The notes under the pieces are model-generated. The model worked only from the letters and a program-made list of their open reading frames with translations. It was not told the origin of the DNA and made no database searches. This document shows positions 1 through 64,000 of a stretch of 64,000 nucleotides of DNA, in pieces. Position numbers and translations under genes: made by a program. The stretch is taken from assembly GCA_046759765.1 (NCBI GenBank), contig JBHICV010000001.1:125-64124 (forward strand), given 5' to 3'. The DNA comes from Acidimicrobiia bacterium. Its GTDB lineage: Bacteria; Actinomycetota; Acidimicrobiia; Spongiisociales; CAZKJJ01. Numbering within the stretch: the stretch's first letter is position 1; each line of letters begins with the position of its first letter.

Positions 1-169
1 AATATCTCTTCGAGCATCTCGACGCGCTCCTCGGCGGTGAAGGCAGGGCTCTTGGAGGGATTGCGGATGACGGCGACGACGACATGGTCGAAGACGGAGA
101 CCGTTCGCATGATTACGTCGACGTGGCCTTTGGTGGGCGGATCGAAGCTGCCGGGGCACAAGGCGGTGG

Positions 170-706
170 TCATCGGGTGTCTTTCTGATAGCGAAACAGT
201 TCGTCGTCCCCATACCGGCGACGTGAGACTAGATGTAGGCCTGAAGGCGGCTTGGGAGGGTCTTCGCCCACCCTCCGACGTACAACCACGGTAGCTCCCG
301 GCGCCAGCCGCGGCTCCAGTTCCGACATGACCTCTATTACGGAAGCTAGCGACTCCGCATATGGGGGGTCAACGAAGGCGAGATCGAATGTCTGCGACGA
401 GCGACGCAGGAAAGCTCCTACGGACGAAGCGAGGACGGTTCCCCCGAGACTGAGCTCCCGCACATTCGTTTCAAGGGCATCGACTGCGTCGGGCGATCGA
501 TCGACAAACGTCGCCGATCGAGCCCCACGACTGAGCGCCTCCAGCCCAAGGGATCCGGAGCCTGCGTACAGGTCGAGCACTCGGGCACCCTCGATCGGCC
601 CGAGGCTCGAGAAGAGCCCCTCTCGAGCCCGGGCGGTCATGGGCCGCGTGTCCTGAGAGGGAACCCGAAGAGACCTTCTCTTCGCCTTGCCCGCGATGAT
701 CCTCAT
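170..706 (-). CDS. rsmD: 16S rRNA (guanine966-N2)-methyltransferase RsmD
   Basis: 178-aa ORF with SAM-methyltransferase motifs [16 protein letters not shown] and DPPY typical of RsmD. Lies just downstream of recG on the same strand, the conserved recG-rsmD arrangement. Confidence 0.8.
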
Positions 707-2850
707 GAGATCGAGAGCCAGCCGGCTTCGGTGCCGACGAGAGCCCGCACCTCGTCGACGATCTCGGTGTGGTTCAAGAGACGTGGATCAGCGGCGACGA
801 GTCCGAAGGCCTCCCGACGCGCCTTGGTGAGCATGTCAACGTCGCGGAGAATGTCGGCGAGCTTAAGGTCGGTGGCGCCCGACTGTTTGGCGCCGAAGAC
901 GGTCCCTTGCCCTCTGATCCGCAGGTCCTCCTCTGCCAGGGCAAACCCATCGTTGGTGGCAACCATCGCCTGAATCCGCGCCTGGGCTTCGACTGTGGCG
1001 GGGTCGGTCAGCAGGATGCAGCTCGAGGCTGCCGTGCCCCGGCCGACTCGGCCGCGGAGCTGATGGAGCTGGCTCAGTCCGAAACGCTCCGCGTCCTCGA
1101 TGATCATGAGGGTTGCATTGGGAACGTCGATGCCCACTTCGATCACGGTCGTCGCTACCAGGACGGCGAGGTCTCCTGCTCGGAATGACGCCATGACCTC
1201 TTCTTTGTCACGGGGTCGCATCTGGCCGTGGAGCAGTCCCACATTCAGGTCGGCCAGTTCTTTCTGCAGACGCTGGTAGGACGCAGTGGCGGAGGCCGCC
1301 TGGACCTTGGGGCTGTCGTCGACGAGCGGACACACGACGAAGGTCTGATGGCCGGCCGCGGCTTCGGTCCGAATTCGGTCGTAGACCTCGTCGACCTGGT
1401 TCCACGAAAGAGTTTGTGTCCGAACGGGTGACCGGCCGGGCGGCATCTCGTCCAGGAGGGTGACGTCGAGGTCGCCGTAGAGCGTCATCGCCAGCGTCCT
1501 CGGAATCGGCGTGGCGGTCATGATCAGCAGATCGGGATCGGCATCCTGGGCTTTCTCTTTCAGCTTGACGCGCTGATGCACGCCAAAACGATGTTGCTCG
1601 TCAACTACCGCCACTCCGAGCTGAGCGAAGTGGACCCCTTCTTGTATCAGTGCGTGAGTGCCAACGACGATGTCGATCTCTCCCTTGGCGATCCAGGACA
1701 GGACCTCCTCTCGCGATGATGAGCCGAGTTCCCTGAAGTTGACTTCAGCTCGGCTGGAGGTGAGTAGGCCCAGCGTGACCGATCTTTCGGAGTGAGCCTC
1801 AAAAAGCGACCCGGAGGTGGGGCGGAGTCCGGCCATCTCCAGGAGATGTCGAATGGCCAGGTAGTGCTGCTCGGCGAGCACCTCGGTCGGCGCCATGACC
1901 GCCCCTTGATATGAGCCCTCCACGGCAATGAGCAGCGCGGCCACCGCCACCACCGTCTTGCCGGACCCCACCTCACCCTGAAGTAGCCGATGCATCGGAT
2001 GGGATGCGGCCAGGTCGCGCTGAAGCTCCGCAATCGATCTCTGCTGGGCGGAGGTCAAAGTGAAGGGAAGACCCGAGATGAAGGCTTCGACCAGCTCACC
2101 GGCCGGTTCGTGGGCGATGCCGACCGCTTCGTCGATGACCTGCTGTTTGGAGATCGCCAGAGCTATCTCCAGTCGAAACAGCTCGTCGAATACGAGCCGA
2201 CGCCTGGCGTCGGAAACGACGTCCAGAGACTCGGGAAAGTGAATGTTCGAGAGGGCCTGATCGCGATCGACCAGCTGAAGGCGCTGGAGGATGTCGCTCG
2301 GGATCGGGTCGGAGACGGGACGGCTGCGCTTGAGGGCGTTGTGTATGGCCCGGCGAAGGTCCCACGGCGCGACCTTCGCCGCCCTCGGGTGGACGGGGAC
2401 CACGCGGCCGGTGGCAATCGCCTCCCGTGAGAGCTTGTCCACCGCCGGACTGTTCATCTGGAGCCGGCCACGGAAGCGCTCCACCTTGCCGAACACGGCT
2501 ACCTCGGTCCCAGGTGGGAACTGGTCCTTCCGGTACGGCTGGTTGAACCAGACGACCCACAGATAACCGGTTCCGTCAAACAGAATCGCCTCTACGAGAG
2601 TGAGATTCCGCCGTGGGCGACGGGAGTTCACCTCGGTGACCTCGGCCACGACCGTCACCTCCTCCCCCTCGCGAACGTCACGCAGCGGCAGGGTGGTCCG
2701 CCGATCGATGTAGCGGCGCGGAACGTGCAGAAGGAGATCGGCTACCGACGAAATCCCCTCCTGCTGGAGCGCTTGGCCGCGGGCACCCCCCAATCCCTTC
2801 ACCTTGGTGACGGGAACGTCGGCTAGATAAGCGAGACTCCGGCCGCTCAC
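703..2850 (-). CDS. recG: ATP-dependent DNA helicase RecG
   Basis: 715-aa ORF with Walker A GSGKT, DEQHRFG (motif II) and an N-terminal wedge/OB region; RecG-like length and architecture. Confidence 0.9.
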
Positions 2851-4307
2851 TCGACAGATATGTAGTAGGCGTACACAGGCTGCTCCCCGATCGCGGTTTC
2901 CGTAGCGGTTTGTGGGCGATTCACCTCGAGCCAGCCGAGCGCCTGCTCGGTGGCGTCGTTTTCTGCCTCAAGGCCGAGAATCATCGTCACTAGCTCTGCT
3001 TGGGGAGGAACGATACGTTCCAGCAGTGATAAGAGGGCTTCCGCCGGCGTCCCTCCGGCCGCCAGCACCTCCTCCGCAGACCGTCCGATCCAATCGCCTT
3101 CTGCCACCTCACGGACGGTCCCGTCGGTGATCCTCGCTGCCGCTTCCGTCATGCGTCTGAGTGTCTCGGCTGCCTCGAGTTCCGGCTGGTAGGCGACCAT
3201 GGCGGCAATCCCCTCCGTCATAGATCGCGTCGGAACGAGATGGACTCGCTTGGGAGTCAGGCCATCGACGAGAGCAGCAGCCGGGAGAACGTCCGGGTGA
3301 TTGGGAAGGAGAACAACTTCTGAAGCCGGCGCAACTTCGACTCCGGCCAGCAGCTCGCTCGTGGAAGGGTTGAGCGCAGCCCCTCCCTTTACCACCGCTT
3401 GGGCGCCGAGCTGCCGGAAGGTCTCCACCAGGCCCCGCCCTTCGACCACGGCCACCACCCCGATGTCAGCCGCCGCGGAGCCGGGAATCGGTTGGAAGGA
3501 GAGATCCCGTAGGTCATTGACTTCAATGTCGTGAGCACGGCCGACGTCCAGTGCGGCTTCGATCGCGGGCCCAACACTGCTGGTGTGGAGGTGGCATTTG
3601 TATGCCCCGGGAACGCCGACTGTCACGACCGAGTCCCCGAGCGAACTCCATTTGTCGCGCAACTCTGAGATTCCCGTCTCGTTCGCGTCTAAGAGAAGTA
3701 TTACCTCGAAGAACGGCTCATCTGCCGCCGCGATGGTCCCGGCCGGCACTGCTCTGAGCAGGTCATCCGGGAGCGCCGGGGACTCGCCTCCAGCTTCCTC
3801 AGCGAAAGCCGCTAATAGGAGCAAGACTCCCGCCCCGCCGGCATCCACCACTCCCGCCTCGCGCAGGACTGGGAGCAGCTCGGGCGTCCGACGAAGCGCC
3901 AGCTCGCCTTGCTCATAGGCGGCGTCGAGCACGGCTGATTCAGCGCCGGCATGAGCGGCCCGCTGGGCTGCTCGAGCTGCCTCCCTGATCACCGTCAGCA
4001 TCGTGCCCTCTTGAGGGCGGAGAACCGAGGAGTAAGCCTCGTCGGCGCCGTCTGCCAGCGCGCTCGCCATTGCCTGGGCGTTCAGGCTCTCCTCGGCTCG
4101 GAGCCGGTTCGTGATCCCGCGCAGGATCTGACTGAGAATCACGCCGCTGTTGCCTCGAGCCCCCATCAGCGAGCCGTGCGCGACCGCGTCGCAAACATCT
4201 GCCAATTCCGAGATGCCCTCGACCTCCGAAGCAATAGCTGACGCAGTGAGAGCAAGGTTGGTGCCCGTGTCGCCGTCGGGCACGGGGTAGACGTTGAGGC
4301 GGTTCAA
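2847..4307 (-). CDS. DAK2 domain-containing protein (YloV/DegV-like fusion)
   Basis: 486-aa ORF starting [18 protein letters not shown] (DAK2/dihydroxyacetone kinase L-subunit-like motif). Conserved neighbour of recG and divergent from rpmB in Gram-positive bacteria. Overlaps the recG start by 4 nt. Confidence 0.75.
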
Positions 4308-4453
4308 CGCCGTCCGATAGTGGTCGACGTGACTGCGGAATAGCCGGATGACTGCTACCAGCGTCTCCCCTGTGACGGCTGCCCTCCCCTGCGGGGCCGA
4401 TGAGTATATGTAGGGTCCCTGCTAGCCTTGCGGCCGCCTCGAGGTTTCCCCCG

Positions 4454-4642
4454 ATGTCCTATCGATGTGAGATATGCGGTAAAGAGCCGTCCTTCGGTCG
4501 CAACGTGACGTTCTCGCACAAGCGAACGCCGCGCCGCTGGTTACCCAATATTCAGCGCGTGCGAGTCCGCCACGGGTCGAACAGCCGCCGCATCCGCGTC
4601 TGTACGTCTTGTCTCCGCGCCGGCAAGGTCGAAAAGGCCTGA
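4454..4642 (+). CDS. rpmB: 50S ribosomal protein L28
   Basis: Internal ATG start of the 4400..4642 ORF gives MSYRCEICGKEPSFGRNVTFSHKRTPRRWLPNIQRVRV..., similar to L28 (MSRVCQVTGK...NRSHA...RRFLPNL). RBS-like cgagg sits upstream. Confidence 0.8.
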   Translation: MSYRCEICGKEPSFGRNVTFSHKRTPRRWLPNIQRVRVRHGSNSRRIRVCTSCLRAGKVEKA

Positions 4643-4646
4643 ACGT

Positions 4647-4750
4647 TCTTGTGTCGTTTGAGCACCGTATCGGTAGTTGAACGTCACAAGAATCCCGGGC
4701 GAGATTTCTTGTGTCATTTGACGACCGTATGGGTAGTTGAGCGTCACAAA
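4647..4750. repeat. Two 44-bp imperfect-palindromic direct repeats at 60-bp period, between rpmB and the cold-shock gene
   Basis: ttcttgtgtcgtttgagcaccgtatcggtagttgaacgtcacaag at 4647-4690 and ttcttgtgtcatttgacgaccgtatgggtagttgagcgtcacaaa at 4707-4750. The outer arms CTTGTGTC/GTCACAAG are inverted repeats. Confidence 0.7.
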
Positions 4751-4775
4751 GACGGGGGCGACTACGCTCGGAGGC

Positions 4776-4988
4776 GTGCAAGGCGTGGTCGAGATCTACG
4801 ACCCCAAGACCGGTGCCGGTGTCATTGTTCGCGACGCCGACCGACAACCTGTCTACCTGCGAGCGGGATCGCTGGACGGCAGCCTCTTCCGAACGCTGCG
4901 ACAAGGACAACGGGTCACATTCGAGACCGTCGACGACGAAGGGGGGCCTTACGCGGCTTCCGTGCGACTCGGCTCGGAAGGACAGTGA
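4776..4988 (+). CDS. Cold-shock domain protein (CspA family)
   Basis: GTG start preceded by ggagg. 70 aa, VQGVVEIYDPKTGAGVIVRDADRQPVYLRAGSL...QRVTFE..., matching the CSD pattern (KWFN..KGFGFI...VFVH..I...G...L.EGQ.V.F). Confidence 0.65.
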   Translation: MQGVVEIYDPKTGAGVIVRDADRQPVYLRAGSLDGSLFRTLRQGQRVTFETVDDEGGPYAASVRLGSEGQ

Positions 4989-5027
4989 TCCGACCGTTAT
5001 AGTCCTCGCCAAAGCGAAGGAGGGTTC

Positions 5028-5261
5028 GTGGTTCAGGCGTACGTGCTCATCCAGACAGAGGTGGGCAAGGCCGCCCAGGTGGCAGACGAAGTCCGCAAGA
5101 TCCCAGGAGTCGAATCGGCCGATGACGTCACCGGCCCCTACGACGTGATCGTGAGAGTCTCAGCTGATGACGTCGATGCGCTCGGAAAGCTGGTTGTCGC
5201 CCGGGTGCAAGGGATCGAGGGGATCGTCCGAACCCTCACCTGCCCGATCGTTCACCTCTAG
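5028..5261 (+). CDS. Lrp/AsnC ligand-binding (RAM) domain protein
   Basis: 77 aa with GTG start after aaggagg. The sequence resembles stand-alone AsnC-type RAM domains (VLIQTEVGKAAQVADEVRKIPGVESADDVTGPYDVIVRV). Confidence 0.55.
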   Translation: MVQAYVLIQTEVGKAAQVADEVRKIPGVESADDVTGPYDVIVRVSADDVDALGKLVVARVQGIEGIVRTLTCPIVHL

Positions 5262-6343
5262 CCGAGCTTTTGGGCGATCGTGGCCGCGCTCTGCAGCGCG
5301 GTGCCGTCCGCACCCACTGCTGTGAACTGGCGGGCTGGCTCCCCCTCCGCCTCCGCGAGCATGCCCGACAACAGCTCGAATCTGGATAAGGGGGGATCGA
5401 TCCACAGGTAAGCGGCCAGGCTCCCTGGGATCGTGTTCACCTCGTTGACCCATATGTCTTCGGCACGCACGAGGAAGTCGATCCGGGCCACCGACCGCAA
5501 CGCCGCCACCCGGGCCACCTGCTCGGCGTAGGCGCGTATCCGGGTTTCGATGCTCGACGGAAGCACCGCCGGCAGCTCCCGCTCCGAACCTTCGAGGCCC
5601 CCTCCGGAGAGATATTTCTGGTCGTAGCTGTATATCGGACCGCCCTCGGGCCGGGCGGGCGCTTCCAGAGCCGACAGCTCGAGCTTGGGGTAGGTGCGCA
5701 CAGCGACGTTGACGTCCCTGCTCCCCGAGATAAACGGCTCGGCGACCGCTCCGTCGCGCATCAGCGGTGACGTAGCGGCCAGTTCAACCGCGGTGGCGTA
5801 GTCCGAGACGACCTCGATGCCGATCGACGAACCGCCAAAGCGGGGCTTGACGATGAAAGGGGGCTCGAAGGACGGACTCTCGGCATCTGCATCAACCAGC
5901 TGCCTCGGCAGCGTAGGCAGCCCAGACGCCACCGCGACGGCCGCGAAGGCGAGTTTGTCCATACCCAGCGCCGAGGCAGATGCGCTGGGGCCCGTGTACC
6001 GAATCCCGGCGAGGTCGAAAGCGGCCTGCAAGGAGCCATCCTCCCCGGGGCCTCCGTGGCAGGCATTGAGAACCACCCCGATCTCGATTCGCTTACGCCC
6101 CCTCGAGAAACCCCCACCGGTCTCGGCGCGGAACGAGACCGTGCTCGATTTGGGCGGGGGCCCTTCGACAAAGTCGGCAGCCTCCAGCATCGGGTCGACC
6201 TCGTGCCAAGTGCCGGCTTTGCTCCAGTAGAGCGCGATGGCGGAAGTCCCGCCTTCGACCAGGGTTCGAGCGGCCTGCAGCCCGGTGAGAATGCTGATGT
6301 CGTGTTCGGGAGAGGGTCCGCCGAAGACAACCACGTGTGTCAT
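5258..6343 (-). CDS. ddl: D-alanine--D-alanine ligase
   Basis: ATP-grasp Ddl motifs: MTHVVVFGGPSPEHDISILTG start and the conserved C-terminal NEVNTIPG. The N-terminal extension of the 439-aa ORF is rejected; the internal ATG gives 361 aa. Confidence 0.85.
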   Translation of the reverse strand: MTHVVVFGGPSPEHDISILTGLQAARTLVEGGTSAIALYWSKAGTWHEVDPMLEAADFVEGPPPKSSTVSFRAETGGGFSRGRKRIEIGVVLNACHGGPGEDGSLQAAFDLAGIRYTGPSASASALGMDKLAFAAVAVASGLPTLPRQLVDADAESPSFEPPFIVKPRFGGSSIGIEVVSDYATAVELAATSPLMRDGAVAEPFISGSRDVNVAVRTYPKLELSALEAPARPEGGPIYSYDQKYLSGGGLEGSERELPAVLPSSIETRIRAYAEQVARVAALRSVARIDFLVRAEDIWVNEVNTIPGSLAAYLWIDPPLSRFELLSGMLAEAEGEPARQFTAVGADGTALQSAATIAQKLG

Positions 6344-6353
6344 GGGAAAGCTC

Positions 6354-7838
6354 TCACGGGTAGTGGTCGGGAAGATCGTTCTCGTAGAGAACGATGTCGC
6401 CCGGCCCCAGGTTGTTGCGAGCCCATTCGACTGCTTCCGTGCGTGATCGCACCAACTTAACCTTCGCTCCCCTCTCCCGAGCTCCTTCGGCCAGCGACCG
6501 CCGGTTGGTTTTTCCAACAACCACAACGTCTGTGGCAACAAGAGCCGCGGCTTCCGCGAATTCTCTGTTGGCCGCATTCTGTCGGGATCCCAACTCGACC
6601 ATGCCCGGCGTCACCACGACCCGGCGGCCCTTGCGGCCTTCGAGCAATGAGAGAGCTGCGAGCGCGCCCGCGGGGTTGGAGTTGTATGTGTCGTCGATGA
6701 TGGCAAAGCCGCTTCGCCCTACCGCCAATTGACGCCGATGGGGAGGAGCGGCAACCTCCGCGATCGCGGCGAGGTCGGGCACTGCCGCCAGGGCCCGAGC
6801 TACACCGACAGCGCAGGCAAGGTTTCCCGGAAAAAGCGGGGCCTCGGCGAGCCGGCCCATCTCATCTCCGGCCACGAGGATCTGCCCATTGGTGGCTCCC
6901 ACGTAGACGTCGGCGTCGGAGTCCTGCGATGAGCAAGTGAGCACTCCGTCGTAGGAGCCGGCCAAGTCAGCCAGTTCCGGGCTGTCGATATTGAGCACGA
7001 TCGTCTCGGCACCCTCCAGGATCTCGGCCTTGGCGGTCACTATCCGCTCCAGCGAACCGAACCGCTCCAGATGCACGGGACCGATACCGGTGATGACCGA
7101 TACCCGGGGTCGGAGCCAGGAAACGAGCTGTTCGAGCTCGCCCGGGCCGTACGTCCCCATCTCTGCTACGAAAACGTCGGTTCCGAGCGCCAGGTGCTCG
7201 TTGATAGCGCGTGAGAGACCCAGCTCGTTGTTGAAGGAAGCCGGGCTCGCTACCACTTGGTAGCGCCCCGATAGGAGTTGGGCTGTGAACGCTTTAGTGG
7301 TCGTCTTGCCATAAGAGCCAGTGATGGCAACCACCAGAGGCTCAACCTCCGAGAGACGGTTCTTGGCCTGTTCGACCCACACGCGGCTCAGGCGACGCTC
7401 CATAGGAGCTAGAACGCCGAGGGCGCCGTCAAGCACTAACGGCAACAACAGGAGCACGCCTGCAGCTAGAGGGGCAACCACGTCGAGAAGTGCCCCGACG
7501 GCCGCGGCGAGAAGCACAAGAGACGCTACGAAGATGCCGAGCCGTCGAAGTCGGTTCGTCCACCGAAGAGGCGAAGACACCCCTCTAACCGGCAAGCCGA
7601 CGGGCCCGACCGCGCCAACGAGGCAACTCGCCAGAGCCGCCACCGGCCATCGAGTCGAGAGCACCAGGCCGGCAACGCCAATGATCAACAGAGCCGGATT
7701 GGGGCCAAACGACCACCAGCGCAAGGCGAATCGCCAGACACGGCCCGAGGAATAGTGTTCCCGCTGGGCAACTCGGAGCCAACGGAGTCCGGCGGGAACG
7801 AGGGCAGCCGCGAAAGCGACAATCACCGCCACGCTCAT
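6354..7838 (-). CDS. murF: MurF-like Mur ligase (UDP-MurNAc-pentapeptide synthetase family) with N-terminal membrane domain
   Basis: ITGSYGKTTTK P-loop, SFNNELGLS and DDTYNSNP are MurF-type signatures. About 150 N-terminal residues form 3-4 hydrophobic helices instead of the usual UDP-binding domain. The start overlaps the upstream hydrolase stop (ATGA). Confidence 0.65.
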   Translation of the reverse strand: MSVAVIVAFAAALVPAGLRWLRVAQREHYSSGRVWRFALRWWSFGPNPALLIIGVAGLVLSTRWPVAALASCLVGAVGPVGLPVRGVSSPLRWTNRLRRLGIFVASLVLLAAAVGALLDVVAPLAAGVLLLLPLVLDGALGVLAPMERRLSRVWVEQAKNRLSEVEPLVVAITGSYGKTTTKAFTAQLLSGRYQVVASPASFNNELGLSRAINEHLALGTDVFVAEMGTYGPGELEQLVSWLRPRVSVITGIGPVHLERFGSLERIVTAKAEILEGAETIVLNIDSPELADLAGSYDGVLTCSSQDSDADVYVGATNGQILVAGDEMGRLAEAPLFPGNLACAVGVARALAAVPDLAAIAEVAAPPHRRQLAVGRSGFAIIDDTYNSNPAGALAALSLLEGRKGRRVVVTPGMVELGSRQNAANREFAEAAALVATDVVVVGKTNRRSLAEGARERGAKVKLVRSRTEAVEWARNNLGPGDIVLYENDLPDHYP

Positions 7839-8584
7839 ATCAATCTCTCCAAGACGGCGCGGAGATCCTGCGGTGCCTCGCGCGGCAATTGATGACCCAC
7901 GCCTGGCAAGACCGTCAGCTCGGATGTTGGGATCAGGCGGCGGGCCTGCTCCGCGACGTCTAGTGGAACCTCCTCGTCATCCGAACCCCATATGAGCTCG
8001 ACTGGGCAGGTCAGCTGATCGAGCTCGTCCTCGTAAGACTCGGAGAGGACTCGGACGAGCACGTCGCGCATGACGCCTCGTGCCGCCCGATAGTCGGCGG
8101 AGCCGTATTTTTGCCGCACGGCCTCCATCCGTTCGCTGCTTACGGCCCCCACCTGGTGGAGGCTCTTCCACACTCGGAACCGCAGTGAGGGCCCCGTTCC
8201 GCCGAGCTGCACCAGCGGAACGCCCACCAGGACCAGGGCACGCACCTGGTTGTCTAATGCCAGCCGAAGCGCGACTCGCCCACCGAACGAGTGTCCGAGC
8301 AAGATCGGCGGATCCACGAAGTCGCCTAGGACTGGTGTGCACACGGCCGCGTATCCGGTGGTTCCCATGGGGGCCTCGGGCGCCGGGGACGCCCCAAAAC
8401 CAGGCAGGTCAACCGCCACGGCATCGACCCCCCGGAGGGCTTCATGAAAGTCAGTACGGTCACGGCCCCATCCATGAAGGGCAAGGACTTCCGGTGGACC
8501 CGTGTCGAACCGCTCACCGAAGAGGGCGCCGTAGTTCTTAAGCACCATCAGAACGCTCAGGTCACGGTCTCTCGCCGCCGACAC
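7835..8584 (-). CDS. Alpha/beta-fold hydrolase
   Basis: 249 aa with HGWGRD and the nucleophile elbow GHSFGG. Confidence 0.7.
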   Translation of the reverse strand: MSAARDRDLSVLMVLKNYGALFGERFDTGPPEVLALHGWGRDRTDFHEALRGVDAVAVDLPGFGASPAPEAPMGTTGYAAVCTPVLGDFVDPPILLGHSFGGRVALRLALDNQVRALVLVGVPLVQLGGTGPSLRFRVWKSLHQVGAVSSERMEAVRQKYGSADYRAARGVMRDVLVRVLSESYEDELDQLTCPVELIWGSDDEEVPLDVAEQARRLIPTSELTVLPGVGHQLPREAPQDLRAVLERLI

Positions 8585-8631
8585 AACCGACTAGGGGCCG
8601 ATCGAGCATAACGGAGCACCGAAGAAGCACC

Positions 8632-10417
8632 ATGACTCAAGATCCGTTGCCTCCGTTCCGTAGCCGAACAGTGCGGCTGGCCACGCACGTCGGCTGGCTG
8701 GCTCTCGGAGCCAGTTTGGTCGCCGCCTGGGGCGTGGACGCCCTCAGCGATGCTCGCCTGCTGTCGGCCTTCGCCGCGGCCGCCGCCTCTCTGATCATCA
8801 TCTGGACCCTTCAGTGGCGTAACGCGCTTCGAGGTCGTCACGGCACCGTTGCGCTTGGGGTTTGGGCCGTTCTCGGCATTCTCGTAGTCGCGACGGTAGG
8901 GCTGGTGCCACAGATGACGGGACCCGCATTCCTGCTCTCGTTCTATGTGGTGTCATTCTCGGGGCTCCTGAGCCAGCCCGTCTACCACGCGGCCATAACC
9001 GGAGGTATCACCCTTGGCTACGCACTCGGTGCTGTCGTAAACACCAGGGAGCCGGTGTCCGCGGTCGTCGTTACTTCGGTAGCGATTCTCATTGTGGGCG
9101 CCGTGGGCGGTCTGGCCAGTACACGACTGCGCCGCCAGGTGGCGGCTCGGCAATCTCTCGATCACGAGCTGCAAAAGCGAGATCTGGCGCCTATACGAGG
9201 TGATCACGACCCTCACCACCGGCTCGAGCCTTCGCCTTGCCCTGCCGGAGCTGGTCGGCCGTATCGGAAGGTACTTTCGGGCGCAAGTAGGCCTAGTTGC
9301 CCTGCACAACCCGGAGAACGCCAGCCTCGAGGTCGTCAGCCCGATCTGGACCGCGGGCTACTCGCTCGAGATCGACCGATACATACTTCCTCTCACCGGC
9401 TCGGGTGAGATCGAGCAGACTTTCGTCTCCGAAACGGCGGCGCTGTACCACGACATGACGGGAGACCCCGACGCTCATTCGATTCTGGGCGAACTCGGGG
9501 CGAGAAGCGCCATGTGCGTTCCGCTCCGCGTGGAAAACCGAACAATCGGGGTGCTGGTTCTGGCCGACAAGGAGGAGAACGACTTTGACACCCAGGATCT
9601 CGACGCACTGACGTCACTCTCGGGACCAGCGGCACTGGTAGTTGCGCAGCTAGAGCGAATCGAAGAGGCGGCGCAGTCGACCCGCCGGATGGAGGAGCTC
9701 GCCCGGATGAAGAGCGACTTCGTCTCCGTAGTCAGCCATGAGCTGCGGACACCACTCACGTCCATCATCGGCTCCTTGGCGACACTTTCCCGCTCCGAGC
9801 TCGCGCCCGCCACCAAGCAAGGCCGCGAGCTACTGGCATCGGCCCGAACACAAGGCGACCGGCTTCGTCGGCTGATCGAAGACCTCCTTACGGCTTCGCG
9901 CCTCGAACACGGAGGGCTACCGCGAACCCCGGCGGAGATCGATCTGCGCGCATTCCTCCGAGAGGTAGTCCAAACCATCCCCACCGAGGGAAGGCGCATC
10001 TCCATCGACGTTCAGGAAGGAGCTGAATATATAGTCGCCGACTCCGATCACCTCTCGCGGATCATCATCAATCTGGTCGACAACGCCTTGAAGTATGCAG
10101 GATCGAGCCCGATCGAGATCGTGTCCGCTCGTAAGGGGAAGAGGCTCGTTCTGTCGATCATCGATCACGGATCGGGCATCCAGCTACAGGAGCAAGAACA
10201 CGCCTTCGAACGCTTCACTCAGCTCGAGCCGGCACAGACCAGATCACAGGGCGGCGCAGGCCTGGGCCTCTCGATCGTCAACGGGCTGGTCAAGGGTATG
10301 GGGGGAACACTCGAGCTGCGGGAGACGCCTGGTGGCGGCGCTTCGTTTATCGTCGAGCTATCCACCGGGATAGTCAGCGACCCAGGCGACTTGGTTACTC
10401 AGACTCCACTCCGCTGA
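8632..10417 (+). CDS. Sensor histidine kinase (multi-TM N-terminus, GAF, HisKA, HATPase_c); apparent frameshift near 9173-9176
   Basis: Frame 1 (8632-) encodes about 5 TM helices ending ...LDHELQKR. Frame 2 continues with ...EIWRLYEVITTL (GAF), the H-box HELRTPLTSI and the N/G boxes (NLVDNALKYA, GGAGLGLSIV). Deleting one A from the AAAA at 9173-9176 restores a single 590-aa ORF. Confidence 0.6.
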
Positions 10418-11219
10418 GGGCCGTACCGGCGGCTACCGCATGGAACCCTCCGTCAACGTGGATGATTTCGCCCGTCGTTGCCGGGGCCCAGTCCGAAAGC
10501 AGCACACAGACCATTCGCGCCACTGGCTCAGGATCGGAGGCATTCCAGGCCAGCGGAGCCCGTTGAGCCCACACCTCCTCAAAGACATCGAACCCTGGGA
10601 TAGAGCGGGCCGCAACCGTCGCCAGCGGTCCGGCCGATACTGCGTTGACTCGGACGCGGTGCTGCCCGAGGTCTCGGGCGAGGTAGCGCGTAATCGACTC
10701 AAGTGCCGACTTGGCCACCCCCATCCAGTCGTAGGCCGGCCACGCCTGCCGGTTGTCGAAGTCGAGCGTGACCAGAGACCCCGCCCCGGCCGCCTGCATC
10801 AAGGGCAGCAGCCCCACGGCCAGAGTCTTGAAGGAGAACGCCGAAGTGAGGAATGCGGTCTCGGCGCTCGCGGCGGGAGTGTTGAGGAAGTTGCCACCGA
10901 GAGCGTCTTCCGGTGCGAACGCGATCGCATGAACCGCCCCGTCGATCGCACCCCACCTTTGGCCGAGGTTGTCAGCCACTGAGGCCATATGCTCGGCGTC
11001 GTTGATGTCGAGCTCGAGCACCTCGGGTGGATCGGGAAGCCGTTTCGCCACCCGCTCGGTCAGGCGAAGGCCACGCCCGAATCCAGTTAGGACGACCTCG
11101 GCGCCTTGTTTCTGCGCCACCCGAGCTGTGTGCCAGGCGATGGAATCGTCGGTGAGCACCCCGGTGATCAGAAGTCGCTTTCCTTCGAGCAACACGGTGT
11201 CTCCTCGCCGGGGCGCCAT
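10395..11219 (-). CDS. fabI: Enoyl-[acyl-carrier-protein] reductase (NADH), FabI/InhA type
   Basis: LLEGKRLLITGVLTDDSIAWHTARVAQKQGAEVVLTGF closely parallels the InhA N-terminus ([38 protein letters not shown]). SDR fold; start taken at the internal ATG, 274 aa. Confidence 0.8.
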   Translation of the reverse strand: MAPRRGDTVLLEGKRLLITGVLTDDSIAWHTARVAQKQGAEVVLTGFGRGLRLTERVAKRLPDPPEVLELDINDAEHMASVADNLGQRWGAIDGAVHAIAFAPEDALGGNFLNTPAASAETAFLTSAFSFKTLAVGLLPLMQAAGAGSLVTLDFDNRQAWPAYDWMGVAKSALESITRYLARDLGQHRVRVNAVSAGPLATVAARSIPGFDVFEEVWAQRAPLAWNASDPEPVARMVCVLLSDWAPATTGEIIHVDGGFHAVAAGTALSGVESE

Positions 11220-11220
11220 G

Positions 11221-11583
11221 CTAGGTGGGAGTGAACGTCGTGATCGCCCTGATTCCAAGCCCCATTACGAACAACAGGATCAGGCCCCAGGCCAGAGCCG
11301 GCCGACGGGCGAGCTGGGCCCGATATATGTAGGCAAAGCTCAACGTGAACAAGATCACCACGCCGTAGAAGACGTGGAAAGTGCCCGGCTCCAGGCCTTG
11401 ACCCAAAAGCACCAGACCGGCGCCCACTTGAATGAGGATCGCCGCGATCCCCATACCCGCCGCGATCGTGAACACCCGGCCGGGTTGCCTCTTGGCCAGT
11501 GCAAGAACCAGGCCCCAGAGCCCGGCGATGCCACAAAGGCCCACGGCCACCCAGCCCCAAAAGACATGAAAGTCCGCAATCAA
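11221..11583 (-). CDS. Small integral membrane protein (4 predicted TM helices)
   Basis: 120-aa hydrophobic ORF; its stop abuts the fabI start. Confidence 0.45.
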   Translation of the reverse strand: MIADFHVFWGWVAVGLCGIAGLWGLVLALAKRQPGRVFTIAAGMGIAAILIQVGAGLVLLGQGLEPGTFHVFYGVVILFTLSFAYIYRAQLARRPALAWGLILLFVMGLGIRAITTFTPT

Positions 11584-11647
11584 GGAGCTCTCCAGCGGAG
11601 CGGTTGGGGTGGACTCTGCACGCCGGCCGACACAGCCCGAGCGTAAC

Positions 11648-11941
11648 TCAGACGATCTCTGTCAGCTCACCCGTAGTCAGATCGAGGACAAACTCGCGAT
11701 CACTCTTCGAGTCCGCGATCCACCGCGCCAGTGTGGCGCCTTCCTCTCGCACGACCCACCACGCGTAGTCCTCACTTCCACCGGCGAGGTACGCCTCGCG
11801 CGCGACTCTGCCTCGTGCCACAGCATCGAGCTCCACGCTGAATTTGCCGAGGAGCTGCTCCCTGGTTCGCTCACGATCCTCGATGAACTCGACCGCCTCG
11901 AACATCTGTCTCAAGCTACCGCGGCCGACGGGTGGTCCCAA
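11648..11941 (-). CDS. Hypothetical protein
   Basis: 97-aa ORF with coding-like composition; no recognisable motif. Confidence 0.3.
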   Translation of the reverse strand: MGPPVGRGSLRQMFEAVEFIEDRERTREQLLGKFSVELDAVARGRVAREAYLAGGSEDYAWWVVREEGATLARWIADSKSDREFVLDLTTGELTEIV

Positions 11942-11978
11942 GACCCAACCTAAGGTTCCCGACCGGACTAGCCCGGGG

Positions 11979-13592
11979 TTAATCCTCCAGAAGTACGTCG
12001 GCGAACTGATCGCGTACGACTTTCTTGTCGAACTTCCCAGTGCCGGTCTTGGGGATCTCGTCGGTGAACTCGATACGATCCGGCAACCACCACTTGGCGA
12101 CCAATCCTCCTAGGTGTTCGCTCAGATCGGCCTCTGTGACTTCAGCTCCCGCCCGCGGTACCACCACAGCCAGTGGTCGCTCTTGCCACTTGACGTGCTT
12201 GACAGCGATCACCGCCGCCTCAGCGACGTCAGGATGGGCCATGAGCGCGTTCTCGAGATCGAGCGAAGAGATCCACTCCCCTCCCGACTTGATGACGTCC
12301 TTAGCCCGATCGGTGATACGAATGTATCCCTCAGGTGTGATCTTGCATACGTCGCCGGTCCGCAGCCAGCCGTCAACGAACGAGTCCGGGCTGCGAGGGT
12401 CACGCAGATACTCGGCCGCGATCCAGGGGCCCCTGATCAGCAGCTCCCCAAAGGCCTCACCATCCTGAGGCAACTCATTGCCCTCTTCATCGACGATCTT
12501 CACTTGCAGGCCCATGATCGGCAGACCTGCCGTCTCGAGGAAGTCCAGCCTGCGCTCGAAGTCCCATTCGGCTGCCTCCGGCTTGAGCTTCGCCACCGAG
12601 GCGATTGGGTTCGTCTCGGTCATCCCCCAGCCCTGAATCACTTCAAGCTCTCGGTTGCGCCAGAACCAGTCGATCATCGCCCGTGGCACCGCCGAGCCCC
12701 CACACAGGAACGCACGGATGGACGAGGTATCTGCCTCCGGGTGCTCGATCAGGTACTGCTGGATTCCGAGCCAAACAGTCGGCACTCCGGCCGAGAAAGT
12801 CACCCTCTCGGTTTCGAATAGCCGCAGCAGTCCTTCGGGCGACAGGTCTGGCCCGGGATACGTGAACTTCGCCCCCGCGGCGGTGCCCATGTACGGATAG
12901 CCCCACGCCGCGGCGTGGAACATCGGTACTACCGGCAGGATGTTGTCGTCCGCCGAGATGGCGATGTTGGCGAGGTTGGAGATGGTGTGTATGTACGTCG
13001 ACCGCTGGGTATAAGCGACCCCCTTGGGGTTGCCCGTGGTCCCGGACGTGTAGCAGTACATCATCGGTGAGCGCTCGTCGAGGGGCGGCCAGGTTGCCTG
13101 GGGCTCAACCCCGTCGATGAGGTCTTCATAGGCGATGGCGTTGGGAAGATCGACCTCCGCGCTCTCACCCATGACGACATAGGCCTCGACGTCGGGGAGG
13201 TCGGGAGCGATGCGGGAGACGAGCGGCACCAAATCTGGGTCGACGAAGATCACGCGGTCTTCGGCGTGGTTGGCGATGTAGGTCAGCTGGTCCGGAAAGA
13301 GCCGTATGTTGAGTGTGTGGCAGACGCGGCCCGTGTTGGCAGTGGCCCAGTAGATCTCATGGTGGCGCTGGTTGTTCCAGGCGAACGTTCCGACCACCTG
13401 TCCCTCTTCGATGCCGAGCCGATCCCGGAGAGCGGCCGCCAAACGCCGCACCCGCTCATCCGTGTCGGCGTAGGTCGTCCGCTTGATCGACCGATCCGCT
13501 TCCACGGATACGATCTCCTGGGACGGATATATCCGGACCGCGTTGTCGTAGAGAGTGGACAGCAAGAGCGGAAAATCCATCATGTGCGCCAT
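11979..13592 (-). CDS. fadD: Long-chain fatty-acid--CoA ligase (AMP-dependent synthetase)
   Basis: 537 aa with AMP-binding motifs YTSGTTGNPKGV, GWGMTE and the C-terminal ...IPKTGTGKFDKK. Confidence 0.85.
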   Translation of the reverse strand: MAHMMDFPLLLSTLYDNAVRIYPSQEIVSVEADRSIKRTTYADTDERVRRLAAALRDRLGIEEGQVVGTFAWNNQRHHEIYWATANTGRVCHTLNIRLFPDQLTYIANHAEDRVIFVDPDLVPLVSRIAPDLPDVEAYVVMGESAEVDLPNAIAYEDLIDGVEPQATWPPLDERSPMMYCYTSGTTGNPKGVAYTQRSTYIHTISNLANIAISADDNILPVVPMFHAAAWGYPYMGTAAGAKFTYPGPDLSPEGLLRLFETERVTFSAGVPTVWLGIQQYLIEHPEADTSSIRAFLCGGSAVPRAMIDWFWRNRELEVIQGWGMTETNPIASVAKLKPEAAEWDFERRLDFLETAGLPIMGLQVKIVDEEGNELPQDGEAFGELLIRGPWIAAEYLRDPRSPDSFVDGWLRTGDVCKITPEGYIRITDRAKDVIKSGGEWISSLDLENALMAHPDVAEAAVIAVKHVKWQERPLAVVVPRAGAEVTEADLSEHLGGLVAKWWLPDRIEFTDEIPKTGTGKFDKKVVRDQFADVLLED

Positions 13593-13672
13593 GGGTGCCT
13601 CCTGAGGCGGCTCGGCGCCATCCTACGCACGGTGCGAGTTGTCAGTAATCAGTTCTCAGTGCCTCCCCCTAA

Positions 13673-13696
13673 CCCCCTCCCGCATGCGGGAGGGGG
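13673..13696. promoter_or_regulatory. Perfect 24-bp palindrome CCCCCTCCCGCA|TGCGGGAGGGGG upstream of fadD
   Basis: Exact inverted repeat about 80 nt upstream of the fadD start and downstream, in the minus sense, of the sRNA-like unit 1. No flanking T-tract, so it looks more like an operator or structural element than a terminator. Confidence 0.4.
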
Positions 13697-13787
13697 AATC
13701 GGCGGCGTAGCCGGCGTTCGTAGGGGGAGGTGGCCCGGAGGGCCGGAGGGGGTTAACTGACAGAACTGACGACTGAAACTCCCCCAA

Positions 13788-13929
13788 TGAGAAAACCCCG
13801 AGGGAGCCGAAACCCTCTCGGGGCTTTCCTCTCGATCCAGACTCCACCCCGAAGGGTAGTCTCCGAACCGAAACCCGAATAAGTCTCTCGACTTATTCGA
13901 CGCCACTATGGGGTTGCCCCCGTAGCGGT
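13788..13929 (-). ncRNA. Candidate structured small RNA, copy 1 (own promoter and intrinsic terminator)
   Basis: Minus strand: -35 TTGACG (13964-13959), 17-nt spacer, -10 TATGTT (13941-13936). The 3' end is the GC hairpin CCCCGAGAGGGTTTCGGCTCCCTCGGGG followed by TTTTCTCATT. Internal hairpins include CGAAUAAGUC/GACUUAUUCG and a CCC-UUCG-GGG tetraloop. Confidence 0.4.
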
Positions 13930-14087
13930 GCAGAGAACATAAGTGATCACCCCAAGCCCGTCAAACCAGACACGAGGAAAGTTTTCGCGAGAAAACCGCC
14001 AGTTATCAGTGATCCGTCATCGGTTTTCAGCATTCAGAGAACGCTGGGCGGCTGAAGACTGAGAACTGACATGGGAAACTGCAGGAA

Positions 14088-14230
14088 TGAGAAAACCCCG
14101 AGGGAGCCGAAACCCTCTCGGGGCTTTCCTCTCGATTCAGACTCCAGCCCCGAAGGGTGGTCTCAGAACCGAGACCCGGATAAGTCTCTCAACCTATCCG
14201 ACTCCGCTATGAGGTTGCCCCCTTAGCGGT
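14088..14230 (-). ncRNA. Candidate structured small RNA, copy 2
   Basis: Same promoter (TTGACG 14265-14260, -10 TATGTT 14242-14237) and terminator as copy 1. Stems differ from copy 1 by compensatory changes: CGGAUA/UAUCCG versus CGAAUA/UAUUCG, and CCGCUA/UAGCGG versus CCGCUA/UAGUGG (G-U wobble only in the minus-strand sense). Confidence 0.4.
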
Positions 14231-14367
14231 GGAGAGAACATAAGGCGTCACCGCAGGCCCGTCAAACCAGAAACCAGGAAAGTTTTCGCGGGCAAATAGC
14301 GGTCAGCTGACACCTGAAAGCTCTTTTAAATTGCATCCATGTCATTCGCATCCCGTATGCTCTTGGT

Positions 14368-15162
14368 ATGACGTTGGAGAACCTCTCACCGTCCCGGGCC
14401 GCGGACTTCAAATCATGTCCACAGCTGTTCAGGTTCCGCGCCATCGATCGTCTGCCGGAGCCCCCGACCTCCCATCAAGCGCGGGGAACGACCGCTCACT
14501 TGGCCCTGCAAGAGCTATTTGATCTACCGGCCACAGAGCGGACCCCCCACCGCTTGCACGAGCTTTTTCGCGAGGCCTGGGCCTCTTTGCGCCTCTCAGA
14601 AGAGTTCGCCGGCCTGTTTGATGACGTAGAAGCCGAGCGCGAGTGGGGTCTGGAGAGCCTGGCGCTCCTTTCTAACTACTTCTCGGTGGAAGACCCGGCG
14701 CAAGTCGAGCCCCGAAGCCGTGAGTACGACATGACCGAGGATCTGGATGGCATTGTTATCCGCGGCATTCTCGACCGAATCGACGAGCTGCCGGACGGCA
14801 ACCTCATCATCACCGACTACAAGACGGGCAAGCCGCCCCCGGAGCGCTACGCGTTGTCCTCGTTCTTCGCCTTGAAGATCTACGCCTTGCTCATCCGCAA
14901 GCAGACGGGACGCACCCCCATTGAGCTGCGGCTCCTGTATTTGAACGGTCCGGCCCTTTATCGACTGTCAATCTCCGACGCCCAGCTCGACGGGATGGAG
15001 CGCCAGCTCCGGGCACTATGGCAAGCCATCAACCGGGCGATCGAACGCGATTTCTTCCCCCCGCGGGCGGGGCCTCTGTGCAACTGGTGCTCCTTCCAGG
15101 AGATCTGTCCGGCTTGGACGGAGTTGCCCGTGCCCGCACTCGCCGGTGCTGCTAGCTCCTGA
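14368..15162 (+). CDS. PD-(D/E)XK nuclease family protein (RecB-like/Cas4-like with C-terminal Cys cluster)
   Basis: 264 aa with the ITDYKTGK nuclease motif and C-terminal CNWCSFQEIC cysteines typical of Cas4/AddB-type Fe-S nuclease domains. Confidence 0.7.
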   Translation: MTLENLSPSRAADFKSCPQLFRFRAIDRLPEPPTSHQARGTTAHLALQELFDLPATERTPHRLHELFREAWASLRLSEEFAGLFDDVEAEREWGLESLALLSNYFSVEDPAQVEPRSREYDMTEDLDGIVIRGILDRIDELPDGNLIITDYKTGKPPPERYALSSFFALKIYALLIRKQTGRTPIELRLLYLNGPALYRLSISDAQLDGMERQLRALWQAINRAIERDFFPPRAGPLCNWCSFQEICPAWTELPVPALAGAASS

Positions 15163-16446
15163 TCACGGATAGACGCCGCGGACCAGCTTGGCGGCCGCCA
15201 CCCGCCTGATTCCCTTGATGAGGGCCGCCGTCCGCATATCGGTACGCTCCTGCTTAGAGACCGCGACCACTTCATCAAAGGCCCTCGAGAGGATCTCACG
15301 TAATCGTCCGACGATCTCGTTCTCAGACCAGAAGTAATTCTGCAGGTCTTGGACCCACTCGAAATAGGAGACCGTGACACCGCCGGCATTGGCGAGCACA
15401 TCCGGAACCAGGAAAACTCCTCTATCCCGGAGTATCTCGTCTGCTTCGAGCGTGGTGGGGTTGTTGGCAGCCTCAACAATCAGCTTGGCCTTGATTCGGT
15501 CCGCGTTGGCCTTGGTGATGACCCCTTGAACCGCGGCCGGAATAAGCAGGTCGCAAGGGAGCTCGATCAGCTCCTCGTTGTCGACCTCCTCGGCATCCGG
15601 GTATCCCCGGAGGTAGGTCTGGTGGTCGACCCAGTCTGCAAGAGCCACGACGTCCAACCCCTCGGGGTTGTAGAGGCCGGTGGAGATGTCGGAGACGCCC
15701 ACAACCTTCAGCCCGATCTCGGTAGCTGCAATCGCGGCATATCGGCCCACATTCCCGAACCCGTGAATTACAACACGCATGCCTTCGAGTGGAAGTCCGG
15801 CCTGGCCGGCGGCAGGAGGAACGAGCGTTATCACGCCACGACCTGTAGCCTCGCGCCGAGCAACCGAGCCTCCGAGGGCCGGCGGCTTGCCGGTCACCAC
15901 GGCGGGAACCGAGTGGCCGGCGTGTTGGCTGTATGTGTCCATTATCCAGGCCATGGTCTGTTCGTTGGTGCCCATGTCCGGCGCGGGAATGTCCTTGTTC
16001 GGGCCGATGAACTGGATGATCTCGGCGGTGTATCTACGCGTCACTCTCTGGGCTTCTGCCCGGCTCAGCGAGAGGGGATCGACGCGGACGCCACCTTTGG
16101 CGCCACCAAAAGGGAGCCCGACTATCGCGCATTTCCAGGTCATGAGCATGGCGAGAGCCGCCACTTCTCCGAGGCTCACATCCGGCGCGTACCGGATGCC
16201 GCCTTTCGTCGGCCCCATAGTGAGGACGTGCTGCACGCGATAGCCGTACAGCGTGTCGACGTCTGAGTAGTCGTCGCGACGGAAGGGGAACGTCACGATG
16301 GTCGATCGCTGAGGCCGTCGCAGCCGCTCGGCAACGTTGTCGTCGAGGTTGATCAGCTCAGCTACATGCTCGAACTGCGCCACCGCCTCCCGGTACATGG
16401 GAGATTCCCACTCCCGGTCGACGTCGAGGGTCCTTTCCAAGGCCAT
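15163..16446 (-). CDS. gdhA: NAD(P)-specific glutamate dehydrogenase
   Basis: 427 aa with the Glu/Leu/Phe/Val dehydrogenase active-site region KGGIRYAPDV...GLPFGGAKGGVRVDP and a Rossmann GFGNVG. Confidence 0.9.
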   Translation of the reverse strand: MALERTLDVDREWESPMYREAVAQFEHVAELINLDDNVAERLRRPQRSTIVTFPFRRDDYSDVDTLYGYRVQHVLTMGPTKGGIRYAPDVSLGEVAALAMLMTWKCAIVGLPFGGAKGGVRVDPLSLSRAEAQRVTRRYTAEIIQFIGPNKDIPAPDMGTNEQTMAWIMDTYSQHAGHSVPAVVTGKPPALGGSVARREATGRGVITLVPPAAGQAGLPLEGMRVVIHGFGNVGRYAAIAATEIGLKVVGVSDISTGLYNPEGLDVVALADWVDHQTYLRGYPDAEEVDNEELIELPCDLLIPAAVQGVITKANADRIKAKLIVEAANNPTTLEADEILRDRGVFLVPDVLANAGGVTVSYFEWVQDLQNYFWSENEIVGRLREILSRAFDEVVAVSKQERTDMRTAALIKGIRRVAAAKLVRGVYP

Positions 16447-16468
16447 TCGCGATCATCACAATCTAACT

Positions 16469-16954
16469 GTGCGCACAGGACAACCAGGGGATAGAGATCC
16501 TCCGACCCTATACACGATTGGCCTCGGCGATCGGAGCTTCTCGAAGCTCGAGCGGATGCTCAGCGAACACGCCGTTACGACTGTTGTCGACGTCCGATCC
16601 GAGCCGGAACCGAACGCGGGAGAGACGAGCCTGGCCGAGGAGTGTCGGATAGTCGGCCTCGGATACGTTTGGATGGGCGACCGTCTCGGAAGCCGTCCAC
16701 GCCATCCGTCGCTGCTGGGTACGGACGGTGAGCCCAATTGGCCCGCCGTGGTCGCCGCACCCGCCTTTCGCGCCGGAATAGGAGAGCTGAAGACTCTGGC
16801 CACCCAAGGGCGTGTTGTCGTCCTCTGTACGGAGGAATCGCCCGAGGAGTGTCACCGGTCCCGTATTGCCTCTGAGCTCGAGGCCGAAGGAATCGACGTG
16901 CTACACATCGTCGGTGGGGGTCTACGGAGACACCAACCGTCGTTTGACATCTGA
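16469..16954 (+). CDS. DUF488 family protein
   Basis: LYTIGLGDRSFSKLERMLSEHAVTTVVDVRSEP...YVWMGDRLG matches DUF488 (YTIGHS...F...L....I..VVDVR..P.S). The start is placed at GTG 16469 to avoid overlap with gdhA and remains uncertain. Confidence 0.5.
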   Translation: MRTGQPGDRDPPTLYTIGLGDRSFSKLERMLSEHAVTTVVDVRSEPEPNAGETSLAEECRIVGLGYVWMGDRLGSRPRHPSLLGTDGEPNWPAVVAAPAFRAGIGELKTLATQGRVVVLCTEESPEECHRSRIASELEAEGIDVLHIVGGGLRRHQPSFDI

Positions 16955-17106
16955 GAGTTCTTGTCACAGTCGGGGGGTACGGTGACAACATGAAGCTCGA
17001 AGAAGCTCTCCGTAGGGCCGGGGTGTCGTTCATCGTTGTGTTCGACGGCCCCCCCGAAGACTGTCCACTGGCCGAAGCAGAGCAAACTGATCGGGCCGCC
17101 TGAGAG

Positions 17107-20082
17107 GTGTCGGACAACGCGATCGGGCCGATGGACTGGACTCGGGCCGTTGCCGACACCGACGGTCAGCAGCTAGTTCTGGCCGGGCCGGGAGCAGGCA
17201 AAACCGAGTTCCTCGTCCGCCGCGTCGCCTTTTTGATCGAGGCCGACCTGGCCGAGCCAAGCGAGGTTCTCGTGCTGGCTTTTTCACGCCGGGCAGCCGC
17301 CGAATTGCGATCCCGGGTAGAGGACAAGCTCGGTCGGTCGACGCTCCAGATTCCGGCTTCGACTTTTCATTCGTTCGCCTATCGGCTGCTGGAGTTCGTC
17401 GGACCCCACAAGGTTGGTTGGTCGCGCCTGCCCAACATCCTCACCGGCCCGGAGCAGATCACGTTCGTCGGCTCATTGCTCGAGGGCGAGAGTCCCGAGG
17501 AATGGCCTCCGGCCTACCGCGGCCTGCTCGGCACCCGGACGCTGGCCGAGGAGGTCACCGAGTTCATCCTCCGGGCCAACGAGAGCCTCATCGACGAGTC
17601 ATCCTTACGGGAGCTCGCGGCCAACCGAGCCGACTGGAGGGTGCTTCCGGAGTTCTCGGTCCGCTACAGCAGGGCGTTGGAAGAGGAGCATCGAATTGAC
17701 TACGGAACGCTCCAGACGACCGCCGCTCGGCTGCTAGAGCAGCGCGACATACGGCGGGGCATCGCCGATGACTACCGCTATGTCCTCGTCGACGAGTACC
17801 AGGACACGACCCGGGCCCAGGCGCGCCTCCTTGAACTGGTCAGCACCGAGGGAAATCTCACTGTGGCCGCCGATCCCAACCAGTCGATCTATGGCTTCCG
17901 GGGGTCCCATCCGGAAAACGTCGACCGGTTCGCCGAGAAATACCCGGACACCAAGCGAATCTTCCTCGAACAATCGTTCCGAGTTCCCGAAACTATCCTC
18001 GCCGCCGCCGACAGGATCAGGTCGGCCTCGCCCGCGTTGGCAACGAACCTCGAAGTCCGGGCCGCTGCGCACTCGGGATCCGTGGAGGTTCGTGTCTTCG
18101 ATCAACACTCTCACGAAGCCGAATGGATCGCGTCCGAGGTGCACCGACTGCATCTTTTCGAGGAAATCCCGTTCAGCCGCATCGCGGTCCTCGTGCGCAC
18201 CAAACGCCGATTGCTCACCGAGCTGTCGAGAGCCTTGGCCCGCAGGGAAGTCCCCCATGACGAGCCGCAGTCGCGCCTTGCCGATACCGCCGCCGTCCGG
18301 GCCCTTCTGGATTGTTTGGAAGTATGCGACCTCGAAGCCAAGGCTGATCGTGCCTCCCACCCAGAGGCAGCGATTCTTCGCCAGTCGGCCGACGCGGCCA
18401 TGGCTCGCATCTTGCTCGGCCCGCTCTTCGAGACGCCGTTGGGGCTTCACCGGGATCTACTTCGGCAGCGGAGGAGTACCGGCGCCTCTTGGGCGGACGT
18501 TGTGGGGAAGTTGCTCCCCGATGGGCAGGGGCTCTCTGATCTTCTGTCCGACGACCGCTGGATAACTGCACCAGCGACCGAAGGCTTCTGGACTTGGTGG
18601 ACGAGGCTTCCGCAACTCGTCCCATTCGTCGAACGTGGCGACACCGCTGAGGATCGCGCGGCGTGGAGCTCACTGGCACAGGTTCTCGACCGCATCACGG
18701 AGCGCCAACCGGCGACCACGCTCCTCGACTATGCCCGGCTCGTCTCGGAGGAGGACTTCGAGGCAACACCGTTGCTCAGCTACCGAAAGGTCGACGAGGA
18801 CCGCGTCACTTTGGCCACGCTCCATCAGGCCAAGGGACTGCAGTTCGACGTCGTCTTTGTCGCCGACGCTGTCGAAGGCGTGTTCCCGGACCTACGTCGG
18901 GAGCGCTCGATACTGCAGTCTCACCTGCTGACAGAACAGACGCATACGGGAACCGAAGCGACGAAGGCGCGGCTGGCCGAGGAAATGCGGTTGGCCTATG
19001 TAGGCATGACGCGGGCCAGAAGAAGGGTGATCTGGACCGCGACAATGGCCGGCATCGAGGAGGGTTCGGCAAGACCCAGCCGATTCCTGCCGCTGGTGGC
19101 CGGGGTGGAAACCATTGCCGAGCTGTCCGGTCCTCAGTCCGCCGAGATCCCCCCCGTTACTCCCCGCGCGGCCGAAGCCGCCATGCGGCGCGCTCTGCGC
19201 GACCCTGCTGAGCCTTCTGCTAAGCGGCTCGCCGCGACTGCCGTCCTGGCCTCGTCGGTGGGGCTGCGCCCGCCGTTGGAGTTCGCGGGCGTCAGGCCTC
19301 CTGGACCCGACCGGGGTCTCACCGACGTCGATGTTCGCTTGTCACCGAGCCAGGCTGATCTGTACGAGCGATGCCCGCGCCGTTACGCGCTCTCCCGGCG
19401 GCTTCGCGTGGGTGAGGAGGAGAATGTATACGCTCGTTTCGGGTCTCTGATTCACGAGGTACTCGAGGCCGTCGAGCGGACCGCCATGGCACGCGGCGAC
19501 CAGCACGGATCGCTGGAGGAGGCGGTGGCCGAGCTGGATCGGAGGCTGCCCGACTACGAGTTCGGCTCGCCGGGTCCGACCCGAGCATGGCGCCGTCGAG
19601 GCATCGATTGTCTCGAGAGTCTGTACACGCAATGGCCCGACGGGCGCGCGAGGCCGATCTCCCTCGAACGGGAGCTCCGGCTCGAGCTGGAAGGTACCCG
19701 CTGGCTGGGCTTCGCCGACCGCATCGAGGAGCTCGAAGGCGGCGCCCGCCGGGTGGTTGACTACAAGACCAGCAAGCGCGTTCCGCCGGTCTCAGAGCTC
19801 GCACTCCAGCTCGGCTTCTACCTCCTTGCTTCGGCAGCTGATCAGGACCTCGGTCCCGACGTCACCGAAGCCCAGGCGTGGTACCCGCTCGGCGGCAAGA
19901 AAGTGACGGTGCGAGAGCTCCCGACCTCGGAGCTACCGGACATTCGAGCGAGGCTTGTTGCTATTGCCGACGGTATTAGGAGGGAGAACTGGCAGCCCCG
20001 TCCGCACGAGGGCTGCGAGCGCTGCCCAGTTCGGATCCTCTGCCCGGAGTGGCCTGAAGGACAGGAGGCATTCGTCAGATGA
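17107..20082 (+). CDS. UvrD-type helicase with C-terminal RecB-like nuclease (AdnA-like subunit)
   Basis: 991 aa with N-terminal Walker A AGPGAGKTEFLV, UvrD motifs (DEYQDT, TLHQAKGLQFDVVFV), the C-terminal PD-(D/E)XK motif VVDYKTSK and the Cys cluster CERCPVRILC. Stop overlaps the next start (ATGA). Confidence 0.7.
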   Translation: MSDNAIGPMDWTRAVADTDGQQLVLAGPGAGKTEFLVRRVAFLIEADLAEPSEVLVLAFSRRAAAELRSRVEDKLGRSTLQIPASTFHSFAYRLLEFVGPHKVGWSRLPNILTGPEQITFVGSLLEGESPEEWPPAYRGLLGTRTLAEEVTEFILRANESLIDESSLRELAANRADWRVLPEFSVRYSRALEEEHRIDYGTLQTTAARLLEQRDIRRGIADDYRYVLVDEYQDTTRAQARLLELVSTEGNLTVAADPNQSIYGFRGSHPENVDRFAEKYPDTKRIFLEQSFRVPETILAAADRIRSASPALATNLEVRAAAHSGSVEVRVFDQHSHEAEWIASEVHRLHLFEEIPFSRIAVLVRTKRRLLTELSRALARREVPHDEPQSRLADTAAVRALLDCLEVCDLEAKADRASHPEAAILRQSADAAMARILLGPLFETPLGLHRDLLRQRRSTGASWADVVGKLLPDGQGLSDLLSDDRWITAPATEGFWTWWTRLPQLVPFVERGDTAEDRAAWSSLAQVLDRITERQPATTLLDYARLVSEEDFEATPLLSYRKVDEDRVTLATLHQAKGLQFDVVFVADAVEGVFPDLRRERSILQSHLLTEQTHTGTEATKARLAEEMRLAYVGMTRARRRVIWTATMAGIEEGSARPSRFLPLVAGVETIAELSGPQSAEIPPVTPRAAEAAMRRALRDPAEPSAKRLAATAVLASSVGLRPPLEFAGVRPPGPDRGLTDVDVRLSPSQADLYERCPRRYALSRRLRVGEEENVYARFGSLIHEVLEAVERTAMARGDQHGSLEEAVAELDRRLPDYEFGSPGPTRAWRRRGIDCLESLYTQWPDGRARPISLERELRLELEGTRWLGFADRIEELEGGARRVVDYKTSKRVPPVSELALQLGFYLLASAADQDLGPDVTEAQAWYPLGGKKVTVRELPTSELPDIRARLVAIADGIRRENWQPRPHEGCERCPVRILCPEWPEGQEAFVR

Positions 20083-23000
20083 GGCCGACTGTGGAGCAGC
20101 AGGCGATTACGAGCTATCCCCTGGGGCCTCTTCGTGTGGAGGCCGGGGCGGGGACCGGCAAGACGACCACACTGGCTTGGCGAGTCGCAGATCTGGTCAA
20201 GCTGCACAACATTCCGCCCCAAGCAATCCTCGGTATCACGTTCACGAACAAGGCCGCCGAGGAGCTCGCCGACCGGATCCACTCGGAGCTCGGGTTGCAG
20301 CTGAGCCAAGAGGTCGAGGTGCATACCTATCACGGCTTCGCCAATCAGCTAGTACAGGAATTCGGTCCGCTACTAGGTATCGAGCGCAGCTTTTCCGTTA
20401 TCACCCCCACCTTCGCCCGTCAGCTATTGCTGGATCAGGTGGCGGTGGGTTCATTCGACGAGCTGGATCTCACCTTTCCGCGCGGGATCGTGGCCCGTCT
20501 CATCAAGCTCTCCTCGGAACTGAGTGATCACCTCCGGACCGCGGATGACCTGCTTTCGGCCTCAGCCCTCCGCTCGGAGATCCCCTGGCCCGCTCGGGCC
20601 GAGCTCGCGACCCTTCTCAAGAGGTACGAAGCCAGCAAACGCCGACTGGACCTCCTCGATTACGGCGATCTGATAAGAGTCGCCCACCACTTGGTTGCCG
20701 ACCATCCGGAAGTCGCTGATCGGGTGCGCAGCCGGTATCAAGCGGTGTTGTGTGACGAGTACCAGGACACGAATCCCGCCCAGCGCGAACTCTTGCGAGC
20801 ACTATTCGGAGCGGGGTTTCCTCTGACTGTGGTTGGCGATCCCAACCAAACGATCTACGAGTGGCGAGGAGCGACACAAGAGAACTTCGCGGCTTTCCCC
20901 GTGCACTTCCCGAGCGCCGACGGCACACCCAGTGACACCAAACCGCTGTCACTCAACCGCCGATCAGACAGGCGGATCATCAAGGTTGCCAACGCGGTCG
21001 CCGGGAAAATCGGCTCCACCTCCCGGCTACGCCCTCGTCCCGGCGCGGGGCCCGGCCACGTCGAGGCTCGTTGGTACTCGACCGCACTAGACGAGGCGCA
21101 CGGCATCGCGGAGGAGATCGGGCGGCTCCACTCCGAAGCGGCGACCCAATGGCGGGACGTGGCCGTTCTGTTTCGGAAGAACAAAGACATATCACTCGTG
21201 AGGGATGCGCTCTCGGACCATGACATTCCGGTCGAGGTTGCCAACCTCGGCGGATTGCTGGGCATCCCTGAGGTGGTCGAGCTTCACGCCTGGCTTCGAG
21301 TGATCCGAGATCCCCGCGATGGAGTGGCGTTGACTCGGATCCTCACGGGTACCCGCTTTCGGCTGGGCCTTGGCGACCTGCGACCACTGGCCTTCTGGGC
21401 GCGCCGCCGCGACGGCCGAGGTGATGAGCCTGAGCTCGATGCTCCCACCCACAGCCTGATAGAGGCGATCGAGAATGTGTCTGAGCTGGACATCAGAGAC
21501 GAAGCGAGAGCCCCGCTGGAGGACTTCCTTCGCATCTACCGGGGCCTTCTGGCTGATGCGCAGGCGGTCAGCCTGGTCGAGCTTTGTAGGAGGATCCTCG
21601 ACGCCATCTCAGCCTGGGACGAGATAGAAGCGATGCCGGACGCCGGGCGTCTGTCCGCCCGACTCAACCTCTATCGTTTTCTCGACCTGGCCGAGGACTG
21701 GAGCCCGCTCGAGGGACGGCCGAGCCTTTCGGCCTTCCTCGACCATCTGTAGCTGATGCAGGAGGAAGAGGCCGAGGATCTAGACGCGGCTCGCCTGTCG
21801 AATGAAGACGCGGTGGCTTTGCTGACTGTTCACCGAGCCAAGGGACTCGAATGGGACGTGGTCTTCGTACCGGCCCTGTATCGAGGCAACTTCCCTTCCT
21901 ACGCGCGCCTCCACGAGGACCCGTTCAGGTTCCCGCAGATCCTCCCGTACGAGCTGCGGCTCGACCGCGACAGCTTGCCGCCAATCACGGACACCATGTC
22001 CGAGCAGATGCGAAAGGAGGTTCTGGGAAAGGGCCAAACCACGCAGGAGTGGCGAACGGCATATGTGGCCGTCACGAGGGCCCGTTCCCGGCTATACGCC
22101 TCCGGTGCTTGGTGGGTCGGATCGCCCGCCCCACAAAAGAATCCGAGCCGCCAGAGCGATCTCTTCGAGCTCATCGCAGGCCACGCCGACAAGGTCGTTG
22201 TTGCCGAGAAGCCGGGCCCCAGGCCGAAGCGAATTCGGCGCGAGTCAAACGGCGGTGCCCCCGACCCGGTCTTCCCGGACGGCTGGCAGAGCGGCTTGCG
22301 AGCCACCCTTGCCGATCCGTCATGGCCGGCCGATAGGGCCGCGAAGCTGGGCGTAAGCGACCTCTTCGAGCAAGAGCGCCAGCAGCTGCTCGACGTGGTG
22401 GCTCAAGCTACCCAACCCGCAGAGGCTTCTCCGACCTCGGAGAAAGTTGAGACCTCGGCAACCGGACTGGTCACATACGCCACGTGCCCTCGTCGCTTCT
22501 ACTGGTCGGAGATCGACCGGCTCCCCCGCCGGTCAACCAAGGCGGCGAGACGAGGAACGCTGATCCACCGCCGCATCGAGCTCCACAACAGCGGGATGGT
22601 GCCCTTCGAGGAGTTGGAAGCCGACCTTTACGACCGCACCACAGACGAAGGGGTGAGTGGAGGCCGAGGTGATCCGTTCGAAGCCTTCATGGGGTCACGC
22701 TTTGCGGAAGTGCTACCCCGTTGGGTCGAGATACCGTTCGAGCTCCAGCTAGGACCCTCCACTCGGGTGCGGGGCCGGATCGACGCCATCTACACGAACG
22801 GAACCACCGAGGTTGTCGACTTCAAGACCGGCAAGGGACCGAGCAGCCGCGCGGCCCGAGTGCAGCTGGAGGCTTACGGGCTGGCTGTGGCCGAGACGGG
22901 CTTGGCCGAGCCGCCGTTCCAGTTGACGTTCGCCTTCCTCGGGCAGGGAGTCTCGGAGGAGTCCGAGCAAGCGGACACCGCGTGGCTCGGCAACGCCCGC

Positions 23001-23135
23001 AGTCATCTGACCAAGTTGACCGAGGCCATCCAAGCCCGCAACTACGACGCCACCCCCTCCTACAGCTGCCACTCCTGCGACTTCCTACGTTTTTGCGAGC
23101 CGGGCCGGGACTGGGTAGACCTGCACCCGAGCTGA
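20079..23135 (+). pseudogene. UvrD-type helicase-nuclease (AdnB-like subunit) interrupted by in-frame TAG at 21750-21752
   Basis: ORFs 20079..21752 and 21756..23135 are in the same frame. They carry GAGTGKTT Walker A, DEYQDTN, then after the TAG ...TVHRAKGLEWDVVFVP (motif V/VI), the C-terminal VVDFKTGK nuclease motif and CHSCDFLRFC cysteines. Together they would give about 1017 aa. Confidence 0.65.
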
Positions 23136-23156
23136 AGGACATAGGCTCTCTTGTTA

Positions 23157-23615
23157 CTACTCGGAAACCTTTCCGCCCTCCACGTCGATCACGAGCGTCA
23201 CTGGGCCGTCGTTGGTCAGGTCCACCCTCATCCGGGCGCCGAAAGAACCCGTCACAACATCGAGATCCTCGGCCTGTAGCCGATCCACCAACTCCAAGAT
23301 GAGCTCCTCGGCGGTCTCCGCGGGTGCCGCCCTGGTGAACGAAGGTCGCCGGCCCTTTCGTACGTCGCCGTACAGCGTGAACTGACTCACCACCAGAACG
23401 GAGCCGCCGACGTCGGAAACGGACAGATTCATCTTGTCGTCTTCGTCACCGAAAATCCGGAGCCCGGCCAGCTTTTGGGCCAAGACCTCAGCATCCCCGG
23501 AGTCATCGCCGTCGGTGACGCCGACCAGAACACACAGACCCGGACCGATTTCGGAGACCGTCTCTCCATCAACCGCTACGGACGCCCGGGAGACCCGCTG
23601 GACCACCGCGCGCAT
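23157..23615 (-). CDS. dtd: D-aminoacyl-tRNA deacylase
   Basis: 152 aa; MRAVVQRVSRASV...SQFTLYGD...GRRPSF matches Dtd signatures. Confidence 0.85.
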   Translation of the reverse strand: MRAVVQRVSRASVAVDGETVSEIGPGLCVLVGVTDGDDSGDAEVLAQKLAGLRIFGDEDDKMNLSVSDVGGSVLVVSQFTLYGDVRKGRRPSFTRAAPAETAEELILELVDRLQAEDLDVVTGSFGARMRVDLTNDGPVTLVIDVEGGKVSE

Positions 23616-24169
23616 CAGTTGTCGGACGGATCAAGCGGGTACGTGGAGTAAAGCGCCAGCTCGCCTTCCTGCCTCCGCAGTACTTGCCGCCAGAGCTCTT
23701 CGGGCTGTCGCGTGAAAGGGTCGGACTCTCTGCCATCGACCACGAACCAGGCCGGCTCATCGAGCTCGGCATCGAGCTGGCCGCTCCCCCAGCCCGCGTA
23801 CCCGGAGAAAATGCGGACCTCTGCGACCGGCCCGTACTTCTCCGGGTCGAGAGAGAGATCCAACAGACCGACGGAGTTCGTCACCGGCATCCAGGAAGGA
23901 TGGCCTACCTCGCCTTCGGCGCGGGCCATTCCTACGGCCACCTCGCGCTGTACGGGTCCGCCGATAAACACCAGCTCGGGATCACCAACGAGGCCGGCCC
24001 AGGCCGGCAAGGGCTCTCGTGCGTCGGCATCTGTGGGATGGTTGAGCACCACGCCCACCGTCCCATCCGGTCCGTGTTCGACCACCAAGACCACGCCCCG
24101 CACAAAGTTGGGATCCATCAGGTTTGGAGCCGCAACGAGGAGTCGACCGGGTTCCACGACGGTGTCCAT
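23615..24169 (-). CDS. YqgE/AlgH family protein (UPF0301)
   Basis: Internal start MDTVVEPGRLLVAAPNLMDPNFVRGVVLVVEHGPDGTVGVVLN gives about 184 aa, typical of DUF179. Its stop overlaps the dtd start (ATGA). The long N-terminal extension of the 303-aa ORF is rejected. Confidence 0.7.
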   Translation of the reverse strand: MDTVVEPGRLLVAAPNLMDPNFVRGVVLVVEHGPDGTVGVVLNHPTDADAREPLPAWAGLVGDPELVFIGGPVQREVAVGMARAEGEVGHPSWMPVTNSVGLLDLSLDPEKYGPVAEVRIFSGYAGWGSGQLDAELDEPAWFVVDGRESDPFTRQPEELWRQVLRRQEGELALYSTYPLDPSDN

Positions 24170-24221
24170 CCTCGGCGATGGTACTGAGCCTGCCCGTCGG
24201 GCAATGTGACAGAATCGCTCG

Positions 24222-26510
24222 ATGGAAGCCCGCGACCGGGATACCCAGCATCCGGAAGTCTTTCTCCTGGACGCCTCCAGTTCCTTCGAAAGAGACTTGC
24301 TGGCGCGCGAGGCGGAGCGCCGCCAGGGTGAGAGCGCCGCCGAGGCACTGACCATTGCCTCGTCCCGGCGGCGGAGAAAGCGAAGGCACCGGACCACGCA
24401 GCTGGAGGCTCGTGCCCGATCCGACGATAACCCCGCCTTTGTACCGCTCCGAGTCGTTTGGCTGGCCCCGGAGCGCCACGGCCGCCGGTCATTTCGAGTC
24501 AGCGACTTTCTTCGCTTCGGCGACATCCGCGACCCGGATCCCGTGCGTGCTCGCTGGCTTTATGCCCGGCGACCTGAGCTCGTTCGGATTGTGGACGGAG
24601 CATCCGCGACGGCAGCTGAGCTAAAAGACCGCTGGGCAGCCTCGGGCGAGCGCATTGCCCTGGGGGACTACGTCGAGCGGCAGGCCCACCTGGCTCTGGA
24701 ACGTGCCGAGCGTGAAGTTCGAGGGGCCAGGTACAAGGTGCCCAGGTTCATTCATGAGGAGGTTCTTGCCCAGCCGTCGCTGGCCGAGGAGCTGAGTCGG
24801 CTCGCCGAGGGCAACGACGTCGCCTCGGTCAGGAAGCAAGCCACCGGCTACCTGCGCGAGATCGCGGCTTTACCCAACACCTACGTGATCGACGTGGCAG
24901 TCAGCCTCGTCCGCTGGCTCTACCGACGCGGCTACCGGGACCTGCACTACAACGAAGAGGTCTTTGCCCAGCTCTCGCGCCTGGCCAGTGAGCACCCTCT
25001 GGTGTTCCTGCCGTCACACCAGTCGAACCTCGACCACCTGATCCTCTCCTATTTGCTGTGGGACAACGAGCTCCCTCCGAACCACACGGCAGGCGGGGTG
25101 AATTTGAGCTTCTTCCCGGTCGGGCCGCTGCTACGCCGCACCGGCGTGTTCTTCATTCGCAGGTCCTTCCGGGAGAACCCCGTCTACAAGGCAACGCTCC
25201 GGGCCTATCTCGACTATCTGATCGAGAAGCGGTTTCCCCTCGAGTGGTACCTCGAAGGAGGCCGGTCGAGGTCCGGCAAGCTGCGAGAACCTCGCTACGG
25301 GATGCTGTCCTATGTCGCCGACTCGTTGCGTCGGCGGCGCAGCGAAGATATCTACCTGGTTCCGGTCTCGATCGCCTATGACCAGATCCAGGACGTCGGG
25401 GCTCACGCCGCCGAGCAGCGAGGAGAGCCCAAGGAGAAAGAGAGCGCCTCCTGGCTCGTTCGGGCCGTACGTTCGCTCCACGGTCGGTTCGGCAGCATCT
25501 ATGTGCGATTCGGCGAACCACTGTCGATGGCCAAGGAGCTGTCCCGAGATCCAGACCCGGCCGATCGCGTCTTGGAGACCCAGAAGCTCGCCTTTGAGGT
25601 GATGGTCCAAATCCAGCGCGTCACCCCCATCACCGAGCCGGCGCTGGTGGTGTCGGCCTTGCTCTCGAACGGCACCCGGGCAAGGACGGCGGCGCAGCTG
25701 CAATCCGATGTGGCGGAGCTGGACACCTACGCTCGGATCCGCCAGCTGCCGTTGGCCCCATTTTTTGACCTCGGTGGATGGGAGCAGGTGGCCGGTGTGC
25801 TCGAGCTTCTCGCGGGCAGAGGGCTCATCGCGACGTTCAACGAGGGACCGGAGGCCGTTTACCGCATCCATCCGAAGCGTCACCACGAAGCCGCGTATTA
25901 CCGGAACACGATCGTCCATCACTTCGTCGCCGGCGCCGTTTCCGAGGTCGCGCTGCTGGCCGGATCGCATGCCGAAGGCGACCCAGAGGACAGGCTGCAG
26001 GAGGCCGTCCTAGCTTGGCGGGACCTGCTGAAGTTCGAGTTCTTCTTCCCGGAGAAGTCGGCCTTTTGGGAGGAGGTCCGAGCCGAGCTGGAGATCGGCA
26101 TGCCAGGCTGGGCGAACGCTATCGGCGAGGGAGGACGGGCAACGGAACAGTTGCTTTCGGACTCGGTACCAATACGCGCCCACTGGGTCCTGAGACCGTG
26201 GATCGATGGATACTTCGTCACTGCTACCAAGCTGACGCAGGAGAGGGCGGCTATCGACGAGGAGGCCTTCATCAGGAACTGCCTTGGTCTCGGGCGCCAA
26301 TACCTTCTGCAGGGTCGGATCGCCAGCCCGGAATCGGTATCGAGGGTTGTGTTCGAGGGAGCAATGATGTTGGCGGCGAACCGAGGTTTGCTGGACCGGG
26401 AGAAAGGACTCACGGATCGCCGCAAAGCGTTCGCCGACGAGGTCAATCGCGCTCAGGGACGCCTTCGGGTAATCGATGAGATTGCCCGCCGACAGAGAGC
26501 CGGCCTGTAG
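24222..26510 (+). CDS. plsB: Glycerol-3-phosphate acyltransferase (PlsB-like)
   Basis: 762 aa with the acyltransferase H(X)4D motif PSHQSNLDHLIL and PlsB-like length. Terminates with TAG. Confidence 0.75.
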   Translation: MEARDRDTQHPEVFLLDASSSFERDLLAREAERRQGESAAEALTIASSRRRRKRRHRTTQLEARARSDDNPAFVPLRVVWLAPERHGRRSFRVSDFLRFGDIRDPDPVRARWLYARRPELVRIVDGASATAAELKDRWAASGERIALGDYVERQAHLALERAEREVRGARYKVPRFIHEEVLAQPSLAEELSRLAEGNDVASVRKQATGYLREIAALPNTYVIDVAVSLVRWLYRRGYRDLHYNEEVFAQLSRLASEHPLVFLPSHQSNLDHLILSYLLWDNELPPNHTAGGVNLSFFPVGPLLRRTGVFFIRRSFRENPVYKATLRAYLDYLIEKRFPLEWYLEGGRSRSGKLREPRYGMLSYVADSLRRRRSEDIYLVPVSIAYDQIQDVGAHAAEQRGEPKEKESASWLVRAVRSLHGRFGSIYVRFGEPLSMAKELSRDPDPADRVLETQKLAFEVMVQIQRVTPITEPALVVSALLSNGTRARTAAQLQSDVAELDTYARIRQLPLAPFFDLGGWEQVAGVLELLAGRGLIATFNEGPEAVYRIHPKRHHEAAYYRNTIVHHFVAGAVSEVALLAGSHAEGDPEDRLQEAVLAWRDLLKFEFFFPEKSAFWEEVRAELEIGMPGWANAIGEGGRATEQLLSDSVPIRAHWVLRPWIDGYFVTATKLTQERAAIDEEAFIRNCLGLGRQYLLQGRIASPESVSRVVFEGAMMLAANRGLLDREKGLTDRRKAFADEVNRAQGRLRVIDEIARRQRAGL

Positions 26511-26511
26511 G

Positions 26512-27672
26512 TCAGACGGCGACGATTGCTCGACGCAAGCGCCAGGTAGCCGTGCCCAGTAGCGCACCGGCAAAGACGAGCAGCACTCCCAGCTGCGGAA
26601 GGATATCGGCGATGGTTCCGTCCCGTCGGACAAGCTCCGCGAACGCATCGTTGGCCCAGGCATGCGGCGTGAGGAACGCCAGCTTTTCGAGAGTGGGCGG
26701 GAACAGCTCGATTGGAACCATGGACCCACCTAATGCCGCCAGGATCAATCCCAAGAAGACGCCTAGGGCCCCTGCCTGCTGGTCGTTTCTCAGCGAGGAC
26801 CCCATGAGGATCGCCGCGCCGGTCCCGACGAGTGAGAAGCACACCAGTATCGCAAGCGTGCCCAAGGGATCGCCCCAGTTGACCCGGAAGATGAGGAAGG
26901 TCCCCACGACGATGTAGAGACCTTGCGTCAAGGCCACCACAAACCTCCCTGCCCCCTCACCGGCAACGATGCTTCCCGAGGGGGTAGGTGTGGCGAGCAT
27001 CCGGCGTGTCACGCCGAACTGCCGCGTCTGGATCAGTGCCGACGCACCAGTTAGCGAGGTCAGAAAGACGAAAAGGACGAGCTGCGAGCTCGCCCCGAGA
27101 TCGAACCGCCCGAGGAGAGCGAACTCCGCGAACTCCGACTCTCCCGCCGCTTGGACCTCAACTGGGATGGACGGAACAGCAGCCGCCACCCGCTCCGCGG
27201 TCTGCAATGAAACGTCGAACGGCGCCAACCCCAGCGTCGACGCGAATCGAGCAGAAGACAGCACGACGCTTTGGCTGCGAACCGCAGCTTCGATCGGCGC
27301 CCGCAGCAGTTGCGCGTCCGGCTGGGCCACAAACCCCACCGTTGCCGCCTGACCCGAAGCAAGCCTGGCGTCGTAGTCAGCAGGGATGAGCACTGCCGCC
27401 TCCGCCCGCCCGCGCTCCACCGCCTCGAGTGAGGCACTCTCAGAGGCCTGAACCACCACCAGCTGGGGAAGCTCGTCGAGCGAGCGAGTCAAGTCGGCTG
27501 CCAGCGGGCCACTCTTCGCGCCGCTCACCGCGACCGGGGACTCTCCGGTCCCTCCGAATGCCACGCCGATACCGAGCACGAGCAATAGGGGAAAGATGAA
27601 GACAAAGAAGATGTTGCCTCGCTCCCGCAGGAACCTGATCAGATTCACCGCGGCAATGTGGCGCGCTTTCAC
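26512..27672 (-). CDS. ABC-2 family transporter permease
   Basis: 386 aa with an N-terminal TM helix, a large extracytoplasmic loop and C-terminal 5-TM ABC-2 membrane domain. Confidence 0.7.
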   Translation of the reverse strand: MKARHIAAVNLIRFLRERGNIFFVFIFPLLLVLGIGVAFGGTGESPVAVSGAKSGPLAADLTRSLDELPQLVVVQASESASLEAVERGRAEAAVLIPADYDARLASGQAATVGFVAQPDAQLLRAPIEAAVRSQSVVLSSARFASTLGLAPFDVSLQTAERVAAAVPSIPVEVQAAGESEFAEFALLGRFDLGASSQLVLFVFLTSLTGASALIQTRQFGVTRRMLATPTPSGSIVAGEGAGRFVVALTQGLYIVVGTFLIFRVNWGDPLGTLAILVCFSLVGTGAAILMGSSLRNDQQAGALGVFLGLILAALGGSMVPIELFPPTLEKLAFLTPHAWANDAFAELVRRDGTIADILPQLGVLLVFAGALLGTATWRLRRAIVAV

Positions 27673-28838
27673 GGCGCCAGCATCCTGCGTAGGCCGAGCC
27701 GAGCCACTGCCAAGGAAGCAACCGCAAACGCCAGCAGGGCCGCCACCGCCGGCATAACCGAAGAAGCACCACCTCCGCCCGCCAGATCGCCCAGACCGCG
27801 AAGGAACCAGGCGTGGGGCGTGATAAACGCCAGATTGGCCAAGAAGGTGAAACCCTGGGTGGTCGGAAAGAACACCCCTCCCAGGATTGCCATGACGAGC
27901 GCCACGATTGCCTGAGCGACCCCTGCCTGTTCGGCAGTTCGTGCCTGGGTGGCGACGACCGCCATGATCCCGACCGCCGCCACTACGGCGGAGAGCACCA
28001 GCAAAGTGACCCCGAACGGGTCGCCCCAGCTCGCTCCGAGCAGCAACGTGGTGGCCAACACCAGGATGGCCACCGATCCCACACCCAATACGTAGGCCGC
28101 GAGTCCCTTGCCTGCCACGACTGAGGCCCTTGGTATGGGAGCCGAGAGAAGCCTGGCCATGGTCCCCTGCTTCTTCTCGTCCAGCATCCCCGCCACGCCC
28201 ACCTGGACCGTGAAGAACACGAAGAGTATGGCCATGGCGGCCGAGTAGTAGGTGCTCAGATCGAGCTGTCTCGAAGCAGCCGTCGACGTCTCTACTGCAA
28301 CGGCTGCCGCCTGAGTCGCAGCCGCGCGCTGCAGGTCGGCCTCTACGGTTGCTCCCAGGCTCTGGGCCGTTGCCACCGAGACCGAGATTCGCTGTAACTC
28401 GGCGGAGAACGACTCGGCGATCGAGGTTGCCACCTGAGTGCCCACCGGAGCGTCGACGAATCCAACCACTCGGAGGGCAAGCGGCGCTCCCTGCAAGGCG
28501 GCATCCGAAAAGCCGGAGGGGATGAGGAAGCTCGCGTCCACCTCACCAGATTCTGCGAGGTCAACGGCCTCTCCCTGTGAAGCGACCTCGCTTATCTCGA
28601 CGGTACCGTCGGCGGCGACGCCGGCCAGAACCTCATCGACGAACGCCCGCCCAATGACTCCGCCGTCACCGTCGTGCACCGTGTACGCGAAGTCGATTGC
28701 CCCTTCGTCGATGTTCCCCAGCAGCAAGCTGAAGATCGTCGCCAGTCCGAGTGGCGCCGCCAGCCCGAAGATATACGCCGACCTATCTCGCAGCCGCTGC
28801 CGCAGATCCTTGCCGGCGATGACGAGCGCGGACGTCAA
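27669..28838 (-). CDS. ABC-2 family transporter permease
   Basis: 389-aa paralogue of the adjacent permease; the two are translationally coupled by overlap. Confidence 0.7.
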   Translation of the reverse strand: MTSALVIAGKDLRQRLRDRSAYIFGLAAPLGLATIFSLLLGNIDEGAIDFAYTVHDGDGGVIGRAFVDEVLAGVAADGTVEISEVASQGEAVDLAESGEVDASFLIPSGFSDAALQGAPLALRVVGFVDAPVGTQVATSIAESFSAELQRISVSVATAQSLGATVEADLQRAAATQAAAVAVETSTAASRQLDLSTYYSAAMAILFVFFTVQVGVAGMLDEKKQGTMARLLSAPIPRASVVAGKGLAAYVLGVGSVAILVLATTLLLGASWGDPFGVTLLVLSAVVAAVGIMAVVATQARTAEQAGVAQAIVALVMAILGGVFFPTTQGFTFLANLAFITPHAWFLRGLGDLAGGGGASSVMPAVAALLAFAVASLAVARLGLRRMLAP

Positions 28839-29779
28839 TCGCGCAGCGCCTTCCCGGTCAGATGGAGAAATACGGCCTCGAGGTTCGGCTCGGTGACCTC
28901 AACGCCTGACACCGACGACCCTTCCTGCCCGACCACCCTGATTAGCTCGGGCAGCCGCGATCTTGCGTCATCAATCACTAACTCGATCGAGCCGTCGGCT
29001 TCGCTGACTTTCTCCACGCCCGGGACCCGTGCAACTGCTTGGGCCGCTGGAGACGTGGCCCCCGTAATCGCCATTCGCACGGTGTCGCGCTGACCAATCA
29101 GGTCCACCAGCTCACGCCGCGTGCCCTCCGCCTTTATCTCACCCTCGTCGAGGATCCCGACCCGGTCACACAGCCGCTCCGCTTCCTCCATGTAATGGGT
29201 CGTGTAGAGGATGGCTATGCCCCCGCCTGATAGTTCTTCCACGTTGGTGAGAATCGCGTTGCGGCTCTGTGGATCGACACCCACGGTGGGCTCGTCCAAG
29301 AGCAGCAACTTCGGTGAATGGAGCAGGCCAATCCCGATGTTGAGACGCCGTTTCATTCCTCCGGAGTAAGTCTCGGTCCGATCGCAGGCTCGATCAGCGA
29401 GCCCGATCACCTCGAGAACCTCATCGACTCGGCGGGCAAGGTCGGTTCCCCCGAGTCCGTAGAGCCGTCCGAAGAAGCGGAGGTTCTCGCGCCCACTCAG
29501 ATCGGGGTATATGGCGAGCTCCTGCGGCACGAGTCCGAGGTTGGCCTTCGCGGCCACGGTATGAGTATCCAGAGGCTCGCCGTCGACGCGCACCTCGCCG
29601 GCGTCTCGCTCGAGCAAACCCGCCACCATCGAGATGGTCGTGGTCTTTCCCGCTCCGTTGGGACCGAGCAGACCATATGTCTCCCCCGGTCCGATGTGAA
29701 ATGACACGTCGGACACGGCGAGAAGGGCGCCGTATGACTTGGTCAGCGCCTCGACCTCGAGCATGCGCTGGGGTCCCAC
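28835..29779 (-). CDS. ABC transporter ATP-binding protein
   Basis: Walker A GPNGAGKTTT, signature YSGGMKRRL and Walker B LLLLDEPT. Confidence 0.85.
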   Translation of the reverse strand: MGPQRMLEVEALTKSYGALLAVSDVSFHIGPGETYGLLGPNGAGKTTTISMVAGLLERDAGEVRVDGEPLDTHTVAAKANLGLVPQELAIYPDLSGRENLRFFGRLYGLGGTDLARRVDEVLEVIGLADRACDRTETYSGGMKRRLNIGIGLLHSPKLLLLDEPTVGVDPQSRNAILTNVEELSGGGIAILYTTHYMEEAERLCDRVGILDEGEIKAEGTRRELVDLIGQRDTVRMAITGATSPAAQAVARVPGVEKVSEADGSIELVIDDARSRLPELIRVVGQEGSSVSGVEVTEPNLEAVFLHLTGKALRD

Positions 29780-29816
29780 CGAGGCACCGTACCAGCGCCA
29801 TCGGTAGCTTGACGCG

Positions 29817-30443
29817 ATGCGTTACCGCGACCGAGTAGAGGCGGGAAAGCGCCTCGCCAAGGAGCTCCTCGGCGTAGGAGACGGAGATTCTGTCGCTCTC
29901 GGCCTGCCCCGCGGAGGGGTCCCGGTGGCAGCGGAGGTAGCTGCGGCTCTCGCTATTCCGCTTGACGTCGTAGTTGTACGGAAACTGGGAGCCCCTTTCC
30001 AACCCGAGTTGGGGATAGGGGCAATCGGCGAGGAAGGCGTTCGGGTCGTAAACCGCGAGTTGGTCGCTCGGTTGGGAGTGACAGAGGAAACCCTGGACCG
30101 CATTACGAGCCAGGAGGAGCAGGAACTGGCACGACGGGTGAGTACCTACCGCGGCGAGCGTGATCCCCTCGTTCTTTCGGGCCTGACGGCGATTGTCATT
30201 GATGACGGCCTTGCGACCGGCTACACGGCCCGGGCGGCCATCGAGGTGGCCCGACGGCGCCAGGCGGGCCGAGTCGTGCTCGCCGTGCCCGTCGCAGCTC
30301 CTTCGGCAGTGGTGGAGCTGTCAACGGTTGCCGACGAGGTCGTGTGTCCCGAGCAGCCCCGCTTCCTTGGTGCCGTCGGCCAGTGGTATGAGGACTTCGC
30401 GCAGACGTCCGATGAAGAAGTGATCGGACTGCTAGAAGGGTGA
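29817..30443 (+). CDS. Phosphoribosyltransferase family protein
   Basis: 208 aa with the PRPP-binding motif VIDDGLATGYTARAAI. Confidence 0.65.
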   Translation: MRYRDRVEAGKRLAKELLGVGDGDSVALGLPRGGVPVAAEVAAALAIPLDVVVVRKLGAPFQPELGIGAIGEEGVRVVNRELVARLGVTEETLDRITSQEEQELARRVSTYRGERDPLVLSGLTAIVIDDGLATGYTARAAIEVARRRQAGRVVLAVPVAAPSAVVELSTVADEVVCPEQPRFLGAVGQWYEDFAQTSDEEVIGLLEG

Positions 30444-30449
30444 TCCGAC

Positions 30450-32159
30450 CTAGGAGGCGGCTACCGCATCTTCAATAGCCCTCGTCAACTCCCCCGGCTC
30501 GAAGGGCTTAGAGACAACGGCGTCCATGCCCGCCTGCGTGCATTGACTCTCTACTGAGGCAATATCGTCAGTCGTCGTAGCGATGATCGGAGTGTGGGCA
30601 TTGTCTTCAGTCGATCGGATCTGTCGAGTGGCTTCCACACCGTTCAGCCCGGGCAACCCGAGATCCATGAGAACGAGATCAAATCGAAACGCATCCAGCG
30701 CCTCGATTGCCTCCTGCCCCGTTACAACCAAGAAAACCGAATGGCCGCGCGTCTCCAGCATTCGTTTGGCGGACATTCGGTTCGTAGGACTGTCGTCGAC
30801 TACGAGGATGTCGAGTCGGCTTCTCCGCTCCCTGAGCCAGTGGCGGGTAACCAGCGTGGTCAGGTCGATGGGTAGCGCGCCGCCGAGCACCGCGTTTACA
30901 GCTTCCTCCAACTCTTTGCCCTTCACGGGTTTGGTCAGGTAGCCGGCAACTCTCAGCTCCCGACATCTGGCGCCGTCTCCTCGCTGGCCGACGGCCGTGA
31001 TCACGATGACATGGGTTCCGTCGTGCTCCGGTTTGTTTCGAATCTGCTCCGCGCCTGCGAGCGGATCGCCTCGGGTATCGAGGATGACTGCCGCGTATGG
31101 CGCGTCCCGGTCGCGAGCCTCCGAGAGTCCCTCGAGGCATTCGGTGTGTGAGGAAGCAGTGGTCACCGCCAGGTCAGAGTTTCGGAGCATGCCACGGATC
31201 GTCACGCGGTTGAGGTCGCTGTCGGCAACAACGAGCACAGGGAGACCCTCTATGCCCCTTTCGCGTTGGAGCTTTGGCTCCGGGACGGGAGGCACGGACA
31301 GTCCAAGTGGAACCTCGACACGGAAGCGAGAGCCGCCTACTGGCGCGCTTTCGACCGAGATCTGTCCCCCCATCCGCTCTACGAGCTGTCGTGATATCGC
31401 CAGGCCGAGACCGGAGCCTCCATATAGCCTGGCCGTCCCGCGGGACCCTTGGGCATATTCATCGAATAGCTGCGCGAGGTCCTCTCCAGAGATTCCGATC
31501 CCGGTGTCCTCCACTATGAAAGTGAAGTCGGCCGTTTCGTCTCCTAGGTCGGCCGTCACCCGGACCGTAACCGAGCCTTCCTCGGTGAATTTGATCGCAT
31601 TGGAGACGAGGTTCGAAATGATCTGGCGGAGCCTTCCGGGATCGCCAGAGACGTAATCGGGCATGCCCGAGGCGAGGTCGAGCGTCAGCACCAGTCCTTT
31701 CTCGTCTGCCCGGGGAGTGAATACTGCGACTGCATCGGCCAGCGTGTCCCGAACGCTGAACGGAATGTCATCGAGCTCCAACCGGCCGGCCTCGATCTTG
31801 CGTAGATCGAGAAGGTCGTTGACGAGCGTCATCAGCGCCTCCCCAGAGGCGCTCACCAGCTCTAGGTACTCACGCTGGTCAGGCGTGAGGCGAGTGTCCA
31901 TCGCCACCTGGGTCATGCCGAGAATGCCGCTCAGCTGAGTTCGGATCTCGTGGCTCATGTGGGCGAGGAACCGCGACTTCGCCTCCGAACCCGCTTCGGC
32001 GAGCTCTTTCTGGCTCTCTACCTCGGCGAGTCGAAGGCGCGCTTGCCCCAGCTCACCTCGCAGGCCCTCGATGTCCACCTGCGCGAGCTGCTCGACGGGA
32101 TTAGGCGCGGGCTCTGACATGAGTCGCTCCTCAGCATCATCGGCGGGTTCGAGACGCAA
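30450..32159 (-). CDS. Hybrid sensor histidine kinase/response regulator (HisKA-HATPase_c-REC-REC)
   Basis: H-box MSHEIRTQLSGILGM and the N/G boxes (NLVSNAIKF, GGSGLGLAIS), followed by two receiver domains (LVVADSD...; ILVVDDSPTNR...MDLGLPGLNG). Confidence 0.8.
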   Translation of the reverse strand: MRLEPADDAEERLMSEPAPNPVEQLAQVDIEGLRGELGQARLRLAEVESQKELAEAGSEAKSRFLAHMSHEIRTQLSGILGMTQVAMDTRLTPDQREYLELVSASGEALMTLVNDLLDLRKIEAGRLELDDIPFSVRDTLADAVAVFTPRADEKGLVLTLDLASGMPDYVSGDPGRLRQIISNLVSNAIKFTEEGSVTVRVTADLGDETADFTFIVEDTGIGISGEDLAQLFDEYAQGSRGTARLYGGSGLGLAISRQLVERMGGQISVESAPVGGSRFRVEVPLGLSVPPVPEPKLQRERGIEGLPVLVVADSDLNRVTIRGMLRNSDLAVTTASSHTECLEGLSEARDRDAPYAAVILDTRGDPLAGAEQIRNKPEHDGTHVIVITAVGQRGDGARCRELRVAGYLTKPVKGKELEEAVNAVLGGALPIDLTTLVTRHWLRERRSRLDILVVDDSPTNRMSAKRMLETRGHSVFLVVTGQEAIEALDAFRFDLVLMDLGLPGLNGVEATRQIRSTEDNAHTPIIATTTDDIASVESQCTQAGMDAVVSKPFEPGELTRAIEDAVAAS

Positions 32160-32199
32160 GTTGAGTTCAGCGCTGACGGCTGAGTGATAGCTTTCTGAT

Positions 32200-32568
32200 G
32201 TGGCCGATAGTTACCGCCACCTGGCCGAACGTCTCATCCAGGACGCGATGGAGGGCGGTGAGTTCGACGATCTTGAAGGAGCCGGTGAACCCATTGCCGA
32301 CCTCGGCGACGCCTATGACCCGGGTTGGTGGGCGAAGGCCTGGGCCCGGCGAGAATTAAAGGACCCCCGGCAGAAGGCGCTGGAGGACCACGTCCAAGAC
32401 GAGCTGCAGGCCTTGAGTGGGACTCTGGACGAGACCGAAGTAAGACGTCGATTGCAGGATCTCAATCGCTTGTTGGGAAGCCATCCCGCCGGCGCGGCGG
32501 TGGAACCGATCGAGGTTGAGGAGGCAATCGTCGGGTGGCGCCGACATGGCGCCCTTCCGCCGGCCTAA
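32200..32568 (+). CDS. DUF1992 (DnaJ-homologue subfamily C28-like) protein
   Basis: GTG start. LAERLIQDAMEGGEFDDLEGAGEPI... matches the DUF1992 N-terminal pattern (I.EA...G.FDNL.G.GKP). Confidence 0.5.
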   Translation: MADSYRHLAERLIQDAMEGGEFDDLEGAGEPIADLGDAYDPGWWAKAWARRELKDPRQKALEDHVQDELQALSGTLDETEVRRRLQDLNRLLGSHPAGAAVEPIEVEEAIVGWRRHGALPPA

Positions 32569-32583
32569 TGTCCCGGCGCTCGG

Positions 32584-33207
32584 TTACTTGGCCGCCGGCT
32601 CGAAGTAAGGATTCTCTCCCGCCGCGTGGTCCGTGACATCCGCCACGGCTGTGATCTCGGGCACCGCCTGCAGGATGGCGGTCTCGATTCCTTGGCGCAG
32701 GGTGACCGCGGCCAGACCGCAACCCTGGCAGCCGCCCATGAGACGTAGGTAGGCGGTTTCACCCTCCACCCCCACCAACTCGGCGGCGCCTCCATGGGCG
32801 GCAATCGCCGGGTTGATATGAAGATTGAGCACCTGGCCTACTCGCTCCGCGACCGATCCTTCCAGCTCCCCCACTTCGGGCGCGATCACCGGAGAAGGTG
32901 TGTTCGGGTTGTTCATCACGAGGCCTGGGTTCAGCAGATCCTTGGACATGTCCAACGAAGCGCCGCGAATGTTCTCGACGTCCCGCTCCGGGATTATCAA
33001 AGGCAGCTCCCCGTGACGCTCGAGGACGTCGGTCTCCTCCTTGTCAACGACGGGTATAAAGCTCAGGTCGTAGGCGAACTGGTTGCCGCGAGTTCCCGTG
33101 ACCTCGATCAGCAGCGCGTACTCGTCGTCCCCGGGCTCCTGAGCCCGGAACTCGAGAATCTGCGTTGCAGCCTTCTCTGTTACCTCGATGATCTGACTTT
33201 CAGTCAC
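32584..33207 (-). CDS. nfuA: Fe-S cluster biogenesis protein NfuA-like (degenerate A-type domain plus Nfu domain)
   Basis: C-terminal Nfu domain with LMGGCQGCGLAAVTLRQGIE (CxxC). The N-terminal HesB/IscA-like domain lacks the Cys triad, as in NfuA. Confidence 0.65.
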   Translation of the reverse strand: MTESQIIEVTEKAATQILEFRAQEPGDDEYALLIEVTGTRGNQFAYDLSFIPVVDKEETDVLERHGELPLIIPERDVENIRGASLDMSKDLLNPGLVMNNPNTPSPVIAPEVGELEGSVAERVGQVLNLHINPAIAAHGGAAELVGVEGETAYLRLMGGCQGCGLAAVTLRQGIETAILQAVPEITAVADVTDHAAGENPYFEPAAK

Positions 33208-33245
33208 GGACTCATCGTAGCCCGCAGCCCGCTATTTCAAACACG

Positions 33246-34475
33246 GTGATAGTGCAAAATGGGGGCATGCCCACGGCCCTGCTGATCCTGCCCACGGCAA
33301 CCTATAAGGCCTCTGATTTCATCGAGGCTGCCGAACAGCTCGATGTCGACATCGTTCTGGCCTCAGAGGAACCCCCGACCCTCTCGGAGGAGTTTGTGCT
33401 CATCGATCCCTCGCGCCCGGAGTGGTCGGCTGCACAGCTCGAGCAATACGCCGTCGAAAGAGGTGTGGATGCGATCATTCCCGTCGATGACGGCGGAGTT
33501 CTCATGGCATCACTCGCCGCCAGCAAGCTGGGCCTAATTCACAGCGCTCCCCATGCCGTGGCCACGACTCGAAACAAGGCGATGCTCAGACGGGCGCTGG
33601 CCGGTCGTGGCGTTCCCCAGCCTTCGTTTGCGATCATCCAGGGCGCGGACGATGTTGAGGCCCGATGCGCAGAAGTCGGGTTCCCGTGTGTCATGAAGCC
33701 GCTGTCTCTCTCAGGCAGCAGGGGTGTTATCCGAGTGGATGAGGCCCGTCAGGCAACCGATACGGCCGAACGCATACGCAGAATCCTGGCTTCAGCTGGA
33801 GAGAATCCGAACTCGCCTCTTCTGGTGGAGCAGTACGTATCGGGAGATGAGATCGCCTGGGAGGGCGTCCTCAGGGAGGGCAAGCTCGAGGAGCTTGCCG
33901 TTTTCGACAAGCCGGACCCGGCCGAAGGGCCGTATTTCGAAGAGACGATCTACACGACGCCGTCCCGGCACCATCCGGAGATGCTGCTCGAGGCGCGCGA
34001 CATTGTGGCGAAGGCCGCCGACGCGGTCGGGTTGACCGAGGGCCCGGTTCACGCGGAGCTGAGAATCGACGGCGGCCGGCTGTGGTTTCTGGAGATGGCC
34101 GCCCGCTCCATCGGGGGTCTGTGTGGCCGGGCACTTCGATTCGGGTTGATACCAACCTCACTCGAGTTTGTCTTGCTGCGCCATGCGCTTGGTCTGCCGG
34201 TCCAAACCAAGCGCGAGAGCGTGGCCTCGGGAGTGATGATGCTGCCGATTCCTTCCGCAGGCGTTCTCAGCGAGGTCCGGGGCGAGGAGGAAGCGCTCGC
34301 GGTTGAGGGTGTAACACAGCTCGAGATCACGATTCCTTTGGGTCACCGTGTCGTACCCCTGCCCGAGGGTGACCGATATCTGGGGTTCCTCTTCGCTAAA
34401 GGTCCCGGACCGGCTGACGTGGAGCGCGCACTCCGAGTGGGTTATTCCAAACTGGAGCTGGTTATCGGCTCTTGA
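33246..34475 (+). CDS. ATP-grasp domain protein
   Basis: 409 aa with the ATP-grasp central and C-terminal pattern (CVMKPLSLSGSRGVIRVD..., EVNARSIGG-like ...LEMAARSIGG). Confidence 0.6.
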   Translation: MIVQNGGMPTALLILPTATYKASDFIEAAEQLDVDIVLASEEPPTLSEEFVLIDPSRPEWSAAQLEQYAVERGVDAIIPVDDGGVLMASLAASKLGLIHSAPHAVATTRNKAMLRRALAGRGVPQPSFAIIQGADDVEARCAEVGFPCVMKPLSLSGSRGVIRVDEARQATDTAERIRRILASAGENPNSPLLVEQYVSGDEIAWEGVLREGKLEELAVFDKPDPAEGPYFEETIYTTPSRHHPEMLLEARDIVAKAADAVGLTEGPVHAELRIDGGRLWFLEMAARSIGGLCGRALRFGLIPTSLEFVLLRHALGLPVQTKRESVASGVMMLPIPSAGVLSEVRGEEEALAVEGVTQLEITIPLGHRVVPLPEGDRYLGFLFAKGPGPADVERALRVGYSKLELVIGS

Positions 34476-35563
34476 TCGCGCCGTCTTCCCCATCGACGAA
34501 CCTGGGGGCGGTGGCGGTCCGGCGCCGAACGATCCGACGTCCACGGGGCGTATGGTGCCATGGTCAGCTCCGCCAGATCCAGCAGCGGCTTGTCGTAGTT
34601 CACGCGCCAGGCCGAGAAGTCGCGCCACGCCTGCTCCCGGTCCACCCGCATCGGAAGCCCGGCCATGGCCAGCCGGTCGTAGGTGGCGTCGAATTCGGCG
34701 CGGATGATGCTGATGGGATCGGTCGGCAGGGGATTGGGATCGAACGCGACCCCGTAGAAGTCGGCGATCCGCTGGAGGGCGAGATATCCGGCACGGATCG
34801 TCAGGTCCGCCTGCGGATGGCGGGGAAGGTCGAGCGTCGAGGCGGTCAACGAGCAAGCGTCGAGTACGACTCCCGCCGCCGTCACCCAAGACCGCTCGGC
34901 GTGCGGCGACCGGAAGAACGCCAGCGCACCGTATGAGGTGTGAGTCTCCTCGAGTTCAGTGAACCAGGTCTCCCAATTCCCGAACTGCTCCGGCAGTTCC
35001 GACAGCCATCCGAGCTGATGGGCTCGCTCGAGGTATTCGACCGCGGTAGGCGGGCTCCCTGCCCTCACCTCGAGCAAGGCGACCTGGGTCTCACGCCGGG
35101 AGAAGATGTTGTACATGGCGGGCAGGAAGGCGATCATCAGCGCCAAGAGCACTAGGCCGAATACGGCCTGAGTGAAGGCAAGAACTCGGGCCGCTAGGGA
35201 GTCGACCGGCGCGAAACCCAACGTCAAGAGGGAGGACCCGCTGGTGTGAAAAGCATCAGCCCAGGTTGTTCCCTCCACCGCCCAGAACATTCCCATGTAG
35301 CCCACCAGAACCAGCGTCAGCCACACGACTGGCAAAGAAACGAGCACCACGGGTGCATAGAGCGCCATGATCCGGTCCCGTACTTCGAAGCCTCTTCGCT
35401 CGCTCGCCAGAAACCGGAAGATGCGCAAGAGCACTGAAAACACGAAACGCGAGAGCACGCCGCTGTAGCTGCGGGGAACCACCACCGTCCGGATGGCAGA
35501 CAACAGCGTCCACGCCACAAGCGACGCCCCGGCGACGAAGATAAGAACTCGCAACACGAGCAT
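34442..35563 (-). CDS. Integral membrane protein, function unknown
   Basis: 373 aa with about 6 N-terminal TM helices and a C-terminal soluble region; convergent with the ATP-grasp gene. Confidence 0.45.
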   Translation of the reverse strand: MLVLRVLIFVAGASLVAWTLLSAIRTVVVPRSYSGVLSRFVFSVLLRIFRFLASERRGFEVRDRIMALYAPVVLVSLPVVWLTLVLVGYMGMFWAVEGTTWADAFHTSGSSLLTLGFAPVDSLAARVLAFTQAVFGLVLLALMIAFLPAMYNIFSRRETQVALLEVRAGSPPTAVEYLERAHQLGWLSELPEQFGNWETWFTELEETHTSYGALAFFRSPHAERSWVTAAGVVLDACSLTASTLDLPRHPQADLTIRAGYLALQRIADFYGVAFDPNPLPTDPISIIRAEFDATYDRLAMAGLPMRVDREQAWRDFSAWRVNYDKPLLDLAELTMAPYAPWTSDRSAPDRHRPQVRRWGRRRDQEPITSSSLE

Positions 35564-35605
35564 CGGAGGTCGATCGGGAGCCTAGCCACCGCCCACGTCC
35601 ATCCC

Positions 35606-36877
35606 TTGACCCGTTATGAGCCTTCGTGCGATGTCCCGATACGATCATTCGCTGTGAGGGTCCTAGCCACGCTGTTCGTCTGCCTGGCTGCCTGCAGCTC
35701 GGTAGAGAATGGAGCCACTTCCACGCCTCTGCCCGTCACGTCGCAGCCCACATCCCCGCAATACGTCGGCTTCCTGGACGAGACGGGCAATGTGGCTCTT
35801 GCAAGCCCGGGGGGAGGCACGGTCCGGCAACTCACGGAGGACGCCTCTGATCAGCTCATCTACCGGCAGCCCACGTGGGCACCGGGCGGCAACTTGATTG
35901 CCTGGACCGCAATCGAGATCACCACGAGCGGAGCAACGAGCGAGGTTCAAATAGCTCAAGCCACCGGCGGGATCGTGGCCACTCTCTCGATTCCCGTCGC
36001 TCCGTTCTACTTGTATTGGAGCCCCGACGGGGGATCACTGGCGGCACTCGGCTCCGGTGCTCGCTCGATCGAGCTCTGGGTTCTTGACGTGGAGGAAGCA
36101 AGCGCTCGCGTCGTGGCCGAGGGTCAACCGTTCTACTTTTCATGGTCCCCCGACTCACGACGTCTGCTGTCACATGTTTCGGACCAGTGTGTCTCGCTGC
36201 TCTCACTCGACGGCCAGACCGAGCTCATCTCTCGCTCTTCAACGGGTTATCAGGCGCCTGGTTGGAGCGATCGCGATGAGTTGGCATACGTCGTCGGACA
36301 GGATGCCAGTGTGGCAGGCCCGCTTTTGGCCCAAGGAACAGAAGGGCGGCGTCTGGTTACCTCCGATATAGAGACGCGCACGGTAAGGGTCGTGCAAGCG
36401 TTCGCGGGTTTTGCCTCCCTCGGATTCAGCCCCGATGGATCCCGGCTCGCATACTCGATAACACCCACCGACGCACGAGCTACTGCCGGAGCAAACCTCG
36501 GACCGCTCATGGTTACGAGCCTCGATGCTTTTTCCTCAGTTGAAGTCGAGTCCGACCCAGTCGTTCTGTATCAGTGGGGCCCCAACGGGGAGCAGCTGCT
36601 GTATGCGGTGTTTTCGGGTACCGGGCTCCGGTGGAAGGTATGGGATGGCAGCCGGACGACGGATTACGGGCCGTTCATCCCCACCGATCGCTTCCTGTCC
36701 GAGTACCTGCCGTTCTGGGATCAGTACGCGTTGAGCAGCCGGCTGTGGTCCCGGGATGGAACCGCGTTCACCTACGCCGGCCGTACCGACGAGCGCGACG
36801 CGATCTTCGTCCAGCATCTGGACGCAGACTCACCCACCCCCGTCGCCGACGGCTCAGTGGCCTTCTGGTCACCCTGA
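35606..36877 (+). CDS. Lipoprotein with TolB-like PD40 beta-propeller repeats
   Basis: Lipobox LAACSS, then repeated WSPDG/SPDG blades (WAPGGNLIAW, WSPDGGSLAAL, SWSPDSRRLL, GFSPDGSRLAYS, WGPNGEQLLYA). Confidence 0.6.
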   Translation: MTRYEPSCDVPIRSFAVRVLATLFVCLAACSSVENGATSTPLPVTSQPTSPQYVGFLDETGNVALASPGGGTVRQLTEDASDQLIYRQPTWAPGGNLIAWTAIEITTSGATSEVQIAQATGGIVATLSIPVAPFYLYWSPDGGSLAALGSGARSIELWVLDVEEASARVVAEGQPFYFSWSPDSRRLLSHVSDQCVSLLSLDGQTELISRSSTGYQAPGWSDRDELAYVVGQDASVAGPLLAQGTEGRRLVTSDIETRTVRVVQAFAGFASLGFSPDGSRLAYSITPTDARATAGANLGPLMVTSLDAFSSVEVESDPVVLYQWGPNGEQLLYAVFSGTGLRWKVWDGSRTTDYGPFIPTDRFLSEYLPFWDQYALSSRLWSRDGTAFTYAGRTDERDAIFVQHLDADSPTPVADGSVAFWSP

Positions 36878-36917
36878 GTCGGCGCGCTGGGCCGCCTAGT
36901 CTCGGCGCATAGGCACA

Positions 36918-37550
36918 GTGATGATCGTCGCCGGTGGGGATGCGGTTGCATCAGAATTGCTGGAGGCGGTCCCGGACCCTGACTACGTAATCGCGGCTGA
37001 CTCCGGTCTCGACCTGGCGATGCAGCTCGGAATTCCGGTTGACGTCGTGGTGGGTGACCTCGATTCCGCATCCGAGCAGGCCGCAGACACTGCTCGGGCG
37101 GCCGCAGTCGAGTTCTCGATCCACCCCGAAGACAAAGACCAGACGGATCTGGAGCTCGCTCTCTCACTCGCCGGCCAACACGAACCAGAACGGGTGATCA
37201 TCGTCGGAGGAGGTGGGGGCCGGCTCGACCACCTGTTGGCCAACGCCGCGTTGATCGAGCATGCCCCCTTTCGCGACATCCAGTGGATCACAGCCGACGC
37301 CTATACCTACGTCGTCCGGGAACGTGCGCAGATAGGCGGCGTCCCCGGAGGTCTGGTCACGCTGCTGGCTATCGGCTCCGACGCGACGGGTGTGCGGACG
37401 GAGGGCCTGGCTTGGGAGCTAAACGGAGAGACACTCGAGGCCGGAAGCAGCCGCGGCGTCTCCAATCGATTCACCGAACCGGTGGCTCACATAGAAGTAG
37501 CCACCGGCGCACTGCTGGTGGTTGTGAACCAAGCAGCACACGAAGCATAA
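36918..37550 (+). CDS. Thiamine pyrophosphokinase
   Basis: VVGDLDS...EDKDQTDLELAL matches the TPK catalytic motifs (GDFDS, KD.TD). Confidence 0.7.
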   Translation: MMIVAGGDAVASELLEAVPDPDYVIAADSGLDLAMQLGIPVDVVVGDLDSASEQAADTARAAAVEFSIHPEDKDQTDLELALSLAGQHEPERVIIVGGGGGRLDHLLANAALIEHAPFRDIQWITADAYTYVVRERAQIGGVPGGLVTLLAIGSDATGVRTEGLAWELNGETLEAGSSRGVSNRFTEPVAHIEVATGALLVVVNQAAHEA

Positions 37551-37663
37551 GCAGGCGCGCCTCCGGTGCAGGGAAGGGTCCAGGGAGTGGGGGGGAAGGT
37601 TGTCCCCTCCCCTATCGCGCACCGGAGGCTTCCGGGCCGGTACCGGCGACCGGCCTGATCACT

Positions 37664-38845
37664 CTAGCTCCGGGGTACCTCCTTCCACGGTATGTCCTTA
37701 TCCCCTCTGGGTTCCCCCGGAAGGCCCAAAACCCGCTCACCGATGATGTTTCTCATGATCTCGGAGGTGCCCCCCTCAATAGAGGTAGCACGGGCTCGCA
37801 CGAAGTTCTTCTGCGGATCTCGGCGTGAAATCTGGAGCGAGGCGGGCCGCACCATCTCGTACGTGGACGGGTAGAGCATTCCCTCCGGTCCGAGGAGATC
37901 GAGCCCAAAGCTCGTGATCCGCTTGTGCAGTTCGGCCCAGTGCAGCTTTCCGGCCGCTCCCGCGGGTCCCGGAGTTCCCACCTCGCGAAGCTGGCCTGCT
38001 CGGATTGTGGTCAGGCGGGCCGCCTCGGCCTCCACCCACAAGCGCATGAGCATGTCCCGACGAGCCGGATCACGCTCGTCGATCCTCCGCCAGGTCTCGA
38101 CGACTTGCTTGATGGGACCACCACCTTTGGGAGGCACGTCCGACCCGATGAACACGCGCTCGTGCATGAGCGTGGTTATTGCCACCCGCCAGCCATCGCC
38201 CACCGCTCCCAGGCGATCCCCATCCGATACGCGCGCGTCGGTGAAATAGACCTCGTTGAATTCAGCCTCACCGGTGATCTGGCGCAGAGGGCGCACCTCC
38301 ACGCCCAGCTGTCGCATGTCCGCAATGAAGTATGTCAGCCCGTCGTGCTTGGGGAGATCCGGATCGGTACGGGCCAGCAGCATCCCCCAGCGAGCCGTGT
38401 GCGCCAGAGTCGTCCAGACCTTCTGACCATTGATGACCCACTCATCGCCATCGCGCACGGCCTTCGTCGCCAGGCCAGCTACGTCCGAGCCTGCCCCGGG
38501 CTCGGAAAAGAGCTGGCACCAGATCTCCTCGGCCGTGAACAAGGGTTTTAGCCACCGGAGCCTTTGCTCCTCGGTTCCATGAGTGGCAACTGTGGGAGCG
38601 CCCATTCCGTATCCGATCGGGTTGCGGGCGATGTTGGACACCGATCCCCCGCCGGCCATGATCTTGGTGTTGATCACTCGCTGGAACGCCGGGGCAAGTC
38701 CTAAACCTCCGTTCCCTTCGGGGAAGTGAACGAATGCGAGCCCGGCATCGAACTGGGCCTCCCAGAAGTCAACGTCTGGAACAGAGCCGGGCGGGTGCTC
38801 CTCGAGCAGATCGGCAACTCGCCTCTCAACCAGCTCCCGTGTCAC
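37664..38845 (-). CDS. Acyl-CoA dehydrogenase
   Basis: ACAD fold motifs (SEPGAGSD, catalytic C-terminal region ...IEGGTSEIMRNIIGE). The start is set at GTG 38845, which overlaps the upstream stop as GTGA. Confidence 0.8.
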   Translation of the reverse strand: MTRELVERRVADLLEEHPPGSVPDVDFWEAQFDAGLAFVHFPEGNGGLGLAPAFQRVINTKIMAGGGSVSNIARNPIGYGMGAPTVATHGTEEQRLRWLKPLFTAEEIWCQLFSEPGAGSDVAGLATKAVRDGDEWVINGQKVWTTLAHTARWGMLLARTDPDLPKHDGLTYFIADMRQLGVEVRPLRQITGEAEFNEVYFTDARVSDGDRLGAVGDGWRVAITTLMHERVFIGSDVPPKGGGPIKQVVETWRRIDERDPARRDMLMRLWVEAEAARLTTIRAGQLREVGTPGPAGAAGKLHWAELHKRITSFGLDLLGPEGMLYPSTYEMVRPASLQISRRDPQKNFVRARATSIEGGTSEIMRNIIGERVLGLPGEPRGDKDIPWKEVPRS

Positions 38846-39693
38846 GGCCGCACCGTCAAAGACGAATGGGAGAGGACCGTCTCCTCGCGCTCCGCGGTGT
38901 GCGCCTTGATTCGGACGGTGTTGCCTTCGTCCCACATGCGCGTCACGATCGTCTCACCTGGGAAAACGACCCCCGAGAACCGGGCCCGGTAGCCCGAGAC
39001 CCGCCCGACATCCCCTTCGAGCATTGTGTCCACTACCGCCTTGCAAACGATCCCATAAGTCGCCAGGCCGTGGAGGATCGGTCGATCGAATCCGCCGAGG
39101 GCGGCGAAAGCCGGGTCGGCGTGGAGTGGGTTGCGGTCGCCGCTCAACCGGTAGAGCAGAGCCTGCTGCGGAAGGGTTTTGGCCGTCGTTTCATGGTCGG
39201 GGGGGCGCTTGGGAGCGTCCTCGGGCGTGGCGGGGCCCTTATCACCACCAAATCCTCCCTCTCCTCTCAATACGAGAGAGGCGCGGTTCACGAAGAGCGG
39301 CTCCCCGTCCGTAAGTGTCGTCACCTCGGTGACGAGGACTGCGACCCTTCCCTTGTCGTAGAGCCCTGCGACCCTGCCCCGGTGCGTGGCAGTGGCCTTG
39401 GGCGGAAGAGGCCCGCTCACCTCGATTTCATGCTCACCGTGGAGGAGCAATGCCGGATTGATGTCGAGCCCTTCGAGCTGGGCGATCCCCATCATGGCCA
39501 TGAAGGGAGGAATGGTGGCGAAGGTGGGCAGCACCTTGAGGTTGGCCTCGTACACATAGGACAGCTCTGACGGCTCGGTCGGTGGGTCTCCCGCTCCGAT
39601 GCCCAGGTGGTAGAGAATGACTTGGTCCTCCGTCCATTGAGTCTCGACCTCGGGGAGCTCGGCTCCGCGGACCTTCTCCGCCTCGATCGGCAT
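38842..39693 (-). CDS. MaoC-like (R)-specific enoyl-CoA hydratase, double hot-dog
   Basis: 283 aa with two hot-dog halves and MaoC dehydratase motifs; corresponds to the hydratase-2 domain of MFE-2. Confidence 0.7.
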   Translation of the reverse strand: MPIEAEKVRGAELPEVETQWTEDQVILYHLGIGAGDPPTEPSELSYVYEANLKVLPTFATIPPFMAMMGIAQLEGLDINPALLLHGEHEIEVSGPLPPKATATHRGRVAGLYDKGRVAVLVTEVTTLTDGEPLFVNRASLVLRGEGGFGGDKGPATPEDAPKRPPDHETTAKTLPQQALLYRLSGDRNPLHADPAFAALGGFDRPILHGLATYGIVCKAVVDTMLEGDVGRVSGYRARFSGVVFPGETIVTRMWDEGNTVRIKAHTAEREETVLSHSSLTVRP

Positions 39694-39696
39694 GCC

Positions 39697-40605
39697 TCAG
39701 CCCTGCAGCGCCTGGAGTAGCAACGACAGATCTTCTGAGTTGCTTTCCGGGGTTTCGAAAGTCGTGATATCAGAGATCTCGGCCATGTGATCACGGACCT
39801 CCTCCGGCGTCGGAACGCTTCCTGGCTTCGCCACCCATCCTTGGCCTACGCCAACGAACACCCTGGCGAACCGCCCACCGCCGACGGAAAACGCCTGGTG
39901 CGTGAGCTCACACTCCTCAGACGCGAGATACACGACCAGGGGTGTGACGAGCTCTGGTTCCACCATCGCGGCGAGAGGACCTAGAAGCTCTTCTGTCATC
40001 CGCGTTTTTGCCACCGGCGCGATGACGTTCGATCGGATGTTGTACTTCTGCCCCTCAATGGCCAGCGTGTTGGACAGTCCGACAATCCCGGCCTTGGCGG
40101 CCCCGTAGTTCGCCTGCCCGAAGTTGCCGAAGATGCCGCTGGGCGAGGAAGTGAAGACTATGCGTCCATAGCCCTTCTCCTTCATGACCTGGAAGGCAGG
40201 CTGGGTTACGTGGAAAGCACCCCTCAGGTGGACGTCGATCACAGCGTCGATCTCGTCGGTCGTGAGGTTGGCGAAGCTCCGGTCCCGGAGGATTCCCGCG
40301 TTGTTGATGACGACATCGATGGAGCCGAAGCTCTCACGCGCGGTCTCAGAGATGGCCCGACCTCCCTCTGGCGTTGCGACCGAGTCGTAGTTGGCCACCG
40401 CCTCGCCCCCGGCATCCGTGATCTCGGAGACGACTGCGTCGGCCGCCGACGCAGTCGCGCCGGTGCCATCCACGGCGGCACCGAGGTCGTTGACGACCAC
40501 CCGGGCGCCGCGGCGGGCCAGCTCGAGCGCGTAAGTCCGTCCGAGGCCGCCGCCTGCGCCTGTCACGATCGCCACGCGACCATCAAAGTGGAGATCGGGC
40601 ATCAC
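39697..40605 (-). CDS. SDR-family 3-hydroxyacyl-CoA dehydrogenase (MFE-2 dehydrogenase-domain-like)
   Basis: GRVAIVTGAGGGLGR cofactor motif, catalytic YGAAK, and homology pattern to 17beta-HSD4. Confidence 0.8.
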   Translation of the reverse strand: MMPDLHFDGRVAIVTGAGGGLGRTYALELARRGARVVVNDLGAAVDGTGATASAADAVVSEITDAGGEAVANYDSVATPEGGRAISETARESFGSIDVVINNAGILRDRSFANLTTDEIDAVIDVHLRGAFHVTQPAFQVMKEKGYGRIVFTSSPSGIFGNFGQANYGAAKAGIVGLSNTLAIEGQKYNIRSNVIAPVAKTRMTEELLGPLAAMVEPELVTPLVVYLASEECELTHQAFSVGGGRFARVFVGVGQGWVAKPGSVPTPEEVRDHMAEISDITTFETPESNSEDLSLLLQALQG

Positions 40606-40656
40606 ACCTCCTCCGGCTCATCGTCCCAGAAAGGCGATGGGCACCAAAATGGCCAG

Positions 40657-41796
40657 TCACCCGACCGCTCGTGCGTCCCGCAACGCCGCTACCTCGTCTG
40701 GCGGGTACCCGAGTTCTGAAAGGATCTCATCTGTGTGCTCCCCCGGGTCCGGGGCCGACAACCGCCGTTCGGGTTCGGTCCGGCTGAAACGGGGCGCTGG
40801 TCCGGGCTGAGTGACGCCATCCACTTCAATGAACGTCCCCCGCGCAGTGTTGTGGGGATGCTGCGGCGCCTCGGCCAGCGTGAGCACCGGCGCCACACAC
40901 GCATCCTCAGCTGCGAACACCTCCTCCCATTCGTCCCGAGTTCGAGACGCGAACGCGTCGCTAAAGAGTGCTCGGAGCTCGGGCCAGCGGCTTCGGTCGT
41001 ATTGATCCGGGAGGTCTTGCGGATCCAGCCCTAGCCCTGAAATGAGGCGCGCGAAGAACTTCGGTTCGAGGGCCCCCACGGCCACGAAGCGCCCGTCGGC
41101 GGTCTGGTAGGTGGAATAGAACGGCGCTCCACCGTCGAGCAGGTTCGACCCGCGCTGATCCTGCCACAAGCCACTCTCAAGGAGCTCGTAGGTCTGGAGC
41201 CCGAGGAGAGCGGCTCCTTCGACCATCGACGCGTCGACTACCTGACCCTGGCCTGAGTCTCGGGCTTCCCAGATCGCGGAGACCATCCCGAGCGCTAACA
41301 GCATGCCACCGCCCCCGTAGTCACCGACCAGGTTGAGCGGCGGAATCGGCGGACCCTCGGTCGGGCCGATCGCATGGAGGAGTCCGGAAAGTGCCAGGTA
41401 GTCGATGTCATGTCCTGCGACTCCGGAGCGCGGCCCCGTCTGACCCCAGCCCGTCATTCGTCCATAGACGAGCTTGGGATTGAGCTCCCAACACCGGTCG
41501 GGCCCGAAGCCGAGACGCTCCGCCACTCCAGGCCGAAATCCCTCGATCAGTCCGTGGGCGCCTGCGGCGAGTTGGAGGAGAACCCGAACTCCGTCCTGCT
41601 GTTTGAGATCGATGAGGATCGACCGCCGACCACGGCTGAGGAGTCGACTACCAGACAAGGGGTCTCGGTCGGAGCCCGAATCGAGCCGGTCGACCTTGCT
41701 GACTTCAGCACCCAGGTCCGAGAGAAGCGTGGCGCAGAACGGCCCCGGGCCGATTGAGGCCACTTCGACGATGCGGAGTCCGCGCAGCGGACCCAC
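40657..41796 (-). CDS. CaiB/BaiF family III CoA-transferase (alpha-methylacyl-CoA racemase-like)
   Basis: N-terminus MGPLRGLRIVEVASIGPGPFCATLLSDLGAEV typical of family III CoA transferases/Mcr. Confidence 0.75.
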   Translation of the reverse strand: MGPLRGLRIVEVASIGPGPFCATLLSDLGAEVSKVDRLDSGSDRDPLSGSRLLSRGRRSILIDLKQQDGVRVLLQLAAGAHGLIEGFRPGVAERLGFGPDRCWELNPKLVYGRMTGWGQTGPRSGVAGHDIDYLALSGLLHAIGPTEGPPIPPLNLVGDYGGGGMLLALGMVSAIWEARDSGQGQVVDASMVEGAALLGLQTYELLESGLWQDQRGSNLLDGGAPFYSTYQTADGRFVAVGALEPKFFARLISGLGLDPQDLPDQYDRSRWPELRALFSDAFASRTRDEWEEVFAAEDACVAPVLTLAEAPQHPHNTARGTFIEVDGVTQPGPAPRFSRTEPERRLSAPDPGEHTDEILSELGYPPDEVAALRDARAVG

Positions 41797-41803
41797 GATC
41801 CGG

Positions 41804-42372
41804 CTAGGCCGTCGCCCTGCGGACCTGGAAGGCCGTTACCAGCTCGATGAGACCGGTGATCACCAGGTTGATACCGACCAGGATCGCGACGACGAGGACG
41901 GTTGCCTCGGGCCACACCAGCAGCACGATTCCGAGAATCAGCCACAGCGCGCCAAAGACCGCCCTGGCTCCTCGGGCTACATCGTCCTTGCCGAGGATCG
42001 CCTGGAACAGCTCAATGGCGCCACCGAACACCCAGAGCAGGCCGAGTAGCACGATCAACAGCTGCAGGCTTTCGGCCGGGTTTCTGATCACGACCAGGCC
42101 GACCAGCACGCTGAGAATTCCTCCCAGGAGTGCCAAACCTCGCTGAGCGAGATCACGCTCGGCGAGGGCGTAACGAACCGGAAGACGCCCCAGAGGAATA
42201 GGAAGATCCCCGTCAGGATGACGACTATCTCCACTGTCCTGTCCGGCCATACCAGGACCGCGATGCCCAGACCCAGGGTGATCAATCCGACGATGAGAAC
42301 GAGGATCCAGCTGGCTCCGAACTCGGGACCCGGCGGCGCACCCGTTGACGAATCGCTCATCTCAAAGCCCAC
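41804..42372 (-). CDS. HdeD/DUF308-like membrane protein, apparently frameshifted
   Basis: Two overlapping minus-strand ORFs (42088..42372 and 41804..42250), both made of DUF308-like TM repeats (ILTGIFLFLWG..., LLGGILSVLVGLVVIRNP..., FGALWLILGIVLLVWP...). Their continuity implies a single indel around 42150-42200. Confidence 0.45.
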
Positions 42373-42427
42373 GACGCTCCTTTCTGTGGGTGAAGCTATC
42401 AGTTGTGCTGCCGGGATGAGCGGATGA

Positions 42428-42871
42428 TTACACCATTCGGGCCGGCAGTGGCATGGCCGGCGATGCAGAGCTTCGGGCCACTCCCAGTAGCGGACCGACG
42501 ATTACGAGGAAAACCACGAAGTGAGTCACCAAGAGCCAGCCCGTCGCCACATCCGTTGTCGCCATAGTCAGCGGCGCGAGTAGCGAGGCGAGGAAGACGA
42601 GCAGGCTGGCCAAGCCGAAGAACATGGTCGGCCTGGGCACGAAGCGCAGGAAGAGATGCAAGGTAGCGGAGGCGAGGATTCCCGCTCCGAACGCAAGCCC
42701 GAAAACCGCGCGGGCAGTGATCGAGTCGACCTCCTCCGAGATGGGGCTCTCCACCAGGAGCTCGATGCTCAAGACCTGCGTGGCGAACGAGAAGACGATT
42801 ACGCCTGCCACTCCCGCCAGGACCGAAGTTACGAAGCCCCCGAACCACAAGCGGCCGGCGTTTACCTGCAT
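42428..42871 (-). CDS. Hypothetical membrane protein (4 TM)
   Basis: 147-aa hydrophobic ORF with no known motif. Confidence 0.4.
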   Translation of the reverse strand: MQVNAGRLWFGGFVTSVLAGVAGVIVFSFATQVLSIELLVESPISEEVDSITARAVFGLAFGAGILASATLHLFLRFVPRPTMFFGLASLLVFLASLLAPLTMATTDVATGWLLVTHFVVFLVIVGPLLGVARSSASPAMPLPARMV

Positions 42872-42920
42872 CTCCGCCTCCCGAGGTCGCGGGAAGGGTA
42901 CCGCTTATGCTGGCTCTCCA

Positions 42921-44897
42921 ATGTCCGAAGTCGTCTGGAACGCCGACCCCGCCACGGTGGCCCGATCAGCAACGTCGCGCTTCATGGCCGCCCACGGCAT
43001 CGCCCAGTTTTCCGACCTCGTGCGCCGGTCCCAGGAGGAGCCAGAGTGGTTCTGGTCAGCCGTCGTCGACTTTCTCGGAATACCTTTCCGGGCTCCCTTC
43101 GACCAGGTGCTCGATGTGTCACGAGGAAAACCCTGGGCGACGTGGTTTACAGGGGGCGAGATCAACCTCTCCGACGTGTGCGTTGATCGATGGGCAGCCA
43201 CCGACGGGGACCGAGTCGCGGTTATCAGTGAGCGAGAGGAAGCAGGCGATCCGCGAACGGTCACGTTCTCGGCCCTCCGCGACGAGGTAGCCCGTGCCGC
43301 GGGCGCGCTCTGGGAACTCGGTGTCGGCCGCGGAGACACCGTGGCCGTGTTCCTTCCGATGTCGCACTACGCCGTCGTCTCGGTGCTTGCCATCGCTCGT
43401 GTGGGAGCGATCGTCGTGCCGATCTTCTCGGGCTACTCAGCAGAGGCCGTGGCGACGCGGTTGATCGACTCCGCACCCACCGCGGTGATCACGGCCGACG
43501 GCTTTCGGCGGCGTGGCCGGCTTGTCGAGATGAAGGAGACACTCGATGATGCCGTCCGCTTCGCCAGAAAGGACGGACGCCGAATATCCCAGGTGCTGGT
43601 GGTGGAGTACGCAGGGCGAGCCGACACCCCGTTCGACCCCCTCCGCGACGTCTGGTGGCACGACCTCGTCCCGGTGGCGGCGCCGGCAGATCCGGTAGCG
43701 ACCAGCTCCGAGGAGCCGGTATTGCTGGCATACACGTCCGGAACCACCGGCCGTCCCAAAGGAGCGATCCATGTTCACGGCGGCCTAGCCGTCAAGTTTG
43801 CCGCGGAGGGCGCCTTTCAGCTCGACCTCCAGCCAGACGACGTTCACATGTGGGTATCCGACATGGGCTGGATCATGGGACCGTGGATGGTGGTCGCGGG
43901 TCTGGCCAACGGCGCCACGATCGCAACTTATGACGGTGCCCCCGACTTCCCCGACCCGGGCCGGCTTTGGGAGATGACCGAGAAGCTCGGGATAACCGCA
44001 CTAGGGATCTCTCCCACGCTCATTCGGAGCCTCCAGGGATTCGGTGATGAGCACGTCGAGAACCATGATCTGGGGACGCTGCGGGTATTCGGGTCTACCG
44101 GGGAGCCTTGGAATCCAAGCCCTTGGTGGTGGTTATTCGAAGTAGTCGGCCAAAAGCGAGTCCCGATCGTGAATATCTCGGGCGGAACCGAGGTCGCGGC
44201 CTGCTTCTTGTCCGTCAACCTGCTGCAAGGCTTGAAACCATGCTCTCTGGGCGGACCGGCCCTCGGTATGTCCGTCGACGTGTTCGACGACAACGGTCAA
44301 CCGGTACGAGGAGCCGTCGGGGAGCTGGTCTGTCTTGAGCCGTGGCCCTCGATGACCCGAGGGTTCTGGGGTGATCCCGATAGATACGTGGAGGCGTACT
44401 GGAGCCGCTGGCCGGACGTGTGGGTTCACGGCGACTGGGCGTCGATAGACGAAGACGGATTCTGGTATCTCCACGGCCGCTCAGACGACACTCTGAACAT
44501 CGCCGGCAAGCGCGTGGGGCCCGCTGAGATCGAGTCGGCGGCTGTCGGACACCCAGACGTAGTCATGGCCGCCGCCATCGGCGTCCCGGACGAGATCAAG
44601 GGCGAGAGGATCGTGGTCTATGCCGTACCGGTCTCCAACGCGGCAACGGAGGGCCTGTCAGAAGAGATCGCCGCTCTGGTCGTCGAGGGTCTCGGGAAGC
44701 CGTTCCGACCGAGCGAGGTGGTTTTCGTTACCGACCTTCCTCGTACTCGGTCAGCCAAAATCATGCGGCGTCTGATCAAGGCGAAGGCACTTGGAACTGA
44801 CCTGGGGGACCTCGCCGGTCTGGAGAATCCCGACGCGGTCCGTGAGATCCCGTTGCTCGCCGACTCCGCCGGGCCCTCTCCTCAACCCCCTGACTGA
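42921..44897 (+). CDS. Acyl-CoA synthetase, acetate/acetoacetate--CoA ligase-like (AMP-forming)
   Basis: Start at ATG 42921. AYTSGTTGRPKG AMP-binding motif, ACS-like N-terminal region (PEWFW...W..GG.N) and C-terminal ...SGKIMRR-type motif (SAKIMRRL). Confidence 0.8.
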   Translation: MSEVVWNADPATVARSATSRFMAAHGIAQFSDLVRRSQEEPEWFWSAVVDFLGIPFRAPFDQVLDVSRGKPWATWFTGGEINLSDVCVDRWAATDGDRVAVISEREEAGDPRTVTFSALRDEVARAAGALWELGVGRGDTVAVFLPMSHYAVVSVLAIARVGAIVVPIFSGYSAEAVATRLIDSAPTAVITADGFRRRGRLVEMKETLDDAVRFARKDGRRISQVLVVEYAGRADTPFDPLRDVWWHDLVPVAAPADPVATSSEEPVLLAYTSGTTGRPKGAIHVHGGLAVKFAAEGAFQLDLQPDDVHMWVSDMGWIMGPWMVVAGLANGATIATYDGAPDFPDPGRLWEMTEKLGITALGISPTLIRSLQGFGDEHVENHDLGTLRVFGSTGEPWNPSPWWWLFEVVGQKRVPIVNISGGTEVAACFLSVNLLQGLKPCSLGGPALGMSVDVFDDNGQPVRGAVGELVCLEPWPSMTRGFWGDPDRYVEAYWSRWPDVWVHGDWASIDEDGFWYLHGRSDDTLNIAGKRVGPAEIESAAVGHPDVVMAAAIGVPDEIKGERIVVYAVPVSNAATEGLSEEIAALVVEGLGKPFRPSEVVFVTDLPRTRSAKIMRRLIKAKALGTDLGDLAGLENPDAVREIPLLADSAGPSPQPPD

Positions 44898-45277
44898 ACG
44901 GAGCGGATGTAGGCGATCACCCGTTCGATCTGGGCGTCGGTCAGGCCCCTCACGGGAGGCATTCGTCCCTGACCGCGCGTGATCGTCTGGACGTAGTACG
45001 CATCGGAGCGGTCGGCGGACTGCGAGCCCGGGCCGAGGCTGGGCCCGCGTGGGTTCGTGAAACCGCCGCCGCCTTCGAGGTCATCGCCATGACAGCCCGC
45101 GCAGCGGCCCGCGTATACCTCTTCACCCGAGGCGTCCGGAGAAAGCGGAGGGCTTCCGCAGGCCGCAGCTAAGAGCACAAAAACCGCCATCAGCAACGAG
45201 CGGCGCACGGTCGGGAGGCTAGGTGGCACCCGAGATGAAGGCGCCCTTCTCACGCCCGTGACAGGAGCTGTGGCCAT
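44882..45277 (-). CDS. c-type cytochrome lipoprotein
   Basis: Signal/lipobox LLAAACGS, heme-binding CAGCH, a distal Met-containing GRMPP region, and class I cytochrome c size. Confidence 0.7.
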   Translation of the reverse strand: MATAPVTGVRRAPSSRVPPSLPTVRRSLLMAVFVLLAAACGSPPLSPDASGEEVYAGRCAGCHGDDLEGGGGFTNPRGPSLGPGSQSADRSDAYYVQTITRGQGRMPPVRGLTDAQIERVIAYIRSVQSGG

Positions 45278-45318
45278 CCACGGACATAGGGGTCTGAGCC
45301 GCGGTTAGCCTTCGGGGA

Positions 45319-45582
45319 ATGAAAGAGAGGAAGAAGCGGCTGGCCGAGCTTTCTCGACCCAAGAAGGTAGCGATCGCCGTGCAGATCGTGATCCAGCTAG
45401 CCCTACTCGTCACGGCGCTGTTGGACCTATGGAGGCGGCCCGCGGCCCAAATCAGGGGCAGCAAGAAGCTCTGGTTTGCGCTCGCGTTCGTCAACTACAT
45501 CGGGCCGATTGCCTACTTTGTCATCGGGCGGAAGCCAGCCGAGTCTGTGACCGAGGCCGCGGAAGAACTGCTAGCGGCCTGA
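45319..45582 (+). CDS. PLD-nuclease N-terminal-domain small membrane protein (PLDc_N)
   Basis: 87 aa with KKLWFALAFVNYIGPIAYFVIGRKP matching the PLDc_N motif (K..W......P..G...Y...GR). Confidence 0.55.
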   Translation: MKERKKRLAELSRPKKVAIAVQIVIQLALLVTALLDLWRRPAAQIRGSKKLWFALAFVNYIGPIAYFVIGRKPAESVTEAAEELLAA

Positions 45583-45622
45583 GCTGAGCGAGTCGGGGCC
45601 GTTCTCGCCCGCCGTCACTAGC

Positions 45623-46117
45623 TCAAATCACGATATCGAAAGCCTCGAGCAGGACGGTCACGATCAAGCCTGAGATCAGCACTCCGATCGTGATCAGCCC
45701 GAAGGCCTTCTTGTGCTCGACGCCGAAGACGTGGGAGGCCAGCGCGCCGGTCCAGGCTCCCGTAAACGGAAGCGGGATGGCAACGAATGTGATCACAGCC
45801 AGGTCACGTAGACGCTCGAAGCGGGCTTCCCCCCTGGTTCTCGTTCGCTTCTTGAGTCGGTCGAGGAACCGATGCAGGCCGGCCCAATGGTGCTCGGCCC
45901 AGTCCGTCACCGGCCCCAGCAACGCCAGGATGAATGGGATCGGCACGAGGTTGCCGATCACCGACCAGGCGTAGGCCTCGAGGGGGCCCATGGCGAAAAT
46001 CTCGCGGGCTACCGGCAATGCCAGCCGAAGCTCGAAGATGGGAAGCATCGCTAGGAACATGACAGCCAGTTGAGGAGGAAGGACTGATTCGACCCAGGCG
46101 ACGATCTGCTCGCGCAC
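45623..46117 (-). CDS. Membrane protein, possibly small multidrug-export (COG2426) family
   Basis: 164 aa with 4 TM helices; the family assignment rests on recollection only. Confidence 0.4.
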   Translation of the reverse strand: MREQIVAWVESVLPPQLAVMFLAMLPIFELRLALPVAREIFAMGPLEAYAWSVIGNLVPIPFILALLGPVTDWAEHHWAGLHRFLDRLKKRTRTRGEARFERLRDLAVITFVAIPLPFTGAWTGALASHVFGVEHKKAFGLITIGVLISGLIVTVLLEAFDIVI

Positions 46118-46309
46118 GAGGCACGAGTATGGCTATCGGGATGTTCGGTTCCGAGGACCGGTTGCACGGAAGTCGGCCCGTTCGTACCATCCGCTTCCCA
46201 AGCAGTGCTGGTGGATCAGCCCCCTGGCACAGGTCCACCACACAGCGAAGAACGGGGCTCCGGCTCGCACCCCCTTGCCGGAGCCCCGACCTTCTCAGCT
46301 GGAGGACGG

Positions 46310-47308
46310 ATGAGGATCGCGGTTATAGGCGCCGGGTCTTGGGGAACAACCATCGCTTCGGTGACGTCCGGCCGGACGAAGACGACGCTATGGTCGCGGC
46401 GGCCCGAAATCGCGGAGTCAATTCGGACCAATAGGCGCAACCCCGCTTATCTCAGCTCCTACTCACTTCCCGATGAGCTGGAGGCAACCTCCGATCTCGC
46501 GGAAGCCATTTCCGGTGTCGACCTGATCGTCATGGCCGTGCCGTCCCATGGCTACCGCGACACCATCAGCAAGGCGTCGGGGCTCATCGAAGGAGAGGTA
46601 GCGATCCTCAGCCTGACCAAGGGCATCGAGCAGCACACACTGCTGCGGATGACGCAGGTCACCGCCGAAGCCGTCCCCTCCCATCCTTCTTCGCTGATCG
46701 GAGTCCTGACCGGACCAAACCTCGCTCCGGAGGTGATGGCCGGACAGCCCACGGCCAGCGTCGTGGCGTTCGAGGAGGTCGAGGTCGCTCGCCGGTGCCA
46801 GGACGTCTTGATGTCCAGCTCCTTCCGTATCTACACGAATACGGACGTGGTGGGCTGCGAGACCGCGGGGGCAGTCAAAAACGTCTTGGCGATCGCGGCG
46901 GGAATGGCAAAGGGCCTCGGCTTCGGAGACAACACACTCGCGGCTCTCGTCACCAGAGCACTCGCCGAGCTCACGCGACTGGGCGTCGCGCTGGGAGGCG
47001 AGCCGGTGACATTCGCCGGGCTGGCTGGCATGGGCGATCTCATTGCCACATGCATGAGCCCAACGAGCCGCAATTACCGCGTCGGATATGGCCTTGGCCA
47101 GGGCCGAACCTTGCAGGAGGTAACCGACGAGATGCAAATGGTGGCCGAAGGGATCAAGACGACGAGAGCCGTGCTAGATCTCGCCGCTCGGGCCGGCGTG
47201 GAGGTTCCCATCTCAGAACAGGTTGGGCGAGTTCTCTACGAGGAAGCTGCACCCTCGGAGGCAGTTCTGGCGCTGATGAGCCGAGCTCCGAAGGACGAGC
47301 GGGACTGA
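46310..47308 (+). CDS. gpsA: NAD(P)H-dependent glycerol-3-phosphate dehydrogenase
   Basis: MRIAVIGAGSWGTT Rossmann N-terminus after a ggagga RBS; GpsA motifs (KGIE, NVLAIAAG). Confidence 0.85.
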   Translation: MRIAVIGAGSWGTTIASVTSGRTKTTLWSRRPEIAESIRTNRRNPAYLSSYSLPDELEATSDLAEAISGVDLIVMAVPSHGYRDTISKASGLIEGEVAILSLTKGIEQHTLLRMTQVTAEAVPSHPSSLIGVLTGPNLAPEVMAGQPTASVVAFEEVEVARRCQDVLMSSSFRIYTNTDVVGCETAGAVKNVLAIAAGMAKGLGFGDNTLAALVTRALAELTRLGVALGGEPVTFAGLAGMGDLIATCMSPTSRNYRVGYGLGQGRTLQEVTDEMQMVAEGIKTTRAVLDLAARAGVEVPISEQVGRVLYEEAAPSEAVLALMSRAPKDERD

Positions 47309-47325
47309 AAGCGTCAGGCTTCGGC

Positions 47326-48234
47326 TCAGGCGGCCTCCCAGGCCGCCCGACGAAGTGCTCGGTAGAGGAGGTCGCGGTCACCAAGCCGACGCCGCAGATG
47401 GCGTTCCAATCCACCGACCGGATAAAGGTTCTGCGGGGCCCGCGGTTCCTTGTGACGGCCGGACGCGAACCGTGGGAGCGTCGCCGACACGAGGTCGGCT
47501 GTCGCGGTTGCTTCAGATGGCTCGAGCTCTGCGGGCGCTTCGCATCGAACGATTCCCGACATCGGGCTGGCATCCGATCCCGGGAGGCGCAGGTACCACG
47601 AGTATCGACTCCATGATGTGGTTGTCAGAAACACTGGCGTCCGCTGACCAGGAAGCAGATTCCCCAGGACCGGCTGAAGCGCAGGAGGTAGATAGTTGAC
47701 ACGATGGGTCTTGATGTAGCCGACAGCTCCCCGCGGCCCGGCGCGGCCCCTCAAGGGGCCATCCACCACCACCAGTTGGCCCTCCGAGGCGGGCAGGTCG
47801 CGCTCCAGATCACCCATCCTCTGTTGAACTCCGAGCCACAGCTCTTCGGGGGTCGATCCGGCGGTGGCGTGTAACTCGTATGTGGCCCGTGACGTCACCA
47901 GCGCCCGAGCGTCTCCAGCCGGTGTGAACAGGCCCCTCCGTACCTCAGCTGCCACGATGTCGGCGGTGCCGTTGCACAAGACCGCGCCCGCTGCGTATGA
48001 GGCGCAGACACCCATCACCGCCGTTTCGCCCTCTGTGATCCAGAGGTTGGCGTCCACTCTTCGGACTCCGTCTATGAAGAGAACGTGCTCAGCAGGTTCC
48101 CCGGTTGGCGACTGCGGGGTCCATTTTTCTCCCGGTATCTCGATGTCGACATCGACAGGTCCGGAAGGCTCTTCGGACCACATGTCGGTCGGAGTCCCGT
48201 AGTCCGGATCCCACGGCTCAACAGAGAACCTCAT
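47326..48234 (-). CDS. Hypothetical protein, candidate NurA-like nuclease (last gene of the herA-sbcD-sbcC operon)
   Basis: 302 aa; ATGA overlap with the sbcC stop. Contains HVLFIDGVRRVD and LVVVDGPLRG, reminiscent of NurA motifs I and III (xIDGS, hhhDGsL), plus GYIKTH. Confidence 0.4.
   Translation of the reverse strand: MRFSVEPWDPDYGTPTDMWSEEPSGPVDVDIEIPGEKWTPQSPTGEPAEHVLFIDGVRRVDANLWITEGETAVMGVCASYAAGAVLCNGTADIVAAEVRRGLFTPAGDARALVTSRATYELHATAGSTPEELWLGVQQRMGDLERDLPASEGQLVVVDGPLRGRAGPRGAVGYIKTHRVNYLPPALQPVLGNLLPGQRTPVFLTTTSWSRYSWYLRLPGSDASPMSGIVRCEAPAELEPSEATATADLVSATLPRFASGRHKEPRAPQNLYPVGGLERHLRRRLGDRDLLYRALRRAAWEAA
47329..47347. terminator. GC hairpin GGCGGCCT-ccc-AGGCCGCC between convergent gpsA and the NurA-like gene
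   Basis: 8-bp perfect stem immediately after both convergent stops; there is no U-tract, so intrinsic termination is uncertain. Confidence 0.3.
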
Positions 48235-50615
48235 GAGTCGATTCGCCGCACCGTTGCGGTCTTGGCACCTTTGGTGACCTCGAACCTGACCGGTACCTGC
48301 TCGGCGAGCTCGGTTACGTGGGTGACAATTCCGACCGTTCGGCCCCGGGCTCCGAGCTCGTGAATGACACCTCCAACCGTGTCTAGGCTCTCGCGATCGA
48401 GTGTCCCGAAACCCTCATCGAGAAAGATCGTCTCCATGGGCGAGCCTCCTCTGGTTGACAAACGGCTCAGCTGCTCGGAGAGAGAGAGCGCCAGCGACAG
48501 GGACACCAGAAATGTCTCACCTCCTGAGAGGGTACGAACCGAGCGCCTCTCATCGGCGTTGCGATGATCGACGACCTCGAAGCCTCTCCCGGCGAGCCAG
48601 AGCGAGTACGACCCCTGCGAGAGTTCCGTCAAGAGCTCGTTGGCACCGGCAACCAAAGCCCTCAGGGCCTCGTCCAAGAGCCAAGCTTCGAAACGATCGG
48701 CCCGCAGATGGAGAGCCAGCATCTCCGAGGTGGCCCTACGGCGGGTGCTCTTCTCGATCCCGATGCGGATCTTCTCCAACTCAGAGGCCGCTTCGGAGAT
48801 CCGATCGAGCTGATGTCTCGCCTCGGCTAACTCGGCGAACGAAGCCTTCTCCCGGCTGAGGACATCTGTGGGTTCCAGTCCGTGCTCTCGCATAAACTCG
48901 TCGAGCTTGTCGGCCAGCTCGACGGCCTCGACCTCGTATCTGGCTGCCGCCTCCTCCGCTTCGGTAGCTTCGGCCGTCAGCTCGTCGCCGCGGGCTCGGG
49001 CCCACTCGGCGAGTTGTTGCCAGTCATGAAACGGATCGTCTCGCGCCGGTCGCGGCGGATCGAGTTTCGCAACCCGGTCTCTCGCCTGCTCGAAGTCCTT
49101 GCGAAGTCGATCGATATTGCCTTCCAACTGCTCCTGCTTTGTTCGGTGCTTGGCGAAGGCCTCGCGGGCTTCGATCTCGCTTTTGCGTGAGTCTGACAGC
49201 TCGGCATCTGCTTTCTCGGCCGCCTCGACCTGTGCCGCAAGCTCGTCACGTGGCGGCACCCCCGCAAGCCGGCGCTCGAGCTCATCGATTCGCTCCTGCA
49301 GGTCGTGGGCTCTCCCCTCGAGCCGAGCTCTCTTCTCCTCCGCCGCGCTCTTCCTCGCTTCGCTACTGTCGTGGGCATCCTCCACTAGCCGCAGGCCCTT
49401 CTGAGCGGCCGTCAGTGAGGCTGCCCGCACCTCCGTCGGGATCGCAGTCACCACCTGTCTGCAGACCGGACAACGGTCACCCATACGAAGATCGGCCGCG
49501 AGACCGTGGGCGGCATGAGCCGACTTGGCCTCCTCGAGCGCTTCTCGTGCTGCGAGCAGCTTGCTGTTCGACTCGGCGGCGTCGGCTCGCACGGAAATGA
49601 GCTCGGAGGAAGCGATTTCCAAGCTGGCGGATACCTCCGAATGCGCCTTTCGGATTTGAGTCAGCTCCTCCATCCCCCTCCAAAGATCCTTCAGCTCCGC
49701 GCGGTCGCCGAGACTGTCTCGGCGACTCTCGGCCGCCGTCAGACGCTCGGTTGCTTTCTTGGCGTCTGCCTGGGATATCACCAGCTGGTGGTTGGCGGTA
49801 TCGCTCTGATTTCTCAGTGTCTGGGCCTCATCCGGGACTTCGAGACCCTCGAGCTTGCTTGCCTGTTCCGCCGCGGTCCGAGCTGCCTTCCGCGTGGCTT
49901 CGGCGTCGGCGATCTTTCTCTCGAGCTCTGGTTCGGATTCAGCCAGGCGCTCGTGCAGCCGCTCCAGGGCGGCGACACGCTTCTCCGCGTCAGCCCTCGC
50001 TTGCGAAGTCGCGAAGTCGAGATCCGCTGCACGTGCCTCGAGCCCGCGCACCCGCTCGGAAAGCGCCGCGGCCTCGTGTGCCGCTAGCTCCCGGATCTCG
50101 GAGAAGATTCCAAGGTCGAGAAGGCTGCGCAGGAGAGCCTGGCGTTGAGCCGGCCGATCATGGAGAAATCGGGCGAACTCGCCCTGCGGTAGGACGACTG
50201 ACTTGATGAAGTGATCGAACCCGAGCCCCAGCAAGGCTTCGACGGCGTTGGTGACTTCATCGGCCGTGCCGGCTACGACCTCGTCTCCGTGCTCGAGCCG
50301 TGCCTCTTCGGTGCTGGCTCCCCCGTCTTTTCTTCGGCGGACCACTCGGACTGCGGTCCACTCATCGGGCCCCACGTTGAAGTCGAATCGGACCCGGGCT
50401 TCGAGCTTCCCGACTGAGATCAGGGGGGCGACGGCCCGCTTGTCGCCGTACCTCGGGACCGACCCATAGAGCGCGAACACGATCGCGTCGATCAGGCTGG
50501 ATTTTCCGGCTCCGGTGGCGCCAGTCAATGCGAAGAGATCGGCGTCTGAGAAATCGACAACTACCGGTTCGCGAAAGGCTATGAAGCCTGAAACCTCGAG
50601 TTGCTTAGGGCGCAC
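48231..50615 (-). CDS. sbcC: SbcC/Rad50-family ATPase with zinc hook
   Basis: Walker A LTGATGAGKSSLIDAI, coiled-coil middle with the CPVC hook (DRCPVCRQ), C-terminal signature LSGGETFLVSLSLALSL and Walker B IFLDEGFGTLD. 794 aa. Confidence 0.8.
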   Translation of the reverse strand: MRPKQLEVSGFIAFREPVVVDFSDADLFALTGATGAGKSSLIDAIVFALYGSVPRYGDKRAVAPLISVGKLEARVRFDFNVGPDEWTAVRVVRRRKDGGASTEEARLEHGDEVVAGTADEVTNAVEALLGLGFDHFIKSVVLPQGEFARFLHDRPAQRQALLRSLLDLGIFSEIRELAAHEAAALSERVRGLEARAADLDFATSQARADAEKRVAALERLHERLAESEPELERKIADAEATRKAARTAAEQASKLEGLEVPDEAQTLRNQSDTANHQLVISQADAKKATERLTAAESRRDSLGDRAELKDLWRGMEELTQIRKAHSEVSASLEIASSELISVRADAAESNSKLLAAREALEEAKSAHAAHGLAADLRMGDRCPVCRQVVTAIPTEVRAASLTAAQKGLRLVEDAHDSSEARKSAAEEKRARLEGRAHDLQERIDELERRLAGVPPRDELAAQVEAAEKADAELSDSRKSEIEAREAFAKHRTKQEQLEGNIDRLRKDFEQARDRVAKLDPPRPARDDPFHDWQQLAEWARARGDELTAEATEAEEAAARYEVEAVELADKLDEFMREHGLEPTDVLSREKASFAELAEARHQLDRISEAASELEKIRIGIEKSTRRRATSEMLALHLRADRFEAWLLDEALRALVAGANELLTELSQGSYSLWLAGRGFEVVDHRNADERRSVRTLSGGETFLVSLSLALSLSEQLSRLSTRGGSPMETIFLDEGFGTLDRESLDTVGGVIHELGARGRTVGIVTHVTELAEQVPVRFEVTKGAKTATVRRIDS

Positions 50616-51747
50616 CCGCCGTCTCCATTAGCTCCCGAAACAGGGCGACAACCTTGTCGTCCTCTACGCCCTCGCTCGTCAAGTACTCCGCCACGAGCTC
50701 ATGGGGAGGGCGCCCCAGACGCGGCGGGCGCTCCACATCGTCAAGTTTCTCGGGACTGACGAGTACTACGTCGATGGCCTCGGGAATCATCTCGCGGATC
50801 TGATCGGCCAGGCCTGCTCGAGCCGGCTCGTGGAGCTCAACGCGGACATATGCGTCCTCGGTGCTCGGGGCGGCAGCCTCGATTTCAGCCAGAGTCCCGG
50901 CGATCTTGAAGAGGCGTCGCCCGCTCGTGATCGGTATCTGGGTGACGTGAGCGGGCAGGCCGGGTTCCGCTTCTACGAGCAAGACGCCTTTGGGATCTTC
51001 CGTTTCGCCGAAGTCGAGCTGCAGCGGCGAGCCGGAATACCAGGTCGGACATGGGGCGGGGACACGCTGAGCCCGGTGCAGGTGTCCCAGCGCCGCATAG
51101 GTCAACGCACCGGGAAACGCCTGGGCAGGGACGACATAATCAAACACCGTGTGAGCCTGTCGCTCGCCACCGCCCAGTTCGCCCCCGGCCACCATCACAT
51201 GACCGACAACGATGTTGACCTCATTCGTCGACAGGTCCTGCGTGAGGTGCACGATGATCTCTCGGACCCGTTCGGCGTACTTGCCGCCGTGAGCCGATCT
51301 CCCCAGGCCCATCAGATCATCTGCTCGAACGACGTAGCGCTGGGAGATGAACGGCAGCAAGGCGAGCCGCGCCGACTCGCCGCTCGCGGCCTTCATTCGT
51401 ATAACTCCGCCTTCCGCCGCGGGGCGGGGATGGGATGCGACCGTTACCCGACCAAGCTCCAGTAGAGGGGCCACGGCCTCGAGCCGGCGGGGATGGTCGT
51501 GATTGCCGGCCACGATGACAACGGGCGCGATTTCGGCCAGGCCGAGCAGCGTCTGGTAGACGATCTGTTCGGACTGCGGAGATGGGGCAGCCAGGTCGAA
51601 CAGATCCCCGCCCACGAGAACCAGGTCGACTTCCTGTGCCTCCGCCACACCAGTGACTTCCAACAGCACAGCTTCATGCTCGGCGGCACGGCTCTTTCCA
51701 CGCATCGTCCTTCCCACGTGCCAGTCCGAGGTGTGGAGGATTCTCAC
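50605..51747 (-). CDS. sbcD: SbcD/Mre11-family nuclease
   Basis: Calcineurin-like phosphoesterase motifs VRILHTSDWHVGR, GDLFD, VAGNHDHP and GHVM (as VGHVMVAG). GTG start overlaps the HerA-like stop (GTGA). Confidence 0.8.
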   Translation of the reverse strand: MRILHTSDWHVGRTMRGKSRAAEHEAVLLEVTGVAEAQEVDLVLVGGDLFDLAAPSPQSEQIVYQTLLGLAEIAPVVIVAGNHDHPRRLEAVAPLLELGRVTVASHPRPAAEGGVIRMKAASGESARLALLPFISQRYVVRADDLMGLGRSAHGGKYAERVREIIVHLTQDLSTNEVNIVVGHVMVAGGELGGGERQAHTVFDYVVPAQAFPGALTYAALGHLHRAQRVPAPCPTWYSGSPLQLDFGETEDPKGVLLVEAEPGLPAHVTQIPITSGRRLFKIAGTLAEIEAAAPSTEDAYVRVELHEPARAGLADQIREMIPEAIDVVLVSPEKLDDVERPPRLGRPPHELVAEYLTSEGVEDDKVVALFRELMETAGAP

Positions 51748-53414
51748 GCCGGGAGTCCGGCGAATGGGTCCTGCTGTGAGGCCGGTCCGGCCTCTGAAGC
51801 TCGTGTTGCCCACGCGGGGAACGGAAACTCGACGACCAGCGGAATTGGTAGCTCGGGCTGGGAGACGAGCATCGTTCCCGGCTTCATGATGGTCGCCCGC
51901 TGGCGATGTGCGGCCGGAAGGAACCCGTACTCCTCGCGGGCTGCTTCGGCCGAGTCCAATCGTCCGACGACTCTGATCGAAGAGTTGGCGATTATCCGGC
52001 GCTCTACTTCGCTGGCAGTTTGTTGCGCTCCGATCAGAACAACTCCCAGCGAGCGGCCGCGCTCCGCCACATCCAGGAGAACCTCCTTGATGGGCGAGAA
52101 GCCCTCACGAGGGGCATATTTGTTCAGCTCGTCGAGGACCAAGACCAGCAACTCGCGGGTGCCGCCCTGACGCTCTTTCTCCTCGAAGGCCCGACGGACC
52201 GTCGCTCCTACCACGAACCTCTTCGCTCTGTCGTTGAGCGTGTGAAGGTCTACGACGGTCACCTGATCGTCCAGGCGGACTCGATGTTGGCCGGGATCGG
52301 GGACGTCAGCGCGCACAAGACGCTCTACGTGCCGTACCGCTCCCTGCAAACGGCGCACGAAGGCATTGATCGTGCCCATGCCCATAGCCGGACCGGCCCA
52401 CAGGTGCCGGTCGGAGTCGTCCTGCACGCGGGCGGTGATCAGATCGGCCAGCTCGCGGAAAGTCCTGAGCTCAACACCGTCGAGCTTCACGCCACCGTCG
52501 TCGGTCGTCACCGCGTTACGCAGCTGAGCCATCACGTTGTATATGACCATCGTGTACTGGGCTCGGTCGTCTTCGGCATCGGCAAAGAGGAAAGGCAGCA
52601 GGTCGTCCTGACAGAAATCGGCCAGAGTCCAAAAGAAGGACGTGACGCCTTCACTGCGTCCCGCTACGCCGGCAGCCGCGCTCGGCGCGCCTGCCCTAGG
52701 CGGCGCGAAGATCGCCAAGCTGCGGAAAGGTTCACCGGCCAAGCCGAGGGCCTGGTAAAGACGCCGGTCCTCCGCGCTCATGGCCAAGTTTCCTCGGTCG
52801 AGGTAGAGAAGGTCCTCTCCCTTCACATTGAAGATCAGCGCCTTTGTGTTGACGGCTCGGTCGCCTAGGACTCCGGAGCTGAACAGGCTGTGAAGCAAGA
52901 ACGTGGCGTAGCTCGTCTTGGTCGCCACCCCGGAGACGCCGCTGATGTTGGCGTGTGCTCCGCGGGTGCCGTCGAGAAACTCCAAGTTGGCGAACAGAGG
53001 CTCACCGGACCGGGACAACCCGATCGGCAGCCGCTCGCTCATCCGGTCGAAGAAAAGCGCCTCCTCCCGCTCTTCGGCATGAGCAAGGCGAACACCCAAG
53101 CCCGGCTGAGGTGGGACGAAGATCTCGGGCTCGAAGCGAGTCGCCGTTACCTGCGCCGCCTCCATCACTTCCGCCGGCAGCACTCCTTCGGAGATGAGAA
53201 AGACGTCGGAGTCGAAGCGTGCGCCCTCATGGCGCGCGCGTACCTGGGAGACGACGCCGTAAATCCTTACCTGCTCGCCACCCGGGAGCTTGCGTTCGAG
53301 AGCGACGACATCGTCGAGCTGCAAATAGCGATCGCCCGCCACCCCGACCCAGAACTCCAGAGGCGTGGCGTCCTCTGTGCCGATTACCCGGCCGACAAGC
53401 TCGTTCGACTCCAC
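51744..53414 (-). CDS. HerA-like (FtsK/HerA superfamily) ATPase
   Basis: 556 aa with an N-terminal barrel-like region, a deviant Walker A GVSGVATKTS and a HerA-type Walker B LVLVLDELNKYAP (compare hhhhDEAHxxxP). Confidence 0.6.
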   Translation of the reverse strand: MESNELVGRVIGTEDATPLEFWVGVAGDRYLQLDDVVALERKLPGGEQVRIYGVVSQVRARHEGARFDSDVFLISEGVLPAEVMEAAQVTATRFEPEIFVPPQPGLGVRLAHAEEREEALFFDRMSERLPIGLSRSGEPLFANLEFLDGTRGAHANISGVSGVATKTSYATFLLHSLFSSGVLGDRAVNTKALIFNVKGEDLLYLDRGNLAMSAEDRRLYQALGLAGEPFRSLAIFAPPRAGAPSAAAGVAGRSEGVTSFFWTLADFCQDDLLPFLFADAEDDRAQYTMVIYNVMAQLRNAVTTDDGGVKLDGVELRTFRELADLITARVQDDSDRHLWAGPAMGMGTINAFVRRLQGAVRHVERLVRADVPDPGQHRVRLDDQVTVVDLHTLNDRAKRFVVGATVRRAFEEKERQGGTRELLVLVLDELNKYAPREGFSPIKEVLLDVAERGRSLGVVLIGAQQTASEVERRIIANSSIRVVGRLDSAEAAREEYGFLPAAHRQRATIMKPGTMLVSQPELPIPLVVEFPFPAWATRASEAGPASQQDPFAGLPA

Positions 53415-53462
53415 AATCCGGCCCTGCGGCCGAGGGTAGCAACAGGGTGCGACACTGCCGTG

Positions 53463-54704
53463 TCATGCTTCGGGAGCGATTCGAAGCACCCTGCCGTCGC
53501 GAACGGCGACGTAAATCTCGCCCGTGGAATCGACCCCGAATGACGAGAGTCCTTCGAGTCGACCGACCTGGTCGGTCCAGTCGGTTTGATCGACGGCCTC
53601 GCCGCCTTGATAGCGAAAGCTCCGCAGGTAGCCCGCGCAGTAGTCCGAGTACAGATAGTGGCCGCCGAGGCTCGGGATTGCGCTGCCTCGGTAAACCACG
53701 CCGCCGGTTACGGAGCAGCTGCCCGAATCGCGGTGCGCGATCTCCAACACCGGCAGGGTGAGCCCGGCCACATCGCACCCGCTCACGGGTCGGAAGCAGT
53801 GGAGCCCTTCGGTAATCGGCCACCCGTAGTTGAGACCCCCGACGTCGCCCGGGGCAACATCGATCTCCTCGAAGGCGTTCTGGCCGACGTCACCGATATA
53901 GAGAAGTCCCCTGTCAAAGGAGAACCGCCAAGGGTTCCTGAGGCCATACGCCCACACCTGGGGCGCGCCACCGCCGTCCACGTACGGGTTGTCGGGGGGT
54001 ATCTCGTAGGGGACTCCCGAGTCGACATCGAGCCGAAGGATCGTGCCGAGAAGGGTGTCCGGACGCTGGCCCTGGCCGAACTGGTCGTTGGCGCCCCCGC
54101 CGTCACCGAGACCGAGGTACAGGTATCCATCAGGCCCGAAGGACAGTTGTCCGCCGTTGTGGTTGCCGGCGGGCTGATCAGCCGTAAGGATCACTCGGAC
54201 CGGATCGGGGTCGGCCAGGTCGGAGCCCGCAGAACGTCGGTACTCGACGACCCGGGTATCGCCACTTCCATCCGAATAATGCACGAAGAACCGGCCGCTC
54301 TGGGCGTAGTCGGGATGAAAGGCCAGCCCGAGCAGCCCTTGTTCGCCTCGGTCCCTGACGAGGTCTCGGATATCAAGGAAAACGCGGAGGTCGCTCGATG
54401 GGTCAGTCACGAATATCCGACCTTCCTTGGCGACGACGAAAAGACGCGGGTCCCCGGCAAGCGACTCGATTCCGACCGGGAACGGCAGGCCGGTCACGGT
54501 CGTCTCGTAGAAGAGCGAGCTCGGCTCAGGAACCGTCGTGGTCGTTGTCGGGCCCGTGATCTCAGGGGGGGCCGTGGTCGTCGTCGAAATTGTGGCTGGC
54601 GGCTCCGCCGCCGGCACCGACGTGGCTGGCACCGGATCCCCTGGGCTGTCGACCAGCGCCGTACAGGCCGAGAGGAGCACGGCGAGAATTAGGGGTCGCC
54701 GCAT
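53463..54704 (-). CDS. PQQ-dependent sugar dehydrogenase (SGDH-type beta-propeller) lipoprotein
   Basis: Signal/lipobox LLSACTAL; GLLGLAFHPDY and HNGGQL motifs of soluble aldose sugar dehydrogenases. Confidence 0.7.
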   Translation of the reverse strand: MRRPLILAVLLSACTALVDSPGDPVPATSVPAAEPPATISTTTTAPPEITGPTTTTTVPEPSSLFYETTVTGLPFPVGIESLAGDPRLFVVAKEGRIFVTDPSSDLRVFLDIRDLVRDRGEQGLLGLAFHPDYAQSGRFFVHYSDGSGDTRVVEYRRSAGSDLADPDPVRVILTADQPAGNHNGGQLSFGPDGYLYLGLGDGGGANDQFGQGQRPDTLLGTILRLDVDSGVPYEIPPDNPYVDGGGAPQVWAYGLRNPWRFSFDRGLLYIGDVGQNAFEEIDVAPGDVGGLNYGWPITEGLHCFRPVSGCDVAGLTLPVLEIAHRDSGSCSVTGGVVYRGSAIPSLGGHYLYSDYCAGYLRSFRYQGGEAVDQTDWTDQVGRLEGLSSFGVDSTGEIYVAVRDGRVLRIAPEA

Positions 54705-54921
54705 TGCGTCAGGCTAGGAGCGACTTGTCCTTAATTCGCGGCCTTCGACGACCGCTATGGGGCATTGTCGTCAGCTGCTAGTAACGTCTGCCTCGCAGAG
54801 TGCCTGCTTCAACGTTCCGCCCTCCCTTGCTCCTTGTATCAAGACCGGGCGAATGGAGACCGGCTTGCACGATCTGATTCCATAGGGCACGACCTGGCCT
54901 TGCATGAAAAGGAGCAAATAG

Positions 54922-55179
54922 GTGAGTACGAACATTTACGTGGGCAACCTGCCCTTCAGCACAACTTCGGGCGAGCTCGAGGAGCTGTTCGCAGCGCATG
55001 GGACGGTGACGAGCGCGCAAGTGATAACTGACCGCATGACGGGCCGTTCACGCGGCTTTGGCTTCGTCGAGATGGAATCCGACGAGGCGGCGCAGGAGGC
55101 CATTGGGGAGCTAAACGACTCCGAGCTCGAAGGGCGCCGCATACGAGTGAACGTGGCCAGGGAGCGAACCTCTCGTTGA
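54922..55179 (+). CDS. RNA-binding protein, RRM domain
   Basis: GTG start after aaggag. RNP2 IYVGNL and RNP1 RGFGFVEM motifs. Confidence 0.8.
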   Translation: MSTNIYVGNLPFSTTSGELEELFAAHGTVTSAQVITDRMTGRSRGFGFVEMESDEAAQEAIGELNDSELEGRRIRVNVARERTSR

Positions 55180-55406
55180 AAGAGTCCGAATCGGACGTGG
55201 TCCAGATGTCGGGGGTGGTCATTGAGACACTTCCGAACGCCACGTTCCGCGTGCGACTCGACGACAGCGAGCTCGAAGTGCTCGCCCGGGCGTCGGGTCG
55301 GATGAGACGTCGGCGACGTATACGAATCCTCAAGGGTGACCGAGTCGACGTAGACGTCTCGCTCTACGATCCGAGCCGAGGCCGGATCGTCTGGCGTCAC
55401 AAGTAG
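55176..55406 (+). CDS. infA: Translation initiation factor IF-1-like (S1-like domain)
   Basis: VVQMSGVVIETLPNATFRVRLDD...RRIRILKGDRVDVDVSLYDPSRGRIVWRHK parallels E. coli IF-1 ([22 protein letters not shown]...[27 protein letters not shown]). The TTG start overlaps the RRM stop; an alternative ATG lies at 55206. Confidence 0.7.
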   Translation: MKESESDVVQMSGVVIETLPNATFRVRLDDSELEVLARASGRMRRRRRIRILKGDRVDVDVSLYDPSRGRIVWRHK

Positions 55407-55443
55407 CAAAGCCTGTCACACCTCGCCCGTAGGTTGAACGGGC

Positions 55444-56229
55444 ATGAAAAGGCTAGGTCTGGCAATCGTCCTCGCGGTCAGCGCATGCACTGCGGCGCCC
55501 GAAGGCGTAACCGTCACGGTCCTCGACGTGATCGACGGGGACACCATCCGCGTTCTTTCGAACGGGAGCCTCGAGGATGTGCGGCTGGTTGGGATCAACA
55601 GCCCTGAGTGGGTTGAGTGCCAGGGTCCGGAGGCAGCGGCAGCTCTCGAGGAAATGCTCGAACGGGATAGGGCGCGTCTGGTGGTGGACACCTCAGACCG
55701 CGACCAATACGGAAGGCTGCTTCGGCTGGTCTTCTCGGAAGGGGATTTCGTCAACGAGTCATTGGTGCGCGCGGGCCTGGCTATCGCCTTCTCGGTTCCG
55801 CCCGACGTCTCGGCCGCCAACCTCCTATCGCGAGCTGAGGAGTCGGCGGAGCGAAGCTGGGCCGGGATCTGGGACCCAAGTGCCTGCGGTCCTCCTCCCC
55901 CGCCGGGCATCACGATCGAAGGGATACACAGTGGAGCAGGTTGGACAGGCGAGCCCATCGATGGGGAATCGGCGGTCATCCGCAACATTGGTGCCTCGGC
56001 GATTGAACTCACGGACTGGACGCTGCGTGACGCCTCGTCTCACCACCGCTACCGATTCCCCGCCTTGGTAGTAGAGGGTGGAGGCCGAGTGGTGATCGAG
56101 ACGGCCTGCGGATCCGATCGGCCGGACCGCCTGCACTGGTGCTCGGATAGCCCGGTGTGGAACGACGCTCGGGACCACGCCTTTCTTCTGGACATCCACG
56201 GCAACATCGCCAGCCATCTGCGTTATTGA
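55444..56229 (+). CDS. Secreted thermonuclease (SNase-like) lipoprotein with C-terminal lamin-tail-like domain
   Basis: Lipobox LAVSACTA; SNase motifs DGDTIRV...VRLVGINSPE...YGRLL; C-terminal ...NIGASAIELTDWTLRD... resembles an LTD. Confidence 0.6.
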   Translation: MKRLGLAIVLAVSACTAAPEGVTVTVLDVIDGDTIRVLSNGSLEDVRLVGINSPEWVECQGPEAAAALEEMLERDRARLVVDTSDRDQYGRLLRLVFSEGDFVNESLVRAGLAIAFSVPPDVSAANLLSRAEESAERSWAGIWDPSACGPPPPPGITIEGIHSGAGWTGEPIDGESAVIRNIGASAIELTDWTLRDASSHHRYRFPALVVEGGGRVVIETACGSDRPDRLHWCSDSPVWNDARDHAFLLDIHGNIASHLRY

Positions 56230-56248
56230 GGGCGCTACCTTCCCTCTC

Positions 56249-56926
56249 GTGCCCCCAACCTCCGAGCTGGAGCCAGAACCACCGGACCCCTTTGAAGGCG
56301 AAGACCAGTGGGCGGACCCGCTCGCACAGGCTCGCGCCGTGGCATCGAATCTGACGAGACTCACCGAAGCGGATTGGGAAAACGACGGCCTTCCTGCTGC
56401 CCATTCTCTTCGCCGCAAGCGAGCCGACAGCCCGCTGGTCCTGGCTGCCACCGAGGCGGCGCTCAGCTCGGATCCGTCCCAGGCTCGACTAAGGCTCGAG
56501 GCGTTCTCCACCGGTCTCACGTCGGTGGCCTGGGCCCGCGAAGCGGCCGCCAGGCTCACCGGCTTTTCCACCGTGGGGGTCACCTCGCTCGGGTCGGTAA
56601 CTCTGATGGTTCTCGACGAGGCCCTAGGCATGGGAACGCCACCGGGGTCACTGCTCGTGGACCGTCGGTACCTCGCCCGCGGCCTCGCCTACCTCGATAC
56701 GACTGTCGCCCAAGGACCACCTGAGGAAGCAGACGCGGTTCTCGCCGCCGGCGCCGCCGCCCACGGCTCGGTGATTTGGACGACCCAATACATCGCCGAT
56801 GTCATCGTGAGAGCGAGGATCCGGGGGGCCTCCGTCATTGCGGTAGTACATCCGCTCGCCGAGCTGTCGCCCCTCAACCGAGAGGTATACCGGCCCGCTC
56901 ATTACTTGGTCGAGGCCGACCGGTAG
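56249..56926 (+). CDS. Hypothetical protein
   Basis: 225-aa ORF with coding-like codon usage; no recognisable domain. Confidence 0.35.
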   Translation: MPPTSELEPEPPDPFEGEDQWADPLAQARAVASNLTRLTEADWENDGLPAAHSLRRKRADSPLVLAATEAALSSDPSQARLRLEAFSTGLTSVAWAREAAARLTGFSTVGVTSLGSVTLMVLDEALGMGTPPGSLLVDRRYLARGLAYLDTTVAQGPPEEADAVLAAGAAAHGSVIWTTQYIADVIVRARIRGASVIAVVHPLAELSPLNREVYRPAHYLVEADR

Positions 56927-56939
56927 GCTGCTGCTGCCG

Positions 56940-58112
56940 ATGGACCTGCTTTCCAAGCGAATCTCGGCCATCCCGGAGTCCGAAACGCTGGCGATTACGA
57001 CCCGCGCCGCCCAGATGAGAGCGGAGGGGATCGACGTGATCGGCTTCGGAGCCGGGGAGCCTGATTTCCCCACACCCCCGCACATCGTGGCCGCAGCCGT
57101 TGAGGCGTGTTTTGATCCAAGCAGCCACAAATACAGCCCTACGGCGGGCCTGGGAGAGCTAAGGGCCGCCGTAGCCGAGAGTGTCATGGAAGCCCAGGGA
57201 GTGGAACCGGCCCAAGTGCTGGTAACCAACGGTGCGAAGCATGCCGTCGTGACCGCGTTGATGGCTCTAGTCGACGAAGGGGATGAAGTCCTGATTCCCG
57301 CGCCCTACTGGGTTACCTATCCCGAAGCGGCGCGGATCGCCGGAGGAACGCCGATCGTGGTCCCGTGGGACACGGCGTTCAAGGTCACCCCGGAGCGGCT
57401 CGATAGGGCGGCGACACCGAGAACGACTGCCCTCGTCTTCGCGTCACCGTCCAATCCCACTGGCGCCGTTTACACCTCCGACGAGGTCGCCTCCATCGGT
57501 GCCTGGGCAGCCGAGCGAGGAATCTGGGTGATCAGCGATGAGATTTACGACCATCTCGTCTATCCCCCGGCGACCTTCACCTCCGTTGCAGTCGGCTCCG
57601 ATCCTGAACGGACTCTCTTGGTGGGCGGAGTCTCCAAGACCTACGCAATGACAGGCTGGCGAGTGGGATGGGTGATCGGACAGGCCGACGTGATCCGAGC
57701 TTGCACCAATCTGCAGAGCCACACCACTTCGAACGTAAACAACGTGGCCCAGCGGGCCGCGCTGGCGGCTCTCCGGGGAGATCAGACGCCGGTCGGCGAA
57801 ATGCGCGAGGTCTTCGACCAACGTCGTCGCCTGATTGTTCGCCGCCTGTCCGACATCTCAGGGCTCACCGTGAATGAGCCGGAAGGGGCCTTCTACGCCT
57901 TTCCGGACGTGACCGGTGTCCTCGGGCGGGCCGTTGGTCCATGGACGCCGACCACGAGCTACGAGCTTGTGGAAGCCCTCCTGGACCAGGCCCTGATCGC
58001 AGCTGTGCCGGGTGAGGCGTTCGGAGCTCCGGGCTTCGTTCGTTTCTCGTATGCGCTGTCCGATGAGGCCCTGAGCGAGGGCATGGACCGCCTCGCCAAG
58101 GCTCTCATCTGA
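56940..58112 (+). CDS. Pyridoxal-phosphate-dependent aminotransferase (aspartate aminotransferase family)
   Basis: Class I aminotransferase PLP-lysine region SKTYAMTGWRVGW and NPTG. Confidence 0.8.
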   Translation: MDLLSKRISAIPESETLAITTRAAQMRAEGIDVIGFGAGEPDFPTPPHIVAAAVEACFDPSSHKYSPTAGLGELRAAVAESVMEAQGVEPAQVLVTNGAKHAVVTALMALVDEGDEVLIPAPYWVTYPEAARIAGGTPIVVPWDTAFKVTPERLDRAATPRTTALVFASPSNPTGAVYTSDEVASIGAWAAERGIWVISDEIYDHLVYPPATFTSVAVGSDPERTLLVGGVSKTYAMTGWRVGWVIGQADVIRACTNLQSHTTSNVNNVAQRAALAALRGDQTPVGEMREVFDQRRRLIVRRLSDISGLTVNEPEGAFYAFPDVTGVLGRAVGPWTPTTSYELVEALLDQALIAAVPGEAFGAPGFVRFSYALSDEALSEGMDRLAKALI

Positions 58113-58162
58113 GGTAAGACGGCCCCTCACCAGTACAATTCGACCCCCGAATCGGAGGGCAC

Positions 58163-59254
58163 GTGGTCGCCGACACGGCGCGCGCGATGCTGCTAGTTGA
58201 GCCAAAACACATGTCTGCGACTCGACTCGCGGTAGCCGACGTCGAACAAGGCGGTTGGCTGGCCATCGAGGCGACGGGACTGTCCGGGGTTGATGTCCAG
58301 GCCTGGCAGGGCGGGAGCAGGTCGCTCATCTACCCGCTGGTCCCAGGCCACGAGATAGTGGGAAGGATCGCCGACGTCTTCGATGATCATTGGGGAATCG
58401 AAATCGGTACCCGCGTCGTGGTCGAGAGCTCGATCCGCTGTGGCGCGTGTCGCCGGTGCACCAGCGGCATGTCGGGCTGCTCATATCGGCGGCCGGTAAA
58501 CGCCTACGGAATGCTCCCCTCGACTGAGGCTCCGGGTCTCTGGGGTGGGTTGGCGGAAGTCCTTTATCTGGATCCGGGTGCTCGCCTGCACGCCATCTCG
58601 GACGACATCCCGGCAGTCGTGGCAACGTTTGCTCATCCCCTGGCCGCGGGTTTCACATGGGCCGTTGAACTTCCGGATCTCGAGGCGGGCGAGAACGTCC
58701 TGATACTCGGTCCGGGCCCTCGAGGACTGTCCGCGGTCCTGGCAGCCAAGGAGTCAGGTGCTGGATGGGTCGGAGTCGCCGGACTCCCTCACGATGCTGA
58801 CCGTTTGGACCTCGCTTCCGACCTGGGCGCCGACCTTGTCACCGACGAGGGAGGTGATGAGATGGAGCGGGCAGTAGCGGACAGCCTCGGTGCCCGCCCA
58901 GACGTGGTAGTGGACGTCACGAGTGACGACCCCGAAGCAATTCACACCGCCCTCGATCTGGTTCGAGCCGGTGGGCGAGTAGTGCTGGCCTCCACCAAGG
59001 GAGCCCGAGCTATCAGTCAGCTGTTCTCCGACATAATCGTTCTGAAGGAGCTGACGATCCGGGGCGCCTTTGGGGCCAGCTCGGCCGGATATCACTGGGC
59101 AACCCGCCAGCTGTCTGCTGACCCCAGGCTGGACCGGATGGTGTCCCACGAGTTTCCTCTGGACGAGGCCTCCCGGGCGATCCAAGCCGCGGCCGGTCTT
59201 CTCGGGCGCGACGAGCTCATCTCAGTCGCCGTGACTTCGGTAGGGCTCGACTGA
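58163..59254 (+). CDS. Zinc-binding alcohol dehydrogenase family (MDR) protein
   Basis: GHEIVGRI zinc motif, structural-zinc Cys cluster CGACRRCTSGMSGC and Rossmann ILGPGPRG. Confidence 0.7.
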   Translation: MVADTARAMLLVEPKHMSATRLAVADVEQGGWLAIEATGLSGVDVQAWQGGSRSLIYPLVPGHEIVGRIADVFDDHWGIEIGTRVVVESSIRCGACRRCTSGMSGCSYRRPVNAYGMLPSTEAPGLWGGLAEVLYLDPGARLHAISDDIPAVVATFAHPLAAGFTWAVELPDLEAGENVLILGPGPRGLSAVLAAKESGAGWVGVAGLPHDADRLDLASDLGADLVTDEGGDEMERAVADSLGARPDVVVDVTSDDPEAIHTALDLVRAGGRVVLASTKGARAISQLFSDIIVLKELTIRGAFGASSAGYHWATRQLSADPRLDRMVSHEFPLDEASRAIQAAAGLLGRDELISVAVTSVGLD

Positions 59255-59278
59255 GATGGCGGACCTTACCCTCTTGGT

Positions 59279-60571
59279 GTGACCGACTGGAAGCCGCCCA
59301 AGCGGAGCACCGGCTCATGGGTGGTGTTCGACTTGGCAAACACGATCTTCGCCCTGGGTGTCCTCGGCCTGTACTTTCCCGCTTGGCTCGTATCTCTTCA
59401 GGACGAGGCTGCTTCGACTGCGGCGGAGGACTTCCCGTCCGAGCTCGCAGACCTGAGGTTGGGCGTCACGATCTCGGTGGCGATGCTGGTAGTGATCGTC
59501 CTCGGCCCATGGATCGGTGCACGGTCGGACTTCGCAGGTAGACGCGTCCCGTATCTGATCGCAACCACGCTGGTGGCCGTCGGGGCGACCTTTTTCCTGG
59601 CTTCTTTCGGCGTGCCGGCCTCCTTGGTGCTTCTGGCAGTCGGCCTGATCGGGTTTCACCTGGGTTCGGTCGTCTACGACGCCCTTCTGCCCGACGTGAG
59701 CACCCCTTCCAACCGCGGCTTCGTCTCCGGGCTCGGAGTAGGGGTTGGCTATCTCGGATCGGCAATAGCTCTCACCGCGGGTGTTTTGATCGTCGATCGC
59801 TTCGGCTACGCGGCCTATTTCCGGACCGTGGCCGTGCTGTTCCTCCTGTTTGCCCTCCCTGCTTTCTTCTTCATCCAGGAGCGAGCGCGGGCGCCCCGAG
59901 ACGGTGCGCCCTCCATCCGAGTTGCCATAGCCCATCTCGTCCGGTCTTGGCGTCGAACCCGAGCGTTTCCGGGAGTAACGCGGTTTCTGATCGGCCGTTT
60001 CTTCTACACGGATGCCATCAACACTCTGATCTCGGGCTTTCTGACGATCTTTGTCCTGAAGGAGCTCGGGTTCACTCTCGGCCAGCTACAACAGCTTCTG
60101 GCAATCGCGATCGGCGCTTCGGTCATCGGCGGACTCGGAGCAGGCCGCCTGGTCGACCGTCTCGGACCCCGTTCTGTCTTGCATTCGGCGCTCTACATCT
60201 GGATGGCCGCGATCGCGGCCGGCATCGTTGCGGCGGAGATAGACGCCCCCGGCATCGGCTGGCTGCTCGGGCCCGTCGGCGGCGTTGCTTTGGGAGCCAC
60301 CTGGACTTCGGATCGGGTCTATATGACACGAATCTCGCCGCCGGAGCATCTAGGTGAGTTCTACGGGCTTTACGCCACCGTGGGCCGGTTCGCTACCTGG
60401 CTTGGGCCAGTGTTGTGGCTGATAATCGTCGTGGCCCTGGGTCTCGGGCGGAGCGTTGCTATGGCCGCTTTGATCCTGCTTCTCGTAGCGGCTCGCATGG
60501 TGCTGCAAGGGGTGGATGATCGCCCACGCGCGGACCTCAAAAGACGCGACGAGGCGCCCAAGTCGGATTGA
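59279..60571 (+). CDS. MFS transporter
   Basis: 430 aa, 12 predicted TM helices, MFS-like GxRxD-type loop (GARSDFAGRR). Confidence 0.7.
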   Translation: MTDWKPPKRSTGSWVVFDLANTIFALGVLGLYFPAWLVSLQDEAASTAAEDFPSELADLRLGVTISVAMLVVIVLGPWIGARSDFAGRRVPYLIATTLVAVGATFFLASFGVPASLVLLAVGLIGFHLGSVVYDALLPDVSTPSNRGFVSGLGVGVGYLGSAIALTAGVLIVDRFGYAAYFRTVAVLFLLFALPAFFFIQERARAPRDGAPSIRVAIAHLVRSWRRTRAFPGVTRFLIGRFFYTDAINTLISGFLTIFVLKELGFTLGQLQQLLAIAIGASVIGGLGAGRLVDRLGPRSVLHSALYIWMAAIAAGIVAAEIDAPGIGWLLGPVGGVALGATWTSDRVYMTRISPPEHLGEFYGLYATVGRFATWLGPVLWLIIVVALGLGRSVAMAALILLLVAARMVLQGVDDRPRADLKRRDEAPKSD

Positions 60572-61541
60572 CCATCGAGACCTCCACGGCATAAGGGTCC
60601 GGTAGGTCCTCGAAAGTACGGTTCTGCCCAGCCAGGCGGCGGCCGATCTCCGCGAACCACAACTCGTTGGGCATCTCCCACGGCCAGTGGGCCAGCCCCC
60701 GACGGGCGCCGATGATCCCTCCGACGAGAGGCGCAACGGCAGCAGAGGTGGCCGTGGCCCGCAACGCGTCCTCGGAGAGCTCTCGAGCCACGGCACCGAT
60801 CACGACCGCGGCCACCACCACTCCGACCGGCCCCAGCTCCTCCGTGCAGCCGGAAATGACGTCCGGGGCTCTCGCATCGATCCAACGATCCGCTTGCCGC
60901 AAGGCTTCGGCGAAGGAAACCGCTCCGGCGACATCCAGGTCGCCGTCGGCTTCCAAGACGGCCACGGTTCGGGCCGCGAGCTCGGAGACCGCGTTGAGGA
61001 AGTCGCGCCCGGATTGGCCGAAGCTCGCCGCCGCTACCGCTCCCCCGTAGGTGCTGGCGGCTGCCAACGAGGGACCATCCCGATGAGTGATCAAAGCAGC
61101 TGCAATAGCGTCGGAGACGAGCTGATCGACGTTCCCGCGGTACCAGAGACCAATGGGCAGACTCAGAGACGCCGCGCCATCGCCGGAAGGAGCTGCTGCC
61201 GTTCTGCCCCCCTCTCTTTCGCTCAGAAACTGCCGGAACCACGTCGGCGCACCCCGGTACGCGTTCGGGCCGTCTTTCGAGTGCGCAAGCGCCACTAGCT
61301 CCGAGGAAAGTTCCTCAGGACGGATCTCTCCCCATCTCATGAGGTGGTAGGCAACAACGATCGCCTGTTGGGTTCGAAACCCGTAGAGGGACTCGGCGCT
61401 GCCCTGCGGGCGCTGGAGCGCCGCTAACTGATCACCCGCGGCGAGCCCGAGCATCGCGCCCGCTCCGTCGGCACTGGAACGGTTCCTGTCCTCGGCCATG
61501 ACGAGCCTCGCGATTGTACGACTACCGAGCTGAGTGGTCAC
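60537..61541 (-). CDS. ADP-ribosylglycohydrolase family protein
   Basis: N-terminal GAMLGLAAGDQL resembles the ADP-ribosylglycohydrolase motif (GAhLGhAhGDAL); the remainder is weakly similar. Confidence 0.45.
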   Translation of the reverse strand: MTTQLGSRTIARLVMAEDRNRSSADGAGAMLGLAAGDQLAALQRPQGSAESLYGFRTQQAIVVAYHLMRWGEIRPEELSSELVALAHSKDGPNAYRGAPTWFRQFLSEREGGRTAAAPSGDGAASLSLPIGLWYRGNVDQLVSDAIAAALITHRDGPSLAAASTYGGAVAAASFGQSGRDFLNAVSELAARTVAVLEADGDLDVAGAVSFAEALRQADRWIDARAPDVISGCTEELGPVGVVVAAVVIGAVARELSEDALRATATSAAVAPLVGGIIGARRGLAHWPWEMPNELWFAEIGRRLAGQNRTFEDLPDPYAVEVSMVNPTWAPRRVF

Positions 61542-62494
61542 TGACCGTCGGGGTAGCCTCCCGCGGAATGGCCAGAGTGCTGCTCATCGCAAATCCTGCC
61601 GCTTCCGGTTTCACCGGTGGTCTTCACCGCGATGTGGTCCGAATACTTCGCGAAGCGCATGACGTCGACGCCGTGTGGCCGACGAGTCCCGGCCAGGTCG
61701 AGGAATTGACAGACGACGCCGCGGACGCGGCCTTCGACATGGTCGTTGCGTTTGGCGGAGACGGAATAGCCCATCACGTCGCCTGTCGCCTCCGCAACAC
61801 TGCCATTCCGATGGGGATAGTGCCTGCGGGCACCACGAACGTTCTGGCCCGAATTCTGGGCGTGCCCTCTAAGGCGAAAGCGGCGGCTCGTTACCTGGCC
61901 GCTCATATGGATACCCACGTCGTTTCCACCGCCCGCCTGGAAGGACGAGGCAAGGGAATCGAGCTGGACACCTGCGCGACATTCGCGGCCGGACTCGGAT
62001 GGGACGCGGACGTTGTTGCGATCGCCGAGCAGGAGCCGTACCGCAAGTACCGGTTCGGAGCCATGCACTACGCCCGAACGGCTGGAGCCGTTCTGCTGAA
62101 GGACTACCGCGGACGACCCGCCATGCTGCGGGTATCCGCTGGTTCGCGGGTGTCCTTCGGAGTCACCGTCCTGGTGCAGGTGCATCGCCCATACACCTTC
62201 TTCGGGCGCGTGCCACTGGCCCTTGACGGCACCCAGTCCGAGGGACTGTCCATCCTCGTCATCGAGGATCTGGCGCTCCTACGAGTCCCGCGAATACTGA
62301 CCAAGGCAGTCCGGGGCTCAGATCTCGGCCGCATCAAAGGTCTCACCGTCTGGACCGATCTCGAATCAGTGACTATCGAGGCTGAGCCCGCGGTAAGCCT
62401 TCAGGCGGACGGTGAGCTGATTGGTCTGATGTCGGAGCTGACTTTGACGCACGAACCCGGTGTTCTGACTGTCGCGGCTCCGGGAAGGGAATGA
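61514..62494 (+). CDS. Diacylglycerol-kinase-family lipid kinase (DAGK_cat)
   Basis: VVAFGGDGIAHHV (GGDG motif) and the NAD-kinase/DAGK catalytic-domain pattern. Confidence 0.7.
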   Translation: MYDYRAEWSLTVGVASRGMARVLLIANPAASGFTGGLHRDVVRILREAHDVDAVWPTSPGQVEELTDDAADAAFDMVVAFGGDGIAHHVACRLRNTAIPMGIVPAGTTNVLARILGVPSKAKAAARYLAAHMDTHVVSTARLEGRGKGIELDTCATFAAGLGWDADVVAIAEQEPYRKYRFGAMHYARTAGAVLLKDYRGRPAMLRVSAGSRVSFGVTVLVQVHRPYTFFGRVPLALDGTQSEGLSILVIEDLALLRVPRILTKAVRGSDLGRIKGLTVWTDLESVTIEAEPAVSLQADGELIGLMSELTLTHEPGVLTVAAPGRE

Positions 62495-63968
62495 GGTAGG
62501 CCCCTTCGATGAGGGCTGCCTCCAGGCCCACCTGCGTCAGGAGCGCGGCCAGCTCTCCCCGTGGTCTCACAACCTCTCGCAAGGGGATGCCGAACTCGGC
62601 ATCTAAGACCTGTCTTCCAATCTGCAGGGCTTGCCCAAGAGAATCGACGGCCTGTTCCTGCGCATGGCGCCTAGTGGAGAGGCTGCGCGCTTTACCTGCG
62701 GTCACTCCGACGACCAGGGCCAGAACAGATAACGCGGCCGCCAGCAACATCCCGGCATTGAGAAAGAGGGCCGCGGCCGCGCCGAGGACACCGGCCCATC
62801 CCAAGAGCAGTCGCGTGCTTGGGGACCGGCGGCGTTGCGGGGCTTCTGTGGGCATTCTCAGGCTGGCCGTTTCGCATGCTCGTCGAATCCGTTCCGGAGA
62901 GAACTGCTCTCTGATCCGAAAGCCCAGGTCGGGACCGGCATCGGTGGCCAAACTACCTACGAAAGCAGCAATGAGGTGCGTTGCCTGCGTCACACCGCCA
63001 CGAGCCAGCGAATGAGCAGCTTCATCTCGCGCGGCCGCCCAACGCTCCTCGAACTCAAGAGTCCCGCCCGGCCCGACACCAGTCGCCTCCGCGAGTAAAT
63101 CCGCGGCCCGCAGCAGGTCCCCGGCGATCTTGGCTGCCGACGCTCGCTTCGCATCCAGATGGCTTCCCAACGCATCGCGAAACACATCGATCCCCACCGG
63201 ATCGCCCGAGATCGGATCCGCTGCGGTCCGAATGATGTTGGGCTGGATCGCTCCATCCTCTACCAAACGGGCTGCCCAATCGTCCGCCACGTCGACGGGA
63301 TCACTCACCAGATCGATCTGGTTCAGCACGAAGAGGAACTGGTCCTGATAGCGCCGGAACACATCGATGAAGTCGCGATGGAGCACGCGATCGTTGTACT
63401 TCTCAGGATCAGCCACCCAGACGACTACGTCCACGCGACTCACGAGGTCCTCGACCACGTCGCGGTGATCGGATATCACACTGTCCAGATCGGGAAGGTC
63501 GATGATCGCCAAGAACGACGGGCTCGGCTGGGCGATTCTTCTGTCCACGCCCAGCATGTCCAAAAGCGAGGTCAGCTCGCGCGTCGGTTCGGGCGGTACC
63601 CAGGCCACCGCATAGTCGGTCGTGGGCCGGATAGCACCGACCGGGGATATCTCCGATCCTGCCAAGGCGTTGAGAAGGCTCGACTTACCGGTTCCGGTGC
63701 CACCCGCGATCGCCACGACGAGTGTTCTGCCTAGAAAGCCGCGCCGGAGGCGGATGTCGTCGATGAGCCGACGGACCGTCTCGATGTCACCCGGAGTCGA
63801 CAGCGGAGCTGCACGTGCGAGTGCGCCTTCGAGCGTCTCCACCGCCGCCGCCAGGTCGTCACGCATGATCTCGGAGCTCGCGCGCCAGATCGCGGAGCGT
63901 GGCGTCGAGTTCGTCCGGCGGAGCCCATGCGTCCACCCGCCTGCGGAGGGCGTCGGCTTCTTCGTCAA
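62373..63968 (-). CDS. Dynamin-like/YfjP-type GTPase with C-terminal membrane anchor
   Basis: G1 IAGGTGTGKSSLLNALAG, G3 DLPDLDS, and C-terminal hydrophobic helices (LLLGWAGVLGAAAALFLNAGMLLAAALSVLALVV). The start is uncertain because the ORF runs to the window edge region. Confidence 0.5.
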   Translation of the reverse strand: MTKKPTPSAGGWTHGLRRTNSTPRSAIWRASSEIMRDDLAAAVETLEGALARAAPLSTPGDIETVRRLIDDIRLRRGFLGRTLVVAIAGGTGTGKSSLLNALAGSEISPVGAIRPTTDYAVAWVPPEPTRELTSLLDMLGVDRRIAQPSPSFLAIIDLPDLDSVISDHRDVVEDLVSRVDVVVWVADPEKYNDRVLHRDFIDVFRRYQDQFLFVLNQIDLVSDPVDVADDWAARLVEDGAIQPNIIRTAADPISGDPVGIDVFRDALGSHLDAKRASAAKIAGDLLRAADLLAEATGVGPGGTLEFEERWAAARDEAAHSLARGGVTQATHLIAAFVGSLATDAGPDLGFRIREQFSPERIRRACETASLRMPTEAPQRRRSPSTRLLLGWAGVLGAAAALFLNAGMLLAAALSVLALVVGVTAGKARSLSTRRHAQEQAVDSLGQALQIGRQVLDAEFGIPLREVVRPRGELAALLTQVGLEAALIEGAYLIPFPEPRQSEHRVRASKSAPTSDQSAHRPPEGLPRAQPR

Positions 63969-64000
63969 AGACTTCGACCAGAGCCTCCGCAGTCCTGTCC

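Follow-up and report, generated by a model that had tools for sequence, protein, structure and literature searches.

Organization of the locus

The DNA analysed here is a 64,000-nucleotide stretch of an Acidimicrobiia genome, which is referred to as the window. A fadD-like acyl-CoA ligase gene and a divergent PD-(D/E)XK (RecB/AddB/Cas4-like) nuclease gene are separated by a gap of 775 nt, which contains two direct copies of a unit of about 235 nt (Table 1). Unit 1 is the copy closer to fadD, and unit 2 is the copy closer to the nuclease gene. Both units are co-oriented with the downstream ligase gene. Read on the minus strand, each unit consists of a CGCGAAAAC box, a TTGACG-17-TATGTT promoter, an RNA of about 147 nt, and an intrinsic terminator. 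This tandem order of promoter, RNA, and terminator had been proposed in the original prediction, and it was confirmed by the repeat, promoter, terminator, and fold analyses.

The two units share 86–89% sequence identity (86.8% over 235 nt in one alignment). An exact 300-bp period had been described for them. The two direct copies are indeed present, but the period is not exact throughout; the spacing is 300 nt in the 3' part and 301 nt in the 5' part, because of a single 1-nt indel. Tandem Repeats Finder reported no repeat for the two units, which is expected since there are only two diverged copies with a long period. The related loci that were compared with the window are labelled with L-numbers (L001, etc.). 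The copy in L001 is more distant from both window copies than these are from one another; the duplication therefore postdates the split from the L001 lineage, and both units are, as judged from their sequences, full paralogous genes. The fadD gene probably has a promoter of its own, since a promoter candidate (TAGGAT, 13620-13625) and a Shine-Dalgarno sequence (AGGAGG, around 13598-13603) are both common to the window and L001. The ligase protein has a 100% identical match in an Acidimicrobiia metagenome-assembled genome, the source of the DNA; the deposited protein has its start four residues later. CTGA-rich inverted-repeat sequences flank both units.

Table 1. Features in and around the intergenic region of the 64-kb window.
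Feature	Position	Strand	Details and basis
fadD-like acyl-CoA ligase gene, downstream of and co-oriented with the units	11979-13592	-	ORF/domain annotation
Unit 1, whole duplicated segment (box to ~25 nt beyond the terminator)	13762-13995	-	pairwise comparison
RNA copy 1, ~145-147 nt	13786-13932	-	MFE -86.2 kcal/mol, z -7.7; model R1 112.8 bits, E 7e-32
Copy 1 H4 terminator	13790-13829	-	tail 13786-13789
28-nt terminator hairpin CCCCGAGAGGGUUUCGGCUCCCUCGGGG, then UUUUCUCAUU, unit 1	13823-13796	-	motif search
Copy 1 H3	13830-13873	-	predicted fold
Copy 1 H2	13876-13899	-	predicted fold
Copy 1 H1	13900-13931	-	predicted fold
Predicted sigma-70/sigma-A-type promoter, unit 1	13936-13964	-	-35 TTGACG 13959-13964, 17-nt spacer, -10 TATGTT 13936-13941
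Upstream box CGCGAAAAC, unit 1, inside near-palindrome GTTTTCTCGCGAAAAC	13981-13989	-	9-mer count
Unit 2, whole duplicated segment	14062-14296	-	pairwise comparison
RNA copy 2, ~146-148 nt	14086-14233	-	MFE -80.9 kcal/mol, z -6.1; model R1 105.3 bits, E 1e-29
Copy 2 H4 terminator, UUCG loop	14090-14129	-	U-rich tail 14086-14089
28-nt terminator hairpin CCCCGAGAGGGUUUCGGCUCCCUCGGGG, then UUUUCUCAUU, unit 2	14123-14096	-	motif search
Copy 2 H3, UUCG tetraloop, conserved AGAC/GGAGU internal loop	14130-14174	-	predicted fold
Copy 2 H2, GAGA tetraloop	14176-14201	-	predicted fold
Copy 2 H1, GCAA tetraloop	14204-14229	-	predicted fold
Predicted sigma-70/sigma-A-type promoter, unit 2	14237-14265	-	-35 TTGACG 14260-14265, 17-nt spacer, -10 TATGTT 14237-14242
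Upstream box CGCGAAAAC, unit 2	14282-14290	-	9-mer count; 3' end 16 nt upstream of the -35 hexamer
PD-(D/E)XK (RecB/AddB/Cas4-like) nuclease gene, 264 aa, divergent	14368-15162	+	PF12705

Promoters, upstream box and terminators

The near-consensus sigma70-type promoters that had been proposed were found before both RNAs. They match the consensus at 9/12 positions, and the promoter scan returned 3 sites against 0.3 expected. Similar motifs (-35 TTGAC/TTGC and -10 TAnnnT) lie at the equivalent place in the relatives. At the sequence level, the 17-nt spacer lies within the 16–18 nt of a sigma-70/sigma-A promoter, and the hexamers keep a similar place relative to the 5' end of the RNA in the relatives, as would suit such a promoter. 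Transcription is predicted to start about 7 nt past TATGTT, and to stop at the intrinsic terminator.

The 9-mer CGCGAAAAC occurs twice in the 64-kb window, once in each unit. A CGCGAAA box is present 56–60 nt before the RNA start in 64/64 distinct members of the RNA family (type A, described below) with enough upstream sequence, against a background for this 7-mer of 0.25 per kb per strand. In 39/64 of these members another box precedes the first by about 21 nt (about -80); the window copies and L001 have a single box each. All of the other CGCGAAA sites in the window fall within genes, with no promoter or terminator near them. The locked positions of the boxes (about -55 and -76) fit an activator site or an UP-like element. 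The box centred near -55 would probably bring in a DNA-binding activator, or work as an UP-like element. It matches no regulator motif known to us. In many relatives the terminator is also followed by a short copy of the box in inverse orientation (TTTCGCG).

The GC-rich hairpins with U-tracts, which had been taken for terminators, were found in both units. The 28-nt terminator hairpin has exactly 2 occurrences in the 64 kb, against 0 expected. It is a predicted intrinsic terminator, in which a G+C-rich stem of 13+4 pairs is followed directly by UUUUCUCAUU. The invariant stem CCCCGAGAGGG...CUCGGGG carries a conserved G-U pair and an A/C mismatch. The stretch just before the terminator is a purine-rich single strand, GAGAGGAAAG.

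RNA structure and base changes between the two copies

Each transcribed segment was expected to form several hairpins, and four (H1–H4) were predicted per copy, with strongly negative z values (Table 1). The plus strand folds less stably (-64.8 and -57.6 kcal/mol), which is about 20 kcal/mol weaker than the minus strand. One element of the original prediction was misread: GGGGGCAACC is not a conserved loop, but a GGGG/CC(C/U)C stem capped by a GCAA (GNRA) tetraloop.

The RNA copies differ at 15 positions. These changes touch 10 base pairs, of which 8 are still paired in both copies. In one of these eight, A-U replaces G-C through a double change; the other seven are transitions from G-C or A-U to G-U. 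Both of the compensated stems that were pointed out originally hold. CGGAUA/UAUCCG against CGAAUA/UAUUCG is a real double change from G-C to A-U, and UAGCGG against UAGUGG is a G-C to G-U change. The seven G-U transitions pair in the minus-strand sense only. Covariation from the two copies alone is weak; it becomes strong once the family alignment is used. A small protein was also considered as the product of the units and was rejected. The ATG falls inside the -10 hexamer and is unconserved, the copies differ by a 1-nt indel, and the substitutions track base pairing rather than codons.

A family of homologous RNAs in Acidimicrobiia

Homologues of the RNA were collected by nhmmer, which found 84 full-length sequences, and by a covariance model (R1), which gave 67 matches above 105 bits. 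The latter include 56 distinct sequences, all in Acidimicrobiia metagenome-assembled genomes (MAGs), and were named type A. In the window, model R1 has exactly two matches, the two RNA copies in Table 1. A pattern derived from the terminator was also scanned over one genome per GTDB species, and at least 119 stretches matched. Among the matches listed, 80 loci come from MAGs labelled Acidimicrobiia or Actinomycetota, or from bins with the same Acidimicrobiia-type locus. Some of the bins that carry such a locus are labelled Acidobacteriota or plain 'bacterium'. As judged by these sequence matches, the family is found throughout Acidimicrobiia genomes, and all matching records are Acidimicrobiia-type MAGs; every homologue derives from a MAG.

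Most loci were fetched by the terminator pattern, so the invariance of the terminator is partly built in. Seven loci of ligase homologues were fetched without the RNA sequence, and 6/7 have the RNA together with the boxes and an identical terminator stem. The RNA is present in the synteny-derived loci L123, L125, and L126; it is absent from L124, where the ligase homologue lies in another neighbourhood. The terminator stem is also invariant in six synteny-derived loci, and shows minor changes in the off-pattern array copies of L009, L044, and L050. L001 has a single RNA copy, in which the 3' 48 nt are identical, and L002 and L003 have diverged copies. In several genomes the gene is arranged in arrays. 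L009 carries four identical copies; in L050 three copies are identical and a fourth is a variant, and in L044 two are identical and a third is a variant.

Covariation was counted on one alignment (A4) with a 54-pair structure, and compared with 500 shuffles. In this structure 90.6% of the cells form standard pairs, against 55% after the partners are shifted by a single column, and 79.6% in the shuffles. Double compensatory changes are present in 38/54 pairs (7/9 in H1, 11/11 in H2, and 10/12 in H3), and 386 double-change cells were observed against 121 in the shuffles. On each of five covariation measures, 0/500 shuffles match the observed value. The lower terminator stem has no variation in the alignment, partly by construction since this stem was the search pattern. 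Covariation supports the four hairpins H1–H4, and the structure is under selection. Such covariation support is unusually strong for an RNA without annotation.

The family alignment also fixes the strand. There are 404 G-U cells and only 91 A-C cells, and the mirror structure on the opposite strand pairs in only 80.2% of the cells. Because of this excess of G-U over A-C, and the orientation of promoter and terminator, the transcribed strand is the minus strand, in agreement with the structured minus-strand RNA that had been proposed. Taken together, it is very probable that the units are structured RNA genes in their own right, and that they belong to a new family. Covariation at 38 pairs in 56 distinct sequences, along with a promoter and a terminator that are both clear, makes the family fit for an Rfam-type description.

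Comparison with known RNA families

The RNA had been thought to lie outside known families such as 6C, 6S/Ms1, SRP, and tmRNA, and the Rfam search bears this out. A cmscan of the whole window with 4227 Rfam 15 models found nothing at the gathering score. At E values up to 10, the unit region gave only chance fragments, with 10–19 bits against thresholds of 37–88. A scan of 21 related loci matched only one tRNA. In a full-text literature search, no paper on Acidimicrobiia small RNAs was found.

The closest comparisons within the phylum are 6C RNA and Ms1/6S. These are likewise small to medium, highly structured RNA genes of the abundant type, in conserved genomic positions. The 6C RNA has hairpins with conserved C-rich loops. 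The loops here are GCAA, GAGA, UUCG, and UUCG, which are not C-rich, and the 6C model (RF01066) gave no match. Ms1 and 6S RNAs are rods of 180–300 nt with a central bubble, and Ms1 itself has about 300 nt. The RNA here is about 147 nt long and consists of four separate hairpins. The Ms1 gene is flanked by an oxidoreductase gene and a gene for a HAD-IB hydrolase/'inhibition of morphological differentiation' protein (PMC9130861); the flanks here are the nuclease and acyl-CoA ligase genes. Both size and synteny thus exclude Ms1.

In their organization, the units resemble the tandem small RNA (sRNA) genes of other bacteria. Factor-controlled pairs and arrays of this kind are PrrF1/PrrF2 in Pseudomonas, OmrA/OmrB in E. 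coli, the csRNAs under CiaR in Streptococcus, LhrC1-5 in Listeria, and NsiR1 in Nostoc. All of these are side-by-side paralogues with variable copy number, each with its own boxed promoter and intrinsic terminator. However, their RNAs have conserved single-stranded seeds and pair with targets, and most use Hfq. The Acidimicrobiia RNA is nearly all paired, with stable tetraloop caps, and has no sequence relation to any of these RNAs. There is also some likeness to the orphan motifs of the Weinberg/Breaker type (raiA, HEARO, ROOL), which are likewise known from sequence, with strong covariation, restriction to one lineage, and GNRA tetraloops. Here as in such motifs, the GNRA tetraloops hint at tertiary contacts. 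None of the Rfam models of these motifs matches the RNA, which also differs in being much smaller than ROOL or HEARO, and in having an obvious promoter and terminator. It is a free-standing, tandem-duplicated structured sRNA gene of a bacterium; the family is new, and the kind of gene is known.

Possible mode of action

The evidence points, with fair likelihood, to free-standing and co-regulated genes for structured sRNAs that act in trans and probably bind a protein. The RNA would act in trans, and not in cis on fadD, and its expression may be co-regulated with that of other box-carrying RNA genes. Protein binding (as in RNAs of the 6S, CsrB, or Y-RNA type) appears to be the most likely mode, and the 3' hairpin would serve one RNA-binding protein as a common handle. 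The reasons are that nearly every nucleotide is paired, that the conservation lies in the tetraloops, the internal loop, and the 3' hairpin, which recurs in many unrelated RNA bodies, and that the gene is amplified in some genomes. The conserved positions are the GNRA and specifically GAGA tetraloops, the AGAC/GGAGU internal loop, and the invariant 3' stem sequence. As this mode is argued from shape and conservation, it is put forward tentatively.

The main alternative is a pair of trans-acting base-pairing sRNAs, in the style of PrrF1/PrrF2, OmrA/OmrB, or the CiaR-dependent csRNAs, which would act as antisense RNAs through a short accessible segment. The own promoter and terminator, the tandem paralogues, and the upstream boxes are typical of factor-controlled sRNA genes, and the gene is free-standing across varied contexts. 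Pairing could be provided by the purine-rich stretch GAGAGGAAAG 5' of the terminator, or by the loop GGCCCGCUUU of a related RNA type (type B, described below). However, very few unpaired bases are predicted. Those that are conserved belong to GNRA/UUCG loops of 4 nt and to a 2x2 internal loop, and do not form a seed. In a duplex screen against the 43 translation-start regions of the window, which was crude and weak, long GC-rich artefacts were obtained, and the flanking genes were not enriched: fadD came 32nd in the ranking, and the nuclease gene came 43rd. We regard the base-pairing mode as rather unlikely.

Genomic context

The flanking proteins were compared by tblastn. The usual neighbourhood comprises AdnAB-like helicase-nucleases, glutamate dehydrogenase, the PD-(D/E)XK nuclease, the divergent RNA gene or genes, fadD, and a FabI-like reductase. 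A homologue of the nuclease lies within the 8-kb locus in 40/73 RNA-carrying loci. The divergent nuclease gene is a more consistent neighbour than fadD. The RNA might work together with the DNA-repair genes next to it, which encode the PD-(D/E)XK nuclease and AdnAB-like helicase-nucleases, for example as a regulator, a decoy, or a nuclease cofactor. The divergent arrangement is the commonest context across the class, and the boxes abut the nuclease promoter in some loci. This divergent promoter resembles the PafBC type. However, type A genes lie far from the nuclease gene in several genomes, and gene order can be inherited without a functional link; such a partnership is improbable. The best-scoring type A genes are found in unrelated contexts, next to genes for a SpoIIE phosphatase, luciferase-like monooxygenases, an adenylate cyclase, an aldehyde dehydrogenase, or an MMPL transporter.

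The original prediction also considered the units as a duplicated attenuator or riboswitch-like leader of fadD. In such a leader, transcripts begun at the unit promoters would pass the terminators and continue into fadD upon a signal. In the window and in L001, the units point the same way as fadD and are 68–190 nt upstream of it. This relationship is not kept in a number of other relatives. In L070, L093, L098, and L125 the RNA gene has the opposite orientation, and it is relocated in L013, L043, L049, L074, and L076. Between the RNA and fadD there is a bPH_2/SHOCT gene, a second and much larger RNA gene, or both, in L002, L003, L123, L125, and L126. The RNA is also present in loci without fadD. 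Transcripts of eight members were folded without the 3' arm of the terminator, and no conserved antiterminator was found in 7/8; in these, H1–H3 remained intact and the 5' arm formed no pairs with sequence upstream of it. Only in window copy 2 does the 5' arm of the terminator refold with the apex of H3, which is the one alternative fold that would suit a leader. Each unit has its own promoter, and promoter-like and Shine-Dalgarno sequences are also conserved in front of fadD itself. Because the RNA is inverted, relocated, separated from fadD, and multicopy in relatives, it is not regarded as a fadD leader, and this part of the original prediction is very unlikely to hold.

The least probable reading is that a mobile or selfish repeat of the MITE or REP type, with no RNA function, has been copied here: the local duplication, the flanking CTGA-rich inverted repeats, and the inverse box copy after the terminator in many relatives would suit it, but it is already contradicted by compensatory changes that keep the RNA helices. 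Also against it are a G-U strand bias that fits a transcript, a genomic position conserved across the class, the presence of only two copies in 64 kb, the lack of terminal inverted repeats around the unit, and 0 matches of the terminator pattern in viral contigs, which makes a phage or mobile origin less likely.

A wider set of RNA genes with the same box and 3' hairpin

The combination of box and terminator was also searched in about 1 Mb of fetched Acidimicrobiia sequence, in which the loci were chosen by the terminator, so the sample is biased. In this 1 Mb there are 143 distinct double-box promoters, and 141/143 have a family-type terminator within 1 kb downstream. The median distance from the box to the terminator end is 231 nt. 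This coupling of box and terminator is striking, and it holds despite the terminator-biased sample. The bodies between promoter and terminator are about 100–600 nt long and form about 27 blastn clusters. The type A cluster has 53 distinct members, including both window copies. The type B cluster has 35 members, in which H2 is capped by CUUCGG and CCGGGGGCCCGCUUUCCCGG is found in place of H3. Many longer RNAs of the set (186–600 nt) are rich in UUCG and GNRA. A GNRA-capped hairpin opens 106/149 bodies (positions 12–15), against 1.8% of shuffles; 88 of the units are of type A or B. In the 21 related loci that were scanned, no Rfam match was obtained for any of these RNAs. Type B RNAs carry a C-rich loop, GGCCCGCUUU.

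These data raise the possibility, which is still speculative, that the Acidimicrobiia have a modular RNA system of their own. It would consist of dozens of RNA bodies with a common CGCGAAA-box promoter and a common invariant 3' hairpin, concentrated beside AdnAB-like and PD-(D/E)XK DNA-repair genes. The 3' hairpin is a candidate for a common handle by which one RNA-binding protein would recognize the different RNAs. In enterobacterial sRNAs, the terminator hairpin is a common handle for proteins of the Hfq/ProQ type. The likeness is that many unrelated RNA bodies here end in one kind of 3' hairpin. The difference is that the stem sequence CCCCGAGAGGG...CUCGGGG is itself invariant here, and not the shape alone. 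To our knowledge, the Actinomycetota are without Hfq and ProQ.

If there is such a system, one transcription factor and one RNA-binding protein might recognize the common box and the 3' handle. It would then correspond in function to the Hfq/ProQ sRNA networks, which this phylum is believed to lack. Alternatively, the RNAs might be a set of partners for the neighbouring nuclease/helicase machinery. The DNA box and the RNA hairpin provide two handles to fish out the regulator and the RNA-binding protein. This could open up the study of post-transcriptional regulation in a lineage without a known general RNA chaperone. Soil, water, and wastewater are rich in Acidimicrobiia, which as far as we know are almost unstudied at the RNA level. 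Cataloguing such RNA genes would also correct existing annotation. At this locus in the relatives, gene callers predict hypothetical proteins across the large RNA that lies nearby (RNA-2).

Promoter-terminator cassettes and their RNA bodies

The RNA genes related to the two window copies share their predicted transcription signals with many other units. In the related loci L004-L126, the family terminator lies within 1 kb after 141 of the 143 double CGCGAAA-box promoters. The RNA bodies of these cassettes are 100-600 nt long and form about 27 clusters. The cassette units look like an entire group of RNA genes, so far uncatalogued, with a common promoter and terminator.

Four loci contain arrays, in which three or four type A genes (the RNA family of the window copies) are interleaved with another cassette RNA (Table). 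Several of these type A genes are identical in sequence, which suggests recent amplification or gene conversion, plus selection for dosage. Many relatives also contain a larger second RNA, at least 400 nt long, between fadD (the acyl-CoA ligase gene) and the gene of type A or of type B, a related RNA with a different H2 cap and H3. The larger RNA has abundant UUCG tetraloops and the conserved motifs GGGGAUCCUUCGGGAUCGUCGAGCGG and GGAGUUGGGUCCCCGGCCCGAC, and it closes with the same terminator hairpin as the type A and type B genes. It had no match in Rfam, and it is absent from the window.

At three loci, public annotations have "proteins" of 186-277 aa in the nuclease-fadD interval, on top of the structured RNA. 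None of the called products had a Pfam hit, and they probably reflect spurious ORF calls within RNA genes of high GC content. The ligase protein as deposited (P0001, 533 aa) begins four codons downstream of the longest-ORF start (537 aa).

Flanking sequences

Of 64 type A members, 39 have CGCG right after the U tract, which creates TTTCGCG, an inverted copy of the CGCGAAA box that lies upstream; GGGGTTTTTCGCGTC is an example from L043, L048, and L008. Both window copies lack TTTCGCG 3' of the terminator, where the flank is GGGGTTTTCTCATT. TTTCGCG could serve as a DNA site or lengthen the terminator stem, or its presence could be coincidental.

An inverted-repeat element of ~130 nt, with the arms GAGTTTCAGTCGTCAGTTCTGTCAGT and ACTGAGAACTGATTACTGACAACTC, separates the copy 1 terminator from fadD. 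Its predicted fold has an energy of -88.7 kcal/mol (z -7.2). The element is absent from the equivalent position of L001. The spacer that separates the two RNA units is occupied by a shorter, CTGA-rich relative, whose left arm is included in the duplicated segment. One possibility is that the inverted-repeat element inserted as a MITE or REP-like sequence and mediated duplication of the RNA unit.

Table. Coordinates of features in the window and in related loci
Feature	Location	Strand
Nuclease-gene start region with conserved motif	window 14334-14370	+
Inverted-repeat element	window, within 13630-13790	-
CTGA-rich spacer element	window 13996-14085	
Ligase start region	window 13578-13592	
Larger second RNA	L003 ~4840-5330	
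Larger second RNA	L026 ~2300-2818	
Larger second RNA	L047 ~4590-4900	-
Larger second RNA	L073, L079, L090, L091	
Type A array	L009 4040-5803	
Type A array	L050 3875-5643	
Type A array	L044 1785-3268	
Type A array	L102 686-2257	
ORF called over RNA region	L002 4576-5409	
ORF called over RNA region	L126 5110-5811	
ORF called over RNA region	L125 5790-6350	

Putative promoter of the PD-(D/E)XK nuclease gene

Ahead of the divergent PD-(D/E)XK gene there is a conserved TGTCA(T/C)TC-N8-TAnnnT motif, followed after 6-7 nt by ATG or GTG. Among related loci, 57 of 72 likewise have the motif upstream of this gene. The nuclease gene appears to be leaderless. The motif resembles TGTCRGTG-N8-TAnnnT, the DNA-damage promoter that depends on PafBC and not on RecA in Actinomycetota. 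The CGCGAAA boxes of the RNA gene directly adjoin the motif in some loci.

Taxonomic labels

RNA genes of the type A family or cassette also occur in a number of MFD bins that bear the title "uncultured Acidobacteriota bacterium" (L011, L019, L026, L043, L045, L049, L059, L074, L076, and L081). These labels may be wrong. The fadD/FabI locus is present as well in three of the bins (L026, L059, and L081), two of which (L026 and L081) also have the nuclease gene, at 70-75% protein identity.

Follow-up and report, generated by a model that had tools for sequence, protein, structure and literature searches.

AdnAB, a helicase-nuclease built as a heterodimer, serves to unwind and resect double-strand DNA breaks in Actinobacteria. 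Trp325 of AdnB is the ratchet pawl of motif III, and the iron-sulfur cluster of AdnAB has been described in AdnA only (PMC13000450). AdnB mutants without ATPase activity phenocopy the adnAB deletion or are worse, and Mycobacterium smegmatis is viable without AdnAB, by means of RecFOR-dependent recombination (PMC5314763).

The window analysed here (the whole stretch of DNA under study, 64 kb) is from a metagenome-assembled genome of an uncultured member of Acidimicrobiia, the host being an actinobacterium, as for mycobacterial AdnAB. It carries two adjacent, co-oriented paralogues, each with an N-terminal UvrD-like SF1 motor and, at its C-terminal end, a RecB-like PD-(D/E)XK nuclease identified with Pfam, which is the architecture of AdnAB. 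The TGA of adnA overlaps the ATG of adnB (ATGA, 20079-20082), and adnB is interrupted by an in-frame amber codon. GenBank lists two ordinary coding sequences at the split adnB, named 'ATP-dependent helicase' and 'PD-(D/E)XK nuclease family protein', with no pseudogene label. The features of the locus are as follows:

17107..20082, + strand: adnA-like gene, 991 aa, with Pfam domains UvrD-helicase, UvrD_C and PDDEXK_1 and a Cys4 signature in the nuclease; intact
20064..20068, + strand: GGAGG Shine-Dalgarno sequence, read from the sequence, 10 nt 5' of the adnB ATG
20079..21752, + strand: first adnB ORF, ATG start, 557 codons and TAG, covering helicase domains 1A, 1B, 2B and part of 2A (GenBank MFQ5965993.1)
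20145-20165, + strand: adnB Walker A, GAGTGKT, residues 23-29
20754-20768, + strand: adnB motif II, DEYQD, residues 226-230
20856-20873, + strand: adnB motif III, YEWRGA, residues 260-265, with the ratchet-pawl Trp
21726..21812, + strand: predicted short helix and unstructured acidic linker, from 2B to the return to 2A, containing the stop
21750..21752, + strand: in-frame amber codon in the sequence, codon 558 of adnB
21756..21758, + strand: ATG 3 nt past the stop, an ancestral Met codon and possible re-initiation codon
21756..23135, + strand: second adnB ORF, ATG start, 459 codons and TGA (GenBank MFQ5965994.1)
21813-21866, + strand: adnB helicase motif V, in the second ORF
22044-22082, + strand: adnB helicase motif VI, in the second ORF
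22452-23099, + strand: adnB PD-(D/E)XK nuclease, in the second ORF
22485-22487, + strand: adnB Cys803, in the second ORF
23067-23096, + strand: adnB CxxCx5C, in the second ORF

Both halves of adnB had chain B of the M. smegmatis AdnAB structures (PDB 6PPJ, 6PPR, 6PPU, 7SJR and 9NP6) as their best match (N half with 6PPR_B, E 4.2e-68; C half with 6PPU_B, E 2.6e-22), in agreement with the AdnB-like identity proposed in the initial annotation. The best PDB matches of the upstream ORF overall were UvrD and PcrA and, among the AdnAB chains, it scored better with chain A (4.9e-36) than with chain B (4.2e-27); the motifs GPGAGKT, DEYQD, DYKT and CERCPVRILC were found in it. The motor residues of AdnB (Walker A, motif II, and the Trp and Arg of motif III) are all present and are invariant in the family alignment, the Trp-Arg pair corresponding to Trp325/Arg326 of M. 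smegmatis AdnB, with which Walker A, DEYQD and the GRID...DFK nuclease site are also shared. The C-terminal PD-(D/E)XK/Cys4 nuclease described initially was recovered as a Pfam PDDEXK_1 match and a Cys4 motif. Its GRID (899-902), DFKT (914-917) and QLEAY (929-933) motifs align to GRID...DWKTG...QLAVY of M. smegmatis AdnB, and the four cysteines (C803, C997, C1000 and C1006) are invariant in 61 Acidimicrobiia sequences. This Cas4/AddB-type signature distinguishes the AdnB studied here from that of M. smegmatis, in which the first Cys is matched by an Asp and the aligned region stops short of CxxCx5C; the two proteins also differ in length (1018 aa here versus 1095 aa) and in the amber codon, which is located at the approximate equivalent of Asp638. 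AddAB and RecBCD likewise combine an SF1 motor with a PD-(D/E)XK nuclease, and models of AddA and RecB were matched weakly, but all the scores were far below the family cut-offs and both subunits here retain complete ATP-binding motifs, as in AdnAB. An AdnAB enzyme is characterised by forming a heterodimer with ATP-dependent 3'-5' translocation and double-strand-break resection activities.

The two ORFs had been described initially as a single gene split by an amber codon in the same frame, and the present analysis upholds this description. The sequence at the junction reads GAC CAT CTG TAG CTG ATG CAG GAG, and the translation of 20079-23135 has 1019 codons and one internal stop (...SLSAFLDHL*LMQEEEAEDLD...TVHRAKGLEWDVVFVP...). 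None of the 120 best orthologues listed is split: each is one protein of ~1010-1050 aa, and the stop falls without any gap in a single alignment column, as expected for a single gene of about 1018 codons. The Pfam UvrD_C profile is itself divided between the halves (positions 3-143 in the N half and 281-346 in the C half, followed by PDDEXK_1), as is the NCBIfam pcrA profile (8-530 and 537-583, respectively). This adnB thus lacks the one unbroken frame encoding a polypeptide of ~1000-1100 aa, owing to the TAG at codon 558. We also scanned all the stop codons of the window for sites with 120 stop-free, coding-like codons on each side, and 21750 and a few other sites passed. The sites at 39697 (SDR/MaoC), 53463 and 59252 are borders between different genes, that at 2428 is an antisense shadow opposite recG, and that at 53541, judged by its position only, is also an antisense shadow. 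The scan therefore yielded no second gene split by an in-frame stop in the 64 kb, and the adjacency of the two adnB ORFs is not due to chance, because the other passing sites are gene borders or antisense shadows.

The interrupted position is highly variable. In the 120 orthologues, the stop column contains D (50), A (21), E (16), S (10), R (5) and others; in the comparisons as a whole, the residues at this position are D, A, E, S, R, T, I, G, Q, Y, W and V. The comparison with orthologues proposed in the initial annotation revealed a sense codon at this position in the 120 listed proteins and in all of the fetched loci that could be aligned here, so the stop is not conserved in these relatives. 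The closest relative among the genome-contig matches listed (L006, 67% protein identity) has GCC (Ala) here, two steps from TAG, and the column is too variable for the ancestral codon to be inferred. At the column of the ATG at 21756, 64 of the 120 orthologues have Met and 52 have Leu. The stop was mapped, via an alignment (A2), onto the AlphaFold2 model of an orthologue (P0001), in which residues 555-567 form a helix and residues 568-583 a coil; the block pLDDT is 67-72 at the helix and linker, versus at least 90 in the flanking blocks. On this model, the stop is placed in a short low-confidence helix, just 5' of the unstructured acidic linker preceding motif V, and we can specify that motif V is the helicase motif directly downstream, a refinement of the earlier description.

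Apart from the stop, adnB has no other damage: catalytic motifs, Cys4, codon usage and half-to-half divergence are all normal. Positions conserved in the family (at least 95%) are retained at 93 of 97 sites downstream of the stop and at 137 of 140 upstream. The ratio of C-half to N-half identity is 0.875, versus 0.896 +/- 0.023 in intact orthologues, and the codon-usage scores on the two sides of the stop are equal (0.225 and 0.223). Identity to the closest relative is 83.5% over the first 79 residues past the stop, versus 67.3% before it. Continued expression of the downstream half, through either re-initiation or read-through, would equally be expected to leave it undamaged. Ten neighbouring ORFs were scanned and their Pfam domains were complete, except for 16511-16855 (-), which has no Pfam match and was judged to be a spurious call rather than a real gene.

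Independent sequence was available for the flanks. Logan contigs of SRR29324605 and SRR29324607 match 8.3 kb of flanking sequence in the window (99.97-100%, with two differences); they stop at 18452 and resume at 22963 or 23136, and the stop site lies in between. The search for a Logan contig corresponding to the 557-aa, 459-aa and 991-aa products or to a guessed edge-cut AdnA product yielded none, the metagenome contigs contained no match to a degenerate pattern of the DNA surrounding the stop, and the two run accessions gave no match in the literature. Relatives in the metagenome contigs had at most 58% identity, and neither these contigs nor the genome-contig matches listed included a conspecific genome or contig. 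Stop-spanning protein queries of 183 aa and 440 aa, in searches that favour matches of similar length, identified no near-identical fragment besides the window's own two proteins, and no intact allele of adnB on record. Four candidate recurrent splits were rejected: P0226 (L089), with a chimeric tail, P0245 (L092), a fold-back artefact, P0240 (L091) and P0232 (L090) all proved to be contig-edge, chimera, fold-back or frameshift artefacts, with adnA and adnB appearing as six ORFs in L090. A split near residue 558 is thus not conserved in the related genomes from which these candidate fragments were inspected.

The in-frame TAG in an otherwise intact gene is the sole point in favour of TAG being a sense codon here, through reassignment or pyrrolysine, and this explanation is already close to refuted. 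Stop usage in the ORF-based gene calls is TGA 36, TAG 12 and TAA 7, the TAG figure including the adnB stop and one spurious call. The statement in the initial annotation that TAG is a genuine stop elsewhere holds for plsB, which ends in ...AGL-TAG, and for dtd; TAG ends about 10 of about 54 other genes, where domains and homologues end, including genes with a last Pfam domain finishing a few residues earlier, and in the hybrid kinase at 30450-32159 it lies 6 aa past a complete Response_reg domain. The code is therefore standard, and reassignment is as unlikely as was initially suggested. The adnB codon is the sole in-frame TAG in the window with coding sequence on both sides, and the residue concerned is neither conserved nor catalytic. 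A search of the 64-kb window for tRNA genes, suppressors included, as the initial annotation had recommended, found none. Leaky termination or suppression, in which a near-cognate or suppressor tRNA would yield some full-length AdnB, possibly enough if only small amounts of the enzyme are required, is somewhat less implausible, but we consider it very improbable. The position takes almost any residue, so any insertion would be predicted to give an active protein, and the base following the TAG is a C, the weakest termination context in work on E. coli. However, TAG-C is also found at four of the 11 normal TAG stops in the window, bacterial read-through at the basal level usually stays well under 1%, the lack of a suppressor tRNA gene in the window applies here too, and there is no RNA structure after the stop (fold of 21735-21860, z = +0.30), which is itself not conserved.

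A further possibility, to which we give little credence, is a two-piece AdnB: ribosomes terminating at TAG would re-initiate at the ATG 3 nt further on, and the 557-aa and 459-aa products would assemble non-covalently with AdnA into an active enzyme, the N-terminal motor portion and the piece with motifs V and VI and the nuclease coming together across the linker that follows the break. It is slightly more doubtful still that the TAG is both real and fixed and that the organism lives on such an AdnB through re-initiation independent of a Shine-Dalgarno sequence. In its favour, the break falls, according to the structural model, directly before the unstructured linker. The downstream half shows no decay, but a very recent mutation predicts this as well. 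The crystal structure of PcrA, of the same helicase family, comprises separate chains, of 548 and 95 residues (PDB 2PJR; see also 1QHH), with a gap that phmmer places ~10-17 residues downstream of this stop. By analogy, the gap would indicate that the site tolerates a chain break, while being silent on whether separate pieces fold and find each other. The PcrA break is reportedly due to post-translational proteolysis of the folded protein and not to two translated polypeptides. In the window, stop-start coupling commonly does without a Shine-Dalgarno sequence: there are nine 4-nt gene overlaps, most without GGAGG, and the TGA-GGC-ATG at 39697 belongs to a genuine gene pair with the same stop-N3-ATG geometry as adnB. 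Against this, the ATG at 21756 is an ancestral codon (Met/Leu in 116 of 120 orthologues) rather than an evolved start, no Shine-Dalgarno sequence precedes it, and no relative is split, the candidate fragments being contig-edge or chimera artefacts. A sequencing, assembly or polishing error, with codon 558 being in truth a sense codon and adnB intact, deserves more weight than these readings, while remaining unlikely. The gene is flawless but for one codon, it comes from a metagenome-assembled genome, a sense codon results from seven of the nine possible single-base changes of TAG, and this variable position would tolerate any sense codon. Databases commonly contain broken adnB genes that stem from error-prone assemblies (L090, for example), with many short fragments on long contigs, but those cases are due to frameshift shredding or contig-end artefacts, unlike the clean substitution here. 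Moreover, real nonsense polymorphisms are a priori more frequent than random substitution errors that happen to create a stop in one of some 55 genes. Given that no other gene in the window is split, that the domains of the neighbours scanned are complete and that the flanks match the Logan contigs, a real base is favoured over an error.

We therefore lean, with a little more than even confidence, towards a recent nonsense allele inactivating AdnB, in which the base is real and the product non-functional. There is one gene, with its stop at codon 558, a standard code and the rest of the gene intact; we infer from the evidence above that the TAG is a real base rather than an error, and that the AdnB product is non-functional. 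In the recent nonsense allele that we favour, an adnAB operon would have undergone a single, very recent nonsense substitution at codon 558 of adnB, a variable residue before motif V. Ribosomes using the standard code would end at the TAG and release a 557-aa fragment without helicase motifs V and VI and the entire nuclease domain. The allele would most likely be null, because translocation and recombination by AdnAB depend on the AdnB motor, and would thus represent the very first stage of a pseudogene, with break repair left to other routes, such as RecFOR. The amber-split adnB is an ordinary kind of event. It resembles the ordinary incipient pseudogenes of bacterial genomes and metagenome-assembled genomes in its lone stop, in the intact conserved gene, in not being shared by relatives, in the lack of a recoding signal and in the standard code, and differs from them in nothing save the coincidental ancestral ATG 3 nt on.

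The two GenBank proteins should be read as one adnB with an internal stop. Mechanistically, the locus would be interesting only on the two-piece reading, which, if true, would provide a naturally split superfamily-1 helicase-nuclease subunit, made in one step by a point mutation thanks to the chance presence of an ancestral Met codon next to the stop. If the allele is real, the population, or part of it, is probably without AdnAB-dependent break resection, and the locus would provide a small data point on the dispensability of AdnAB in free-living Acidimicrobiia.

Direct reading of window positions 21741–21761 gave GAC CAT CTG TAG CTG ATG CAG, and the ORF listing placed the ORFs on either side of this TAG (21750–21752, codon 558 of adnB) in the same frame:
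20079–21752 (+), first ORF, 557 aa
21756–23135 (+), second ORF, 459 aa
Their joint translation contained exactly one internal stop. The first ORF matched Pfam UvrD-helicase and positions 3–143 of the UvrD_C profile, which resumed downstream of the stop at positions 281–346 and was followed by PDDEXK_1. The NCBIfam PcrA model likewise ran from the first ORF (positions 8–530) into the second (537–583), and on sequence grounds each ORF makes up half of a single domain series. The single AdnB-like helicase-nuclease gene proposed in the initial annotation, with two same-frame ORFs divided by a TAG and a C-terminal PD-(D/E)XK/Cys4 nuclease, is thus borne out by these profiles, by the motifs and structural matches described below, and by the single-protein form of the 120 best relatives listed.

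When all stop codons of the window were scanned, with 120 stop-free, coding-like codons needed on each side, 21750 was the only stop that split a gene. The stops at 39697 (SDR/MaoC), 53463 (sugar dehydrogenase/ATPase) and 59252 (alcohol dehydrogenase/transporter) were rejected as junctions of different genes, and those at 2428 (opposite recG) and 53541 (judged by position only) as antisense shadows. At 38842–40605 (−), short-chain dehydrogenase and MaoC-like hydratase genes lie in the same frame, divided only by TGA-GGC-ATG. We read them as two coupled genes rather than a split gene; the pairing is reminiscent of multifunctional enzyme type 2, a fused eukaryotic protein.

The best solved relative of both adnB halves was chain B of the Mycobacterium smegmatis AdnAB cryo-EM structures (E values of 4e-68 and 3e-22), consecutive parts of which they match. 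The upstream ORF (17107–20082, 991 aa) has the same motor-plus-nuclease architecture (Pfam) and was closer to chain A (AdnA) than to chain B; its TGA overlaps the adnB ATG, which is preceded by GGAGG 10 nt 5'. Given these chain matches, the shared architecture and the TGA/ATG overlap, the locus is, as judged from sequence, an adnA–adnB operon. No AdnB motif is missing: the motor has GAGTGKT, DEYQD, YEWRGA (which includes the pawl Trp), motif V (TVHRAKGLEW) and motif VI, and the nuclease has GRID...DFK and QLEAY. The sequence comes from a metagenome-assembled genome labelled 'Acidimicrobiia bacterium' (64,867-bp contig), for which GenBank annotates each half as a protein of its own (MFQ5965993.1 and MFQ5965994.1). 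This AdnB also carries a Cys-X(n)-CxxCx5C signature that is invariant across 61 Acidimicrobiia AdnB sequences. The cysteines of the two subunits are:
AdnB, Cys803 at 22485–22487 and Cys997/1000/1006 at 23067–23096, Cas4/AddB-type signature
AdnA, Cys756 and Cys970/973/979, within 17107–20082, Cas4/AddB-type signature
Both subunits have the four-cysteine signature, whereas the mycobacterial iron-sulfur cluster has been located in AdnA only (PMC13000450), and Asp occupies the position of the first Cys in AdnB of M. smegmatis.

A stand-alone PD-(D/E)XK (Cas4/AddB-like) nuclease of 264 aa with a C-terminal CxxCx5C is encoded at 14368–15162 (+), three genes upstream of adnA and ahead of glutamate dehydrogenase and DUF488 genes, in a stretch that aligns to L006, the closest related locus found. 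Between an acyl-CoA-synthetase-like gene and this nuclease gene an element of ~215 nt occurs twice in tandem (13785–14000 (−) and 14085–14301 (−); 86–89% identical, 300 nt apart), also found in L006 at 966–1180 (−). Its minus strand is predicted to form five stem-loops ending with a hairpin and a UUUUCUCAU terminator (−104.8 kcal/mol, z = −6.35). It is ~85% conserved in L006, versus 68–77% for flanking coding DNA, with compensatory changes at 5 predicted pairs, and no Rfam match was found. It is a candidate for a so far undescribed Acidimicrobiia small RNA.

Among database relatives, the 120 best listed were all single proteins of ~1010–1050 aa (one of 986), with at most 56% identity to the query. 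Aligned with these, the stop takes up a single column, without a gap, that is among the most variable of its region (D 50, A 21, E 16, S 10, R 5, also T, I, G, Q and Y); it follows the invariant Leu-557 and precedes a column with Leu in 82 of the 120. L006, the nearest relative among the matches listed (syntenic over 12688–21987; AdnB 67% identical), has GCC (Ala) at this codon. The Met two codons past the stop is, by its column (Met in 64/120, Leu in 52/120), ancestral. In the AlphaFold2 model of orthologue P0001 (mean pLDDT 88.8), the stop position falls within a short helix (555–567), followed by a 16-residue coil and the motif V strand; helix and coil blocks have pLDDT values of 67–72, versus at least 90 in flanking blocks.

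ORF-based gene calls in the window ended with TGA (36), TAG (12) or TAA (7), the TAG count including the adnB stop and one call later judged spurious. Three TAG termini are where expected: that of a hybrid kinase lies 6 residues past a full Response_reg domain, plsB ends ...AGL-TAG, and dtd ends at 152 aa, as called identically on Logan contigs (independent assemblies of SRR29324605 and SRR29324607). Since TAG ends these genes properly and no tRNA gene, suppressor or other, was found within the 64-kb window, TAG reassignment or pyrrolysine use was rejected, and we regard reassignment as extremely improbable. The initial annotation had likewise judged reassignment unlikely, citing plsB, and the use of TAG to end about 10 of about 54 other genes agrees with it. 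No RNA structure was detected downstream of the adnB stop (fold z = +0.30), and its TAG-C context is common to four ordinary stops in the window. By the alignments and these sequence features the stop is not conserved and is no recoding site, and it offers no evidence of an altered code.

Decay was measured as deviations at family positions at least 95% conserved. The query, the most isolated lineage of the orthologue set used, deviates at 3/140 positions upstream and 4/97 downstream of the stop (orthologue means 1.4 and 1.1). Its C-half/N-half identity ratio (0.875) is inside the orthologue distribution (0.896 ± 0.023), the first 79 residues past the stop share 83.5% identity with L006, and the score for codon usage is the same before and after the stop. 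Because conserved positions, identity ratio and codon usage show no decay, the stop is very young, not real, or harmless.

If it were an assembly error, the organism would have a sense codon here. Logan contigs cover 14107–18452, 22963–25782 and 23136–24236 and show two differences over 8.3 kb, and thus good base accuracy with some microdiversity; none spanning 21750 was found in our look-ups. The differences, both against SRR29324605 contigs, are at 16543 (G/A, spacer before the DUF488 gene) and 25779 (T/C, 3 nt from a contig end), probably strain-level polymorphisms. No intact near-identical adnB allele was found among the full-length matches listed or the fragment matches, nor any conspecific contig among the matches listed from genome and metagenome contig collections. 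Broken adnB genes occur often in databases; the ones inspected were frameshift-shredded long-read assemblies or contig-end artefacts, with no clean substitution among them. In one deposit series, the homologues on contigs L089 (6690–6872; GCA_044233465.1) and L092 (1–330; GCA_044232495.1) break near the same linker as the adnB stop, but these look like assembly artefacts: L089 continues from ...SLDAFLD into 156 nt of unrelated sequence up to the contig end, and L092 opens on an inverted copy (fold-back) of its own adnB. On a third contig, L090 (481 kb), the homologues of adnA and adnB are fragmented into six ORFs (243–6503), which looks like indel errors and illustrates this background. In our window, the domains of the neighbouring genes scanned are complete, bar one spurious short ORF, and there is no other in-frame stop. 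Because the inspected breaks are not clean substitutions and the window is otherwise intact, we rate a real nonsense allele as much more likely than an error, which we consider unlikely.

A harmless stop could reflect re-initiation at the ATG 3 nt downstream, yielding a two-piece AdnB broken beside a flexible linker. PcrA entries 2PJR and 1QHH are likewise separate chains, the inter-chain gap of 2PJR lying ~10–17 residues downstream of the adnB stop in phmmer alignments. This ATG has no Shine-Dalgarno sequence, but stop-start coupling without one is common in the window, where a natural gene pair shares the geometry (TGA-N3-ATG). We find the two-piece enzyme improbable. Low-level read-through, giving active protein with any inserted residue, seems more improbable still, and neither has positive support beyond plausibility.

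We lean towards a true nonsense allele of recent origin that leaves AdnB null. The finding is a known system, adnAB, with an ordinary single nonsense codon under the standard code. The observation and interpretation of the initial annotation, which named a pseudogene, a sequencing error and read-through as alternatives, are confirmed. The actinobacterial enzyme AdnAB resects double-strand breaks, and its translocation and in vivo function need the AdnB motor (PMC5314763; PMC13000450). Termination at the TAG would give a 557-aa fragment lacking the nuclease as well as motifs V and VI, and by default this dead motor would leave AdnAB inactive, a condition that M. smegmatis lacking AdnAB survives via RecFOR-dependent recombination (PMC5314763).

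Follow-up and report, generated by a model that had tools for sequence, protein, structure and literature searches.

A bacterial-type herA-sbcD-sbcC-nurA operon with a candidate DNA-damage-type promoter in an Acidimicrobiia genome

The window analyzed here is a 64-kb stretch of DNA from an Acidimicrobiia bacterium. ORF calling revealed 4 minus-strand genes at positions 47326–53414 that form one overlapping cluster in the order herA-sbcD-sbcC-nurA (Table 1). At the herA/sbcD junction, the herA stop codon TGA (51746–51744) shares bases with the sbcD GTG (51747–51745), giving GTGA; at the sbcD/sbcC junction, the sbcC GTG (50615) begins 11 nt ahead of the end of the sbcD TAA (50605); and at the sbcC/nurA junction, the sbcC TGA and the nurA ATG share ATGA (48234–48231). 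The longest ORF of sbcD encodes 402 aa (50605–51813), and because homology to SbcD runs from its residue 23–24 onward, translation of sbcD probably begins with the GTG at 51747. A first-pass annotation of the same DNA had described 4 translationally coupled genes with GTGA, 11-nt, and ATGA overlaps, which was borne out at these coordinates, and all of the motifs that it cited for the 4 proteins are present in the translations. The operon is surrounded by housekeeping genes, with no mobile-element, conjugation, or division genes nearby in the window, and the G+C content is uniform across the window without deviation at the operon. Recent horizontal acquisition, which had been suggested in the first pass, was rejected on these grounds. 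A scan of positions 47000–53800 for sigma-70 promoters returned 3 promoter-like sites, all intragenic and barely above shuffled sequences, and terminator-like sites occurred at chance level in an intrinsic-terminator scan of the same interval. The 4 genes are likely to constitute one chromosomal transcription unit for the processing of double-stranded DNA ends.

Table 1. Genes of the operon and the candidate promoter upstream of herA (positions in the window).
Feature	Position	Strand	Description
candidate PafBC-type (RecA-NDp) promoter	53433..53454	-	TGTCGCACCCTGTTGCTACCCT, ends 18 nt before herA GTG
herA	51744..53414	-	556 aa; bacterial (Deinococcus-type) HerA hexameric ATPase/translocase
sbcD	50605..51747	-	380 aa from GTG at 51747; Mre11-family phosphoesterase
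sbcC	48231..50615	-	794 aa; short Rad50/SbcC ABC-ATPase, coiled coil + zinc hook
nurA	47326..48234	-	302 aa; bacterial-type NurA nuclease, RNase-H-like fold

The first gene had been read as a HerA ATPase, and a sequence search of the PDB (phmmer) confirmed it: the protein matched Deinococcus radiodurans HerA (7f6d_B) with an E-value of 1.7e-145 in 2 segments covering residues 3–542. The 2 proteins are approximately 52% identical over the full length, and residues K166, D428, and E429, which belong to a protein with a Walker-A-like sequence GVSGVATKTS at residue 159 and a Walker B sequence LVLDELNKYAP at residue 425, are invariant in their alignment. The D. radiodurans HerA/NurA complex is DR_0837/DR_0836. 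Archaeal HerA structures were not retrieved by the same kind of search at E ≤ 1, and the defence-system HerA proteins in the PDB matched only at E ≥ 0.002. The identification comes from the PDB search, since neither Pfam nor NCBIfam profiles gave anything above threshold; no Pfam family matched at E ≤ 0.1, and the NCBIfam model HerA_Thermprot reached E = 0.017 with 13.5 bits (cut-off 800), all NCBIfam matches being sub-threshold. Since the curated HerA models represent the proteins of archaea and of defence systems, they leave the clade of this HerA uncovered. The identical protein at NCBI is named “ATP-binding protein [Acidimicrobiia bacterium]”.

The assignment of the second and third genes as SbcD and SbcC with a CPVC hook was likewise upheld. 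SbcD scored 176.2 bits with the TIGR00619 (sbcd) model (cut-off 77.65), also matched Pfam Metallophos, contains the motifs DWH, GDLFD, GNHD, and GHLH, and had Escherichia coli SbcD (4lty and 6s6v, E about 4e-28) as its best PDB matches. SbcC matched Pfam AAA_23 and SbcC_Walker_B above cut-off, with E. coli SbcC (6s6v_C, E = 2e-35) as its best PDB match, and carries a Walker A motif GATGAGKS at residue 32, the CPVC hook at residue 382, SGGE at residue 697, and LDEGF at residue 732. Its score with TIGR00618 (247.3 bits) fell below the cut-off of 478.5, a shortfall consistent with a shorter coiled coil in a protein of 794 aa, and SbcC is 756–850 aa long in 51 of 55 related operons. The archaeal Mre11 model gave about 37–38 bits on SbcD and the archaeal Rad50 model at most 97 bits on SbcC; that is to say, the bacterial models outscored the archaeal ones by 2.5- to 4.5-fold.

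The 302-aa product of the last gene, previously described as NurA-like, proved to match D. radiodurans NurA in sequence (7f6d_H, E = 9.4e-21; TM1739, 1zup, E = 1e-4; phmmer against the PDB) and in its RNase-H-like predicted fold. Its residues 1–295 align end to end with residues 21–359 of D. radiodurans NurA. An AlphaFold2 model (pLDDT 85.8, pTM 0.84) was matched by Foldseek to 7f6d_G (E = 2.2e-19, TM 0.72/0.66) and 1zup (E = 2.3e-15), with the archaeal NurA structure 3TAI as a partial fold match only; archaeal NurA structures were not retrieved by the sequence search of the PDB at E ≤ 1. The Pfam NurA family (PF09376) scored 20.1 bits (E = 4.9e-4) against a gathering cut-off of 21, and a precomputed PF09376 assignment exists for several close homologues, one of which bears the name “DNA double-strand break repair nuclease NurA”. 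The motifs DGV (residue 55), DGP (residue 158), and RAPQN (residue 265) were identified; both DG motifs have aligned counterparts in D. radiodurans NurA, and D55 (FIDG), E130, E144, D158 (VDGP), H261, and RAPQN do not vary among 44 homologues. These invariant D/E/H residues may map onto the archaeal catalytic D/E/D/H set.

In gene content and order, the operon corresponds to the archaeal herA-mre11-rad50-nurA operon, as had been pointed out in the first pass; the gene order in archaea was reportedly described by Constantinesco in 2004. The designation “archaeal-type”, however, does not apply to the proteins, given the lead of the bacterial models for SbcD (176 versus 38 bits) and SbcC (247 versus 97 bits) and the matches of HerA and NurA to Deinococcus proteins rather than to archaeal structures. 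Judged by sequence, all 4 proteins are bacterial-type.

The arrangement had also been considered unusual in bacteria, a view that could not be maintained. At least 564 HerA relatives were found in species-representative genomes, and loci of the closest 80 of these were taken as evaluable when the sequence extended 5.5 kb or more downstream of herA. Of the 57 loci that qualified, all from other species, 54 share the gene order and strand of the window operon. An arrangement that recurs in this way is not a product of chance. By record titles, the loci span Actinomycetota, Acidobacteriota, Gemmatimonadota, Bacteroidota, Gammaproteobacteria, and Chloroflexota, that is, at least 5 phyla in addition to Actinomycetota, where the survey of gene neighbourhoods found the arrangement to be common, an outcome that the first-pass annotation had itself named as counting against its view. 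The cultured species Nonomuraea gerenzanensis and a plasmid of a Streptomyces strain carry the operon, as do metagenome-assembled genomes assigned to Egicoccus and Rhabdothermincola, and some of the loci lie on Mb-scale contigs or whole chromosomes. Among the fully resolved loci, sbcD and sbcC overlap in 51 of 55 and sbcC and nurA in 37 of 55. The loosest-attached gene is herA, which is more than 150 nt from sbcD in 12 of the 55, sometimes with unrelated genes in between. A locus on a cyanobacterial plasmid (L085) has the permuted order nurA-herA-sbcD-sbcC. In RefSeq, the proteins of the Streptomyces copy bear only generic names, namely ATP-binding protein, SbcD, SMC family ATPase, and hypothetical protein. 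A 50%-cluster search returned 518 clusters of the HerA family at E ≤ 1e-30, and in a neighbour-joining tree without support values, which is suggestive only, HerA sequences of the same phylum mostly cluster together.

The candidate promoter upstream of herA consists of a −26 element TGTCGC and a −10 element TACCCT and fits the 22-nt motif tGTCgg(N10)tA(N3)T, a consensus defined in mycobacteria (PMC8635444). Five matches to the motif occur in the window, where 0.87 would be expected, and each is intergenic and directed into the downstream gene; besides herA, they precede an AdnAB-like locus and the genes of 2 further nucleases, one of the PD-(D/E)XK type and one of the SNase family. Among 82 related loci, 35 have the strict motif no more than 200 nt upstream of herA, compared with a shuffle mean of 0.23 and none on the opposite strand. 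A relaxed motif was found in 50 of the 68 loci that are actinomycetotal or unassigned and in 1 of the 14 loci of other phyla. Where herA is apart from sbcD, sbcD has its own copy of the motif in 5 of 17 loci. No pafBC gene was present among the scanned ORFs of the 64-kb window, and the literature searched did not contain herA, nurA, or sbcCD as a member of the PafBC regulon. The motif matches suggest that the operon is probably damage-induced through a PafBC-type promoter, both here and in most of the related Actinomycetota.

We infer that SbcCD and HerA-NurA are coupled, physically or functionally, that damage induces the operon, and that its role in vivo is as follows. SbcD2-SbcC2, the bacterial Mre11-Rad50, would recognize DNA ends, hairpins, or protein-blocked ends and open or clean them. 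HerA, as a hexamer seated on a dimer of NurA, would spend ATP to feed duplex DNA to the active sites of NurA, resulting in long-range 5′–3′ digestion of the kind demonstrated biochemically for the D. radiodurans orthologues, and the 3′ tail so produced would be passed to RecA. End resection by HerA-NurA has been assayed for the D. radiodurans orthologues, and the complex has been solved as 7F6D (PMC9960219). The operon would act alongside, not in place of, an AdnAB-like helicase-nuclease encoded approximately 25 kb away, one subunit of which contains an in-frame TAG. A damage-induced SbcCD and HerA-NurA end-resection module working in parallel with AdnAB is in our judgment the probable identity of the operon. 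A broader proposal, put forward tentatively and at somewhat less than even confidence, is that the operon represents a widespread bacterial double-strand break resection pathway, vertically maintained and occasionally transferred, in which HerA-NurA works physically with SbcCD, as has been suggested for archaea, and which in Actinomycetota would belong to the PafBC regulon in parallel to AdnAB.

The AdnAB-like resection enzyme already present in the genome and the looser attachment of herA are points against reading the operon as a resection module, as are the phenotype of the D. radiodurans nurA-herA double knockout, whose resistance to UV and to mitomycin C is raised approximately 10-fold (PMC9960219), and the small contribution of these proteins to the radiation resistance of D. 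radiodurans (PMC4663267). The same enzymes could serve destruction instead of repair, with SbcCD and HerA-NurA degrading broken or surplus copies of the chromosome on both strands, or restraining recombination, after damage, rather than leaving recombinogenic 3′ tails. The phenotype of the double knockout is in line with this alternative, and a similar finding on knockouts is attributed in the literature to a Thermus thermophilus paper. In vitro, moreover, the D. radiodurans enzyme cuts both the 5′ and the 3′ strand (PMC9960219). Archaeal HerA-NurA can digest both strands, with wholesale degradation as a proposed mode (PMC3326311), and a damage-type promoter fits destruction equally well. By contrast, D. 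radiodurans mutants show approximately 10-fold lower intermolecular recombination, as summarized in PMC5448004, a Thermus hepA mutant is UV-sensitive (Blesa 2017, PMC5448004), and conservation beside sbcCD across phyla fits productive repair at least as well. We regard destruction as unlikely, though the most serious of the alternatives. Sequence alone does not separate a destructive from a recombinogenic mode.

The first-pass annotation had further raised a defence or anti-plasmid system, in which SbcCD would act with a HerA-NurA effector. Defence systems are known to include ATPases of the HerA family and nucleases resembling NurA, and a role of HerA-NurA against foreign DNA has been speculated upon (PMC3326311). 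PADLOC gave partial matches of HerA to mad8 (E = 4.7e-13, residues 338–528) and to HerA PDLC01055 (E = 8.6e-9) and of SbcC to LmuB/mad3, the NurA-like subunit of TdpAB is a weak fold match to NurA (8wfd_G, E = 1.6e-3), and the Streptomyces copy on a linear plasmid adjoins TIGR02678/TIGR02680/DUF2397 genes. However, the PADLOC matches cover generic ATPase cores only and are far weaker than the match to D. radiodurans HerA, and no SIR2- or DUF4297-type effector partner was detected at the locus by PADLOC. The housekeeping neighbours, the uniform G+C content, the absence of mobile-element genes, the clustering of HerA mostly by phylum, and the damage-type promoter kept in Actinomycetota all speak against defence, as does the near absence of relatives on mobile DNA: none was found in 2.9 million viral contigs, the HerA proteins of a phage collection are only 25–27% identical, and 6 of 72,556 plasmid records matched, including a mislabelled chromosome of 11.85 Mb. 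A defence role is thus very improbable. With no viral-contig relatives, so few plasmid records, and only distant phage HerA, a mobile-element reading was rejected too. Least probable of all is a DNA pump for segregation, transfer, or uptake (FtsK-like or as in Thermus transjugation) beside which sbcCD lies incidentally, for although a T. thermophilus hepA mutant is defective in transjugation (PMC5448004) and herA is the most loosely attached gene, the persistence of the four-gene linkage across phyla, in 54 of 57 loci, shows that the association with sbcCD is not incidental, NurA is always retained, conjugation and division genes are lacking nearby, and the promoter motif is common to nuclease and helicase genes.

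The operon is of a kind that is known but under-described. In the literature searched, linkage of bacterial HerA/NurA to SbcCD was found only for Oceanithermus profundus, in a paper that treats the cluster as a single-genus curiosity (Blesa et al. 2017, PMC5448004), no cross-phylum survey of the linkage was found, and whether bacterial HerA-NurA connects to SbcCD was left as a question (PMC4663267). Work on bacterial HerA-NurA has been confined to Deinococcus and Thermus, where it is not linked to sbcCD and where the knockouts are puzzling, even opposite. A conserved four-gene operon in many bacteria, preceded in Actinomycetota by a damage-type promoter, is strong genomic-context evidence for functional coupling, and its occurrence in named taxa makes the coupling testable. 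If the broader proposal is true, the “archaeal” HerA-NurA resection would count as a mainstream pathway of bacteria, used by several phyla that dominate in the environment, which would also answer the question of the connection to SbcCD. There is an annotation gap as well, in that HerA of this clade, with no model above threshold, is labelled “ATP-binding protein” and NurA “hypothetical protein”. In addition, the PafBC regulon may reach gene families not reported in mycobacteria, in which the regulon was defined.

The archaeal operon of Sulfolobus and Pyrococcus shares with the window operon its 4 functions, gene order, tight coupling, and proposed division of labour, that is, end recognition by Mre11-Rad50 and long-range resection by HerA-NurA. 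The archaeal genes are reported to be UV-induced or essential. The window operon differs in that its proteins score far below the archaeal equivalog cut-offs and its predicted PafBC-type regulation appears actinobacterial. D. radiodurans HerA (PDB 7F6D, 7WRW/7WRX) has the Walker-A-like GxSGVATKTS and the Walker B VLDELNKYAPREG in common with the window HerA, along with the IGAQQTASEVERRI motif, whereas D. radiodurans NurA (369 aa) is longer than the window NurA. In Thermus (PMC5448004) and Deinococcus, a unit of just 2 genes, nurA and herA, stands without a link to sbcCD; in the window, by contrast, sbcD and sbcC lie between herA and nurA, with herA first. The O. profundus cluster nurA-hepA(herA)-sbcD-sbcC likewise links HerA/NurA to SbcCD (PMC5448004), but it has nurA ahead of herA, as in L085, whereas nurA comes last in the window and 54 other loci, as in archaea. 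The canonical bacterial sbcDC of E. coli (PDB 6S6V) has the same sbcD-then-sbcC order with overlapping genes and the same phosphoesterase motifs, ABC-ATPase motifs, and CxxC hook as the window pair. E. coli SbcC, however, has 1048 aa compared with 794 aa here, indicating a shorter coiled coil in the window protein, and the window pair has herA and nurA on its 2 sides. The mycobacterial RecA-NDp promoters of the PafBC regulon have the bipartite geometry seen upstream of herA, with “gg” in the consensus where positions 6–11 here are C-rich (TGTCRCACCCC).

The operon consists of four consecutive minus-strand genes, herA, sbcD, sbcC, and nurA, and the gene order, the overlapping junctions, and all motifs quoted in the first-pass annotation were confirmed in full by the ORF list and by reading of the junctions. 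The 3' end of herA reads ...CCGGCGTGA, in which a GTG at 51747 shares bases with the herA TGA (GTGA). This GTG is the likely start of sbcD, because SbcD profile alignments begin at residue 23–24 of the longest ORF. The GTG of sbcC lies 11 nt ahead of the end of the sbcD stop codon, and the sbcC TGA overlaps the nurA ATG (ATGA).

Coordinates of the operon, the PafBC-type motifs, and other repair-related features in the window
Feature	Position	Strand	Remarks
herA	51744..53414	-	556 aa ORF
sbcD	50605..51813	-	longest ORF, 402 aa; likely start GTG at 51747, 380 aa
sbcC	48231..50615	-	794 aa ORF; GTG start at 50615
nurA	47326..48234	-	302 aa ORF; ATG start
PafBC-type motif	14340-14361	+	into PD-(D/E)XK nuclease 14368..15162
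PafBC-type motif	16962-16983	+	into AdnAB-like helicase-nuclease 17107..
PafBC-type motif	53433-53454	-	motif start 53454; into herA
PafBC-type motif	54766-54787	+	into RRM-domain RNA-binding protein 54922..
PafBC-type motif	55414-55435	+	into SNase-LTD nuclease 55444..
RecG helicase gene	703-2850	-	
AdnAB/AddAB-like dual helicase-nuclease locus	17107-23135	+	~25 kb from operon
AdnAB-like first subunit	17107..20082	+	991 aa; UvrD helicase + PD-(D/E)XK domains
AdnAB-like second subunit, part 1	20079..21752	+	helicase N-terminal part
AdnAB-like second subunit, part 2	21756..23135	+	UvrD_C + PD-(D/E)XK; common frame with part 1
In-frame TAG in second subunit	21750-21752	+	
SNase-LTD nuclease	55444-56229	+	staphylococcal-nuclease + lamin-tail domains; two genes upstream of operon

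The four gene identities were borne out by PDB sequence matches (HerA and NurA), by the predicted fold of NurA, and by bacterial SbcD and SbcC models. HerA, which carries LVLDELNKYAP at residue 425, matched best to Deinococcus radiodurans HerA in the HerA–NurA complex (PDB 7F6D chain B; E 1.7e-145, residues 3–542), to which it is ~52% identical by alignment. The defence-system HerA proteins in the PDB matched at E ≥ 0.002 only, and no archaeal HerA in the PDB was retrieved at E ≤ 1. The 302-aa NurA aligned end to end with D. radiodurans NurA (7F6D chain H; E 9.4e-21) and also matched the Thermotoga NurA-like protein TM1739 (E 1e-4); its 20.1 bits on the Pfam NurA model fell below the gathering score of 21. 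An AlphaFold2 model of NurA built from 44 homologues (pLDDT 85.8) had as its top structural matches D. radiodurans NurA (E 2e-19, TM 0.72) and TM1739 (E 2e-15), and archaeal NurA was a weak and partial match. The residues D55, E130, E144, D158, and H261 and an RAPQN motif are invariant among the 44 homologues, with DGV at residue 55 and DGP at residue 158.

SbcD scored 176 bits on TIGR00619 (cut-off 77.65) and ~37 bits on archaeal Mre11 models, and contains the phosphoesterase motifs DWH, GDLFD, GNHD, and GHLH. SbcC contains Walker A GATGAGKS, the signature SGGE, Walker B LDEGF, and CPVC at residue 382; the bacterial SbcC model gave it 247 bits, and no archaeal Rad50 model gave it more than 97. 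The nearest solved structures for both proteins are the E. coli SbcCD subunits. These model scores and nearest structures indicate that all four proteins are bacterial-type. The proposed archaeal origin of the operon is therefore not upheld, and the term "archaeal-type" fits its gene order alone.

No Pfam family was found for HerA, and its HerA matches in NCBIfam were all sub-threshold. Since the HerA clade has no above-threshold Pfam-A or NCBIfam model, its public annotation is "ATP-binding protein" only; identical NCBI proteins from an Acidimicrobiia MAG are named "ATP-binding protein" and "hypothetical protein". The clade is also unusually conserved, with 62–78% identity between phyla compared with 35–43% for the adjoining SbcC.

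A pattern scan for HerA across 185,579 species, each represented by a single genome, gave at least 600 pattern matches. At least 564 of these proved to be HerA relatives; the 80 best (62–78% identity) were fetched with flanks and searched by tblastn with the window SbcD, SbcC, and NurA. Among these best 80 of at least 564, 57 loci extended 5.5 kb or more past herA on its downstream side, and in 54 of the 57, sbcD, sbcC, and nurA followed herA in identical order and strand. Judged by record title, the carriers among them were mostly Acidimicrobiia; the others included Nitriliruptoria, Acidobacteriota, Gammaproteobacteria (including a 5.85-Mb chromosome), Gemmatimonadota (a 3.3-Mb chromosome), Bacteroidota (Saprospiraceae and Cyclobacteriaceae), and a Dehalococcoidia chromosome. 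Three further loci came from plasmid records searched by tblastn: (i) an 11.85-Mb replicon of Nonomuraea gerenzanensis and (ii) a 451-kb linear plasmid of Streptomyces, both of which keep the herA-sbcD-sbcC-nurA order, and (iii) a plasmid of a cyanobacterium, where the order is permuted to nurA-herA-sbcD-sbcC. The RefSeq names of the Streptomyces plasmid copy are ATP-binding protein, exonuclease SbcCD subunit D, SMC family ATPase, and hypothetical protein. The arrangement had been taken to be unusual in bacteria; its presence in 54 of 57 evaluable loci across several phyla contradicts this, and the four-gene operon is ordinary for the lineage of the window. With 518 clusters at 50% identity reaching E ≤ 1e-30, HerA forms a compact family. 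In a neighbour-joining HerA tree computed without support values, the non-Actinomycetota sequences formed small per-phylum groups nested among Actinomycetota, with Nonomuraea/Streptomyces, the cyanobacterium, and Deinococcus branching outside, which suggests some inter-phylum transfer of a bacterial operon.

In the 55 fully resolved loci, sbcD and sbcC overlapped in 51 and sbcC and nurA in 37 (by 4 nt in 32 of these), and SbcC was 756–850 aa long in 51. herA is looser in linkage: it overlapped sbcD in 12 of the 55, lay within 30 nt of it in 16, and was separated from it by over 150 nt in 12, in some cases by unrelated genes. In nine related loci (L001, L004, L005, L016, L019, L035, L059, L078, and L080), the herA–sbcD gap holds 1–4.4 kb of unrelated DNA, which in L001 (9778–11001) is an opposite-strand gene resembling mannosyl-3-phosphoglycerate synthase; the sbcD-sbcC-nurA triad is unbroken in the loci with a long gap. 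In two Actinomycetota loci, L011 (herA 6222–7886) and L076 (herA 6260–7909), no sbcD, sbcC, or nurA was found in the 10 kb downstream or the 6 kb upstream of herA; these herA genes are either solitary or have partners that now lie in another part of the genome.

The 48-nt spacer before herA holds TGTCGCACCCTGTTGCTACCCT at 53454–53433, which fits the 22-nt mycobacterial PafBC consensus tGTCgg(N10)tA(N3)T. PafBC acts through this combination of a -26 element and a canonical -10 to activate the DNA-damage regulon of mycobacteria (PMC8635444; PMC6789036). For herA, the predicted transcription start lies about 7 nt past TACCCT, near 53426. Scanning the window with TGTCR-N11-TANNNT found 5 motifs against 0.87 expected, all intergenic and directed into the next gene (table), and the five look like a small DNA-damage regulon within one window. 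In 35 of 82 related loci, the strict motif stood no more than 200 nt upstream of herA; shuffles gave 0.23 such loci on average and 2 at most, and the opposite strand gave 0. The motif usually ended 0–30 nt ahead of the herA start codon. Among loci that are from Actinomycetota or unassigned, 50 of 68 had the relaxed pattern GTC-N12-TANNNT, versus 1 of 14 loci from other phyla. Where herA stands apart from sbcD, sbcD had its own copy of the motif in 5 of 17 loci (L019, L035, and L080, with gaps of 1–4.4 kb, and L021 and L079, with shorter gaps); L011, whose herA lacks nearby partner genes, also keeps the motif. From these patterns, we infer that the Actinomycetota operon is damage-inducible via PafBC.

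The neighbours of the operon are ordinary chromosomal genes (glucose/sorbosone dehydrogenase, RRM-domain protein, SNase-family nuclease, aminotransferase, gpsA [glycerol-3-phosphate dehydrogenase], cytochrome c, and an acetyl-CoA-synthetase-like enzyme), no mobile-element or defence genes were seen among them, and the G+C content is flat across the window (0.60–0.66). The SNase-LTD nuclease has a hydrophobic, signal-peptide-like N-terminus in translation and its own PafBC-type motif ending 8 nt ahead of its start; an apparently exported nuclease with a putative damage-type promoter is odd. The window also has the RecG gene, upstream of which the motif scan found no PafBC-type motif, so genes for recombination and repair are fairly abundant in the region. 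The interruption of the second subunit of the AdnAB-like enzyme may reflect a pseudogene, a sequencing error in the MAG, or a subunit that is genuinely split.

The best-supported reading of the operon is a two-stage end-processing module. SbcCD would recognize and clean DNA ends in the first stage, and a HerA hexamer would then use ATP to thread duplex DNA into a NurA dimer, which would digest it over long range, as has been demonstrated with the orthologues from D. radiodurans (PMC9960219). Since an AdnAB-like enzyme is encoded in the same window, the module would be a parallel route, comparable to the four helicase-nuclease pairs of Thermus (PMC13140390). A serious rival is that the HerA–NurA module is degradative or restrains recombination, because loss of both nurA and herA raises the resistance of D. 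radiodurans to UV and mitomycin C ~10-fold (PMC9960219) and the Thermus reports are in conflict (PMC5448004; PMC13140390). The suggested defence role is weak, given that no HerA relatives were found on 2.9 million viral contigs, phage records held HerA proteins at 25–27% identity only, 6 of 72,556 plasmid records matched, and PADLOC gave partial matches to generic ATPase cores and no defence-type effector partner in the operon. On the linear plasmid of Streptomyces sp. BB1-1-1 (L084, 1–5397), the operon adjoins TIGR02680, TIGR02678, and DUF2397 genes and lies beside an ImmA/IrrE metallopeptidase gene on the opposite strand; of all contexts seen, this alone gives a hint of a defence or stress island.

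In the literature searched, three key older papers excepted, we found neither a record of how widely the four-gene operon is spread among phyla, nor the archaeal-like bacterial order with nurA last, nor a PafBC-type promoter of the operon. The locus exposes an annotation gap and is a tractable handle on whether bacterial HerA–NurA works with SbcCD, an interaction named as an open question (PMC4663267). It is not a new kind of system, since sbcD and sbcC downstream of herA were already noted in one paper for Oceanithermus profundus (PMC5448004).

Follow-up and report, generated by a model that had tools for sequence, protein, structure and literature searches.

The window, by which we mean the whole 64-kb stretch of Acidimicrobiia DNA that was analysed, carries on its minus strand a block of four co-directional genes in the order herA-sbcD-sbcC-nurA. 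The last of them encodes a predicted nuclease of the NurA family, the main subject of this work. The four genes, numbered from the first nucleotide of the window, are as follows.

47326..48234, minus strand: nurA, encoding a predicted 302-aa bacterial-type NurA nuclease (coordinates include the stop codon)
48231..50615, minus strand: sbcC/rad50, encoding a 794-aa SMC-like ATPase (Pfam AAA_23 and SbcC_Walker_B)
50605..51747, minus strand: sbcD/mre11, with a probable 380-aa product starting from the GTG at 51747 (Pfam Metallophos and SbcD_C)
51744..53414, minus strand: herA, encoding a 556-aa bacterial-type HerA ATPase/translocase (assigned by phmmer against PDB 7F6D)

Adjacent genes in the block overlap. 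The stop of herA and the start of sbcD share a GTGA at 51747-51744, sbcD and sbcC overlap by 11 nt, and the TGA of sbcC and the ATG of nurA share an ATGA at 48234-48231, while the convergent gpsA gene (glycerol-3-phosphate dehydrogenase) ends at 47308, 17 nt downstream of nurA. The longest sbcD open reading frame reaches 51813; the GTGA overlap with the herA stop favors a start at 51747 instead, and the alignment of relatives from residue 23 of the long frame is consistent with this choice. A scan of the operon for promoters and terminators returned weak consensus matches at about chance level, which is uninformative in a high-GC actinobacterium.

The SbcC protein harbors a Walker A motif (aa 32-40), a CPVC zinc hook (aa 382-385), an LSGGE signature (aa 696-700) and a Walker B motif; it matches E. 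coli SbcC in the PDB with E=2.1e-35 and scores 247 bits against the NCBIfam sbcc model, compared with at most 97 bits against archaeal Rad50 models. SbcD has the full set of phosphoesterase motifs and scores 176 bits against the NCBIfam sbcd model (cutoff 77.65) and at most 38 bits against archaeal Mre11 models. HerA is a full-length match to D. radiodurans HerA (drHerA, 7F6D; E=1.7e-145, phmmer against PDB), with Walker A at aa 159-170 (GVSGVATKT) and the Walker B Asp-Glu pair at aa 428-429 (LDE), and it retains arginines equivalent to the translocation residues R495 and R552, which are functional in drHerA (PMC9960219). The same protein gives only a 12-bit HAS-barrel match in Pfam and 13-bit HerA matches in NCBIfam; the curated models of both databases largely miss the bacterial-type HerA of this clade.

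The nurA reading frame opens with an ATG, and the N-terminus of its 302-aa product, MRFSVEPW, aligns residue for residue with MRIRLDPW of D. radiodurans NurA (drNurA), which supports this start. Among 8000 scored database candidates, 5477 proteins match the product at E<=1e-3, and a family profile matches 1845 clusters (50% identity) at the same threshold; the frame is therefore not a chance one. A phmmer search of PDB sequences with the single protein retrieved the drNurA chain of 7F6D (E=9.4e-21, query residues 1-295) and, more weakly, Thermotoga TM1739/NurA (TmNurA, 1ZUP), and the family profile, derived from 61 diverse representatives sharing 33-57% identity with the query, matched the two with E=3.2e-57 and E=2.4e-22, respectively. 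The Pfam NurA model (PF09376) scores 20.1 bits against the query, with a gathering cutoff of 21 (E=4.9e-4, aa 142-270 only), and matches 32 of the 61 family representatives individually (E<=0.01, best 4.1e-12); a scan against NCBIfam found no family at E<=1. The Pfam score just under threshold accounts both for the family-less look of the protein and for the name of the identical protein in NCBI, a 'hypothetical protein' from an Acidimicrobiia MAG. A relative at ~59% identity carries the NCBI name 'DNA double-strand break repair nuclease NurA'.

Full-length family members are typically 300-330 aa long, so 302 aa is a normal length for the bacterial lineage, and a bacterial-type NurA family that lacks the archaeal M domain is already established (PMC3300031). 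A sequence-only reading of this DNA had described a 302-aa gene at 47326-48234, terminal in its operon and encoding a divergent, NurA-like and perhaps minimal bacterial nuclease. No strand was named; the frame is there on the minus strand, as are the three motifs that were quoted for it (HVLFIDGVRRVD at aa 50-61, LVVVDGPLRG at aa 154-163 and GYIKTH at aa 172-177), and nurA does stand last in a co-directional four-gene block. The assignment to NurA also holds. Within its own lineage the protein is not particularly divergent but a typical bacterial-type member of a family of ~300-330 aa; nor is it a minimal version, since ~300 aa is ordinary for bacterial NurA without the archaeal M domain.

An AlphaFold2 monomer model of NurA, built from a 35-sequence alignment, has a mean pLDDT of 83.1 and a pTM of 0.81, with only residues 11-25 below 50. 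In a Foldseek search of the PDB, the NurA of 7F6D is the top match to the model (E=1.9e-19, TM 0.70) and 1ZUP the next, an order of structural neighbours that agrees with the published one (PMC3300031). Alignment of the sequence with NurA proteins of known structure places the predicted active-site residues, together with a conserved tryptophan near the N-terminus, at the following codons.

48211..48213, minus strand: W8, beside the N-terminal pin-like element; aligns with drNurA W8
48070..48072, minus strand: D55, predicted metal-binding Asp in strand beta1 (F-I-D-G); equivalent to drNurA D53, TmNurA D49 and P. furiosus NurA (PfNurA) D51
47803..47805, minus strand: E144, predicted catalytic Glu at the end of helix alpha1; equivalent to TmNurA E140 (residue E152 of the 1ZUP chain) and PfNurA E105
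47761..47763, minus strand: D158, predicted second metal-binding Asp (V-V-V-D-G-P); equivalent to TmNurA D157 and PfNurA D126
47404..47406, minus strand: E277, predicted fourth active-site residue (G-L-E-R); equivalent to TmNurA E280, at the position of PfNurA H411

The active site of PfNurA consists of D51, E105, D126 and H411, and that of TmNurA of D49, E140, D157 and E280, the latter replacing the histidine (PMC3300031). Residues were mapped by counting through printed alignments, after correction for a 20-residue tag in 7F6D and for numbering shifted by 12 residues in 1ZUP. By alignment, the drNurA counterparts of E144, D158 and E277 are the Glu of LQDEQKL, the Asp of LVLQDGPVR and E321 (the last by hand count), and the counterpart of D55 is the site of D53A, a published nuclease-inactive mutant (PMC9960219). 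The 61-sequence alignment has just four invariant acidic positions, namely D55, E144, D158 and E277. In a second set, comprising the NurA frames of 80 species-level genomes and the query, none of the 81 sequences lacks D55, E144 or D158, and the position of E277 is occupied by Glu in 79, by Asp in one and by a gap in one. The four residues would thus form a catalytic tetrad at positions that align with known NurA active sites.

Two other candidates for these roles were considered and set aside. E130/E131 (P-E-E-L-W) came into consideration as the catalytic Glu because the single-sequence alignment with drNurA is ambiguous in that region; E144 is the invariant Glu and is profile-aligned to TmNurA E140. 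H177 of GYIKTH, a candidate for the fourth residue, is not invariant and lies one position off the drNurA His, and it is E277 that aligns with TmNurA E280. The expectations of the sequence-only reading can be compared with these data. The RNase-H-like fold it had proposed is found in the model, which gave no sign of a non-RNase-H fold, and the two aspartates it had singled out, in IDGV and VVVDGPL, are D55 and D158, by alignment the two metal-binding Asp. Its D/E/D/H pattern agrees at the first three positions and fails at the fourth, which is a glutamate (E277) and not a histidine; the His of GYIKTH, the implied candidate, varies across the family, and the invariant residue of that motif is K175.

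Bacterial NurA has been distinguished from archaeal NurA by an N-terminal beta strand that mediates dimerisation, by a pin-like element (drNurA residues 10-15) near the functional W8, by an extra turn between beta3 and alpha1 and by the absence of the M domain, and the drNurA W8A mutant shows reduced end resection (PMC9960219). The Acidimicrobiia protein resembles drNurA in these respects as well as in having D55 at the nuclease-dead position D53: residues 2-5 are modelled as a beta strand, W8 is found in 81 of 81 NurA sequences (80 genome loci and the query) beside the predicted pin, and in both the model and the profile alignment the D158 strand leads on to the following core strand with no M-domain insert. 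The pin region itself (~residues 11-25) is the part modelled with low confidence (pLDDT <50). The basic residues of motif 3 and motif 4 through which drNurA contacts HerA (K299/H305/K306/R336/R339) are largely kept, as R255/H261/K262/R292/R295. On the HerA side, the acidic contacts D78/E80/D81 of drHerA correspond to D70/F72/L73, so that one of three is conserved, namely D70; the drHerA-drNurA interface aligns poorly outside Deinococcus according to its authors (PMC9960219). The Acidimicrobiia NurA is also ~47 aa shorter than drNurA; the loops that join beta3 to alpha1 and that follow beta4 are both reduced.

The 302-aa product is identified as a bacterial-type NurA on four grounds: its sequence, its fold, its active-site residues and the genes around it. 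We put the probability at about 0.9 that it is a catalytically competent one, that is, a metal-dependent DNA nuclease of RNase H/PIWI fold that partners the HerA of its operon, a prediction that draws on homology, fold, conservation of the active site and of the HerA motor residues, the stop/start overlaps and the conservation of the operon.

The last of these was assessed in a scan with one genome per species, in which at least 594 genomes have a relative and linkage was read in the best 80, mostly labelled as Acidimicrobiia or Actinomycetota MAGs. Among the related genomes, sbcC lies directly upstream of nurA in 75 of 79 (any upstream DNA), sbcD is present in 69 of the 69 with at least 3.6 kb of upstream DNA, and herA is found upstream on the same strand in 63 of the 68 with at least 5.4 kb; downstream of nurA, gpsA recurs in many relatives. 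Inserts of 0.5-3.7 kb separate herA from sbcD in some genomes, with gaps of 1-3.7 kb in ~12 relatives (L001, L003, L008-L010, L034, L042, L050, L060, L061, L068 and L080), so that contiguity of the operon is not universal; the L001 insert (3270-4427) codes for a protein of 385 aa that has a lipoprotein-type signal and an alpha/beta hydrolase-like appearance. Five loci (L005, L011, L032, L033 and L037) have sbcD-sbcC-nurA with no herA within ~4.4 kb upstream, and herA may be farther away or missing there.

Arrangements differ further among distant relatives. One (L081) has the permuted order nurA-herA-sbcD-sbcC, another has nurA without neighbouring herA or sbcCD, and on a third contig (P0225, JGI 3300047160) sbcC-nurA lies within ~7 kb of genes for a LigD-type ATP-dependent DNA ligase and a LigD Prim-Pol, so that end-processing genes of the homologous-recombination type and the NHEJ type sit together. 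Eleven loci (L015-L017, L019, L020, L022, L025, L027, L028, L053 and L057) come from records titled as Acidobacteriota or Gammaproteobacteria MAGs; their NurA is 57-59% identical to the query and they show the same herA-sbcD-sbcC-nurA-...-gpsA synteny as Acidimicrobiia, and either the record-title taxonomy is wrong or the bins are contaminated, probably.

Elsewhere in the window, four further features were recorded.

703-2850, minus strand: RecG helicase gene (RecG wedge, DEAD, Helicase_C and RecG_dom3_C)
17107-23135, plus strand: AdnAB/AddAB-like helicase-nuclease pair
42624-44897, plus strand: acetyl-CoA-synthetase-like AMP-binding enzyme, longest reading frame 757 aa
55444-56229, plus strand: 261-aa protein with a lipoprotein-like N-terminus, an SNase domain and a lamin-tail domain

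The first AdnAB-like subunit (17107-20082, 991 aa) carries a UvrD helicase domain and a PD-(D/E)XK nuclease domain, and its PDB matches include the mycobacterial AdnA (E ~1e-35) and AdnB (E ~1e-27) chains. The second is interrupted by a single in-frame TAG at 21750-21752 (...SAFLDHL*LMQEEE...), which leaves a 557-aa helicase frame and a 459-aa UvrD_C/PD-(D/E)XK frame and could reflect a pseudogene, an assembly error or read-through. With the RecG gene alongside the others, several recombination and repair functions lie within the 64 kb. The SNase-domain gene, ~2 kb upstream of the herA operon and on the opposite strand, probably encodes a secreted or surface nuclease. In the AMP-binding enzyme, ACAS_N starts at residue 131, after a low-complexity N-terminal extension of ~100-130 aa, and translation probably begins at an internal Met. 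An Rfam scan of the whole window found no RNA family.

Archaeal Mre11-Rad50 is assumed to act first on a DNA end, and SbcD and SbcC, the bacterial Mre11-Rad50, would here recognise and clean the end first. By homology to drNurA-HerA, a NurA dimer would cap the hexameric HerA ATPase ring, and HerA would use ATP to drive duplex DNA into this dimer, where the N-terminal pin beside the conserved Trp would split the strands and each strand would pass a putative active site of D55/E144/D158/E277; resection of the 5' strand would leave a 3' tail for RecA. This scheme is modelled on the characterised D. radiodurans complex, in which HerA pushes the duplex into the NurA dimer and 3' tails are made in vitro (PMC9960219). 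The enzymology predicted for NurA is well supported by the conservation of its residues. Its physiological role is less certain, since deletion of nurA or herA in D. radiodurans or Thermus changes damage resistance modestly or even improves it (PMC9960219). Likewise, the presence of an AdnAB-like helicase-nuclease in the same window means that the HerA-NurA module need not be the main route of resection.

Bacterial SbcCD is best known for cleavage of hairpins and protein-blocked ends, which counts in favor of an alternative in which the NurA-HerA enzymology is unchanged and the biology is other than double-strand break resection, namely fork or hairpin processing with SbcCD, or processing during DNA transfer or uptake, a role that has been proposed for Thermus HerA-family ATPases. 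The weak or paradoxical deletion phenotypes of the bacterial genes point the same way (PMC9960219), as do a report that ties Thermus HerA-family proteins to DNA transfer (PMC5365140) and the AdnAB-like enzyme and RecG in the window, through which resection may be covered otherwise. Against it, drNurA-HerA makes 3' tails in vitro (PMC9960219), the overlapping-codon linkage to SbcCD mirrors the archaeal double-strand break repair operon, in one relative the NHEJ genes for LigD ligase and Prim-Pol lie no more than ~7 kb away, and no conjugation or competence genes are found at the operon locus. We consider this alternative unlikely, and resection remains the role that we favor.

The phosphorothioate-based TdpABC system includes a restriction part, TdpAB, whose two members are HerA-like and NurA-like. 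A second alternative holds that HerA-NurA, acting with SbcCD, serves to restrict phage or other foreign DNA instead of repairing the chromosome, in the manner of TdpAB or of other HerA-effector defence systems. It is very improbable, and we rejected it after a PADLOC scan gave no match for NurA and no more than generic SMC-type and HerA-type similarity for its partners; the SbcC/LmuB match is of the generic SMC-family kind. Neighbour annotation identified no defence gene or tdpC-like modification gene beside the operon, whose neighbours are metabolic and include gpsA and a glucose/sorbosone dehydrogenase, and the GC content of the operon (0.640) equals that of its background (0.638 for the whole window). 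The syntenic position near gpsA is moreover shared by many species, which is what vertical inheritance of a core function would produce. NurA itself shares ~12% identity with TdpB of TdpAB(C) (8WET/8WFD), to which the structural match is distant and the sequence match undetectable; in contrast to TdpABC, the Acidimicrobiia locus has no tdpC and its context is one of housekeeping rather than defence. Conserved linkage, background GC and metabolic neighbourhood together speak for a housekeeping module native to the genome rather than for a mobile defence island.

That the gene is a degenerate, inactive NurA relic or encodes another RNase H-fold protein (EndoV-like or PIWI-like) would suit the sub-threshold, partial Pfam match and the 'hypothetical' annotation, but this is effectively refuted by the drNurA sequence match, the invariant tetrad and the profile alignment, and has next to no probability.

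The bacterial-type NurA-HerA reading can also be set against the remaining characterised systems. TmNurA is ~20% identical to the Acidimicrobiia protein and lacks the H-K pair of the clade motif HKxPRAPQNL (LPIPRLPENIL in TmNurA). Identity to archaeal NurA (S. solfataricus 2YGK, P. furiosus 3TAI and T. kodakarensis 9X1L) is ~12%, and the dimerisation through an N-terminal helix, the ~150-aa M domain and the fourth-residue His (PfNurA H411) that characterise the archaeal proteins, which have no pin (PMC3300031, PMC9960219), are all absent from the Acidimicrobiia NurA. At the level of the operon, the genes published from Deinococcus and Thermus form a nurA-herA pair, whereas here sbcD and sbcC lie between herA and nurA, and the host differs from D. 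radiodurans in being a mesophilic-type, high-GC Acidimicrobiia known from a MAG. A nurA-hepA-sbcD-sbcC cluster in Oceanithermus profundus has been interpreted as an archaeal-like architecture for double-strand break repair (PMC5448004). It resembles the present locus in linking bacterial HerA/NurA to bacterial SbcD/SbcC, and its order is shared with the distant relative L081; it differs in that nurA comes last here and in that the lineage is Acidimicrobiia (Actinomycetota) and not Deinococcota. NurA/HerA homologues have been reported in Actinobacteria (PMC8708640), and our literature search found no paper linking NurA or HerA with Acidimicrobiia, nor one on the Acidimicrobiia operon. As bacterial NurA-HerA has been characterised in D. 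radiodurans and its linkage to sbcCD noted before, the enzyme is of a known kind and not a new class, and the locus reveals no new mechanism.

The four-gene order is that of the archaeal herA-mre11-rad50-nurA operon, and the closest characterised relatives of all four proteins are bacterial. We tentatively raise the possibility that the archaeal-like order arose independently in Acidimicrobiia and that the products of all four genes work together as a single physical machine, a proposal that we regard as doubtful at present. If true, it would provide convergent evidence for an obligatory coupling of Mre11-Rad50 with HerA-NurA, and would make this long-assumed coupling testable in a mesophilic bacterial setting that also has AdnAB.

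For annotation, the consequence is that a 'hypothetical' protein can be renamed as a predicted NurA nuclease, with a HerA partner that escapes the curated Pfam/NCBIfam thresholds. For comparative studies of DNA end resection, the Acidimicrobiia locus is useful in that its HerA-NurA module coexists with an AdnAB-like resection enzyme. Finally, the arrangement of HerA-NurA with Mre11-Rad50-type genes, best known from thermophilic archaea and recorded before in one Thermales genus, is conserved and apparently core in a large mesophilic bacterial lineage.
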